Program-made: the position numbers and the translations under genes
Assembly: GCF_050859025.1 (NCBI RefSeq)
Contig: NZ_CP138200.1
Span: 1,931,495-1,955,494, forward strand
Length of the DNA stretch: 24,000 bases
Source of the DNA: Wukongibacter sp. M2B1
Lineage (GTDB): Bacteria; Bacillota; Clostridia; Peptostreptococcales; Caminicellaceae
Reading direction: 5' to 3'
Shown: piece after piece, positions 1 to 24,000 of the stretch
Layout of the letters: each line of letters begins with the position of its first letter
Position numbering within the stretch: position 1 is the first letter of the stretch
Notes under the pieces: model-generated
Seen by the model: the letters and a program-made list of their open reading frames with translations, nothing else
Told to the model about the DNA's origin: nothing
The model's database searches: none

Positions 1-345
1 TTAAATAATGTTATAAAATTAACAAGGTATTTTTGTAAAGATAAAGAAGATATGATAATGCTTGTGCAAGAGCTGGAACACATAGAGATTTTTTTACATT
101 TACAAAAGTTACGTTTTCAGAAGGAATTTAAATATGAGATAGAAGGAAAGTATGAATTAAATTCATTATTTATTAAGAGATTTTGTTTAATTGAACCAAT
201 TATGAGATTTTTCTTTAATCATATAGAGGTCCAGCCTGAAAGGAGAGAAATCAAGATCAATCTGAAGCATGAAAAAAATGAATTGGAGTTGCGTATTGAA
301 GATATATATTCTAATCTACTAAAAAAGTTTTCTTATTATATATAG
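1..345 (+). CDS. 3' end of a YesM/LytS-type sensor histidine kinase gene entering from upstream; ATP-binding domain degenerate and truncated
   Basis: Frame 1 is open from base 1, with no stop before the listed ORF at 52. The product parallels the C-terminal part of the neighbouring kinase (LVQELEHIEIFLHLQKLRF vs LEDELEMVQRYVYLQSQRF). The N-box position reads MRFFFNHI instead of ENAIIHG, and the protein ends before any DxGxG G-box. Confidence 0.5.
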   Translation, partial: LNNVIKLTRYFCKDKEDMIMLVQELEHIEIFLHLQKLRFQKEFKYEIEGKYELNSLFIKRFCLIEPIMRFFFNHIEVQPERREIKINLKHEKNELELRIEDIYSNLLKKFSYYI

Positions 346-486
346 ATATTTATTACTGGATGTAGATTCTAATTATAGAGAGTTCCAAGTAAATCTTAAT
401 TCATACATATCAAAATATCTGATGAATCTTAGGATTTCTAATGTTGGTGACTTGTATAGAAAATTGTAGCTAAGCTTAATAAGAGG

Positions 487-2010
487 GTGAGTTTGTTGGA
501 GGTAAAGTGGAGTATTAAGGACAAGCTAATTTTTATTATATCGGTATCATTTATAGTTCCAATAATCATATTGGGTGTGATAAGTTATAACTATGCGAAA
601 AATGAATTGGATAAAAAGGGTCAGACCATATTAAAAAATAGTGTCAAGATGGTTATTAGCATGATTGATGAAAAAAATAGAGAAGTAGAAAGGGGACAAA
701 TAAGCTTAGAGAATGCCCAAGAAGAAATTAAAGAATATATTTTAGGAAAAAAGAGAAAAGATGGAACAAGATATATGGATAACAATGTAGACTTAGGAGA
801 GAATGGATACTTCATAATATATGGACAAGATGGGTTAGAGGTTGCCCATCCCAGAATAGAAGGTCAGAATATTTGGGACATAGAGGATTATAGTAATAAA
901 AAATATTACTTTGTTAGAGAGGCTATTAACATAGCCAATAAAGGTGGGGGATTTATATATTATGATTGGGTTTATCCAAATTCAGAAAGAATCGGATCTA
1001 AAATAAATTATTCGGAAACTGATCCAAATTGGAATTGGGTTGTTAATGCAACTTCTTATGTTGAGGATTTTAACAAAGGTGCAATAGATATATTGTATGT
1101 ATTAATAGCCACAGTAATTTTAGAGGTCTTAGTAGGATTCACTATAATAATTTTTGTAGCAAAAAAGATATCTGATCCTATAGAAAGATTAGCTTATCAA
1201 GCATTAAAAATTTCTAAAGGCGAGTTGGAAATGAAGGATATCGAGATTGTGGGGAATGATGAAACGGCATACTTGACTATGGCATTTAACCATATGATAA
1301 ATAATATTAAAAAACTAATAAAGGAGATCAAGGATAAAGCAAGATTACAGGCCTTGCTGAAGGAAACTGAGCTAAAGGCATTACAGGCACAGGTAAATCC
1401 TCATTTCCTATTTAATATTTTGAGTGGTATAACCGAAGCTGCATTGGTGGAGGGGTCCAATAAGACCCTTAGAATGGTAGAAGAAATATCAGGAATGCTA
1501 AGATACAGCTTAAGTAGCTTTCATAAAAAAGTCACGTTAGAAGATGAATTAGAAATGGTACAGAGATATGTATATTTACAATCACAGCGATTTGGTGATA
1601 GAATCCTATTTAGAATGAATTTTCCTCAAAAAATACCAAAGATATATATGCCGTGTATGACGATACAGCCAATTGTAGAAAATGCTATTATTCATGGCGT
1701 AGAGAAAAGAATTAAAGGCGGAGTAGTTTCAATATCTTTGAAAGAAAGGGATAAGAAGATAATTGTCAAGGTTGAGGACGATGGTGTAGGAATGGACGAA
1801 GATACAATAGATAGGTTATTTGATTCCGATATACAGGAACCACATACAGGACATACAACCGGTATCGGCATAAACAACGTATATGAACGATTGAAAATTT
1901 ATTATGGGGAAGAAAATCTACTGCGTGTTGAAAGTAAGAAAAACATAGGAACTTGTGTGGAAATAGAGTTGCCTCAGATAGGTTTTTGTGGAGGTGGATC
2001 AGGTGTATAA
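487..2010 (+). CDS. Sensor histidine kinase, YesM-like (single Cache-type extracytoplasmic domain, HAMP, His_kinase PF06580-type DHp, HATPase)
   Basis: 507-aa ORF. It has an N-terminal TM helix and a Cache-like block (GYFIIYGQDGLEVAHP ... GGGFIYYDWVYP ... WNWVVNATSY), then a second TM and a HAMP-like linker. Kinase motifs: phospho-His LQAQVNPHFLFN, N-box IVENAIIHG, G1 DDGVGM, G2 GIGINNV. GTG 487 abuts the AAGAGGGTGA RBS, so TTG 493/496 may be the true start. Confidence 0.85.
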   Translation: MSLLEVKWSIKDKLIFIISVSFIVPIIILGVISYNYAKNELDKKGQTILKNSVKMVISMIDEKNREVERGQISLENAQEEIKEYILGKKRKDGTRYMDNNVDLGENGYFIIYGQDGLEVAHPRIEGQNIWDIEDYSNKKYYFVREAINIANKGGGFIYYDWVYPNSERIGSKINYSETDPNWNWVVNATSYVEDFNKGAIDILYVLIATVILEVLVGFTIIIFVAKKISDPIERLAYQALKISKGELEMKDIEIVGNDETAYLTMAFNHMINNIKKLIKEIKDKARLQALLKETELKALQAQVNPHFLFNILSGITEAALVEGSNKTLRMVEEISGMLRYSLSSFHKKVTLEDELEMVQRYVYLQSQRFGDRILFRMNFPQKIPKIYMPCMTIQPIVENAIIHGVEKRIKGGVVSISLKERDKKIIVKVEDDGVGMDEDTIDRLFDSDIQEPHTGHTTGIGINNVYERLKIYYGEENLLRVESKKNIGTCVEIELPQIGFCGGGSGV

Positions 2011-3595
2011 AGTACTCATTGCAGATGATGAGGCCAGAGAAAGAAATATAGTAAGGATTCTTTTAGAAAGAGAATATCCAGAAATGCTTATCTTTTATGA
2101 AGCTAGTAATGGTGAAGCAGCACTTAAGGAGTTTGAAGAAAAATTACCTCATTTAGTTATTATGGATATACGAATGCCAGGAATGAATGGAATTGAAGTT
2201 ATAAAAGAAATTAGAAAGAAGTCACTGGATGTATATATCATCATTGTTACAGCATATAATTACTTTGAATTTGCCAAGGAAGCGATTAGAATGGGAGTAA
2301 ACGATTTCATACTAAAACCCCCTTCACGGGAAAATTTTAATCAAGCAATTAGTAAATTTATGATGTTGATGAAAAAAAGGGAATCTAATAGAAAAGACCT
2401 GGAAGAAAACAATGAAAAAATAGGCTCATGGATTTCGATAATGAGAAATGATATGGCTATGGCGTTAGCCTATGGAGGAGTGGAAGAGGACCATATAGAT
2501 GATTATTTTGATATATTAAATATAAAGTATGACTGGGGCGTATGTATACTTACTAGTTTAGATACTAATAGTAATAGATTTTATAAAGAAAATGGATTGG
2601 ATATTAGATGGCATTTAGAAAAGATCAATAACTATATTGACAAATATATGAATAAAAACGCATTACAGTATATATCGGGTATACAGGGAAAAAGAGTAAT
2701 TGTATTTTTGTTCCTAAAGGAAAAGGAGAAGAAAGAGAGTAGGGAGAAATCCATAAAGGTTTCTCAAGATATACTTAGATATTTGAATTATGAATGTAGT
2801 TTTTCAATACAAATCGGTATTGGCTTAGGCTATCTATTACCAAGGAATTTGAATAAATCCTATGAAGAAGCCCTGGCAGCGTTAAAGTCTAAAACAAAAG
2901 TATGTCATAACGAACCTATTTATGTATATGAATCACAGCAGCAAGATATTGAAGATAATAGTATGAATTTTGAAAGCATGCTTGCAAAGAAGATTAGGGA
3001 AAGAGATAAAGATGAAGCCATAGATATATTGATTGAGACTTTAACCTATCTCAAAAAGAAGTATGGAAACAAACAAATGATAATAAAAGTAAGACTAATT
3101 GATTTCCTATCATCTATTAGTAAAAGTTGTTTATGTAAGGACAATGTTTCAAAGTATTTAGAGGATTTAAGTCCCATAATAAGCTTAGAAGAGTATCATG
3201 AGATAATAAAGTTTTCTCAAAGATTTGTTGAGAAATTGATAGAACATGTTGATAATCAGCAAAAGAAGAAAAGACATTTTATAATTGACAGGATAATTAC
3301 ATTTGTAAACGAAAATTATCATGAGGCCCTTTCTGTAGAAGAGATTGCTAAAAAATTTTCGATAAGTTCCTTTTATTTTAGTAGGCTGTTTAAGGAGTAT
3401 CAAAATATTAATTTTGTTGATTATATTACACAGGTACGAATAAAAAAAGCTATTGAACTATTTGATGATGAATCACTAAATATTAAAGAAATTGCACATT
3501 TAGTTGGATATCATGATGCCAATTATTTCAGTAGAGTTTTTAAAAAGAATATGGGATTAAGTCCAAAAAAATACCGTGACAGGTTTTTAATATAA
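2003..3595 (+). CDS. Response regulator with AraC-type DNA-binding domain (YesN-like)
   Basis: REC motifs: VLIADDE, VIMDIRMPGMNG, IIVTAY, FILKP. C-terminal double AraC HTH: IAKKFSISSFYFSRLFK ... IAHLVGYHDANYFSRVFKK. Start placed at GTG 2003 behind the GGAGGTGGA RBS, overlapping the kinase stop. The track ORF starts at 1988 in the same frame. Confidence 0.85.
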   Translation: MYKVLIADDEARERNIVRILLEREYPEMLIFYEASNGEAALKEFEEKLPHLVIMDIRMPGMNGIEVIKEIRKKSLDVYIIIVTAYNYFEFAKEAIRMGVNDFILKPPSRENFNQAISKFMMLMKKRESNRKDLEENNEKIGSWISIMRNDMAMALAYGGVEEDHIDDYFDILNIKYDWGVCILTSLDTNSNRFYKENGLDIRWHLEKINNYIDKYMNKNALQYISGIQGKRVIVFLFLKEKEKKESREKSIKVSQDILRYLNYECSFSIQIGIGLGYLLPRNLNKSYEEALAALKSKTKVCHNEPIYVYESQQQDIEDNSMNFESMLAKKIRERDKDEAIDILIETLTYLKKKYGNKQMIIKVRLIDFLSSISKSCLCKDNVSKYLEDLSPIISLEEYHEIIKFSQRFVEKLIEHVDNQQKKKRHFIIDRIITFVNENYHEALSVEEIAKKFSISSFYFSRLFKEYQNINFVDYITQVRIKKAIELFDDESLNIKEIAHLVGYHDANYFSRVFKKNMGLSPKKYRDRFLI

Positions 3596-3632
3596 TTAAA
3601 TTTGATTTTGAAATAGCACAATTATGTTATAG

Positions 3633-3667
3633 AAAAAATAGCACAGCATAATAGTGCTATTTTTTTA
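3633..3667 (+). terminator. Rho-independent terminator after the two-component operon
   Basis: AAAAAATAGCAC / GTGCTATTTTTT inverted repeat with a 9-nt loop, followed by a T-run. Confidence 0.7.
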
Positions 3668-3810
3668 TATGATAGAAATTTAAAAATTGAGAATTTTGAA
3701 ATAAGCAATAGGATTGTGAATGTTATAACAAGATATTCTAGAGTAGAAAGATCACTATCATGTTACTATGTTTATGAAAATCAAAGGATATCAAAAAGGG
3801 GATGTTTGAA

Positions 3811-4587
3811 ATGGAAAATGTATTATTAAAAGTGGATGGTAAAATAGCAGAGGTTACAATTAATAGACCTAAAGCACTAAATGCGTTAAATAGTCAAACT
3901 TTAAGGGAACTAGGAGAGGTAATAAATAAATTAACTGAAGATGAAGAAATAAAGGTGGTTATCATAACTGGAGCAGGAGAAAAAGCCTTTGTAGCTGGTG
4001 CTGATATTACAGAAATGCAAAGCTTAAATGCTATTGAAGGTAGAAAGCTTGCTAGACTGGCTCAGAAAGTATTTTCTGCAATAGAAACTATGCCTCAGAT
4101 TGTTATTGCGGCAGTTAATGGTTATGCTTTAGGAGGCGGATGTGAGTTGGCTATGGCATGCGATATACGTTTTGCTTCTGCCAATGCTAAGTTTGGTCAA
4201 CCTGAAGTTACTTTAGGTATTATTCCAGGTTTTGCAGGGACACAACGACTACCAAGATTAGTAGGTAGAGGAGTTGCAAAGGAGCTTATTATTGGTGGAG
4301 ATATGATAAATGCTGAGGAAGCATACCGTATTAATTTGGCAAACAAAATATATAATTTAGAAGAATTACTACCAAAGACTAGAGAATTTGCTGAAAAAGT
4401 ATTAAGCAGGGGAACATTGGCAGTTAGTTTTGCGAAAACAGCAATAAATAATGGTATGAATATGGATACTGAATCAGCTTATAATTATGAAGCAGATTTA
4501 TTTGGTTTATGTTTCGCTACAGAGGATCAAAAAGAGGGAATGAAAGCCTTTATTGAAAAGCGTAAAGCAGAGTTTAAGGGCTGCTAA
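3811..4587 (+). CDS. crt: Enoyl-CoA hydratase / 3-hydroxybutyryl-CoA dehydratase (crotonase)
   Basis: Near co-linear with clostridial Crt as I recall it: VTINRPKALNALN, TGAGEKAFVAGADI, AAVNGYALGGGCELAMACDIR, FGQPEVTLGIIPGFAGTQRL, EDQKEGMKAFIEKRK. ATG 3811 has better spacing from the GGGGA RBS than ATG 3802 (same frame). Confidence 0.9.
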   Translation: MENVLLKVDGKIAEVTINRPKALNALNSQTLRELGEVINKLTEDEEIKVVIITGAGEKAFVAGADITEMQSLNAIEGRKLARLAQKVFSAIETMPQIVIAAVNGYALGGGCELAMACDIRFASANAKFGQPEVTLGIIPGFAGTQRLPRLVGRGVAKELIIGGDMINAEEAYRINLANKIYNLEELLPKTREFAEKVLSRGTLAVSFAKTAINNGMNMDTESAYNYEADLFGLCFATEDQKEGMKAFIEKRKAEFKGC

Positions 4588-4667
4588 ATAATGGTGAAAT
4601 AGTAGTTTAAACCGACTAACTTATTTCTGTGATGTTCTTTTTCATATTTATTTTTCGTTCACTTAAT

Positions 4668-4716
4668 CAGCCTGTTTTTCAATGTCATTTTACAAAGAAA
4701 AAACAGGCTGTTTGAA
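4668..4716 (+). terminator. Rho-independent terminator after crt
   Basis: CAGCCTGTTTTTC ... GAAAAAACAGGCTG inverted repeat (16-nt loop), followed by TTTG. Confidence 0.6.
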
Positions 4717-4836
4717 ATCATCTAAATAAAATATGAAAATACATATGTCTATCCATTTATAAGACTAAATTATATAACTCATTAGTGCAAGAGATTAATT
4801 GATAAAGTTTCTAGGATAATAGAGAGGAGTGAAAAC

Positions 4837-6441
4837 ATGAAGCTTAAGGTATTGACTGCTTCTGAGGCAGCTAAGCTAGTAAAGGATGGAGATACAATAG
4901 CTACAAATGGATTTGTTGGTAGTTCTAGTCCAGAGACATTAACATGTGCATTGGAAAAACGTTTTCTAAATACGGGGAGTCCAAAGAACCTATGTTTAGT
5001 ATATGCCGCTGGACAGGGAGATGGTAACAATAGAGGAGCTAATCATTTTGCCCATGAGGGAATGGTTAAAAGAGTAATAGGAGGGCATTGGAACTTAGCA
5101 CCGAAGATGGGGGAATTAGCCATAAATAATAAAATAGAGGCATATAACCTGCCACAAGGTGTAATATCCCATATGTTCAGGGATATTGCTGCTGGAAAAA
5201 TCGGAACCATAACCCATGTGGGCTTAAATACATTTGTTGACCCTCGAGTAGAGGGTGGAAAGCTAAATGAAAAGACAGTAGAGGACATAGTAGAAGTAGT
5301 GAAAATTGGAGAATATGAGAGACTTCTTTATAAGGCCTTTCCTATAAATGTTTTATTTGTTAGGGGTACGACCTCCGATGAGAAAGGAAATATTACTTTA
5401 GAAAAGGAGCCAGGTCCATATGATGCAATGGCTATGGCTCAAGCTGTGAAAAATTCTGGAGGTATAGTAGTTGTACAGGTACAGAGAATTGTAAAAAGTG
5501 GAACATTAAATCCGTGGATAGTAAAAATTCCTGGGATATATGTTGATGCAGTAGTTTTATCAAAACCAGAGGAACATGAGCAGTGCTTTGGAGAAATGTA
5601 TAATCCATCATATTCAGGAGAGGTGAGAATTCCAGAAGGAAGTATGGAGCCTCTAGAATTGAACGAAAGAAAAATTGTTGCACGTAGAGCGGCTATGGAG
5701 CTTGAGCCAAATACAATAGTAAATTTAGGTATTGGCATGCCTGAGACAATAGCAATGGTTGCAAATGAAGAGGGAATAGGTAACTATATGAACTTAACTG
5801 TTGAGGCGGGTCCAATAGGAGGTATACCAGCAGGTGGACTAAGTTTTGGTGCTGCGACAAATCCCGATGCAATATTAGACCAATCAACACAGTTTGACTT
5901 CTATGATGGTGGAGGACTTGATCTTGCATTTCTAGGTTTAGCTCAGGCAGATTGTGATGGTAATGTAAATGTAAGTAAGTTTGGTCCTCGGATTGCGGGC
6001 TGTGGAGGATTTATAAATATAACACAAAATGCTAAGAAAGTATTTTATTGTGGTACTTTTATGGCTGGTGGGTTAAAAATTGATGTTAAGGGCGGAAAAC
6101 TTGTAATTCTACAAGAGGGTAAAGTTAGTAAGTTCATTGAAGCTGTAGAACAAATCACCTTTAGTGGAGTATATGCACGTAAAATTGAACAGCCTGTTAT
6201 GTATATAACTGAAAGGGCAGTATTTGAACTAAGAGAAGACGGGTTATATTTAACAGAAATTGCTCCAGGAATAGATTTACAAAAGGATATTTTGGATTTA
6301 ATGGGCTTTAAGCCTAAGATAGATGGCCAGCCTAAACTGATGGATGAACGAATTTTCTATCCAGAAGCAATGGGAATAAATAATAAGGACTTAGAGGCTG
6401 ATTCATTAGGAATGTCAATATGTACAGATAAGACATCCTAA
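4837..6441 (+). CDS. pct: Family I acyl-CoA:carboxylate CoA-transferase, propionate CoA-transferase (Pct)/YdiF-like
   Basis: 534 aa, alignable along its length with Clostridium propionicum Pct as recalled: [113 protein letters not shown]. Substrate range (propionate, lactate, butyrate, 3-hydroxy acids) cannot be read from the sequence. Confidence 0.85.
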
Positions 6442-6544
6442 GCTTTCATTATTGAAAATTCCATTGATAGGTAGACATTATTTTTGTAAAGAATTGACTT
6501 AAGAAAATCAATATGTATTTATGCTTTTTTAAGAGGAGGATAAC

Positions 6545-7849
6545 ATGTTTGATATATTAATTTTGATTTTAGCACTAATACTATTTTCCGTTCTTGCTTT
6601 TAGAAGAATAAGTGCTATAATCTTGGGCCCTGTAGTTTCAATATTTGTAATAGTTCTTGCTAGACTGCCTATGTTTGAAACTCTATTGGGACCATATATG
6701 ATCGCGGCAGCAGGGTATATTCAGAAGTTTTTCCTTGTGTTTTTTGTAGGAGCAATTTTTGGAGCCATTATGGAAGATACGAGAGCAGCCGAATCTATTG
6801 CTCGTGGTCTAGTCAAGATCACAAAGGGAAGATGGGCAGCTCCAGTTGTAATGATAATAACGGGGGTATTGACTTACGGAGGTGTTAGTGGTTTTGTCGT
6901 ATTCTTTGCGATGTACCCTATTGCCCTCCAATTGTTTAAAAATACTAACATCTCAAGAAGGCTAATACCGGCTGCTATTTCAGCAGGAGCATGGACATGG
7001 TCTATGAGTGGTCCAGGAAGCCCATCGATTCAAAATATTATACCAATGAGATATTTGGGAACAGGAAGTACTGCTGCTCTTATACCTGCTATAGTAGGAG
7101 CCTTAGGACAATTAATCCTAATATTTTTATGGCTTGAATATAGGGGGAAATCACTGCGAAGAAGAGGTTATGAGTTTAATGATCCGTCCCTGAAGGCATT
7201 AGATGAGGTGGCTGCAACGGCAGAAGATGGAATAGAATTACCTAATCCGTGGCTATCAGCGATACCAGCAATAGCAATTTTAGTAACATTTAATATACTT
7301 AAGTTACCCGTAGAAGGAGCAGTAACAATTGGGATCATATTGGGAATCCTTCTTTTGTGGAAACAAAGAAATGGTGCTAATGAATGGATATCAACATTAA
7401 ATAGAGGATCTATAAATTCAGCTACTGCTATTCTTAACACAGCCATAGTTGTTGGATTTGCAGGAGTAGTAAAGGTAACTACGGGATTTGATAAAATTAT
7501 TAGCAGTTTAAAGAATCTAAAGCTCTCCCCAATGATATTTGTAGCAATAACATCGGCTATAGCTTCTGGAGCAGCAGGTTCTGCATCTGGAGGCTTAGGA
7601 ATTGCCTATGAAGCATTAAAGGACACCTATGTAAACATGGGTGTAAGCCTAGAGTATGTTCACAGAATATCGGTAATTGCAGCAGGAACATTTGATACAT
7701 TACCACATCAAGGGGCACAGATTACCTTATTGGCCATATGTGGATTAACCCATAAAGAAGGTTACTTTGATATAGCTATAACTCAAATTATAATACCTAT
7801 ATTAGTATTATTAGCACTTGTAATACCAATGGCTTCTATGGGATTGTAG
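6545..7849 (+). CDS. GntP-family (ion transporter superfamily) organic-acid permease
   Basis: 434 aa, about 11-12 hydrophobic helices. The N-terminal half follows the GntP pattern (GAIFGAIMEDTRAAESIARGLVKITKGRWAAPVVMIITGVLTYGGVSGFVVFFAMYPIA). No terminator between pct and this gene, so they are probably co-transcribed. Confidence 0.65.
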   Translation: MFDILILILALILFSVLAFRRISAIILGPVVSIFVIVLARLPMFETLLGPYMIAAAGYIQKFFLVFFVGAIFGAIMEDTRAAESIARGLVKITKGRWAAPVVMIITGVLTYGGVSGFVVFFAMYPIALQLFKNTNISRRLIPAAISAGAWTWSMSGPGSPSIQNIIPMRYLGTGSTAALIPAIVGALGQLILIFLWLEYRGKSLRRRGYEFNDPSLKALDEVAATAEDGIELPNPWLSAIPAIAILVTFNILKLPVEGAVTIGIILGILLLWKQRNGANEWISTLNRGSINSATAILNTAIVVGFAGVVKVTTGFDKIISSLKNLKLSPMIFVAITSAIASGAAGSASGGLGIAYEALKDTYVNMGVSLEYVHRISVIAAGTFDTLPHQGAQITLLAICGLTHKEGYFDIAITQIIIPILVLLALVIPMASMGL

Positions 7850-7856
7850 TTGATGG

Positions 7857-7907
7857 AAAAAAATCATTGTGTAAAGTTAAGTCTTACTTTACATAATGAT
7901 TTTTTTC
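7857..7907 (+). terminator. Rho-independent terminator after the permease gene
   Basis: Long inverted repeat AAAAAAATCATTGTGTAAAGT / ACTTTACATAATGATTTTTTT (one G-T position), ending in a T-run. Confidence 0.7.
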
Positions 7908-8082
7908 TATATAAAGCTAGGGAATGAAAATAAAAGACATTTAGCGCATATTTCAAAAAATATAAAATCGACAAAAATAGTCAAAGGAACTATGCGAAAA
8001 TTGTCTAATATTAATAGAGTTAAAGAAGTGGTTTTGATTTAGAAGAATTTAAAGAAGAGAAATAACTAAGGGAGCGTTAGTG

Positions 8083-9324
8083 ATGCGAAGAAAAGAGATA
8101 GGGGTTTATTTAGCACTATGCATATTCATTTTTATATTTTTACTTGGAGCCTGTAGACCAAATCAGAAGGCAGAAGAATATACACCAAAGGATGGAGAAA
8201 TACAGCTAATCGTTAATGATGTATCTAGTAAGCCCGATGGAGATATTGACTTTGTAAGTGTTTATTATAAAGAGAATAATTGTCATATTAAATATCAAGA
8301 TATAGAATACGAAAGAAGTGGATCTAGAAAAAGAACAACCATTTCTTTAAAGAATATTGATTGGAATAGGTCTAATGAATACTATGTATATATCAATTTC
8401 AGAGAACGCTTATATACTACAAAAGTGACTAAAGAAGATGTTGGCAAAAGCATTGTGATTAATTATGATAGAGACAATTATGGTAAACTGCAGGTATCCA
8501 TACCATTTGCTAAGGAAAATTATAAAATTGAGGATATTTTAGTGCATTATGATACTAGTGATGGAGAATTAGATAGCATTTATACAGGGGCATTTAGCAA
8601 TGATATAGATCTACCCTATGGAAAATATGATATTCAGATTAATGCATATGATGATGAAAATGTATATATTCTTTATAAGGAAAATGTTGTTATTGAAAAG
8701 GATTATAACTTAATTGAGTTCAATAGGAGTGATATAGCTAAGCTAAATATAAAAATTGACTATGGTGAATATAATGATGCAAAGATGGTTTTACTTAGTT
8801 CTTGCCATAAAGCAGGTAAATTCTCTCAGATAACAAGTTTAAGTAGTTCAGCGATTAAAGAAATAGCACAATTTGATAGTCTCTATGTTTTAAAGGGCAA
8901 ACAAGATATTTATATTCATATAAGAAATCAAGGATGGGATTATACTTTAGATAAATATCTAGACGTAAGGGAAGATGTAGAAATAAATCTCGATTTAGAC
9001 TTTCAAGCTAAGATTGAGGGCAAAGAAACAAAATTTCCACCGGGATTTGAATTAAATAGAAATATTAAGCCAATGTTTTGTTTTTATGATGGATATGGGA
9101 ATCTACTAGCTAATATAAATGAACCGCCGGGTGAGATAGTTGAGGGAATTGTAGAGTTTAAGAGGGGAGATAAAATCGAAAGTGAGAAATTTAATGAATT
9201 AGATTACATTAAAAATATCACTACTCCCGAAGAAACAGGAAACTATGAAATGACTTTAAAGCTAATTGGAGGACCGATAGAAATAAAATCGACAACAAAA
9301 GATATAGTAATTGATTTGGATTAA
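8083..9324 (+). CDS. Putative lipoprotein, function unknown
   Basis: Signal peptide ending in the lipobox LLGAC (MRRKEIGVYLALCIFIFIFLLGAC). The rest is hydrophilic and beta-rich-looking with no motif I recognise. ATG 8083 is 7 nt from the GGGAG RBS; the track lists GTG 8080. Confidence 0.6.
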   Translation: MRRKEIGVYLALCIFIFIFLLGACRPNQKAEEYTPKDGEIQLIVNDVSSKPDGDIDFVSVYYKENNCHIKYQDIEYERSGSRKRTTISLKNIDWNRSNEYYVYINFRERLYTTKVTKEDVGKSIVINYDRDNYGKLQVSIPFAKENYKIEDILVHYDTSDGELDSIYTGAFSNDIDLPYGKYDIQINAYDDENVYILYKENVVIEKDYNLIEFNRSDIAKLNIKIDYGEYNDAKMVLLSSCHKAGKFSQITSLSSSAIKEIAQFDSLYVLKGKQDIYIHIRNQGWDYTLDKYLDVREDVEINLDLDFQAKIEGKETKFPPGFELNRNIKPMFCFYDGYGNLLANINEPPGEIVEGIVEFKRGDKIESEKFNELDYIKNITTPEETGNYEMTLKLIGGPIEIKSTTKDIVIDLD

Positions 9325-9340
9325 GAATAGAAAGAAGAAT

Positions 9341-9374
9341 AAATGGAGAACTACTTCAGAGTAGTTCTCCATTT
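9341..9374. terminator. Bidirectional terminator between convergent lipoprotein and AbrB-like genes
   Basis: Perfect 14-bp inverted repeat AAATGGAGAACTAC / GTAGTTCTCCATTT with a 6-nt loop. A/T runs on both sides. Confidence 0.75.
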
Positions 9375-9379
9375 GAATT

Positions 9380-9622
9380 CTAAAGATTTACAATTTCATT
9401 TATACAATTTTGACAAATATGCTTACCCTTAAAGTTTTCTAAGTTATTTGTGTTATCACAAATTGAGCAATATTTTCTATATTCCATAAGAACAATAGAA
9501 GTAGAATTGACAAATATTTCTAATGGTGATTGGTATCCAATAGATAATTCTTGTCTCATTGACTTAGGGAGTTCAATACGTCCAACCTTATCTAGATGAT
9601 TAATGTACCTAGTTGATTTCAT
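9380..9622 (-). CDS. AbrB/SpoVT-fold transcriptional regulator with C-terminal CxxC...CxxC zinc ribbon
   Basis: The N-terminus (LDKVGRIELPKSMRQEL ... PLEIFVNSTSIVLMEY) matches the swapped-hairpin AbrB signature (vDxLGRivIPkeiR...leI). The C-terminus is CSICDN-x13-CQNC. Confidence 0.7.
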   Translation of the reverse strand: MKSTRYINHLDKVGRIELPKSMRQELSIGYQSPLEIFVNSTSIVLMEYRKYCSICDNTNNLENFKGKHICQNCINEIVNL

Positions 9623-9726
9623 TTAATAGTCCTCCTTTAATTGTATAATATAGCTTCTACTTCAAATCAATAAAAAATAATTCTTATATATTGATTAATT
9701 TATAAGATATTATAAATCAATAGGGA

Positions 9727-9733
9727 TGTCGAA
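9727..9733 (+). promoter_or_regulatory. Perfect Spo0A-box heptamer (TGTCGAA) about 105 bp upstream of the AbrB-like start codon
   Basis: Exact match to the 0A-box consensus TGNCGAA. One of only three exact TGTCGAA sites I found by eye on either strand of the window. abrB promoters are classical Spo0A targets. Confidence 0.35.
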
Positions 9734-10087
9734 ACATAGAAAAACAGGACGAATAAATTTAATTTAATTAAATTTTTACAATCCCTGATAAATTATAAAC
9801 ATTATAAAATTATGTATAGTATTACAATTTCAGCAATACGGCTTATTAAAGCCAAATTTGAAAAAATTAGAAAAACTTTATTAGGGACTTATGTCCTATT
9901 AAAATTAATTATGATAATGAGAATTAAATAATATGAATTTTAAAGGGGCTAAGGTAATATAATTACTGTCAACATGGATATGGAGATTATTAAGCATGAA
10001 GAGTAATTTAAAATGAACATTACAAATTGAAATACTAAAACTCCTCTTTGCATTGTCCTAACAAGGAGGAGTCTAGATTTAAACTAT

Positions 10088-10540
10088 TTATTTTTTCATG
10101 GTCTTATCAGCGAACTCAGTTATAACTATTTCTGAGTATGGGGCTCTTTTTTCAAGTCCTATTGCCTGATCTATAATATCCATCATGTGATTAAGTCCTT
10201 CTTCGGTTAATATTAAATCAGGTTTCCAAGTATCTTGGGCCTTATATCTTGCTACTAAAGAAACCAGAACTTCTAAATCAGAATCTGGGAAATGAGGTTG
10301 CAGTGATTTAGCAATTTCTTCAGCACTGTGGTTCTCAACCCATTTCATACCCTTATAAATCCCGTTTGTAAATCCTTGGATTATCTCAGGTTTTTTTTCG
10401 ATATAGCTCTTTTTAGCTGAGTAGCAAGTATAAGGAATGTATCCCCCTTCTTTTCCTATTGAAGCTACTATATAGCCAGCACCTTCTTTTTCCATCATGG
10501 TTGCTGTGGGTTCAAATAGGGTAACATTACCATTTGCAAT
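10088..10540 (-). pseudogene. 3' fragment of an NMT1/SsuA/TauA-like ABC substrate-binding-protein gene, truncated by prophage insertion
   Basis: The reading frame is open upstream of the listed Met (…IANGNVTLFEPTATMMEKEGAGYIVASIG…) up to a TAA at 10541-10543. There is no start codon or signal peptide. Only about 150 C-terminal residues of a normally ~330-aa protein are present, and the recombinase gene begins 35 bp further on. Confidence 0.65.
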
Positions 10541-10574
10541 TTACCTCCATGTAAAAACTAAGCAATTTCAAACT

Positions 10575-12083
10575 TTACAACTTCAAGTAAAACTCTAAAT
10601 CAAAATCTTTCATACCACTATCTTTGTTTTTGGTATATATAATTTTGTCAATGATGCTACTCAAAAAAATATTTTTTTCTTCGGCGTCAACTTCATAATA
10701 ATATGTTTTTAAGAATTCAATACTATTATTAATAAATGGTAACTGGTTTTCTTCAATATTTTTTATCTTCCTTAAACTAGATATTTTCTTCTGTAATTTT
10801 TCTATATCATTATTAGCAACTTCGATTTTGAAAGATAAGGTGTTCATTCTGTTTAGGAAAGTAGCATTATTATATATACCTTGTTCTAATAAATCATACA
10901 ATTTTTCCTTTTGTAGATTTAGTGTTTTAATAAGCTTAATATTTGATTGGATAGTATCCTTTATAACTTTCAATTCAGCACTTTCTACATTTTTCTTGTT
11001 TTTTATAAATTCAAATCTTATTTTTTCTAATTCTTCAATAACAATTTTTACAACTCTCTCTTCAATTAAATATATATAACTTGATTTTACTTTACCACAA
11101 TCCTTGTAACATCTAATATTATCAGGCTTATTCTTTTGAGTTCGGATAGTCATTGTACGGCCACAACCACCACATACAATTAGACCAGCCAGTGGATTTC
11201 TACGCTTTCTATTATCTCGTTTCCTAGGGTTATGTCTTTCTTTTGCAAGTGATTGGGCTTTTTCAAAAATTGTTTCATCTATAATCGCGTCATGTTTACC
11301 TTCAAATACTATCCAATCTTTTCTGTCTTGAAGTCTAGATATTTTTTTACCATCATTGTCGTATCTCTCGATCTTTTTACCCCAAACAATTTTACCCGTA
11401 TAGACAGGGTTTTTCAATATAGTTCTTACAGTAGTTCTATCCCAATTCAAATTATTGTTAGCATTAGGAATTTTATTTTCAATTAAATATTTAGCTATTT
11501 TAGAGTCTCCAAAATCTTGATTTACATACAGATGAAAAATCAATTTAACAACATTAAATTGAGTTTCATGGAATATTAATGTCTTGCCTTCTTTTTTATA
11601 TCCAAAAGGAGCAACAGCACCAATGTAATTACCTTCTTCAAGACTTTTCATCCTCCCACGATGAAGACGTTTCTTTATAATTTTCAGTTCTCTCCGAGCC
11701 ATAAATGCTTCAAACTCACTAAATTCTTCATCAAACTCATTGCTAAGATCATAAATTTTTCTTGGCGTAATGATCTTTGTATCATATCCCTTAAAAGTCT
11801 CCAGAATAAGTCCCTGTTCACGCATATTACCCCTACCAAGCCTATCTATATCCATAACTAATACTGCCTCGTATTTGCCATCCTCGACTTCTCTAAGCAA
11901 TTCCAACATTTTAGGTCGCCTAGTGATAGATTCACCCGAAACAACTTCTTCTTTTATATCTATTATAGTATAATTATTTTTTTGTGCATATGCCAATAGG
12001 GTAGTTCGATGCCTGCTTAAAACTTCCTCATTGGACATATTCTCTTCAGCTCTAGATTTTCTTAAGTAAATACAAACATTCAT
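10575..12083 (-). CDS. Large serine recombinase (phage integrase)
   Basis: 502 aa. The N-terminal resolvase catalytic domain has the YLRKSR nucleophile motif and VMDIDRLGR. It is followed by a recombinase domain, a zinc ribbon (CGGCG ... C-x3-C) and a C-terminal coiled coil. Confidence 0.9.
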   Translation of the reverse strand: MNVCIYLRKSRAEENMSNEEVLSRHRTTLLAYAQKNNYTIIDIKEEVVSGESITRRPKMLELLREVEDGKYEAVLVMDIDRLGRGNMREQGLILETFKGYDTKIITPRKIYDLSNEFDEEFSEFEAFMARRELKIIKKRLHRGRMKSLEEGNYIGAVAPFGYKKEGKTLIFHETQFNVVKLIFHLYVNQDFGDSKIAKYLIENKIPNANNNLNWDRTTVRTILKNPVYTGKIVWGKKIERYDNDGKKISRLQDRKDWIVFEGKHDAIIDETIFEKAQSLAKERHNPRKRDNRKRRNPLAGLIVCGGCGRTMTIRTQKNKPDNIRCYKDCGKVKSSYIYLIEERVVKIVIEELEKIRFEFIKNKKNVESAELKVIKDTIQSNIKLIKTLNLQKEKLYDLLEQGIYNNATFLNRMNTLSFKIEVANNDIEKLQKKISSLRKIKNIEENQLPFINNSIEFLKTYYYEVDAEEKNIFLSSIIDKIIYTKNKDSGMKDFDLEFYLKL

Positions 12084-12130
12084 TACAGCACCACCTGACC
12101 TAGATAATCTTAATTAAATTATAGACTTAT

Positions 12131-12165
12131 TTACAAAAAAATAAAAGCTGCTATTTAAGCAGCTT
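12131..12165 (-). terminator. Rho-independent terminator of the 216-aa membrane-protein gene
   Basis: AAGCTGCT / AGCAGCTT stem with a 5-nt loop. On the minus strand it is followed by TTTTATTTTTTTTG. Confidence 0.75.
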
Positions 12166-12173
12166 ATTGGAAA

Positions 12174-12824
12174 CTATTGTTGGATGTAACAATTTTGCAT
12201 TTTAAAATAATTCCCATCTTTAATAGTTACATATTTACTATTTTCAAAAGTATCATTGCTTATTATAGAATCTATAGTTCCTAAGTTATTCTTAGCAACT
12301 TCAACATATGGCATAGTACCATCAGAAAGAACTTTATATTCGCCAGCTGGAATATCAAATCCTACTTTATATTTACCAGCAATATATTTACCATCCACAG
12401 GTTCATATTTTGGAGCTTCTTTTATTGGGACTGCATAGCAACCTTGGAGTTTTACATACTGCCCATCGCTAATAGATATATAGGAAAATGTTGAGAAATT
12501 ATCATTTGCAATTATACTATCAAAATTTCCTGAACTATCTTTATTAATTTCATAATAGGACATAGCTCCGTTTCCGAATAATTTGTATTCACCAGATGGC
12601 AGATCAGTTCCAATTTTGTAATCTCCGGCTTTGTATTTTGTAAACTTTTCTTCTGGACTAGATTTTTCTTTAGCTTTTTCATTTTCAGGTGTTTCCTTGC
12701 TTTCGATGTTTGCAGCTTCTTTAGATACTTCATCTTGGGATTTCTTATCCCCACCACCTGCTATAGCACCTATAACTATTAGGGCAACAATAGCAATTCC
12801 TATCCATTTTAAAATCTTTTTCAT
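12174..12824 (-). CDS. Membrane-anchored protein with an internally duplicated ~70-aa extracytoplasmic domain, function unknown
   Basis: N-terminal TM anchor (WIGIAIVALIVIGAIAGG) and a K/E-rich linker. Two clearly related repeats follow: YKAGDYKIGTDLPSGEYKLF...DSIIANDNF...ISISDGQYVKLQGCY and YIAGKYKVGFDIPAGEYKVL...DSIISNDTF...VTIKDGNYFKMQNCY. Confidence 0.6.
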   Translation of the reverse strand: MKKILKWIGIAIVALIVIGAIAGGGDKKSQDEVSKEAANIESKETPENEKAKEKSSPEEKFTKYKAGDYKIGTDLPSGEYKLFGNGAMSYYEINKDSSGNFDSIIANDNFSTFSYISISDGQYVKLQGCYAVPIKEAPKYEPVDGKYIAGKYKVGFDIPAGEYKVLSDGTMPYVEVAKNNLGTIDSIISNDTFENSKYVTIKDGNYFKMQNCYIQQ

Positions 12825-12897
12825 AAGTCTCCTCCTTAGATATAATAATTTGCAGAATTATTATATAATACTAGTCATGTAATATTTTAGCAAAACA

Positions 12898-12904
12898 TGT
12901 CGAA
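12898..12904 (+). promoter_or_regulatory. Perfect Spo0A-box heptamer (TGTCGAA), distal site in the divergent promoter region of the agr-like operon
   Basis: Context: AACATGTCGAAAAT. Exact 0A-box consensus. Confidence 0.35.
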
Positions 12905-12989
12905 AATACAAAAATATATTTTGAATTTGAATAGTTTCTATTTGTCAAGGCAAAAACTTAAATTGGTAAAAATTACAATATAAATGGGA

Positions 12990-13007
12990 ATGTTGAAAAT
13001 TCAACAT
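12990..13007. promoter_or_regulatory. 18-bp perfect palindrome, candidate operator upstream of the agr-like operon
   Basis: ATGTTGAA-AA-TTCAACAT, about 75 bp upstream of the 13081 start codon. Confidence 0.35.
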
Positions 13008-13017
13008 CTGCAAAAAA

Positions 13018-13024
13018 TGTCGAA
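13018..13024 (+). promoter_or_regulatory. Perfect Spo0A-box heptamer (TGTCGAA), proximal site about 60 bp upstream of the agr-like operon
   Basis: Context: AAAATGTCGAATTT. Same orientation as the distal site, 120 bp away. Confidence 0.35.
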
Positions 13025-13080
13025 TTTCTTAAATTTTCACAAGTAAAAAAAAATGTTACTATTAAAAAAGAGGAGGGATT

Positions 13081-13965
13081 ATGAATATGTATGTAGATAT
13101 TAATAAAATATTGCTAATAGGTATGCCAGAAACACTTTTAAATATACTATTTGGATTACTAATTTATAAAGGAAGAGAATCTCTAAAAGAAAAAAGTAAT
13201 ATTTGGAAGATTTCATTAATATCTATTGTATTCCCATTATTAGCTTTTAGTATAAAAGGTTACTTAAATAATAGCATTCAAATTCAAATGATACCTGCAT
13301 TGATTATCTTAATTATTTTTATAAAAGTATTGTGGAAAACGAATGTCAGGTGTGCTTTTTTAATGAGTGCAATGGCAACTTTCATAACGTCTATAGGTGA
13401 AATTGCAACAATGCAACCTGTATCAGGTTATATTAAAAATATAATTGCTTTACATGGCTTTATGCATATAAAAGCATTAATAATATGGACTATTCCAACA
13501 AGAATAATTCAATTAATTACTATTTTAGTAGTATATAAATTCAATTTAACATTTAAGAATAATAAATTGCTTTATGGTGAATGGAATGAATTATCTTCAA
13601 CACAGAAAATGACAACTTATAGCTTATTCATACATTTACTAATATCAATCACTATTAGTACAGGCTATGTTGAAATCTTTGTAAAAGCTATGAATAGAAA
13701 TATGTCTATTGACTTTATTAAAATCCCATTAATTGTAATGCTGTTTGGCTCACTTTACATTATCTTTTCAGCATTAAATATATTATTTAGACAAACATTG
13801 TTGGAAGACATAAAAGGTTTATTTTCCCAGGGGGCAAGTAAATTATTCGAAAATATGCTTGAAGCTAGTAACGAGGAAAGACTTTTAGATTACAAGTTGC
13901 AACTTGATAATAAAATGAAAGAATTATCATTAAATGAAAGGAGAGAATCGAATGAAAAAGTTTAG
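13081..13965 (+). CDS. Polytopic (6-7 TM) membrane protein resembling the sensor module of AgrC-type receptors but lacking any kinase domain
   Basis: 294 aa. Six to seven hydrophobic helices span the first ~240 residues. A ~55-aa charged, coiled-coil-like tail follows (…EERLLDYKLQLDNKMKELSLNERRESNEKV) with no His, no H-box and no N/G boxes. The 3' end overlaps the agrD-like start by 14 nt. Confidence 0.5.
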   Translation: MNMYVDINKILLIGMPETLLNILFGLLIYKGRESLKEKSNIWKISLISIVFPLLAFSIKGYLNNSIQIQMIPALIILIIFIKVLWKTNVRCAFLMSAMATFITSIGEIATMQPVSGYIKNIIALHGFMHIKALIIWTIPTRIIQLITILVVYKFNLTFKNNKLLYGEWNELSSTQKMTTYSLFIHLLISITISTGYVEIFVKAMNRNMSIDFIKIPLIVMLFGSLYIIFSALNILFRQTLLEDIKGLFSQGASKLFENMLEASNEERLLDYKLQLDNKMKELSLNERRESNEKV

Positions 13966-14092
13966 CAAGTATTTTCGATATTTATTAGTAGGAACAGGAG
14001 TGCTTCTAATATTTCAAGCTTTAGCTACAAATCCATCAATGGCTTGCCTAGTTGGAGCACATCAAAATGAAACTCCAGATTGCATGAAATAA
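13952..14092 (+). CDS. agrD: AgrD-like autoinducing-peptide precursor (46 aa; below the ORF-track size cutoff)
   Basis: Translation: MKKFSKYFRYLLVGTGVLLIFQALATNPSMACLVGAHQNETPDCMK. AAAGGAGAG RBS lies 7 nt upstream. It has a basic plus hydrophobic leader, a Cys followed by 4 residues, then an HQ-x-E-x-P tail. C. perfringens AgrD has the same layout (…ATSACLWFTHQPEEP…), as does C. difficile AgrD1 (…CPWIIHQPKVP…), both as I recall them. Confidence 0.7.
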   Translation: MKKFSKYFRYLLVGTGVLLIFQALATNPSMACLVGAHQNETPDCMK

Positions 14093-14156
14093 TAGCATTA
14101 CAAATAGATTAATATAAATGAAAGGGCCCTTCATTTATAAAATTAGGTGATATCTA

Positions 14157-14834
14157 ATGATTAAAGCAGTTTTTATTGATGATACAATGGAATATTTGCA
14201 ATGTATTCAAGAATATATGGGAGACTACTTTAAAGAAAAAGGAATATCATTCAAAACTTATTTGATGAAAGACAAGAATGATGATATAAGAATAGAAAAT
14301 GAAATAGTAAAAGAACAACCTGATCTTATATTCTGTGATATGGCTATGCCCCATTGTGACGGCTCTACGCTAATCAAGAGAATCACAAAGATTTATAAAC
14401 CCACAACAATTCTAATTAGTGCAGTTGAGAAAATCAATATCCACAAAGATGAGTTTGATTATATACTAAGGAAACAAATGGATCTTGATATTCTTAAGGA
14501 AGCAATAAATTTAATTATTAGAAGTTTTGAACTTCAAGAAGAACTTACGATTGATGAAATTTTATCAATTGAGTTTCCATACTTGAAATATACTGAAAGA
14601 ATGTATCTAAGAGAAATTGTAAGAAAGTTCAAAGATGTTGAAAATCCTAAAAAAGTTAAAGTTTCTGATATTTCTAGAGCAACAAATAAAGAAGTACATA
14701 CAACAATAGATAGAATTAACAGATTTATAAAAAAAATGTTTAAAGAGAAAATTGATAGAGACTTATTTTTATTTGAGCTATTGAAAGTAGTTTATAAAAG
14801 GGGTTTTCCGAATGATAAACGAAACAGCGAGTAA
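14157..14834 (+). CDS. Response regulator with Spo0A-like C-terminal DNA-binding domain
   Basis: The REC domain has all key residues: FIDD, DLIFCDMAMPHCDG (compare Spo0A DIIMPHLDG), ILISA, YILRK. The C-terminal half parallels Spo0A_C: ERMYLREIV vs GYLYLREAI, and NKEVHTTIDRINRFIKKMF vs TTASRVERAIRHAIEVAW. No LytTR domain. Confidence 0.55.
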   Translation: MIKAVFIDDTMEYLQCIQEYMGDYFKEKGISFKTYLMKDKNDDIRIENEIVKEQPDLIFCDMAMPHCDGSTLIKRITKIYKPTTILISAVEKINIHKDEFDYILRKQMDLDILKEAINLIIRSFELQEELTIDEILSIEFPYLKYTERMYLREIVRKFKDVENPKKVKVSDISRATNKEVHTTIDRINRFIKKMFKEKIDRDLFLFELLKVVYKRGFPNDKRNSE

Positions 14835-15426
14835 AATTAGCAAACTTTTATCAGGACCTGTTTCTGATTCAAAATATTTTGAGGAGTTTTCTAAAGATGA
14901 GATAGAGAATATTATTACATATAATATGGTTAACAATATAAAACAGTGGATTTGGATAATAGCTCTTTTACTATCCACTTGGTTATTACTAATTGCTGGC
15001 ATTGATATAAGGTTTACAACATTGATTATATTTATAACGATTGTAGCATTTCGAAGCAGATTTGGAGGATATCACGCGGATTCTGCAAAAGTATGTATAA
15101 TAATAAGCACAATTATTCCAATTGTCTGTGCATATATAACCATATTTTTAGATTTCAATTTATATCTTATTGTTACTGTGTATATATTTGCATATTTTAC
15201 AGCATTTAAAAAAGGTGTTGTGGACCATCCAAATCGTAGGTTTCAAGAAGGTAACAAAATATTAAATTTAGAAATGAAAAGAAGGCTTTTCAAGACAGGC
15301 GTTATTTTACTAGTTGCCATTAATATAATCCATATACATCTGTTTTTAATTGGCTATGTTTCAATAAGCGATGCAATGACATTGGGAACATTGATTAGTT
15401 TTATAAACTTATATTTTGGGAAATAG
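14812..15426 (+). CDS. agrB: AgrB-family membrane peptidase/cyclase
   Basis: 204 aa with about 5-6 TM helices. It has the hallmark catalytic motif FRSRFGGYHADSAKVC (AgrB consensus R..aGG.HA.s...C with the essential His and Cys). A downstream VDHPNRRF ... KRR basic loop resembles AgrB (a.tpnkP...k.kk). Overlaps the regulator gene by 23 nt. Confidence 0.8.
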   Translation: MINETASKISKLLSGPVSDSKYFEEFSKDEIENIITYNMVNNIKQWIWIIALLLSTWLLLIAGIDIRFTTLIIFITIVAFRSRFGGYHADSAKVCIIISTIIPIVCAYITIFLDFNLYLIVTVYIFAYFTAFKKGVVDHPNRRFQEGNKILNLEMKRRLFKTGVILLVAINIIHIHLFLIGYVSISDAMTLGTLISFINLYFGK

Positions 15427-15515
15427 AGATTTTTTTAGAAAGGGTACCTAAATCATCATTTGGATTCGTATTCTTATTATAGGGACTCTAAGCTTTTCTA
15501 AAGGGGGGAGGATTG

Positions 15516-15653
15516 ATGGATAGGGATAAAATAAAGAAAGACACTGAATCTCAATCTAATAAGGATGCAAAGAAAGAAATATGTACCAATCTCCCAAAGA
15601 CTTTTTCTAGAATAGTTGATGATGAAATAATCATAACTAAAAAGAGAGAATAA
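15516..15653 (+). CDS. 45-aa hydrophilic peptide ORF downstream of agrB, function unknown
   Basis: Translation: MDRDKIKKDTESQSNKDAKKEICTNLPKTFSRIVDDEIIITKKRE. A very strong RBS (AAGGGGGGAGG) lies 4-5 nt upstream. It ends just before the bidirectional terminator. One Cys, and no signal or amphipathic leader. Confidence 0.45.
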   Translation: MDRDKIKKDTESQSNKDAKKEICTNLPKTFSRIVDDEIIITKKRE

Positions 15654-15654
15654 T

Positions 15655-15682
15655 AAATACCTCAGTTGTGTCTGAGGTATTT
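15655..15682. terminator. Bidirectional terminator between the agr-like operon and the convergent repressor gene
   Basis: Perfect 11-bp inverted repeat AAATACCTCAG / CTGAGGTATTT with a 6-nt loop. Confidence 0.75.
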
Positions 15683-15693
15683 CACATTGGAAA

Positions 15694-16086
15694 CTATTTA
15701 TTTTTATATTTCTTTTTTACTTCTATATATATCTTTAATCCTTCAATTAAGTCATCCGGATCTATTTCTTCCTTTTTCATTTTTTTTGCAAATTCAATAT
15801 ATTTAATATTTTGAGAAGCAAATAGTTCACGGTACTCTTCTGGTACTAGTGGAGTCAATTCTTCTTTACTATATGTTTGCTTTGATGGATTTCTATCATT
15901 CGTTCTACATAGTAAATAATCTATTGATACATCAAAGTAATCTGCCATCTTTCTTAAAGTATTAGAATCCGGATCTCTTTTCCCTTTTTCATAGGCACTA
16001 ATAGTTTGCTGAGTAACTTGGAATACTTCAGCAAATTCACTTTGACTTAATCCTTTTTCTTTTCTCAACATTGCAATCCTATTCAT
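15694..16086 (-). CDS. CI-like phage repressor (XRE-family HTH)
   Basis: MNRIAMLRKEKGLSQSEFAEVFQVTQQTISAYEKGKRDPD... is a classic HTH_3, followed by a ~65-aa C-terminal domain. Start placed at ATG 16084-16086 behind an AAAGGTGA RBS. The 184-aa track ORF merely reads on through the operator region. Confidence 0.85.
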   Translation of the reverse strand: MNRIAMLRKEKGLSQSEFAEVFQVTQQTISAYEKGKRDPDSNTLRKMADYFDVSIDYLLCRTNDRNPSKQTYSKEELTPLVPEEYRELFASQNIKYIEFAKKMKKEEIDPDDLIEGLKIYIEVKKKYKNK

Positions 16087-16119
16087 ATAATCACCTTTTT
16101 TTTTATTCCTTTCTATTAT

Positions 16120-16134
16120 ACAACTTTTAGTGGT
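16120..16134. promoter_or_regulatory. Degenerate fourth operator copy next to the leftward (repressor) promoter
   Basis: ACAACTTTTAGTGGT matches ACAAC-N5-GTTGT with one arm mismatch. It touches a minus-strand TATAAT at 16115-16120. Confidence 0.4.
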
Positions 16135-16167
16135 TAAAGAAAAACAGAAAAATGTTGTATTTTTGTA

Positions 16168-16196
16168 TTGACTACAACAAATAGTTGTGATATTAT
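16168..16196 (+). promoter_or_regulatory. Rightward early promoter (PR-like)
   Basis: TTGACT (16168-16173), a 17-bp spacer, then TATTAT (16191-16196; TATAAT also at 16194-16199). The spacer is occupied by operator O1. Confidence 0.55.
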
Positions 16197-16215
16197 AATT
16201 ACAACAAATAGTTGT
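16174..16215. promoter_or_regulatory. Two identical 15-bp palindromic operators (16174-16188 and 16201-16215) flanking the -10 of PR
   Basis: ACAACAAATAGTTGT occurs twice exactly, 27 bp centre to centre, between the divergent repressor and cro-like genes. Confidence 0.75.
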
Positions 16216-16237
16216 TATTGTTGAAGGAGGTGTTATC

Positions 16238-16471
16238 TTGAGAGACATTTTAATAAATCTACGTGGTAAAAAAAGTCAATCAGAAGTTGCTGAAAAACTT
16301 GGAATCACTCAACAGTTTCTTAGTGCCATAGAAAGAGAAGAGAAGAACCCCAGCATTACCATTATGCGGAAATTTGAGGAACACTATAATAAGAGCATGG
16401 TTGAGCTGTTTCCCGATATTTTTTTAAGAGAAAATACAACAAATAGTTGTAAAATAGCAACAATTAATTAA
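16238..16471 (+). CDS. Cro-like XRE-family HTH protein
   Basis: 77 aa. TTG start 7 nt after the GAAGGAGG RBS. HTH: KSQSEVAEKLGITQQFLSAIEREEKNPS. Divergent from the repressor gene. Confidence 0.8.
   Translation: MRDILINLRGKKSQSEVAEKLGITQQFLSAIEREEKNPSITIMRKFEEHYNKSMVELFPDIFLRENTTNSCKIATIN
16436..16450. promoter_or_regulatory. Third exact operator copy inside the 3' end of the cro-like gene
   Basis: ACAACAAATAGTTGT again, 235 bp downstream of the 16201 copy. Confidence 0.65.
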
Positions 16472-16530
16472 CCCTATGATTGTAAATACAACAAAAAATC
16501 TAGATGGAAGTACTGAAAGGAGATAAAATC

Positions 16531-16723
16531 ATGAATCGAAAAAAAAGAAATCAAAATATCTGCACTAAAAGAAATATTTCCAATTTCAGATCCAAATGAT
16601 GAATTACTATTCTTAGCGCACAACATAGTTGAAAAAGGTGCAGAAAAGAAACTTAACTATAAGGATATGGAAACACTAATCAATTATACTCAAATCCTAC
16701 TTAAACAAAGAACATTTATCTAA
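16531..16723 (+). pseudogene. Small early ORF interrupted at an A8 homopolymer
   Basis: An ATG at 16531 follows an AAAGGAG RBS, and its frame stops after 22 codons. The +1 frame is open from 16547 to 16723 (EIKISALKEIFPISDPNDELLFLAHNIVEKGAEKKLNYKDMETLINYTQILLKQRTFI) but has no start. One A fewer in the 16539-16546 tract would fuse them. Confidence 0.3.
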
Positions 16724-16769
16724 TTTAATCCTTAATACTATTCTACAAAATTTGGTGAGGAGGATAGCT

Positions 16770-16910
16770 ATGGGTACTGATACAGTTATTTACACTGGCA
16801 AAAAGACACCAGAAGAAATACAAAATGAGATAAATAAGTTACTTAACAATTATTTGGATAATTTTCGCTTTAAAGAATCTGATAGCGAAAATGAAGATAT
16901 TGCATCATAA
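16770..16910 (+). CDS. 46-aa hypothetical phage protein
   Basis: GGTGAGGAGG RBS. Translation: MGTDTVIYTGKKTPEEIQNEINKLLNNYLDNFRFKESDSENEDIAS. Confidence 0.4.
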   Translation: MGTDTVIYTGKKTPEEIQNEINKLLNNYLDNFRFKESDSENEDIAS

Positions 16911-17067
16911 AAAAATTGGAAGGCTAAAAAGCCAACCGACAAGTGAGGTTTTTCATATTAATAGTATATACGATTTTCAAACAATAAATCTACGGAGAAA
17001 TATAGATACAAAAAATATTAATGATGTTATTTATCGATGAATGCTATATCAAATGGAGGGAATATAA

Positions 17068-17598
17068 GTGTGTTTTGGCAATTTATTAAAGGGAGAGCGT
17101 AAGAGAAGGGGGCTTACTCAAGAACAATTAAAAAGATTATTGAATTGTTCACAATCAGACATTTCAGAATGGGAGTCAGGGAAGAGAGAAGTTCCAATGG
17201 ACATTAAGAAAAAGCTACCGCATGTTTTAAATAGTAGTCGACTAAGAATGGAAATGATAAATGAACTGAAAGTAGATTTTATAAATACTCCATTCTATAA
17301 CGGTGTAAAGTTTGATCTACTACGCTTAATAGCAAAGAATATTGAGGAAGAAGAAGAATCAATTAAGGCGTCAAATGAACTTTTCAAAATAGTTTTAAAT
17401 AATATGACAGAGCAGCCTTATAAAGATAATGAATTAGAGAAGATTTATGAGCTTATGGAACAAATTGGTGACCCGATAGGGTGGAAAAGAATGTTGTTTG
17501 CAAAAGTAGATGAACAAACAGGGGCAAATGTATCTAGAGAAACACAAAAACGGATCGATAGGAAGATTAGAAACAAAAAATACGTTGTGCAAGTGTAG
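17068..17598 (+). CDS. Second XRE-family HTH regulator with ~120-aa C-terminal domain
   Basis: GTG start 7 nt after the GGAGGG RBS. HTH: LKGERKRRGLTQEQLKRLLNCSQSDISEWESGKRE. The C-terminal domain is unrecognised. Confidence 0.7.
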   Translation: MCFGNLLKGERKRRGLTQEQLKRLLNCSQSDISEWESGKREVPMDIKKKLPHVLNSSRLRMEMINELKVDFINTPFYNGVKFDLLRLIAKNIEEEEESIKASNELFKIVLNNMTEQPYKDNELEKIYELMEQIGDPIGWKRMLFAKVDEQTGANVSRETQKRIDRKIRNKKYVVQV

Positions 17599-17618
17599 TT
17601 TAGGGAGGAGGTGAAGAA

Positions 17619-17795
17619 ATGGATATAAGAAAACTTGAGATTATATTAGATACACTGGAAAGAAAATGTAAAGAAGATTTGGCAAAATCCAATGCCTTTG
17701 ACAAAGATTATATAGAAGGCAAGTTAGCAACTGTGAACATTATTAGGAGTTTAATGGATTTACAAAAAGATGGACAAAAAAAAGAGACCCTTTAA
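17619..17795 (+). CDS. 58-aa hypothetical phage protein
   Basis: GGGAGGAGGTGA RBS. Translation: MDIRKLEIILDTLERKCKEDLAKSNAFDKDYIEGKLATVNIIRSLMDLQKDGQKKETL. Helical-looking. Confidence 0.45.
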   Translation: MDIRKLEIILDTLERKCKEDLAKSNAFDKDYIEGKLATVNIIRSLMDLQKDGQKKETL

Positions 17796-17871
17796 AGGGC
17801 GATTAGAAAATTATTTGTTAGTTATATTTTACCATAAGAGACAATCAAAAACAATGGATAAGGTGATAAAA

Positions 17872-18063
17872 ATGGATAAAGAATTAATGCTTAAGCAGAT
17901 AGATGCAACCTTAAAACAGGAAAAGAAATATCTAAAAGACTATAACGAACAGTTAAGAGACCCCAGTATTATAGGAGCAGCTAGAGAAAGAATTTTAATG
18001 TTTAGAGAAGCGGTTCTAGAAGCTATTACTAGGCATGAGAAGTATAGATTGAATTTTATATAG
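17872..18063 (+). CDS. 63-aa hypothetical phage protein
   Basis: Same frame as the track ORF 17770-18063. The ATG at 17872 is the one preceded by an RBS (AAGGTGA). Predicted helical/coiled (MDKELMLKQIDATLKQEKKYLKDYNEQL...). Confidence 0.5.
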   Translation: MDKELMLKQIDATLKQEKKYLKDYNEQLRDPSIIGAARERILMFREAVLEAITRHEKYRLNFI

Positions 18064-18074
18064 GAGGGATTAAC

Positions 18075-18968
18075 TTGATTATAGGTATTGACAAAGGTAG
18101 TGCGTACACAAAGACTAGCAAGGATGTAATTATTAAAAGTACGGTACGAGATTTAAGTGAAGATGACATAAATCTAAATGATAGCCTATTCATTGAAATG
18201 GATGGAGAAGAACACTTTGTAGGTGGAGAAGGTAGTTTTGCAACTGATCTTAAGAAAGCAGAGCATAAGAGTACTAGAATCCTCACTTATACAGCTATAG
18301 CAAAGAGTTTTGAGGAAACTCTTATAAATACTGATTTAGTATTAGGACTGCCAATAGGGCATTATTCACGCAATAAAGATAAAATGAAGGAACTGTTTAA
18401 TGGGAAGTCTGCGACGATTAGCATTAATGGTAATCAGAAAGTAATTAAAATCATGAATGTTGAAGTATTTCCTGAGTGTGCAGCTGCTAAATTCACCCAA
18501 AATATAGATAGTGGACTGTTCATTGATATAGGAGGACTCAGTGTAGACAATGCTCTATTCAAAAATGGAAAGCTCGAAAAACACTCTACATTTACTATGG
18601 GAACCATGAAACTACTTTCTAAAATCGCAGATTATCTAAATGCAGAACATGATTTATCCCTAACAGAATGGGGAGCTGAAGAAATACTAAAAGATGGATT
18701 GACCATAGATGGCGAGGTAATAGACATAAAGTCAGGCACAGAGGAAGTTATCAGAGATCATGTTAAAAAGATTCTTGAAAGAATTAAGCTTCAATATGAT
18801 ACGAGGATGATTAAAAACATAATCTTTACAGGCGGCGGAAGCCTTATGTGCTTTGATTTTTTTAAGAAATACATACCACAAGCTACGAGGATGGAAAATA
18901 CTCAATTTAGCAATGCTAAAGGCTTTGAACTTATAGGAAGAAAATTGTTTGGTGGTAACGATGCTTAA
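18075..18968 (+). CDS. parM: ParM/StbA-family actin-like ATPase
   Basis: TTG start after the TAGGAGGGA RBS. Actin-fold motifs: phosphate-1 IIGIDKGSAYTKT, phosphate-2 LFIDIGGLSVDNALF, adenosine IIFTGGGSLM. Confidence 0.75.
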   Translation: MIIGIDKGSAYTKTSKDVIIKSTVRDLSEDDINLNDSLFIEMDGEEHFVGGEGSFATDLKKAEHKSTRILTYTAIAKSFEETLINTDLVLGLPIGHYSRNKDKMKELFNGKSATISINGNQKVIKIMNVEVFPECAAAKFTQNIDSGLFIDIGGLSVDNALFKNGKLEKHSTFTMGTMKLLSKIADYLNAEHDLSLTEWGAEEILKDGLTIDGEVIDIKSGTEEVIRDHVKKILERIKLQYDTRMIKNIIFTGGGSLMCFDFFKKYIPQATRMENTQFSNAKGFELIGRKLFGGNDA

Positions 18969-19317
18969 TGAGGAGATATTTAATTTAAAAATTGCTCCTA
19001 GCAATAGAAAAGATAAAACCTTTACAAAATTTGAAGCTTACATATTCCTTATGGTTAATAAATCACAAACTCAAGAAATGAGTATTTATTTTCTATCACA
19101 AACATGGAATTGGAGTCGTAATAAAGTTAAAAGATTTTTAGGGCAATTAGAGAAAAGGGACATAGTAAAGAACAGTGAAAAGAGCATAAAAAAGGACATA
19201 GCGAAAAGCCAGAATACTAATATTTCAAGCAATATCAAAGACACAAAAAAGGACAATAAAAAGAACATATCAAAAGACATTGATTTAGGAAGCATACAAG
19301 CAATTATGAATATGTGA
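18961..19317 (+). CDS. Winged-helix-like DNA-binding protein with K-rich repetitive tail; candidate ParR-type adaptor
   Basis: The ATG overlaps the parM stop (ATGCTTAA). The N-terminal ~65 aa (FTKFEAYIFLMVNKS...LSQTWNWSRNKVKRFLGQLEKRDIV) looks like a wHTH. The tail is KKDIAKSQNTNISSNIKDTKKDNKKNISKDI. The adaptor role is inferred from position only. Confidence 0.45.
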   Translation: MLNEEIFNLKIAPSNRKDKTFTKFEAYIFLMVNKSQTQEMSIYFLSQTWNWSRNKVKRFLGQLEKRDIVKNSEKSIKKDIAKSQNTNISSNIKDTKKDNKKNISKDIDLGSIQAIMNM

Positions 19318-19353
19318 CAAACGGATACCAAAAGGTTAGTGGAGGTGAGGAAC

Positions 19354-19539
19354 TTGAGATCTAATTTAGCTAAACTGGGGCGGGAGAAGAAACCCCGCCA
19401 ACTAAAAAACAAAGATGTCTATCTAATTGGTCTACTTCTCCTAATATTAGGATTAACAATATTTATATTAAATATACACCTAATTTTGCCTCCTATCATA
19501 TATCGGAGCTTAGGGGCATCTGCCCCGGCTCCACTTTAG
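19354..19539 (+). CDS. Possible 61-aa single-TM protein
   Basis: TTG 19354 sits a few nt after a strong GGAGGTGAGG RBS. There is a basic N-terminus, then VYLIGLLLLILGLTIFILNIHLILPPII. The region also has non-coding-like palindromes, so coding status is uncertain. Confidence 0.3.
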   Translation: MRSNLAKLGREKKPRQLKNKDVYLIGLLLLILGLTIFILNIHLILPPIIYRSLGASAPAPL

Positions 19540-19554
19540 AAAGAAGGTGATAGG

Positions 19555-20430
19555 TTGAATAAGTTAAGGGATAAAAGAAAGAAAAACTGGTTTTACTTAG
19601 AAAATGCTCTTGTAGATAGAGAAGATTTATCATCAAATGAAAAATTAATTTACATGGCTCTAGCAAGATATGCAAATGAAGATGATGAAGCTTTTCCAAG
19701 CTACAACACAATATCTAAAAAGACATCTTTAGGTAAGAGAACCATAATAAACGGAGTAAAGAGTCTAGTCGAAAAGGGACTGGTAAAGAAAACCATAAGA
19801 TTTAAAAATTCGAAAGAAAATAATTCAAATCTATACACATTATTTTCTGTTGAACTACCTAGTGAAATATACGCACCACCCAGTGCATCAGTTACACCAC
19901 CTAGTGAAATGATTGCACCACCCCCTAGTGCATCAGTTACACCCCCTAGTGCACCAGTTGCACCCAAAAAAGACTTAAATAAAAATACTAATATTATTAA
20001 AAATACTAACTTAAAAAATAAAACATCTACGCAAATTGAAAATTTACGTATCAGGTATTCCGAGGATCAATTAAAAACTATTGATGATTACATAGATATT
20101 CTAAGGTGGACTAGGAAACATGGAAAGATAGCAGATAGTGTGATTCTAAAAATTTATGAGGAATGGGATAAGTTCAAAACATCGGTCGTGATATATGCAT
20201 TGAAAGTATATGTAGAGAATCCTAACCATCATGATAAAAAAGAGAATTATTGCTATGGAATAATGAGAAATGCAACAGCAGAACAGGTTGCAGGGAAATC
20301 CCAAGACAGTAAAAGTAAGACTCACAAAACTCCTAAACGTAAGAATAATAAATTTAATAAGGGTGCTGACAGGATAAGTCAGCAATACACGAATGAAGAA
20401 TTAGAGAAAAAGTTAGGCTTAAGAAAATAG
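19555..20430 (+). CDS. Phage replication initiator / replisome-organizer-like protein (N-terminal wHTH, Pro-rich repeat linker, DnaD-like C-terminal region)
   Basis: TTG start after the AAGGTGA RBS. The N-terminus (LSSNEKLIYMALARYANEDDEAFPSYNTISKKTSLGKRTIINGVKSLVEKGLV) is typical of phage/plasmid replication wHTH proteins. The C-terminal part (IDILRWTRKHG...YALKVYVEN...YCYGIMRN) resembles DnaD-type domains. Confidence 0.6.
   Translation: MNKLRDKRKKNWFYLENALVDREDLSSNEKLIYMALARYANEDDEAFPSYNTISKKTSLGKRTIINGVKSLVEKGLVKKTIRFKNSKENNSNLYTLFSVELPSEIYAPPSASVTPPSEMIAPPPSASVTPPSAPVAPKKDLNKNTNIIKNTNLKNKTSTQIENLRIRYSEDQLKTIDDYIDILRWTRKHGKIADSVILKIYEEWDKFKTSVVIYALKVYVENPNHHDKKENYCYGIMRNATAEQVAGKSQDSKSKTHKTPKRKNNKFNKGADRISQQYTNEELEKKLGLRK
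19858..19965 (+). repeat. Imperfect tandem direct repeats (~42-45 bp, about 2.5 copies) inside the initiator gene
   Basis: CCTAGTGAAAT-N-GCACCACC(C)-(C/T)AGTGCATCAGTTACACC occurs twice, followed by a partial copy CCTAGTGCACCAGTTGCACCC. It encodes PSEIYAPPSASVTPPSEMIAPPPSASVTPPSAPVAP. Confidence 0.8.
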
Positions 20431-20449
20431 AATTATGGAGGCGTTTTGA

Positions 20450-20674
20450 ATGATACCCGGTCAGATCAGTTTAGCTGATGTTGAGAATGCAGGGATAAAG
20501 ATAAAGCCTAAACCTTCATGGATTCAGGTACCTAAAGGTTACCTATGGTGTCCAAATTGTAATTGGCCCGTGAAGTTTCCCAAAAATAAAAGGCTAGGAG
20601 TTCGGAAATGTGAAGGCTGTGGAATTAGCAAGAATGATTTTTATGTAAGGCTTTACAATGGTTTATTCAACTAA
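20450..20674 (+). CDS. Small zinc-ribbon protein
   Basis: 74 aa with CPNC-x20-CEGC. GGAGG RBS. Confidence 0.6.
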   Translation: MIPGQISLADVENAGIKIKPKPSWIQVPKGYLWCPNCNWPVKFPKNKRLGVRKCEGCGISKNDFYVRLYNGLFN

Positions 20675-20859
20675 AGGTGAAAGGTAGGGAGATAAATTCG
20701 AAGATAGAAGTTCTAAAAACATAAAACATGATAGCGTATGTGATAACTGCAAAAGAGGGATTAAAAAGGGTGAAAAATGCAAAATATTGCTTCGAAAATC
20801 AAATGGAGGACCTTATCTAAGAATAGTGTGTGTTAAATGCGAAAGTGAGGTTGATGTAA

Positions 20860-21018
20860 ATGAGTATATTGCTTGAGATAGTTAAAGCTACAAGTAAAGA
20901 AGACTTCGGACATGAATTATCAAAGGCAGTTGAAGAAGTTGCGGTTGAAAAAGGATTATCATTTTCACAAGTAATTAAGCAAGCTCATGAATTACTTGAA
21001 AAGCAGGTGATTAAATGA
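20860..21018 (+). CDS. 52-aa hypothetical phage protein
   Basis: Translation: MSILLEIVKATSKEDFGHELSKAVEEVAVEKGLSFSQVIKQAHELLEKQVIK. The stop overlaps the next start (ATGA). Confidence 0.4.
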   Translation: MSILLEIVKATSKEDFGHELSKAVEEVAVEKGLSFSQVIKQAHELLEKQVIK

Positions 21019-21284
21019 GAGAAATGGATTATGAATTGAGGGATAGTATATCAGCTTTGATAGTTGCAATTATAAGAGAAGATGTAGCGACTGTAGAAGA
21101 TGCATTTGAAGTTTTAGAAGGTAAAACGCCAATAACTAGAAATAGGGGCTCAGTTGATGAAATGATTGCACTTAGAAATGAAGGATTAAGATATAGAGAA
21201 ATTGGTGAAATATTTGGATTAAAAGAAAGTTCAGTATTCTACAGAATAAAAAGGGAAAAAGCTAGAAGAAAGAAAGTCGTGTAA
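21015..21284 (+). CDS. Small HTH DNA-binding protein (resolvase/sigma-region-4-like HTH)
   Basis: 89 aa. The C-terminus (DEMIALRNEGLRYREIGEIFGLKESSVFYRIKREKARRKK) is a typical three-helix HTH. Confidence 0.6.
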   Translation: MREMDYELRDSISALIVAIIREDVATVEDAFEVLEGKTPITRNRGSVDEMIALRNEGLRYREIGEIFGLKESSVFYRIKREKARRKKVV

Positions 21285-21444
21285 GTTGTAGTTAGTAATG
21301 AGAAAAAGACTAATAAAAAAGATAGGACAGTAGCTAAGATTAAAAAGAAAGTTAAAGAGAGAGTTGAGACTAAGAAACCTGTTATAGAAGGGCAAATATC
21401 AATATTTGATTTGTTGGTACAGAATTAGGAAGTACATAAAAGTG

Positions 21445-21717
21445 CTACTTAGCGGCGTTTCTAATTGTTGCGTTTACTGCAAAAACGAATGATATTGTCA
21501 TTGGAGTCAAAATTTTGATATCAATGTTAGAATGTAAAATTACAAAAAAAGCTAAGACGTGAAATACTATAAATTCAATGATTACGATTAAAATTATTGA
21601 CTTAGGTTTTCTAAATGATTTATTACATAGAATGAATTTGTTATTAATAAAAATAACTAGCAAAAAGGTAAGTATACCAATACAAAAGTTGTGAACATAA
21701 GGCAATAATGCATTCAA
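21445..21717 (-). CDS. Small 3-TM membrane protein encoded antisense to the surrounding phage genes (moron-like)
   Basis: 90 aa, three hydrophobic helices. It is the only minus-strand gene in the 16.2-24 kb block and has its own promoter-like element upstream. Confidence 0.55.
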   Translation of the reverse strand: MNALLPYVHNFCIGILTFLLVIFINNKFILCNKSFRKPKSIILIVIIEFIVFHVLAFFVILHSNIDIKILTPMTISFVFAVNATIRNAAK

Positions 21718-21748
21718 AGTAATCAGCTCCTAAACTAGTATATACTAA

Positions 21749-21777
21749 ATTTTACCATATAGGAGTTAGATTTGTAA
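21749..21777 (-). promoter_or_regulatory. Sigma-A-type promoter for the reverse-oriented membrane-protein gene
   Basis: Minus strand reads TTACAA, a 17-nt spacer ending in TGG, then TAAAAT. This is upstream of the ATG at 21717. Confidence 0.4.
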
Positions 21778-21815
21778 CACAAATTAGAATGTATGTGACG
21801 AATGGAGGTATTAGA

Positions 21816-22337
21816 ATGAATATAAAAATTAGATTGTGGGATAAAATTTCAAATAGAATGATCTATGAAAGCAGAGATTTAGAGAATGACGATATGGTTG
21901 TTATGACACTAGATGGGGAACTTCAATTTGCTAGTGGTTTAGAAAATTATCATAGAAATGATTTTATAAAAATGCTATATACAGGGCTCAAAGATAATAC
22001 TAAATGGAATCAATTAAGCCAAGAAGAAAAAGAAAGATTTTATCATCAAAATTGTTCTGAAGATGGTAGAACAATAAAATATCAAAACATTGATGATGTT
22101 AAGTATCTGTGGGAAGGAAAAGAAATTTATGAGGGAGATATATACCATCTAGGAGACAAAAACATAAAATACCTAGTAGTATGGCATGATACTGGGCTTA
22201 TAGGAAAACAAGTTGGAAGTTCTAGTTATGCCGGATTGGAACATTGGCAAGACAGAATCGAAGTTGTTGGGAATATATACGAGAATCCAGAACTAATGGA
22301 ATGGAGATGTAAAAATGTCAAAAGAAAAGAAATGTAA
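21816..22337 (+). CDS. YopX-family phage protein
   Basis: MNIKIRLWDK...M start and the C-terminal IEVVGNIYENPELME are hallmarks of YopX (PF09643). ATG 21816 follows a GGAGG RBS; the track starts at 21789. Confidence 0.8.
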   Translation: MNIKIRLWDKISNRMIYESRDLENDDMVVMTLDGELQFASGLENYHRNDFIKMLYTGLKDNTKWNQLSQEEKERFYHQNCSEDGRTIKYQNIDDVKYLWEGKEIYEGDIYHLGDKNIKYLVVWHDTGLIGKQVGSSSYAGLEHWQDRIEVVGNIYENPELMEWRCKNVKRKEM

Positions 22338-22443
22338 AACATGCGAATTGAATAAGGAAACTGGCTGTGAGATAGAAAATAAAGAAGGATTCAAGCGTGG
22401 AGGATGCGGGGCTTGGATTGAGAGGAGGAAACAAATTGGATAG
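22315..22443 (+). CDS. 42-aa Cys-rich small protein
   Basis: Translation: MSKEKKCKTCELNKETGCEIENKEGFKRGGCGAWIERRKQIG. It overlaps the yopX-like 3' end and the next gene's start. Confidence 0.35.
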   Translation: MSKEKKCKTCELNKETGCEIENKEGFKRGGCGAWIERRKQIG

Positions 22444-22984
22444 AATAGTTTGCCTTGTCGGAGAATCAGGCTCCGGCAAGACTACCATAGCAAAAGAATT
22501 AGAGAAAAAGGGATACAACATCATAAAGAGCTACACTACAAGGCCACCAAGAAAACCGGACGAATGGGGACATATATTTGTAACAAAAGAAGATTATTCC
22601 AATGCGATAATAGATGATGCATATGATGGGAATATGATAGCTTATACATACATCGAAGGACACCACTATTGGGCTTTAGAAAACCAGTATAAAAACAAAG
22701 GTATATCTATTTATATTATAGACCCCCGAGGGGTTAAAAATTTACGAGAAAGGCTTTTACATAAGGATTTTGAGGGTGAAGTTGATGTTATGGGAATTTA
22801 TCTTAAGGCGGATGATTTAATTAGATTTAATAGAGTTTCAATAGAGCATGGAAAGAAAAAGGCAGAAAAAAGGTTAGCAAGAGATAATGGAAAATTTGAT
22901 GTAATAGAGTGCGATTATGCTGTAGACGCAAATAGATTGATTGAAGAAGTTCTGCAAAATGTTATTGAGATTATAGAGCAGTAG
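22436..22984 (+). CDS. Guanylate-kinase-like P-loop nucleotide kinase
   Basis: Walker A LVGESGSGKTT followed by the SYTTRPPRKPDEWGHIF motif (Gmk signature S.TTR.PR.gE..G..Y.F). TTG 22436 follows a GAGGAGG RBS; the track ORF starts at 22397 in the same frame. Confidence 0.65.
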   Translation: MDRIVCLVGESGSGKTTIAKELEKKGYNIIKSYTTRPPRKPDEWGHIFVTKEDYSNAIIDDAYDGNMIAYTYIEGHHYWALENQYKNKGISIYIIDPRGVKNLRERLLHKDFEGEVDVMGIYLKADDLIRFNRVSIEHGKKKAEKRLARDNGKFDVIECDYAVDANRLIEEVLQNVIEIIEQ

Positions 22985-22999
22985 GAAGGGGAATAAATC

Positions 23000-23194
23000 A
23001 TGAAGGTTGATATAAGAGTTATAAAGGAACCAGTCTCAGTAGAATTTGATTGTCCTCATTGTGAGGAAGAAATAGTAATACAATATCAATATTTTTGTAG
23101 TGAAATAGGAGAAGTTTGCGACTGGCGGTATTCAAAATTTGAGTGTCCAGAGTGCAATAATACTATAGAAATAGACTATGTTGATTGGGATTAA
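23000..23194 (+). CDS. Small zinc-ribbon protein
   Basis: 64 aa with CPHC-x31-CPEC. Confidence 0.55.
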   Translation: MKVDIRVIKEPVSVEFDCPHCEEEIVIQYQYFCSEIGEVCDWRYSKFECPECNNTIEIDYVDWD

Positions 23195-23248
23195 ATAAAT
23201 GGTTAATGGAGGATAAGGAAACATAGAGACATCAAAGGGGGAACGCAT

Positions 23249-23386
23249 TTGACAGTAGTAAAATGTAAACGCTGTGGCAGAACATTAGCAGAGCTAGAAG
23301 GAAAACTTAAAATCAAATGCAGAAAGTGTGGACACACCAATTACATAGTTGCAAAAGTAGCGGACCAAGCGTCCCAGGGCAGTTAA
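23249..23386 (+). CDS. Com-like zinc-finger protein (45 aa)
   Basis: TTG start after the AAAGGGGGA RBS. Translation: MTVVKCKRCGRTLAELEGKLKIKCRKCGHTNYIVAKVADQASQGS. The pattern (K)C-x2-C-x..-L(E/K)IKC-x2-C-x-x-N is that of Mu Com-type zinc fingers. Confidence 0.55.
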   Translation: MTVVKCKRCGRTLAELEGKLKIKCRKCGHTNYIVAKVADQASQGS

Positions 23387-23412
23387 TTAGCCCTGGGACT
23401 TTCTTTAATTTT
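23371..23412 (+). terminator. Strong rho-independent terminator overlapping the 3' end of the Com-like ORF
   Basis: GTCCCAGGGC / GCCCTGGGAC 10-bp GC-rich stem with a 9-nt loop, followed by TTTCTTTAATTTT. Confidence 0.85.
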
Positions 23413-23442
23413 AAATACAAATAAGACAAGTGAGGTGTTCTT

Positions 23443-23958
23443 ATGACAAATAGAAAGATAGATAAAAAGATAGAAGATATATTATACAGGTACTTTAGAA
23501 AAAAGAGATCTCTTGACAGAATGTATAATAGGGTTTCAATTCTAGAAAATAAGATAGAGCGAATAAAAAAGGATATCCATGAATGCAATATTGAGATTAA
23601 GGACAATCTAAGAGCTATTGACTATGACAGAGTAAATGTACAAGTAAGTGAGATAAAATCAATTGTAGAAGAAAGCATAATAAGCAGTATAGAGAACCTA
23701 CAAAGGGAATTATCATATACACATAGAAAGAAAGTAAAATTGAAAATAAAGATTAGAGAATTAGAGGAAAAGACAAGTGAGATAGACAATCTATTAAAGG
23801 GTATGACAGAGCAAGAACTACAAATTATTGAAATGAAATATAATGATCGTTTTACAAATGTTAGGATTGCAAAGCTTACTCATTGCTCAGAAAGGACAGT
23901 TAGAAGGAAAAAGGATGAATTTATAGAATATATTGCATGTGAGCTAAACATTAGTTAG
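23443..23958 (+). CDS. Phage late-gene transcriptional activator, sigma-70 region-4-like (ArpU/RinA-type)
   Basis: 171 aa. It has an N-terminal YRYFRKKRSL, a central coiled coil, and a C-terminal LTEQELQIIEMKYNDRFTNVRIAKLTHCSERTVRRKKDEFIEYIA, a region-4-type HTH. It sits after a strong terminator at the end of the early/middle genes. Confidence 0.55.
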   Translation: MTNRKIDKKIEDILYRYFRKKRSLDRMYNRVSILENKIERIKKDIHECNIEIKDNLRAIDYDRVNVQVSEIKSIVEESIISSIENLQRELSYTHRKKVKLKIKIRELEEKTSEIDNLLKGMTEQELQIIEMKYNDRFTNVRIAKLTHCSERTVRRKKDEFIEYIACELNIS

Positions 23959-24000
23959 TGCCGAAAAACCGCCGAAAAAGCGACGAATTATTAAGACGAT

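What the first reader, a model, noticed from the sequence alone, without database searches (positions are those of the whole stretch)
12825..15690. Prophage-borne, kinase-less agr-type peptide-signalling cassette between integrase and the CI/Cro switch
Five co-oriented ORFs form two translationally coupled pairs plus a peptide gene.
- Pair 1: a multi-TM sensor-like protein (13081-13965) overlapping an AgrD-like pre-peptide (13952-14092, absent from the ORF track).
- Pair 2: a Spo0A-like response regulator (14157-14834) overlapping AgrB (14812-15426).
- Then a 45-aa ORF (15516-15653).

Canonical agr loci are agrBDCA, with an HPK10 histidine kinase (AgrC) and a LytTR regulator (AgrA). This window has neither a DHp/ATPase kinase domain in the cassette nor a LytTR domain anywhere, and the gene order is unusual.

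The cassette sits where temperate Bacillus phages carry arbitrium (aimR-aimP-aimX), next to the lysogeny module. It is transcribed towards the 3' end of the repressor gene, separated only by one bidirectional hairpin (15655-15682).

Phage-encoded agr genes are known from C. difficile phage phiCDHM1 (agrB, agrD, agrC). A version pairing an AIP with a kinase-less receptor-like protein and a Spo0A-type regulator is, as far as I know, undescribed.

Hypothesis: the phage makes its own cyclic thiolactone signal and couples it, and/or the host Spo0A phosphorylation state, to the lysis-lysogeny decision or to host sporulation.
Basis: partly seen in the sequence, partly recalled or inferred. Interest (0 to 1): 0.9.

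Follow-up and report, generated by a model that had tools for sequence, protein, structure and literature searches.

The report
Prophage agr-type peptide signalling cassette
A prophage of the salt-lake anaerobe Wukongibacter carries a complete-looking but unusual peptide quorum-sensing module (AgrB, AgrD, a kinase-less membrane protein and a response regulator) beside its lysogeny switch, and its promoter carries conserved binding sites for the host sporulation master regulator Spo0A.

Summary
Five co-oriented genes at 13081-15653 sit between a serine recombinase and a CI/Cro switch. AgrB is solid: PF04647 at 62.5 bits, with the catalytic His/Cys motif conserved. The 46-aa peptide belongs to an AgrD-like family; orthologues pass TIGR04223 and all share A-C-x4-[GH]Q..PD. 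The regulator has a genuine receiver with all phospho-acceptor residues, but no Spo0A_C or LytTR domain. The 294-aa, roughly 7-TM protein founds a family of about 60 members with no annotation and no kinase motifs.

The same order (TM protein, AgrD, regulator, AgrB) recurs in at least nine independent loci:
- five phage loci, carrying either serine or tyrosine integrases;
- a DndB/MrpR mobile element;
- one chromosomal-looking locus.

New here: a consensus Spo0A box (TGTCGAA) lies 28-30 bp upstream of an extended -10 in eight of eight divergent loci (about 145-fold enrichment). Host Spo0A~P therefore most likely gates the cassette.

Still inferred: receptor function for the TM protein, the source of regulator phosphorylation, and the output.

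No prior description was found. Known phage agr loci (phiCDHM1) have agrC, agrB and agrD, lack a regulator, and sit elsewhere in the genome.

Verdict: a new variant of agr signalling on mobile elements, and well worth experiments.

The parts
10575..12083 (-). Large serine recombinase (prophage integrase); prophage left end lies just beyond it
   Evidence: Pfam Resolvase, Recombinase and Zn_ribbon_recom. Host metabolic and two-component genes fill 1 to about 9600.
12174..12824 (-). Lipoprotein-like moron with weak superinfection-exclusion (Sie)-like N-terminal similarity, between integrase and cassette
   Evidence: PHROG 23726 (E 4e-30) plus Sie-like PHROGs 8545 and 15667. NCBIfam Rv1352/Rv1906c domain, two copies.
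12898..12904 (+). Distal consensus 0A box TGTCGAA, within the 15-nt repeat GCAAAACATGTCGAA at 12890-12904
   Evidence: Invariant in the alignment of four phage promoters.
13018..13024 (+). Proximal consensus 0A box TGTCGAA, 29 bp upstream of the extended -10 (about -51 to -45)
   Evidence: The 28-30 bp spacing is conserved in 8 of 8 loci.
13054..13062 (+). Extended -10 element TGTTACTAT of the cassette promoter
   Evidence: Sequence. TGnTAnnAT is conserved in all compared loci.
13081..13965 (+). 294-aa membrane protein: about 7 TM helices, predicted N-out/C-in, with a conserved 59-aa cytoplasmic tail. Founder of an unannotated family. Candidate peptide receptor in the position AgrC would occupy, but with no kinase domain.
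   Evidence: No Pfam, NCBIfam, PHROG, PADLOC or PDB hit.
13952..14092 (+). AgrD-like pre-peptide (46 aa), MKKFSKYFRYLLVGTGVLLIFQALATNPSMA-CLVGA-HQNETPDCMK, translationally coupled to the TM gene
   Evidence: Orthologues pass TIGR04223: L006 22.6 bits and L016 21.8 bits, cut-off 19. 50% identity to the L006 peptide, E 3e-13.
14157..14834 (+). Response regulator: receiver domain with invariant DD, D61, S88 and K106, plus a roughly 95-aa helical C-terminal domain carrying a probable helix-turn-helix of no known family
14812..15426 (+). AgrB (AgrD-processing membrane endopeptidase) with the conserved GG-x-H-x-x-S-x-x-x-C motif; overlaps the regulator gene by 23 nt
   Evidence: PF04647, 62.5 bits. 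Motif invariant in 7 sequences, including phiCDHM1 AgrB.
15516..15653 (+). Small charged ORF (45 aa) with a strong Shine-Dalgarno sequence. Conserved in position, not in sequence, in all five phage loci. Candidate effector; function unknown.
15655..15682 (.). Bidirectional terminator hairpin between the cassette and the convergent repressor gene
15694..16089 (-). CI-type HTH_3 repressor. The likely true start is MNRIAML at 16089; the mechanical ORF extends to 16248.
   Evidence: HTH_3 at residues 58-112 of the 184-aa ORF; PHROG 8. Intergenic operators lie at 16120-16215.
16174..16215 (.). Two palindromic operator sites ACAACAAATAGTTGT (16174-16188 and 16201-16215), with a third copy at 16436-16450. 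None lies near the cassette promoter.
   Evidence: 8 matches against 1.8 expected.
16238..16471 (+). Cro-like HTH_3 protein, divergent from the repressor

Best explanation
This is a mobile-element-borne, non-canonical agr-type peptide signalling operon. Here it is carried by a prophage of Wukongibacter baidiensis M2B1, between the integrase and the CI/Cro switch.

Shown by sequence:
- AgrB, with its catalytic His and Cys.
- An AgrD-type precursor, whose expected product is a five-residue thiolactone ring C-L-V-G-A, cleaved before HQNETPDCMK.
- A response regulator that looks phosphorylatable and has an unclassified helix-turn-helix output domain.
- A roughly 7-TM protein with no kinase domain, whose gene is always translationally coupled to the peptide gene.
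- A promoter carrying consensus Spo0A boxes at a fixed, activator-type position.

Inferred mechanism:
1. Host Spo0A~P, present at entry into stationary phase or sporulation, switches the operon on.
2. AgrB matures and exports the peptide.
3. The 7-TM protein senses extracellular peptide. It signals to the regulator through its conserved cytoplasmic tail and loops by protein-protein contact, not by phosphotransfer. The regulator's Asp may be phosphorylated by host sporulation-type kinases or by acetyl phosphate.
4. The regulator, and possibly the small downstream ORF, then acts on phage or host promoters that are not yet identified. This would couple lysogen density and host sporulation state to prophage behaviour.
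For: - AgrB: PF04647 at 62.5 bits; GGxHxxSxxxC invariant.
- AgrD: the motif A-C-x4-[GHQ][EQ]xPxP[ED]x[LM][KR] is present in all 13 loci. TIGR04223 is above its cut-off for L006 and L016 and just below it for five more. The window peptide is 50% identical to the L006 peptide.
- Regulator: PF00072; DD/D61/S88/K106 invariant in 8 homologues; receiver fold confirmed, with Spo0F and Spo0A receivers among the best matches.
- TM protein: about 7 TM helices and a conserved cytoplasmic tail; 60 relatives, short and long forms; always immediately upstream of, and overlapping, an AgrD-like gene.
- Operon order conserved in phages with serine recombinases (window, L002) or a tyrosine integrase (L006), in DndB/MrpR elements (L008, L014, L016) and in a chromosomal-looking locus (L005).
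- 0A boxes: 15 of 21 TGTCGAA occurrences in 131 kb lie in the 2.2 kb of cassette promoters, Poisson P about 1e-27. The box-to-extended -10 spacing is 28-30 bp in 8 of 8 loci.
- TGTCGAA is the Spo0A core motif in both Bacillus and C. difficile (PMC3485338 and PMC2731898).
- Loci L003/L004 lack a full regulator and AgrB yet keep the box.
- The regulator's helix-turn-helix does not conserve the residues aligned to Spo0A's SRVER segment.
Against: - No experiment supports any step. No peptide has been detected.
- The TM protein has no detectable homology to AgrC or to any sensor: hhalign probability 0.8-2.8%, and the AlphaFold model was unusable at pLDDT 39.
- No kinase for the regulator has been identified.
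- The regulator's targets are unknown. No shared motif links the cassette to the CI/Cro operators.
- The window's own peptide gets no direct AgrD profile hit.
- I did not verify that the host encodes Spo0A or sporulates.
- A match to the 0A-box consensus is not proof of binding.
- The terminator between the cassette and the repressor gene argues against simple antisense control.
Confidence: 0.55

Rival explanations
1. The 7-TM protein is not the receptor. It is an AgrD maturation, export or immunity factor, a functional analogue of the leader-removing membrane protease MroQ in staphylococci. The peptide would be sensed by a host-encoded AgrC-type kinase, which phosphorylates the cassette's regulator.
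For: - The TM gene is translationally coupled to agrD in every locus.
- TM and AgrD persist together in L003/L004, where no AgrB is nearby.
- Near-invariant polar residues sit in TM helices: P16, E17 and R141.
- There is no kinase domain, while the regulator keeps a phosphorylatable Asp.
Against: - No hit to CPBP/Abi or any other peptidase family.
- Long forms carry an extra cytoplasmic domain of about 130 aa, and all forms have a conserved cytoplasmic tail. That is unexpected for a simple protease or exporter.
- In L003/L004 the partner that is kept is a receiver-less homologue of the regulator's output domain. This fits a sensor-regulator pair better.
- Four components (B, D, regulator, X) otherwise leave the system without a dedicated sensor.
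Confidence: 0.25
2. The TGTCGAA boxes are bound by the cassette's own regulator, giving an AgrA-at-P2-style autoinduction loop, and not by host Spo0A.
For: - Canonical agr operons are autoactivated by their own regulator (established knowledge).
- The boxes occur as two copies in the phage loci.
- hhalign places the regulator's helix-turn-helix on the Spo0A recognition-helix region.
- The receiver resembles Spo0A and Spo0F receivers.
Against: - The regulators' C-terminal domains are only 17-58% identical, yet the 7-mer and its spacing are essentially invariant. That fits a highly conserved host protein better.
- There is no Spo0A_C hit, and the SRVER segment is not conserved.
- L003/L004 keep the box without a receiver-containing regulator.
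Confidence: 0.25
3. The cassette is a lysogenic-conversion module (moron). It manipulates host physiology, for example sporulation timing, by draining or competing for Spo0A-pathway phosphoryl groups, or kin signalling among lysogens. It does not control the phage's own lysis-lysogeny decision.
For: - The same module occurs on non-phage elements and in a chromosomal-looking context.
- It sits in the moron-rich zone next to a Sie-like gene.
- A terminator insulates it from the repressor gene.
- No operator motifs are shared with the switch.
- The receiver is closest to sporulation phosphorelay receivers.
- There is precedent: phage RRNPP systems are predicted to hijack sporulation (bioRxiv 10.1101/2021.07.15.452460).
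Against: - In five independent phage loci the cassette always occupies the same slot directly abutting the repressor gene, and it carries a phage-specific fifth ORF. This suggests integration with the switch.
- No target is known for either reading.
Confidence: 0.35
4. It is a decaying remnant of a canonical agrBDCA locus captured by a phage, with a truncated agrC, and is no longer functional.
For: The TM protein is roughly the length of an AgrC sensor module plus a linker. An 8-residue juxtamembrane motif (Y-E-x-[YF]-K-x-[IL]-L) resembles the HPK10 H-box of phiCDHM1 AgrC (LYHDMKNHL), with His replaced by Glu.
Against: - All genes are intact.
- They are conserved under divergence down to 20-30% identity in at least nine loci, with overlapping-gene coupling, ribosome-binding sites and promoter architecture all preserved.
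- The long forms also lack the N, G1 and G2 boxes.
- There is no significant similarity to AgrC.
Confidence: 0.03

Closest known systems
Canonical agr quorum sensing (agrBDCA; Staphylococcus, and clostridial agr loci such as those of C. acetobutylicum and C. difficile agr2)
   Same: AgrB endopeptidase with the His/Cys motif. An AgrD-type precursor with an amphipathic leader, a Cys followed by four ring residues, and a charged proline-containing tail. A four-component logic of processing enzyme, peptide, membrane protein and response regulator.
   Different: No HPK10 histidine kinase and no LytTR regulator. The gene order is X-D-R-B, not B-D-C-A. The membrane protein and the regulator's output domain belong to no described family. 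The promoter carries Spo0A boxes, not AgrA repeats.
Phage-encoded agr of Clostridioides difficile phage phiCDHM1 (Hargreaves et al. 2014, PMC3901668)
   Same: A temperate phage of the Peptostreptococcales carrying agrB and agrD.
   Different: phiCDHM1 has a full-length 453-aa AgrC kinase and no regulator, in the order agrC-agrB-agrD. The genes lie next to the lysis genes, not between integrase and repressor. tblastn with the window's AgrB found nothing in INPHARED phages.
Arbitrium (aimR-aimP-aimX) of SPbeta-like and other Bacillus phages
   Same: A phage-encoded peptide communication operon in the lysogeny-control neighbourhood. It ends in a small, poorly conserved ORF or transcript that could be the effector.
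   Different: Arbitrium uses a linear hexapeptide that is imported and bound by an intracellular TPR (RRNPP) receptor. Here the chemistry is agr-type (AgrB-made cyclic peptide), the putative sensor is a membrane protein, and no AimR-like TPR protein is present.
Spo0A-box control of phage development (phi29 and Nf; Meijer and co-workers, PMC2731898)
   Same: Consensus 0A boxes (TGTCGAA) in phage DNA let the phage read the host's sporulation state.
   Different: In phi29 and Nf the boxes repress early lytic promoters and replication of a virulent phage. Here the boxes sit at an activator-type position in front of a quorum-sensing operon of a temperate phage.
Viral RRNPP systems predicted to hijack sporulation (Bernard et al., bioRxiv 10.1101/2021.07.15.452460)
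   Same: The concept of prophage-borne quorum sensing linked to the host Spo0A pathway in spore-formers, including clostridia.
   Different: Those systems are RRNPP type (Rap-Phr and similar) with intracellular receptors. That study does not mention agr-type systems.

Membership tests
AgrB (PF04647) | Profile match above the curated threshold | tested here: met
   62.5 bits against a cut-off of 23, covering profile positions 14-179 of 185. Orthologues score 61.1 and 61.8 bits.
AgrB (PF04647) | Catalytic His and Cys (the S. aureus H77/C84 equivalents; numbering from memory) | tested here: met
   GG-x-H-x-x-S-x-x-x-C is invariant in 7 aligned sequences, including phiCDHM1 AgrB.
AgrB (PF04647) | Endopeptidase/cyclase activity on AgrD | not testable with these tools
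   Requires biochemistry or LC-MS.
AgrD (TIGR04223 / PF05931) | Profile match above the curated threshold | tested here: inconclusive
   The window peptide gets no hit. Positional orthologues L006 (22.6 bits) and L016 (21.8 bits) pass the 19-bit cut-off, and five others score 13-17 bits. The window peptide is 50% identical to the L006 peptide, E 3e-13.
AgrD (TIGR04223 / PF05931) | Short precursor: hydrophobic/amphipathic leader, a Cys (or Ser) followed by four ring residues, then a charged C-terminal recognition tail | tested here: met
   All 13 loci show MKK + hydrophobic stretch + A-C-x4-[GHQ][EQ]xPxP[ED]x[LM][KR].
AgrD (TIGR04223 / PF05931) | Encoded in an operon with agrB | tested here: met
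   Same operon in the window and in L001, L002, L005, L006, L009 and L014. The genes are not adjacent, and no AgrB lies nearby in L003/L004.
Canonical agrBDCA system | AgrC: an HPK10 histidine kinase with an H-box His and a GHKL ATPase domain | tested here: not met
   No HisKA or HATPase hit in the TM protein or in 58 relatives. There is no His in the juxtamembrane helix and no N, G1 or G2 boxes in the long forms. hhalign against phiCDHM1 AgrC gives probability below 3%.
Canonical agrBDCA system | AgrA: a response regulator with a LytTR DNA-binding domain | tested here: not met
   No LytTR hit in any regulator of the family. Only weak, generic helix-turn-helix signals appear.
Response regulator receiver (PF00072) | Profile match and the conserved acidic pocket, phospho-acceptor Asp, Ser/Thr and Lys | tested here: met
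   34.1 bits against a cut-off of 30.2. D8, D9, D61, S88 and K106 are invariant in 8 homologues. Foldseek matches receiver domains.
Spo0A (TIGR02875; Spo0A_C PF08769) | Spo0A C-terminal DNA-binding domain | tested here: not met
   No PF08769 hit at E up to 10. TIGR02875 scores 33.7 bits against a cut-off of 200, over the receiver only. hhalign against the 1LQ1 sequence gives probability 4.4%. The PDB profile search does not retrieve 1FC3 or 1LQ1.
Spo0A regulon (0A-box promoters) | Consensus 0A box TGTCGAA in the promoter region | tested here: met
   Two perfect boxes at 12898 and 13018. Enrichment and fixed spacing hold across loci. The motif definition comes from PMC3485338 and PMC2731898.
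Spo0A regulon (0A-box promoters) | Binding by, and dependence on, host Spo0A~P; host encodes Spo0A | not tested
Binding needs EMSA or ChIP.
Arbitrium (AimR-AimP-AimX) | An intracellular TPR/RRNPP receptor and a linear secreted peptide matured from a Sec-dependent pro-peptide | tested here: not met
   No TPR or AimR-like protein in the cassette. The peptide is AgrD-like and is paired with AgrB.
Temperate prophage lysogeny module | Integrase, a divergent CI/Cro pair with repeated operators, and downstream replication genes | tested here: met
   Syntenic phage contigs L001, L002 and L006. Structural genes lie outside the window and were not examined.

The most novel reading that the evidence does not exclude
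A lineage of temperate phages, and other mobile elements, of Clostridia runs an 'arbitrium-like' communication circuit built from agr chemistry.
- The operon is switched on by host Spo0A~P.
- It makes a thiolactone peptide.
- The peptide is sensed outside the cell by a previously unknown 7-TM receptor family that has no kinase.
- The receptor signals to a response-regulator-type transcription factor by direct contact, not by phosphotransfer.
- The circuit sets prophage induction or lysogeny according to lysogen density and the host's commitment to sporulation.
Probability: 0.22. Interest if true: 0.92.

Novelty: new variant of a known kind. Interest (0 to 1): 0.78.

Why it matters
- It would extend phage-phage peptide communication beyond Bacillus RRNPP/arbitrium systems to anaerobic Clostridia, and to cyclic (agr-type) signals sensed at the membrane.
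- It defines two uncharacterised protein families that replace AgrC and AgrA: a 7-TM partner of AgrD with about 60 members in short and long forms, and a receiver-HTH regulator. This raises the question of how an agr signal is transduced without a histidine kinase.
- The conserved Spo0A box gives a concrete, testable wire between the host's sporulation decision and a mobile-element quorum-sensing circuit. That bears on the long-standing question of how temperate phages of spore-formers time induction against entrapment in the spore.
- The host strain is cultured and its genome is complete (M2B1, CP138200). It carries two paralogous cassettes, so the predictions can be tested directly.

Tried and rejected
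1. Structure route for the TM protein. AlphaFold2 with a 3-sequence alignment gave pLDDT 39, which is unusable, so no fold search was run on it.
2. Sequence and profile links of the TM family to kinases or sensors. There were no relevant hits in:
   - Pfam per member;
   - PDB profiles of all forms and of long forms;
   - hhalign against phiCDHM1 AgrC, alone and as a 3-sequence profile.
   The H-box-like motif with His replaced by Glu is only an 8-residue resemblance, and I do not rely on it.
3. The regulator as Spo0A. Rejected.
4. Fold search of the regulator model. It returned only receiver domains; the C-terminal domain was modelled too poorly (pLDDT about 55) to classify.
5. A search for the cassette in curated collections found nothing in:
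   - INPHARED phages;
   - IMG/VR;
   - GTDB species representatives.
   JGI metagenomes gave only one canonical agr locus, L013, which has a genuine AgrC and serves as an outgroup.
6. Defence-system models (PADLOC) gave nothing relevant.
7. CI operator motifs near the cassette promoter: none.
8. Word-seeded profile search with the 58-sequence alignment returned only 4 proteins.
9. The second cassette of the M2B1 genome could not be fetched.

Full report
**1. Observation**

The five ORFs are present as described:
- a 294-aa membrane protein (13081-13965);
- a small peptide gene (13934/13952-14092);
- a 225-aa regulator (14157-14834);
- a 204-aa AgrB (14812-15426);
- a 45/46-aa ORF (15513/15516-15653).

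All five are on the + strand. The peptide gene most likely starts at 13952: GGAG lies 8 nt upstream, and the homologues all begin MKK. It overlaps the stop codon of the membrane-protein gene by 14 nt. The regulator and agrB genes overlap by 23 nt.

The surroundings match the finding:
- Upstream lie a large serine recombinase (10575-12083, -) and a Sie-like lipoprotein gene (12174-12824, -).
- Downstream, across an 11-bp-stem hairpin (15655-15682; -14.6/-15.1 kcal/mol, z about -3.2/-3.7), lies a convergent HTH_3 repressor followed by a divergent Cro-like gene.
- Positions 1 to about 9600 hold host genes: a Cache/His_kinase sensor, an AraC-type response regulator and CoA metabolism genes.
- To the right are phage early genes: a ParM-like actin, a DnaD-like protein and YopX.

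The window is from Wukongibacter sp./baidiensis M2B1. This is an anaerobic halophile from a Xinjiang salt lake, with a complete genome under CP138200 (PMC11916717).

**2. The individual parts**

*AgrB.* The assignment is secure. PF04647 scores 62.5 bits against a cut-off of 23. The GG-x-H-x-x-S-x-x-x-C motif, with the catalytic His and Cys, is invariant in all homologues and in phiCDHM1 AgrB.

*The peptide.*
- The window's peptide does not itself hit an AgrD model.
- It belongs to a family of positional orthologues found in every related locus.
- They all share MKK, a hydrophobic helix, and then A-C-x4-[GHQ]-[EQ]-x-P-x-P-[ED]-x-[LM]-[KR].
- Two of them pass the curated TIGR04223 AgrD threshold of 19 bits: L006 at 22.6 and L016 at 21.8. 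Five more score 13-17 bits.
- The window peptide is 50% identical to the L006 peptide over 36 residues, E 3e-13.
- By analogy with known AgrD processing (established knowledge), the product should be a five-residue thiolactone ring C-L-V-G-A, with HQNETPDCMK removed by AgrB. The length of the N-terminal tail cannot be predicted.

*The regulator.*
- It has a genuine receiver: PF00072 at 34.1 bits. The AlphaFold model has pLDDT 75-94 over residues 1-80, and Foldseek matches receiver domains.
- D8, D9, D61, S88 and K106 are invariant in eight homologues, so it looks phosphorylatable.
- Its closest sequence and structure matches include Spo0A and Spo0F receivers, but only marginally ahead of other receivers.
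- The C-terminal domain of about 95 residues is helical, with a probable helix-turn-helix. It gives only weak, generic HTH signals and no Spo0A_C or LytTR match.
- hhalign against the Spo0A DNA-binding domain sequence of PDB 1LQ1 aligns only the helix-turn-helix, at probability 4.4%. The SRVER residues are not conserved.
- 'Spo0A-type' is therefore not supported.

*The 294-aa membrane protein.*
- It has about seven TM helices. The predicted topology is N-out/C-in, with a conserved cytoplasmic loop (152-182) and a conserved 59-residue cytoplasmic tail, RQTLLEDxK...MLEASxE...YxLQL.
- It has no Pfam, NCBIfam, PHROG, PADLOC or PDB relative.
- An exhaustive profile search of 1.84 billion representatives found 60 relatives. 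Most are 265-305 aa. About a dozen are 387-464 aa, with an extra C-terminal domain of about 130 residues.
- Neither form has a His in the juxtamembrane helix, N/G1/G2 ATPase motifs, or any kinase profile hit.
- Profile comparison with the genuine AgrC of phage phiCDHM1 is not significant, at probability 0.8-2.8%.
- The family is therefore new and unannotated.

*The fifth ORF.* It is conserved in position and size (36-46 aa) and carries a strong Shine-Dalgarno sequence in all five phage loci. Apart from the start Met, no residue is conserved. It is probably translated. Its function is unknown.

**3. Conservation and distribution**

The order TM protein, AgrD, regulator, AgrB recurs in several settings:
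- Phage contigs with the same 'small ORF, convergent repressor, Cro' continuation: L001, L002 (serine recombinase), L006/L007 (tyrosine integrase) and L009.
- Elements in which it follows a DndB-like gene and an MrpR-type recombinase, with an integrase, an antirepressor and PemK nearby: L008, L014 and L016.
- L005, with a long-form TM protein beside a peptide transporter and a peptidase.

L003/L004 keep only three parts: the TM protein, AgrD, and a 134-aa protein that weakly resembles the regulator's C-terminal half (E 0.003 against L014 residues 133-231). They have no AgrB nearby.

The M2B1 genome holds a second, paralogous cassette, with TM protein 64% and regulator 62% identical.

The family is rare. 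It is absent from INPHARED, IMG/VR and the GTDB representatives at the sensitivity available.

**4. New cis-regulatory finding**

Upstream of the TM gene the window has two copies of GCAAAAnATGTCGAA, 120 bp apart. The core TGTCGAA is present in the equivalent region of 11 of 13 loci; L008 has a one-mismatch variant (TGTCGGA) and the short L009 flank has none.

- Of the 21 occurrences in 131 kb of loci, 15 fall in the 2.2 kb of cassette promoter regions. That is about 145-fold enrichment, Poisson P about 1e-27. L006/L007 and L003/L004 are related pairs, so the effective number is somewhat lower.
- In all eight loci with a proximal box on the + strand (including one-mismatch variants in L002 and L008), the box ends 28-30 bp (29 bp in six) upstream of an extended -10, TGnTAnnAT. 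This places it at about -51 to -45, an activator-type position. These loci encode proteins only 20-30% identical.
- TGTCGAA is the core Spo0A box of B. subtilis and is recognised in the same way by C. difficile Spo0A (PMC3485338). Phi29-family phages use it to read host sporulation (PMC2731898).

The cassette regulators' output domains are very divergent, and the receiver-less L003/L004 loci keep the box. The nearly invariant host Spo0A is therefore the more parsimonious reader. Autoregulation by the cassette regulator remains a rival.

The palindromic CI-type operators (ACAACAAATAGTTGT at 16174, 16201 and 16436) are confined to the switch and are absent from the cassette promoter.

**5. Mechanism**

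Shown:
- a biosynthetic pair (AgrB and AgrD);
- a regulator that looks phosphorylatable;
- a conserved membrane partner of AgrD without kinase motifs;
- 0A boxes at a fixed promoter position;
- a constant slot next to the repressor gene in phages.

Inferred:
- Spo0A~P activates the operon.
- The peptide accumulates with lysogen density.
- The 7-TM protein is the sensor and controls the regulator through its cytoplasmic tail and loops. The regulator's Asp may be fed by host sporulation-type kinases or acetyl phosphate.
- The regulator and/or the small ORF product acts on phage or host targets.

The main alternatives are:
- the TM protein is a maturation or export factor;
- the regulator itself binds the boxes;
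- the module is a host-manipulating moron and not a lysis-lysogeny device.

Overall confidence in the composite model is about 0.55. It is high for peptide production, moderate for the Spo0A input, and low for the receptor role and the output.

**6. Comparison with what is known, and novelty**

- Against canonical agr, two of the four defining components (the HPK10 kinase and the LytTR regulator) were tested and not met. It works like an agr system on the production side but is not a canonical member.
- Against phiCDHM1, the phage agr differs in gene content, order and genomic position. A 2025 review lists phage agr homologues only as agrB, agrC and agrD without a regulator (PMC11945551).
- Against arbitrium, location and logic are similar, but the chemistry and the receptor class differ.
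- Surveys of viral quorum sensing linked to sporulation cover only RRNPP systems.
- Literature searches found no description of this operon type or of these protein families.

I rate it a new variant of a known kind, with high interest.

Noticed in passing
Not in window; same genome (proteins P0002, P0006): The M2B1 chromosome encodes a second, paralogous copy of the TM protein (64% identity) and the regulator (62%). Two related cassettes, and probably two prophages, therefore sit in one host, which raises questions of peptide specificity groups and cross-talk. The DNA could not be fetched.
   Followed up: partly
window 16120-16215 and 16436-16450: Palindromic operator-like sites ACAACAAATAGTTGT: two perfect copies 27 bp apart between the repressor and cro genes, a third perfect copy near the end of cro, and a degenerate one at 16120. 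This is the classic CI/Cro operator layout.
   Followed up: partly
window 15694-16248 (-): The mechanical 184-aa repressor ORF has an implausible Cys/Thr-rich N-terminal extension that runs through the operator region. The true start is probably MNRIAML at 16089, giving a protein of about 131 aa.
   Followed up: partly
window 12174-12824 (-): A lipoprotein-like moron between the integrase and the cassette. It has two Rv1352/Rv1906c-type repeats and weak superinfection-exclusion (Sie)-like N-terminal similarity.
   Followed up: no
L003 8001-9706; L004 8001-9737: A reduced version of the module (TM protein, AgrD-like peptide, and a 134-aa receiver-less homologue of the regulator's output half; no AgrB) sits directly after Ku/LigD genes. 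It has an inverted 0A box. L004 also has a Spo0E-like gene about 6 kb upstream.
   Followed up: partly
L008 308-2588; L014 5571-7829; L016 1766-4091: In three loci the cassette immediately follows a DndB-like gene and an MrpR-type tyrosine recombinase, with an integrase, a P22-type antirepressor and PemK toxin genes nearby. This appears to be a second, non-CI/Cro type of mobile element carrying the same module.
   Followed up: no
Proteins P0018, P0021, P0023, P0025, P0026, P0029-31, P0042, P0049, P0053 (alignment A8, columns about 300-450): Long-form family members carry an extra C-terminal domain of about 130 aa. It has conserved 'Y-x-I-D' and 'D-Y-T' motifs, no Pfam or PDB match and no ATP-binding glycine motifs. 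Its fold and function are unknown.
   Followed up: partly
window aa 237-248 of the TM protein (DNA 13789-13824); relatives in A7/A8: The juxtamembrane motif R-T-x-x-Y-E-x-[YF]-K-x-[IL]-L (RQTLLEDIKGLF in the window) resembles the HPK10 H-box of phiCDHM1 AgrC (LYHDMKNHL), with Glu where the phospho-accepting His would be. It is too short to be significant and lies at a different distance from the last TM helix.
   Followed up: partly
window 14113-14139: A 10-bp-stem hairpin (AUAAAUGAAG...CUUCAUUUAU) lies between agrD and the regulator gene and has no U-tract. It could be a processing or partial-termination signal that sets the TM/AgrD to regulator/AgrB stoichiometry. The fold z-score for the region is not significant.
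   Followed up: partly
window 9727-9733 (+): The only other consensus 0A box in the window lies just outside the integrase end of the prophage, between two small minus-strand ORFs. Its relevance is unknown.
   Followed up: no
window 487-3595 (+): A host two-component pair about 9.5 kb upstream of the cassette: a Cache + HAMP + His_kinase (PF06580) + HATPase_c sensor and an AraC-type response regulator. It is a genuine kinase in the window but outside the prophage, and nothing suggests it partners the cassette regulator.
   Followed up: no
L008 4121-4728: In this long-form locus the called regulator ORF starts about 300 nt after the peptide gene and aligns only from receiver position about 91 onward. 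This could be a miscalled start, a frameshift, or a naturally truncated receiver.
   Followed up: no
window 18075-18968 (+): The prophage encodes a ParM/Alp-like actin (ALP_N + MreB-like_C), which is also present in L001. This is unusual for an integrating phage and hints at a plasmid-like segregation stage.
   Followed up: no

Follow-up and report, generated by a model that had tools for sequence, protein, structure and literature searches.

Between a membrane sensor gene and a response regulator gene of Wukongibacter sp. M2B1 lies an open reading frame of 46 codons, and this locus raises the question whether so short a frame encodes the precursor of a cyclic peptide signal. We analyzed it within a stretch of 24,000 nucleotides (hereafter the window) and consider it likely that the ORF encodes a cyclic-signal precursor of the AgrD family, carried in a four-gene prophage operon in the order AgrC-like sensor, AgrD-like peptide, Spo0A-like regulator and AgrB (Table 1).

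Table 1. Features of the peptide module and its surroundings, in window coordinates.
Feature	Position	Strand	Remarks
Large serine recombinase (prophage integrase)	10575..12083	-	Resolvase, Recombinase, Zn_ribbon_recom domains; prophage left end
Distal 15-nt direct repeat GCAAAACATGTCGAA	12890..12904	+	Candidate Spo0A box TGTCGAA at 12898-12904; 183 nt before sensor start codon
Proximal repeat GCAAAAAATGTCGAA	13010..13024	+	Candidate Spo0A box at 13018-13024; 63 nt before sensor start
AgrC-like membrane sensor, short form	13081..13965	+	294 aa; seven predicted TM helices and a cytoplasmic helical tail
Probable AgrD-type precursor gene	13952..14092	+	46 aa; stop codon 14090-14092
Leader, aa 1-31	13952-14044	+	Predicted
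Core, Cys32-Ala36 (CLVGA)	14045-14059	+	Predicted
Follower (HQNETPDCMK)	14060-14089	+	Predicted
Weak stem-loop	14113..14139	+	Between peptide and regulator genes; 10-bp A/U stem, loop AGGGCCC
Response regulator	14157..14834	+	225 aa; receiver domain PF00072 (3.3e-8); diverged Spo0A_C-like C-terminal DNA-binding domain
AgrB peptidase/cyclase	14812..15426	+	204 aa; PF04647 (4.2e-17), NF002210 (9.4e-7)
cI-like HTH repressor, divergent	15694..16248	-	HTH_3 (4e-19); PHROG transcriptional regulators
cro-like HTH gene	16238-16471	+	Follows cI-like gene

Translation of the ORF gives MKKFSKYFRYLLVGTGVLLIFQALATNPSMACLVGAHQNETPDCMK and bears out the 46-aa product proposed in the initial annotation, which had also described a good ribosome-binding site and an overlap with the stop of the upstream gene. 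Both were found, namely a GGAG (AAAGGAGAG) 8 nt 5' of the ATG and an overlap of 14 nt with the sensor gene. An alternative in-frame ATG at 13934, which would give a 52-aa version, has no Shine-Dalgarno sequence, and NCBI chose the start of the 46-aa version. The description of the ORF as unannotated was true for the annotation track used but not for NCBI, which holds an identical 46-aa "hypothetical protein [Wukongibacter sp. M2B1]". Exact-sequence look-ups with the window peptide, the window AgrB and a sensor paralogue encoded in the same genome (P0003) returned no match.

Related ORFs of 41-44 aa were found directly after or overlapping the sensor stop in eight other distinct loci (L001, L002/L003, L004, L005, L006, L007, L009/L010 and L011), which gives a comparative base of about nine loci, none from a characterised phage. 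All nine peptides, that of the window included, share a Cys followed by four and then five further residues, a Pro at +10 and an acidic residue or Asn next to it. While the Cys (Cys32 in the window) is invariant, the four residues after it are hypervariable (LVGA, WHVA, SGGA, TGGW, ASMA, SRTF, SYMA, ALMA, TALC), and these are followed by the consensus [HG][QE]-x3-P-D-x-[LM]-[KR]. The residue before the Cys is Ala or, in L009, Asn. A leader comparable to that of the window peptide (MKKFSKYFRYLLVGTGVLLIFQALATNPSMA) is present in 8/9 homologues, and that of L011 is charged and non-hydrophobic. An HMM of seven homologous peptides, from which the window sequence had been left out, was run against the window, cut into 429 six-frame stop-to-stop fragments, and recovered the ORF with 42.3 bits (E 1.5e-12), the runner-up scoring 8.1 bits (E 0.07); the pattern C-x4-[HGNDRY]-[QET]-x3-P-[DNE] occurs in the window once. 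Since ORFs stand in the same position in the other loci and the HMM singles out that of the window, sequence comparison confirms it as a real, conserved gene and more than a chance frame.

AgrD precursors consist of a leader, a Cys-containing core and a follower with a conserved Pro (PMC8251862; PMC6534674; PMC9388083), and this Pro was also noted in PMC3901668. Such a layout (hydrophobic leader, Cys plus four residues, charged follower with Pro) had been proposed for the window peptide from its sequence, and it is supported by the homologues and by the linkage to AgrB. The peptide has 46 aa and a hydrophobic leader, Cys32 is followed by residues that vary in the family, and the charged follower carries its Pro at +10. 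The length is also that of S. aureus AgrD, which has 46 aa. The AgrB encoded in the same operon has the catalytic pair GGYH(88)-x6-C(95), with His and Cys kept in all six aligned orthologues, and in every complete locus the operon of the peptide includes an AgrB with this catalytic pair. The agrB gene lies 720 nt 3' of the peptide gene, two genes on and past the regulator gene, which it overlaps by 23 nt.

The search with AgrD family models suggested by the initial annotation had a divided outcome. The window peptide was not matched by the Pfam/NCBIfam AgrD models (TIGR04223 / PF05931) even at E<=10, but its homologues in L002 (22.6 bits) and L004 (25.1 bits) exceeded the trusted cutoff of 19 of TIGR04223, the NCBIfam model for AgrD family cyclic lactone autoinducer peptides, and that of L001 reached 16.4 bits. 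As the window peptide itself has no family-model match, its membership in the AgrD family rests on these homologues. The proposed likeness to clostridial AgrD also held, in that the annotated AgrD of phage phiCDHM1 (SVWYI-NQPKMP) has the same [C/S]-x4-x-Q-x3-P register, and the C. perfringens ring CLWFT with its conserved C-terminal Pro, quoted in the initial annotation, was confirmed in PMC6534674. The phiCDHM1 agr3 genes showed no similarity to the window module that was detectable by tblastn. In contrast to other AgrD proteins, the follower is short (10 aa) and has its own consensus, and the ring residues are small and aliphatic (LVGA), the rings of this peptide family usually ending in Ala. 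Characterised AIP rings usually contain bulky hydrophobic residues, whereas the ring predicted here ends in Ala and contains Gly. In the window (15513-15653) and in L001, L002 and L007 (36-38 aa), ORFs 3' of agrB were considered as AgrD and rejected, being mutually unrelated and without the Cys/Pro motif; the flanks of agrB contain no other AgrD-like ORF.

Other functions could be imagined for a small protein with a hydrophobic leader encoded next to a sensor. It might be a membrane protein that modulates the sensor stoichiometrically, as MgrB or SafA do, and not a secreted signal. The start of the peptide ORF overlaps the sensor stop in 6/10 loci fetched (5/9 distinct), which suggests coupled, equimolar synthesis, and the leader could cross the membrane once. 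We regard this as unlikely, for it leaves unexplained the invariant Cys with the follower and its Pro at +10, the hypervariable residues after the Cys, the AgrD HMM matches and the obligatory AgrB partner. Alternatively, the N-terminus, with its n-region MKKFSK, a hydrophobic core and Ala-Cys, looks like a type II signal peptide ending in a lipobox-like x-x-Ala-Cys, so that Lgt and LspA might produce a small lipoprotein or Sec-secreted peptide, lipidated and of 15 residues, in which AgrB had no part; the VASAC of L001 fits the permissive PROSITE lipobox pattern. This appears very unlikely to us. Both Asn at position -2 (L004, L005, L007) and Pro at -4 (window) are atypical of lipoboxes, Asn-Cys replaces Ala-Cys in L009, and a charged, non-hydrophobic leader is found in L011. 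The strongest conservation lies C-terminal to the Cys, in the AgrD-follower register, two homologues score above the AgrD HMM cutoff and AgrB always co-occurs, and bona fide clostridial AgrDs also look signal-peptide-like. That the frame, short, A+T-rich and with a hairpin behind it, arose by chance or serves only as a leader ORF regulating the downstream regulator gene in cis is effectively refuted by the comparative data, as the amino-acid motif is kept across nine loci of highly diverged DNA (the window and L001 peptides are 48% identical, and the intergenic DNA around them is unalignable except for GGGCCC), the HMM recovers the ORF, and the ribosome-binding site and the MKK start are conserved.

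The hairpin after the gene had been called weak, as indeed it is (14113-14122 pairing with 14130-14139; -6.8 kcal/mol, z -1.4). Stem-loops occupy this position behind the peptide gene in 7/9 loci, with unrelated stem sequences, and are much stronger elsewhere (z -4.6 in L009, -3.0 in L004 and -3.0 in L007). A function as intrinsic terminator was ruled out, since there is no U-tract and no terminator-scan call, and no Rfam family was found on the hairpin apart from a sub-threshold chance match to a snoRNA.

For the AgrD-type precursor, we infer cleavage sites, ring size and product chemistry as follows. The hydrophobic leader would target the precursor to the membrane, where the conserved [HG][QE]-x3-P-D of the follower would be recognised by AgrB, which would then remove the follower by means of His88 and Cys95 and join the carbonyl of Ala36 to the thiol of Cys32. 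The product of AgrB would most likely be a thiolactone of Cys32-Ala36, a ring size of five being derived from the register of the Pro at +10. The ring could instead comprise six residues by analogy with Rc-AIP1 of Ruminiclostridium cellulolyticum, a homodetic cyclic AIP and 6-mer of the sequence CWFWSY (Molloy et al. 2021, PMC8251862). The leader ends just before the Cys with a conserved small-x-Ala, and cleavage between this Ala and the Cys would give a product without N-terminal tail. In clostridial AIPs without N-terminal extension the thiolactone rearranges to a homodetic lactam (PMC8251862). The CLVGA thiolactone signal of the initial annotation is supported in its Cys-plus-four core, but a stable thiolactone is not the safest prediction for the mature form, because the leader ends directly before the Cys and such rearrangement occurs in Clostridia (PMC8251862). 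The tail-less thiolactone may rearrange through an S-to-N acyl shift, as other clostridial AIPs do, giving homodetic cyclo(CLVGA) with [M+H]+ 444.2275. Like these, the predicted product belongs to a host of the Clostridia and has no N-terminal extension, and the thiolactone would be a cryptic intermediate. Clostridial cAIPs control sporulation, and the regulator here is Spo0A-like. Rc-AIP1, however, is an aromatic-rich 6-mer from a chromosomal locus, whereas our product is predicted and its locus phage-borne.

The adjacent upstream gene had been taken for agrB. This was wrong, as it encodes a seven-helix AgrC-like sensor, the receptor that we infer for the extracellular peptide and with which the precursor would be co-translated. 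Its AF2 model is entirely helical (pLDDT 91), and searches against Pfam, NCBIfam and PHROG gave no match. Canonical AgrC has a DHp His and a GHKL ATPase domain. In the window sensor no HATPase match was found, the sequence stopping after the helical tail, and no His occurs after residue 185 or in the cytoplasmic part; alignments of the sensor family show no conserved His either. Without phospho-accepting His and ATPase domain the sensor cannot act as a kinase. A profile search for the sensor yielded 60 representatives of clusters that fall into two sizes, ~280 and ~410 aa. The C-terminal domain of one long form, P0019 (417 aa), matched best in the PDB to 6E95/6E52, the cytoplasmic module of S. 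aureus AgrC (E 7e-6), and to 4BXI, the AgrC ATP-binding domain (TM 0.66, rmsd 3.1 Å). This AgrC-like CA fold is confined to the long-form relatives. As a sequence-profile search of the long-form sensor against the PDB gave no match, the link of the sensor family to AgrC is structural only. The Wukongibacter sp. M2B1 genome also encodes a second copy of the sensor, the paralogue P0003, with 64% identity.

Judged by its sequence, the module regulator is Spo0A-like. The receiver has kept all residues of the phospho-site (D8, D9, D61, S88 and K106, all invariant alignment columns), and its N-terminal part shows similarity to TIGR02875 (Spo0A). The window regulator had no significant match to Spo0A_C (PF08769), for which the L005 orthologue scored 24.5 bits (cutoff 25) and the L004 regulator 97.9 bits; an hhalign comparison of five module regulators with the Spo0A-type regulator of L004 extended over the full length (probability 97.7, E 1.5e-12). 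No LytTR domain, the mark of a canonical AgrA-type regulator, was matched in the window protein. The sensor has no kinase elements, yet the regulator has kept its phospho-site, a point against the proposed mechanism. Most likely the sensor would control the regulator by binding and release, or it would act on regulator phosphorylated by host kinases.

Candidate Spo0A boxes of the canonical sequence TGTCGAA precede the module in nearly all loci. The proximal one stands ~30 nt 5' of a -10-like TACTAT, and boxes at -63 to -97 from the sensor start were found in the window and in L001, L002, L004, L005, L009 and L011; L006 has one with a single mismatch at -92. Upstream of the module, TGTCGAA occurs 11 times in 1,600 bp of eight loci versus 6 times in 78.7 kb (Poisson P~2e-18). 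The binder of these candidate boxes could be host Spo0A. The module regulator and/or host Spo0A~P would act on the promoter of the module itself (autoinduction), and presumably on further targets in phage or host that bear on lysogeny or sporulation.

The module is prophage-borne, as shown by the integrase, a sie-like gene, the cI/cro pair and phage partition and replication genes at 18075-20430. To the left of the integrase come metabolic and two-component genes of the host, with host-type genes at 487-9324. The lysogeny switch (cI/cro) follows directly 3' of the module, and L001 and L002 are arranged alike. Megablast and tblastn queries with module, sensor and AgrB sequences revealed no close relative in deposited phage and plasmid records, and JGI metagenomes, IMG/VR and GTDB representative genomes, scanned for sensor or AgrB patterns, gave no match.

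To our knowledge, phage peptide communication is so far mechanistically understood only for RRNPP-type systems (arbitrium, Rap-Phr). Together with ~60 related sensor clusters, the locus provides a compact, complete candidate circuit at a lysogeny switch, with a predicted ligand of m/z 444.2275, a kinase-less receptor, a Spo0A-type output regulator and TGTCGAA as a defined cis-element. A wider reading is possible, if tentative: clostridial prophages and mobile elements might carry a self-contained agr-derived circuit, in which a phage-private cyclic pentapeptide, produced by AgrB and AgrD, would be sensed by a kinase-less AgrC descendant and read out by a Spo0A-like regulator on 0A boxes with feedback. 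This would be a membrane-sensed counterpart of arbitrium that sets lysogeny maintenance or induction, or hijacks sporulation, according to lysogen density, and the second sensor copy might then belong to a separate specificity group. It may be asked whether the temperate phages that infect anaerobic spore-formers keep a count of their lysogens and tie it to sporulation, and how an AgrC-type sensor signals without phosphotransfer.

Compared with known systems, the likeness to arbitrium (AimP/AimR) and phage Rap-Phr is by function only, with a phage peptide and receptor at the lysogeny region and possibly a link to the host sporulation pathway. The linear arbitrium peptide enters the cell through Opp and there binds a cytoplasmic TPR receptor, whereas we propose an AgrB-cyclised, membrane-sensed signal. 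With AgrD/AgrB of Firmicutes the module shares the leader, the Cys plus four variable residues, the charged follower with Pro and an operon AgrB with His and Cys, and the hypervariability of ring residues between homologues recalls the agr specificity groups. Differences are that family HMMs do not detect the window peptide and that the order sensor-peptide-regulator-AgrB, which sets agrB apart from the peptide gene, departs from the canonical agrB-agrD-agrC-agrA. Agr genes on a temperate clostridial phage were described before for phiCDHM1 of Clostridioides difficile, whose agr3 has the order agrC-agrB-agrD and was noted to be without response regulator and without known role (Hargreaves et al. 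2014, PMC3901668). The two share the AgrD register, but the AgrC of phiCDHM1 is complete, HATPase_c included, whereas here the kinase elements are lost and a Spo0A-like regulator is present. The agr genes of phiCDHM1 adjoin lysis genes on the opposite strand, whereas our module abuts the integrase and cI/cro.

The ORF for the 46-aa peptide translated exactly as in the initial annotation. A GGAG core lies 8 nt upstream of its ATG, and it overlaps the 3' end of the preceding gene by 14 nt; an alternative in-frame ATG at 13934 had no ribosome-binding site. The gene had been called unannotated, which applies to its function only. Since NCBI lists an identical 46-aa product on a 6.4-Mb contig ('hypothetical protein [Wukongibacter sp. 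M2B1]'), the gene is publicly annotated, though without function. The overlapped gene is not agrB but encodes a polytopic membrane protein (the sensor); agrB is situated two genes downstream, and no AgrD-like ORF was found 3' of agrB in the window. Host-type genes fill the left 9.7 kb of the window and a prophage starts at about 10.5 kb, in which the sensor, peptide, regulator and AgrB genes form an operon (the module). A 19-nt direct repeat (TACAACAAATAGTTGT(G/T)AT) with an internal palindrome (ACAACAAATAGTTGT) is probably the operator of the divergent cI-like and cro-like genes, and the true start of the listed cI ORF (184 aa) is probably the internal Met55 (MNRIAMLRKEKG...). The sole consensus terminator-like hairpin of the region (11-bp stem, AAATACCTCAG/CTGAGGTATTT) lies between the ends of agrB and the cI-like gene and likely terminates both convergent transcripts.

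Coordinates of features in the window and in related loci
Feature	Locus	Position	Strand	Remarks
Cache histidine kinase, AraC-type regulator, enoyl-CoA hydratase, CoA transferase, transporter	window	left 9.7 kb		host-type genes
Large serine recombinase	window	10575-12083	minus	first prophage gene
Superinfection-exclusion-like lipoprotein, 216 aa predicted	window	12174-12824	minus	PHROG similarity; two Rv1352/Rv1906c-type repeats (NF053833, 1.6e-21); between integrase and module
15-nt direct repeat	window	12890-12904, 13010-13024		spaced 120 nt
Operon gene 1, sensor, 294 aa	window	13081-13965	plus	operon between superinfection-exclusion-like gene and cI/cro pair; no family match
Operon gene 2, peptide, 46 aa	window	13952-14092	plus
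Stem-loop	window	14113-14122 paired with 14130-14139
GGGCCC palindrome	window; L001	14122-14130; ~1500-1512
Operon gene 3, response regulator, 225 aa	window	14157-14834	plus	PF00072
Operon gene 4, AgrB, 204 aa	window		plus	PF04647, 4.2e-17; overlaps regulator gene by 23 nt
Terminator-like hairpin	window	15655-15682	minus
cI-like gene	window	15694-16248	minus	divergent from cro-like
19-nt direct repeat	window	16173-16191, 16200-16218		between cI-like and cro-like genes
cro-like gene	window	16238-16471	plus
Partition and replication genes	window			prophage; right of cI/cro pair
TGTCGAA boxes	L001	351, 433
TGTCGAA boxes	L002	1347, 1416
TGTCGAA boxes	L004	4212, 4235
TGTCGAA box	L005	4916
TGTCGAA box	L009	3911
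TGTCGAA box	L011	3916
Variant module	L004	3454-6362		Petroclostridium sp. X23, CP124862
PemK-family toxin, TPR-repeat protein, 43-44-aa peptide	L005; L011	649-2049; 1-996		upstream of module

A word-indexed protein search with the window peptide returned only the peptide itself. With the membrane protein as query, the hits were a paralogue (P0003, 64% identity) encoded at another site of the window's own genome and a protein from an assembled contig (48% identity); an exhaustive profile search yielded 60 cluster representatives. We compared the genomic contexts of fetched loci carrying a related sensor gene (L001-L007, L009-L011; L003 duplicates L002 and L010 duplicates L009). Every one encoded a 41-44-aa ORF directly 3' of or overlapping the membrane-protein gene, including one with a GTG start in L007 that the gene finder had missed. 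Among the nine peptides, Cys and a Pro ten residues later were invariant, the four residues 3' of Cys were hypervariable, and small-x-Ala (or Asn) directly before Cys was the constant leader end.

Segments of the nine peptides around the invariant Cys
Peptide	Leader end and Cys	Next four	Follower
window	SMAC	LVGA	HQNETPDCMK
L001	ASAC	WHVA	GQDPVPDRLK
L002	AAAC	SGGA	HQEETPDCMR
L004	SNAC	TGGW	HQPQKPDCL
L005	ANAC	ASMA	GETEIPDILK
L006	SSAC	SRTF	GETPIPNTLRGN
L007	INAC	SYMA	GERTRPDKLK
L009	TTNC	ALMA	RTRRLPDMMK
L011	KKC	TALC	YEEEIPESMKSEE

AgrD is defined in the literature by a leader, a core that contains Cys, and a follower with a conserved Pro recognised by AgrB (PMC8251862, PMC6534674, PMC9388083, PMC3901668), and the window peptide has this arrangement, in agreement with the layout first proposed for it. 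The AgrD HMM search proposed at the same time had a divided outcome: the window peptide matched neither PF05931 nor TIGR04223, while its homologues in L002 (22.6 bits) and L004 (25.1 bits) exceeded the TIGR04223 trusted cutoff of 19; the L001 peptide reached 16.4 bits. In S. aureus AgrD-I (C-DFIM-DEVEVP) the Pro is found at +10 and AgrB cuts after the fourth ring residue. Phage phiCDHM1 has an annotated AgrD (...NTTSVWYINQPKMPKSLKKKL, GenBank record) with Ser-x4-N-Q-x3-P in the register of the window peptide's Cys-x4-H-Q-x3-P. All AgrB partners kept the GG-x-H-x6-C pair (His88/Cys95 in the window AgrB). We filed the window peptide as a putative divergent member of the AgrD family. Three observations weaken a lipoprotein reading: three homologues have Asn at -2, the L011 leader is not hydrophobic, and conservation after the Cys is of the AgrD type. 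A membrane-resident modulator would leave both AgrB and the AgrD HMM matches unexplained. A chance, non-coding ORF was excluded by an HMM made from seven of the homologues, with the window peptide left out: of 429 six-frame fragments of the window, it gave the ORF 42.3 bits (E 1.5e-12) and the runner-up 8.1 bits.

The register suggests a five-residue ring for the window peptide; one clostridial AIP is a 6-mer (PMC8251862). The leader end would resemble a type I signal-peptidase site, and the leader protease of S. aureus is MroQ, not SpsB (PMC9388083). A cut directly before Cys would give a product without N-terminal extension. Molloy et al. showed that clostridial AIPs of this kind are homodetic cyclopeptides, formed when a cryptic thiolactone undergoes an S-to-N acyl shift (PMC8251862). 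With this precedent, the safest prediction is CLVGA minus water, either thiolactone or lactam, with [M+H]+ 444.2275 (calculated by hand from standard residue masses). The second Cys of the window peptide, Cys44, is located in the follower predicted to be discarded and is present in only 3/9 homologues.

The AlphaFold2 model of the sensor (pLDDT 91) showed seven long helices and, after them, a helical tail; the positive-inside rule, applied by eye, put the N-terminus outside the cell and the tail in the cytoplasm. The family comprises short members of ~280 aa without catalytic domain and long members of ~410 aa (among both P0016, P0019, P0021 and others). No significant PDB fold match was found for the short form. 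For a modelled 417-aa long-form member (pLDDT 79.5), the best fold match of the extra C-terminal domain with its preceding helices was the cytoplasmic module of S. aureus AgrC (6E95/6E52, E 7e-6; 4BXI, TM 0.66, rmsd 3.1 A over 129 columns), a similarity detected neither by Pfam nor by PDB sequence-profile search. Other histidine-kinase catalytic domains followed, with DivL at rank 34. Neither size class has a conserved His, so the family looks like a pseudo-kinase lineage of AgrC. With no His in its cytoplasmic part either, the window sensor is, as modelled, an AgrC descendant predicted to be unable to act as a kinase.

The phospho-site residues of the regulator (D8, D9, D61, S88, K106) were invariant among five orthologues, and its C-terminal domain is Spo0A_C-like by sequence: the L005 orthologue scored 24.5 bits against Spo0A_C, and hhalign aligned the regulator family with the L004 Spo0A-type regulator over the full length (probability 97.7). 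The Petroclostridium variant encoded a bona fide Spo0A_C regulator (97.9 bits). There, the full Spo0A_C regulator gene lies upstream of the sensor, a 102-aa protein stands between peptide and AgrB where the regulator would be, and the module adjoins a tyrosine integrase and an ImmA/HTH pair. TGTCGAA, the canonical Spo0A box, occurred three times in the 24-kb window (0.9 expected), with two of the three in the 256 bp preceding the sensor gene, each inside one copy of a 15-nt direct repeat. The window, L001, L002, L004, L005, L009 and L011 had exact boxes 63-97 nt before the sensor start codon, with a second box further upstream in four loci; L006 had a one-mismatch box at -92, and L007 was left out because its sequence breaks off too near the gene. 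Across 8 loci, the 200 bp preceding the sensor gene held 11 boxes against 0.12 expected, or 11 in 1,600 bp versus 6 in the other 78.7 kb (Poisson P~2e-18). This enrichment makes control of the module by a Spo0A-type protein very probable. The boxes could be bound by the module's own regulator in an agr-P2-like autoinduction loop, by host Spo0A~P with sporulation state as input, or by both together.

All functional statements on the module are made in silico. AgrB and AgrD would produce a small cyclic peptide, for which the co-translated AgrC-like protein would be the obvious receptor candidate. The tight coupling of sensor and peptide genes and the hypervariable ring fit putative co-evolving ligand-receptor pairs, nine sequences being too few for co-variation. 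The regulator looks phosphorylatable whereas the sensor has no kinase chemistry, and signal transfer between them is the weakest part of the model. We favour a sensor that binds or releases the regulator depending on ligand, or one that controls a regulator receiving its phosphate from host sporulation kinases or acetyl phosphate; DivL and similar pseudo-kinases would be comparable. Integrase and cI/cro flank the module in the window and in L001 and L002; it adjoins an MrpR-type recombinase in L005, L006 and L011 and TubZ in L009. This varied position among mobile elements points to a putative role in life-cycle decisions of the element itself or in manipulation of host sporulation; no regulatory targets beyond the module's own promoter were identified. 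Phage agr genes are known from phiCDHM1 (agrC-agrB-agrD, no regulator; PMC3901668), the only class cited in a 2025 review. New here are the conserved four-gene architecture with a predicted kinase-less AgrC descendant, the apparent Spo0A-like regulator instead of LytTR, the putative 0A boxes in the module promoter, the placement at the lysogeny switch and a putative distinct AgrD subfamily with small-residue rings. No member of the module family turned up in deposited phage or plasmid records, nor in scans of IMG/VR, GTDB representatives and JGI. The paralogue P0003 suggests a second module copy, perhaps in another prophage, and the two copies might cross-talk or represent separate specificity groups.

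The hairpin reported after the peptide gene was present and as weak as described (-6.8 kcal/mol, z -1.4). It has a 10-bp A/U stem and the loop AGGGCCC; lacking a U-tract, it is not a consensus terminator. Stem-loops of unrelated sequence followed the peptide gene in 7/9 loci, and they could plausibly set how much sensor and peptide transcript is made relative to that of regulator and AgrB, in line with the stoichiometric effect proposed at first. The GGGCCC centre (AAAGGGCCCTT) was identical in the window and L001 with differing flanking stems, and this palindrome could be a protein-binding site instead of or besides an RNA loop. Upstream of the module, the related elements L005 and L011 also encoded a PemK-family toxin, a ~226-aa TPR-repeat protein and a peptide of 43-44 aa that has a hydrophobic leader and ends in ...DPPD(A/S)...ERVA; the latter two may represent another receptor with its peptide, of RRNPP-like type, alongside the module.

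Follow-up and report, generated by a model that had tools for sequence, protein, structure and literature searches.

A prophage response regulator in a putative agr-type signalling cassette of Wukongibacter with Spo0A boxes in its promoter

Phage genes of the agr type have been known since the description of phiCDHM1, in which they occur without a response regulator, and whether and how phages read such signals was left open. The agr3 set of phiCDHM1, which infects C. difficile (PMC3901668), is the closest described relative in kind of the cassette analysed here, which lies in a 24-kb stretch of DNA from Wukongibacter sp. M2B1 (the window). In both cases a temperate clostridial phage carries AgrB and a propeptide of AgrD type, and the genes are lower in GC than the rest of the phage. 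However, phiCDHM1 encodes an AgrC histidine kinase but lacks a response regulator, whereas the present cassette encodes a response regulator, no kinase and a kinase-less membrane protein with seven transmembrane segments (7-TM protein), and the two systems share no sequence similarity, as judged by tblastn of the regulator, AgrB and the 7-TM protein. A review from 2025 still describes phage agr sets as lacking a response regulator (PMC11945551). In this cassette a phage agr-type set would for the first time come with a regulator of its own, and the pairing of that regulator with a kinase-less, receptor-like membrane protein raises the question of how a receiver domain may signal when it has no cognate kinase.

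Two other systems bear comparison. The canonical agrBDCA systems, represented by S. aureus and by a locus from Ruthenibacterium (L005), share with the cassette the His/Cys pair of AgrB, an AgrD or AgrD-like propeptide with a Cys, a four-residue ring and a charged tail, and, encoded alongside, a regulator with a receiver domain and a polytopic membrane protein. The cassette departs from them in a candidate sensor that lacks DHp and ATPase domains, in a regulator that carries an orphan helix-turn-helix (HTH) domain rather than LytTR, in its gene order (receptor, peptide, regulator, AgrB) and in a promoter with 0A boxes. The arbitrium system of SPbeta-like phages (AimR/AimP) resembles the cassette in combining a phage peptide signal with a regulator, in its place in the lysogeny module and in the variation of the peptide between phages. 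In arbitrium, however, the signal is a linear hexapeptide and the receptor an intracellular TPR protein, whereas the cassette is predicted to use a cyclic peptide made by AgrB, together with a membrane protein and a receiver-domain regulator; the proteins are unrelated, and so is the chemistry.

The cassette and its prophage setting

The window contains a temperate-phage lysogeny module with an integrase, a divergent CI/Cro-type pair and replication genes close by. A preliminary description of this DNA, made by reading the sequence, had taken the regulator to be phage-encoded, and the serine integrase, the CI/Cro pair, a ParM-like protein and a replication initiator bear this out. An ORF at 9380-9622, guessed by eye to be AbrB-like, found no support in Pfam. 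The cassette is located between the integrase and CI, and the regulator is the third of its four genes:

10575..12083, minus strand: large serine recombinase, the prophage integrase, which marks the left edge of the lysogeny module and is matched by Pfam Resolvase, Recombinase and Zn_ribbon_recom
13081..13965, plus strand: membrane protein of 294 aa with 7 predicted TM segments and no kinase domain, a candidate peptide receptor
13952..14092, plus strand: AgrD-like propeptide of 46 aa, in a 14-nt overlap with the end of the 7-TM gene
14157..14834, plus strand: response regulator, atypical, an intact gene of 225 aa with an ATG start
14812..15426, plus strand: AgrB-type membrane peptidase of 204 aa, in a 23-nt overlap with the regulator gene
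15513..15653, plus strand: small hydrophilic ORF of about 45 aa, 3' of agrB
15694..16086, minus strand: CI-like repressor (HTH_3), convergent with the cassette
16238-16471: Cro-like gene, divergent from CI

All relatives recovered share this order of the four genes; they amount to about seven loci among billions of proteins, and one of them (L003) is a 1.4-kb fragment that ends within the fourth ORF. In three of them (L001, L002 and L004) the cassette adjoins CI/Cro-like genes in phage contexts, and the lysogeny module of the window, with its integrase, CI/Cro arrangement and nearby replication genes, is repeated. One genome carries two paralogous copies of the cassette, the second being represented by P0003 and P0005. 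Among 50,697 phage records, megablast of the cassette and of window positions 1-12000 gave no match, tblastn of AgrB and the 7-TM protein gave nothing, and tblastn of the regulator gave one generic receiver match and nothing related. No kinase domain was found in the cassette, as the preliminary description had stated, or in the homologous cassettes.

The AgrB protein matches Pfam PF04647 (E 4e-17) as well as an AgrB-like model of NCBIfam, and its H88...C95 pair, seven residues apart, is invariant. A profile built from the AgrB alignment and run against genome and viral contigs retrieved only L005, the distant canonical agr locus. In the AgrD-like propeptide, a hydrophobic leader is followed by an invariant Ala-Cys, by four ring residues that vary and by a conserved tail that contains Pro (HQNETPDxMK), and five homologues occupy the same position in their cassettes. 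An amphipathic leader, a Cys-containing ring and a charged tail, as in AgrD, are conserved in five loci. The propeptide has no Pfam match or other profile support; a Pfam match is not to be expected since it is so short.

The 7-TM protein belongs to an orphan family of about five members that are always encoded by the first gene of the cassette. The protein has no match in Pfam, NCBIfam or PHROG, its comparison with an AgrC by hhalign showed no detectable similarity (probability 0.3%), and both a kinase domain and a conserved His in the tail are absent from it (DHp and HATPase_c_5 were sought). A match of the family to PCNA in a PDB profile search was weak and spurious. The predicted topology is N-out and C-in, with a conserved, helical cytoplasmic tail of 55 aa. 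Family identity is 61% on the cytoplasmic face and 37% on the extracellular face, and the cytoplasmic loops and a tail motif (RQTLLEDLK...MLEASNEE...DYKLQL) are strongly conserved. It is gene position, topology and this conservation pattern that make the 7-TM protein a candidate peptide receptor.

The setting could also be that of a lysogenic-conversion moron, in which case the cassette would serve the host as a private quorum signal for lysogens and have no role in the choice between lysis and lysogeny; its targets would be host functions (sporulation, toxins or metabolism, for instance), in line with the proposal made for phiCDHM1. The position between the integrase/sie genes and CI, the cassette's own promoter and its lower GC content (27% versus 31%) are typical of such genes, and roles directed at the host have been suggested for phage agr genes by the phiCDHM1 authors (PMC3901668). 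In the CI/Cro intergenic region, in addition, no 0A box or cassette motif was found. That the cassette occurs only in phage contexts, always beside CI, and that its two paralogous copies in one genome are reminiscent of phage-specific pherotypes, speaks for a phage function, although both observations are compatible with host targets. We regard a purely host-serving cassette as possible but on the unlikely side.

The regulator and its effector domain

The regulator is divided into two domains:

about aa 1-122: receiver domain
about aa 126-215: helical HTH effector domain, orphan

Judged by its sequence, 14157-14834 is a genuine, conserved response regulator of the prophage and not a copy of Spo0A. 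It matches Pfam Response_reg (PF00072) with 34.1 bits against a gathering score of 30.2, in an alignment that covers aa 48-117 only, and receiver domains are the sole matches of the regulator profile in the PDB. The preliminary description had stated that all phosphorylation residues of a receiver are present, and this holds: the acidic pair D8/D9, the phospho-acceptor D61, S88 and K106 are kept in six of six relatives at 33-63% identity, the one exception being a change of D8 to E in a single relative. One relative (P0008) has the canonical K-P at the position of K106. A profile scan of genome and viral contigs with the regulator alignment gave zero matches. A metagenome scan gave 28 loci, mostly as matches in the receiver range; L008, the single locus examined among them, encodes a YesN-like AraC regulator.

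That the regulator gene is a chance ORF or a decaying, functionless pseudogene, an idea for which only the rarity of the family speaks, is effectively refuted by conservation: six loci hold intact homologous ORFs of 209-225 aa that retain the invariant catalytic residues at 33-63% identity, the neighbouring genes overlap (and are probably coupled), and upstream elements are conserved.

The conserved pocket also bears on how the regulator is controlled. In streptococci, HdrRM and BrsRM are pairs of a membrane inhibitor and a LytTR regulator, and the cassette has been likened here to such pairs: a phosphorylation-independent membrane switch would have the 7-TM tail sequester the regulator and release it on peptide binding, and the Asp pocket would be structural or bind Mg2+ only. 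The 7-TM protein, with neither a kinase domain nor a conserved tail His and with its strongly conserved cytoplasmic loops and tail, would suit this role, and the stretch from S88 to beta5 of the receiver is short (12 residues) and gapped relative to canonical receivers. However, the phospho-acceptor residues, S88 and K106 included, are invariant among relatives at 33-63% identity, which would be unexpected if phosphorylation were irrelevant. Such a switch seems to us unlikely.

The preliminary description had further proposed that the regulator is Spo0A-like. Spo0A does resemble it in combining a receiver with a helical HTH effector domain of about 100 aa and, in clostridia, in having no dedicated adjacent kinase. 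In the receiver, the best NCBIfam match of all six family members is the Spo0A model, but the regulator reaches 33.7 bits against the Spo0A equivalog TIGR02875, whose cutoff is 200, over model positions 3-123 of 262, which is the receiver only; its match to BtsR, a regulator of the LytTR type, is about equal to that to Spo0A. The MPHCDG string that had been compared with Spo0A is indeed present at aa 64-69. It is not specific to Spo0A, as the family keeps only MP[HYFCM][CVL]DG and MPxxDG is common among receivers (MPQIDG in RssB, for example).

In the effector domain, the strings MYLREIV (149-155) and TTIDRINRFI (182-191), on which the proposed parallel with Spo0A_C was based, are present as well, but the implied homology was undetectable by Pfam, hmmsearch, HMMER or hhalign. 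The search with the Spo0A_C model (PF08769) that had been suggested gave no match at E<=10 in any of the six family members. Spo0A was absent among the matches of a PDB hmmsearch with the regulator C-domain, no Spo0A was retrieved by HMMER with the C-domain profile in a search of 1.84 billion proteins, and hhalign of the C-domain against an alignment of eight Spo0A_C sequences gave a probability of 0.5% (P 0.11). As a member of a Spo0A-like family, the regulator thus fails every sequence test. Other effector families fare no differently: LytTR (PF04397) was not found in the regulator, though it was found in the canonical locus L005, and GerE/LuxR (PF00196) gave no Pfam match at E<=10 in the C-domain and a probability of 0.2% by hhalign.

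Structure prediction, which had also been suggested, was partly in favour of the parallel. A full-length AlphaFold model from three sequences was too poor past aa 88 and was left unused. The model of the C-domain (pLDDT 82) is a helical HTH domain with five helices, compared with six in the Spo0A_C fold, and its best global matches in the PDB are the Spo0A C-domains 1FC3 and 1LQ1. These matches are borderline by TM score (0.49-0.56 over about 100 columns, rmsd 4.1-4.4 A) and non-significant by Foldseek E-value (0.5-0.9, at a probability of 0.93), and the next-best matches, of the LuxR/NarL types, are similar by probability. The HTH effector domains among the best PDB matches are Spo0A_C, VraR, RcsB, FixJ and sigma region 4, and a Foldseek comparison with a viral library gave generic HTH matches only. 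NarL/FixJ regulators such as VraR and RcsB likewise join a receiver to a C-terminal tetrahelical HTH domain, and their four-helix core fits the model with an rmsd of 3.4 A and a TM(target) of 0.6; the regulator, unlike them, has an additional N-terminal helix and a loop of 10 residues from helix 1 to helix 2 of the core. According to the model, this orphan effector domain of about 100 aa probably has a multi-helix topology of the Spo0A_C / LuxR-like kind.

The preliminary description had noted that residues of the recognition helix differ from those of Spo0A, and rightly so, as the recognition-helix residues of Spo0A are not retained. Its register for TTIDRINRFI differs by one residue from that of hhalign, which keeps the hydrophobic core and places Spo0A E213/R214 opposite I184/D185 (by our own count of the numbering). 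In the hhalign register the helix reads HTTIDRINRFIK, and the Spo0A signature SRVERAIRHAIE, which includes E213 and R214, is absent. The family residues opposite these two positions vary (D/A/Y/N/E/M and R/R/R/I/Q/N, respectively), while K178, H181 and T182 at the start of the helix are conserved. The regulator thus differs from Spo0A in the lack of effector-domain sequence homology, in the absence of both the SRVERAIRHAIE signature and helix E, and in being encoded in a prophage agr-type cassette.

These results bear on the idea that the regulator mimics Spo0A, that is, that it is a diverged Spo0A derivative which is phosphorylated by orphan sporulation kinases of the host and itself binds 0A boxes. 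Such a protein would control its own cassette and, at promoters of the host, act in competition or cooperation with host Spo0A. The rank of 1FC3 and 1LQ1 among the structural matches, the preference of all six receivers for the Spo0A model, the lack of a kinase in the cassette and the conserved K178, H181 and T182 are consistent with a mimic, whereas the failure of every sequence method to link the C-domain to Spo0A_C, the non-significant Foldseek values with LuxR-type domains close by, and the equally good receiver match to BtsR argue against it.

Spo0A boxes in the promoter region and a model for the cassette

Spo0A boxes in phage DNA have been described for phi29 and Nf, where host Spo0A couples phage development to sporulation (PMC2731898). 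There the boxes concern early lytic promoters and replication in lytic phages, whereas the phage here is temperate and carries them in a promoter that serves a signalling cassette:

12825..13080, plus strand: cassette promoter region, intergenic, from the divergent sie-like gene to the 7-TM gene
12898..12904, plus strand: distal TGTCGAA box (Spo0A-box core), within the repeat GCAAAACATGTCGAA
13018..13024, plus strand: proximal TGTCGAA box, at about -51 to -45 from the inferred transcription start
13054..13062, plus strand: putative extended -10 element, TGTTACTAT

The TGTCGAA heptamer is the core of the 0A box as defined experimentally in B. subtilis and C. difficile (PMC3485338). Alignment of 12825..13080 with three related loci shows that the boxes and the -10 element are conserved. 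The extended -10 reads TGnTAnnAT in all four loci, and the distance from it to the proximal box is 36, 36, 35 and 36 bp in the window, L001, L002 and L004, respectively, across a spacer that has diverged. Equivalent distal boxes occur in L001 (at 121-bp spacing) and L002 (at 82-bp spacing). Across the four loci, six of the seven TGTCGAA sites fall within the promoter region of about 250 bp (clustering p about 8e-11, a figure that, like the other comparative statistics on this family of about seven loci, rests on few and partly related sequences). A k-mer comparison of the cassette promoter with the rest of the window gave noise, the lone exact 14-mer being in a coding region, and a promoter/terminator scan performed no better than on shuffled sequence.

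The link to Spo0A biology drawn in the preliminary description is therefore real in the form of two 0A-box cores in 12825-13080, a region that it had singled out for footprinting, but not in the form of a regulator related to Spo0A. Perfect cores in the regulator's own cassette promoter, conserved in four loci, would also be expected of a Spo0A mimic. However, the family residues aligned with Spo0A E213/R214 (I184/D185 in the regulator) differ between members, whereas the box does not change. Since the recognition helix of the regulator varies and the box remains constant, host Spo0A rather than the regulator is favoured as the protein that binds it, and we consider a mimic quite improbable.

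From the gene content and its conservation, the domain assignments, the boxes with their fixed spacing and the hairpin (see below), all of which are observed, we infer the following binding and signalling steps. The reading that we favour, with moderate confidence, is that the regulator is the output of a phage agr-type peptide-signalling cassette gated by host Spo0A, and not a copy of Spo0A. The four genes would be transcribed together from a promoter whose -35 is weak and whose -10 is extended. This promoter would depend on an activator, most likely host Spo0A~P, bound to the TGTCGAA box at about -51 to -45, and the cassette would be on when the lysogen enters stationary phase or sporulation. 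AgrB would use H88 and C95 to cleave the AgrD-like peptide and cyclise it at the invariant Cys, and the product would be a thiolactone with a ring of five residues, of which the four other than Cys vary from phage to phage; for the window, the predicted peptide would end in C-L-V-G-A. The 7-TM protein may sense this peptide, given the variable extracellular segments (as predicted) and the conserved cytoplasmic face and tail. Because it has no kinase domain, its action on the regulator would be indirect: it may gate phosphorylation by a host donor, or bind and release the regulator. The active regulator would then bind DNA through its HTH domain and control the cassette and/or lysogeny-lysis or host genes. 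Given the agr-type cassette around the regulator, a dedicated peptide, and not the host sporulation signal, is the most obvious input.

A bolder and rather doubtful form of this model would be a self-contained agr-type arbitrium, in which the kinase-less 7-TM receptor hands the signal of a cyclic peptide, specific to the phage, straight to an orphan regulator whose DNA-binding domain is of a kind not described before. Host Spo0A would switch the module on, and the timing of prophage induction, lysogeny or spore entrapment would follow both phage density and the sporulation state of the host. Wukongibacter baidiensis M2B1, the probable host strain, has been cultured and its metabolomics published, and the predicted peptide and promoter wiring are therefore directly testable.

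A hairpin upstream of the regulator gene

A further conserved element lies in the gap that separates the regulator gene from the AgrD-like gene:

14116..14136, plus strand: hairpin
14121-14132: palindrome AAAGGGCCCTTT, at the hairpin

The apex of the hairpin is formed by an invariant palindrome, AAGGGCCCTT, at 14122-14131. Within the 24-kb window AGGGCCCT occurs a single time, and AAGGGCCCTT likewise occurs once in each of L001-L004. A scan of 12700-16600 with Rfam found nothing relevant. In every locus the hairpin lies 30-33 nt 5' of the regulator ATG, and four of its six stem pairs show covariation.

At the other end of the cassette, ORFs similar in size to the one at 15513..15653 are found 3' of agrB in L001, L002 and L004, with clear sequence similarity to that of L001 only, and this small ORF may be a fifth gene of the cassette.

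An agr-type cassette in a prophage

The regulator gene stands third in a row of four genes with the same orientation, and the real feature is larger than the lone Spo0A-like gene of the preliminary description, whose observation is confirmed in part and whose interpretation is partly supported.

13081-13965 (+), 294-aa protein with seven predicted transmembrane (TM) segments, without recognisable domain
13952-14092 (+), 46-aa AgrD-like peptide
14157-14834 (+), regulator, an intact ORF of 225 aa with an ATG start
14812-15426 (+), agrB (PF04647, E 4e-17), with the invariant His88/Cys95 pair

The peptide is built like AgrD: a hydrophobic leader is followed by an invariant Ala-Cys, then by four variable ring residues (LVGA, WSIG, WHVA, WYAA and AHLA at five loci) and finally by a conserved H-Q-N-E-T-P-D tail. 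The 7-TM protein, for which similarity to an AgrC kinase or to anything else was not detectable, has a predicted N-out/C-in topology and a conserved 55-aa cytoplasmic tail that contains no conserved His. Five homologues of this protein are 61% identical in the cytoplasmic segments versus 37% in the predicted extracellular segments, a sequence pattern that would be expected for the receptor of a variable ligand. The 7-TM gene overlaps the peptide gene and the regulator gene overlaps agrB, with a 64-nt spacer between the two pairs. The kinase that had been reported as missing is indeed absent, both from this cassette and from every related one.

The regulator family is extremely rare: a 5.8-billion-cluster collection holds two relatives, an exhaustive HMMER search added two and context look-ups one more. 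Three of the related loci (L001, L002 and L004) have the identical four-gene order with adjoining CI/Cro-like genes on phage-like contigs; L001 carries a serine integrase, and L004 a tyrosine integrase, an amidase and a ParM-like gene. The fourth, a 1.4-kb fragment (L003), runs from the end of the 7-TM gene through the peptide and regulator genes into the start of another ORF, the fourth. Since a regulator relative (P0003, 62% identical) and a 7-TM relative (P0005, 64% identical) share the window's contig, the same genome contains a second copy, pointing to a pair of related prophages, or of pherotypes, within a single host.

The evidence best fits a phage-borne signalling module of the agr type, with the regulator as its output and every functional step inferred by us. 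The signal could reach the receiver by way of a host phosphodonor that the 7-TM protein gates or, alternatively, through direct sequestration and release of the regulator. The closest system is agr3 of phage phiCDHM1, a set of AgrB, AgrD and a kinase that lacks a regulator (PMC3901668), and a 2025 review describes phage agr sets as being without a response regulator (PMC11945551). In contrast to canonical agrBDCA, exemplified by a Ruthenibacterium locus, the cassette has a sensor without a kinase domain, a non-LytTR effector and a promoter with 0A boxes.

A possible fifth cassette gene is a small, hydrophilic ORF (36-49 aa) present 3' of agrB in every locus; the window and L001 versions are clearly similar (...LPxT...I.D.EI.I...).

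Window 15513-15653 (+), small ORF 3' of agrB
L001 6972-7109, the same
L002 2904-3014, the same
L004 11295-11444, the same

Receiver and effector domains of the regulator

The Pfam receiver match (34.1 bits, gathering score 30.2) covers only aa 48-117. Each of the five defining residues of a phosphorylatable receiver is in place (D8/D9, D61, S88 and K106), as first described, and they are invariant across six relatives of 33-63% identity with the single exception of D8 to E; the canonical K-P is present in one relative. Because only about 15% of the columns in the family alignment are invariant, invariance of all catalytic positions by chance is unlikely (about 6e-4 by our estimate). Only 12 residues lie between S88 and beta5, where alignments from the PDB profile search show gaps relative to canonical receivers; helix alpha4 therefore appears shortened, and the full-length model is unreliable at this stretch. 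The motif strings quoted earlier as Spo0A-like do occur in the sequence, but only MPxxDG is conserved in the family, and the same alignments show it to be generic among receivers.

The Spo0A equivalog is the best NCBIfam match, but it covers the receiver alone (model positions 3-123 of 262) and lies far under the cutoff (33.7 bits versus 200); the match to BtsR, a LytTR-type regulator, is about equal across all six family members. The proposed Spo0A effector domain did not survive sequence comparison. Pfam Spo0A_C gave no match at E<=10 in any of the six members, Spo0A C-domains were absent from the PDB profile search matches, and a C-terminal 100-aa profile searched with HMMER against 1.84 billion representative proteins returned three matches, all family members. 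An hhalign comparison with eight Spo0A_C sequences (the B. subtilis C-domain, checked against 1LQ1, and six from gut virome contigs among them) gave a probability of 0.5% and P 0.11, aligning the 27-column HTH only. Its register is off by one from the helix pairing first suggested and keeps the hydrophobic core, placing Spo0A E213/R214 against I184/D185, both of which are variable in the family. By sequence, the regulator does not belong to the Spo0A family.

The structural comparison is less one-sided. AlphaFold, given a 5-sequence alignment, yields a confident five-helix model of aa 119-225 (pLDDT 82, pTM 0.74). Foldseek found no PDB match for it at E<=0.001; globally it matches the Spo0A C-domains 1FC3 and 1LQ1 best (TM 0.49-0.56 across about 100 columns, with rmsd 4.1-4.4 A and identity 16-19%), followed by LuxR/NarL-type proteins (VraR, RcsB, FixJ, StyR, VpsT) and sigma region 4. 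The predicted helix arrangement is thus borderline Spo0A-like, and with the sequence tests negative we therefore regard the effector domain as an orphan HTH of the Spo0A_C/LuxR superfold. The Spo0A mimicry proposed at first, in which sporulation kinases of the host would feed the regulator, is a live minority explanation that we consider improbable.

Spo0A C-domain matches (31-74% identity) also occur at 3001-3339 of MT835614.1 and in 14 other 'Bacteriophage sp.' gut virome records, which are unverified entries of the phage collection. Among six inspected contigs, one encodes a Spo0A_C-like domain on its own, in an ORF of about 113 aa; several resemble ordinary bacterial spo0A, which may be host contamination.

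Spo0A boxes and a conserved hairpin

The intergenic region 12825-13080 contains two 15-nt repeats, GCAAAAnATGTCGAA, each with a perfect TGTCGAA, at 12898 and 13018; this is the Spo0A box core defined experimentally in B. subtilis and C. difficile (PMC3485338). Just three such cores occur in the 24-kb window (0.92 expected). The sole TGTCGAA of L001 (with TGTCGAT 121 bp downstream), both of those in L002 and the sole one of L004 lie in the equivalent region, a clustering with p about 8e-11 when positional probabilities are simply multiplied. The proximal box precedes a conserved extended -10 (TGnTAnnAT) by 36, 36, 35 and 36 bp in the window, L001, L002 and L004, while the intervening sequence has diverged; this fixed offset puts the box near -51 to -45, immediately 5' of a weak -35.

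The recognition helix of the regulator differs by locus (HTTIDRINRF, HTIMARVRKL, RTISNILKRV, HTLMMNLKKI) while the box is constant, which makes host Spo0A the probable binder; the regulator itself is a less likely one, and on balance we doubt that it occupies these boxes. Phages phi29 and Nf are known to be governed by host Spo0A boxes (PMC2731898). Beside the proximal box lie lineage-specific repeats: the window and L001 carry two copies of GGYAAAAAYnnnAAT at a 16-bp spacing, and L002 and L004 carry CACGTCAYTTT immediately 5' of the box. These are candidate regulator-specific operators that would change together with the recognition helix.

Window 12949-12980, lineage-specific repeats
L001 4431-4461, the same
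L002 ~420-432, the same
L004 8837-8901, the same

A classic Spo0A target is abrB. An 80-aa ORF, 9380-9622 (-), has the window's third and last TGTCGAA (9727-9733) some 105 bp upstream; its N-terminus VGRIELPKSMRQEL by eye resembles AbrB/SpoVT-type regulators, and Pfam gives the ORF no match.

The spacer between the peptide and regulator genes holds a hairpin with the palindrome AAGGGCCCTT invariant at its apex, 30-33 nt 5' of the regulator ATG in every locus.

Window 14116-14136, hairpin
Window 14122-14131, palindrome
L001 5575-5584, palindrome
L002 1499-1508, palindrome
L003 363-372, palindrome
L004 9964-9973, palindrome

The window has no other AGGGCCCT, and each of L001-L004 has a single AAGGGCCCTT; below the palindrome, four of the six pairs in the lower stem covary. 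Between hairpin and ribosome-binding site there is too little room for a promoter, which makes read-through the probable route of expression for the regulator and agrB. The hairpin may serve in attenuation or RNA stability, or its apex may be a protein-binding site.

Genomic surroundings

A serine integrase and a sie-like gene, divergent from the cassette promoter, flank the cassette on one side; a convergent CI-like repressor and a divergent Cro-like gene flank it on the other, with ParM-like, replication and sigma-like genes beyond.

12174-12824 (-), sie-like gene, 216-aa membrane-anchored protein with two internal repeats and weak PHROG superinfection-exclusion matches
15694-16248 (-), CI ORF as mechanically called, 184 aa
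18075-18968 (+), actin-like ParM/ALP_N partition protein
L002 6517-7413, ParM/ALP_N
L004 2599-3537, ParM/ALP_N

The CI start is probably M55 (16086), which would give a 130-aa HTH_3 repressor; the 54 codons 5' of it, rich in Thr, Cys and Ile, overlap the CI/Cro intergenic region. The occurrence of ParM/ALP_N in these integrase-carrying phages hints at a plasmid-like maintenance option.

Host DNA extends from 1 to about 9400. It includes, about 7 kb from the prophage end and outside the cassette, a two-component pair at 487-3595 (+), a Cache-HAMP-His_kinase-HATPase sensor with a receiver/AraC-type regulator, which is unrelated to the cassette; genes for enoyl-CoA hydratase, CoA-transferase and transporters come after it.
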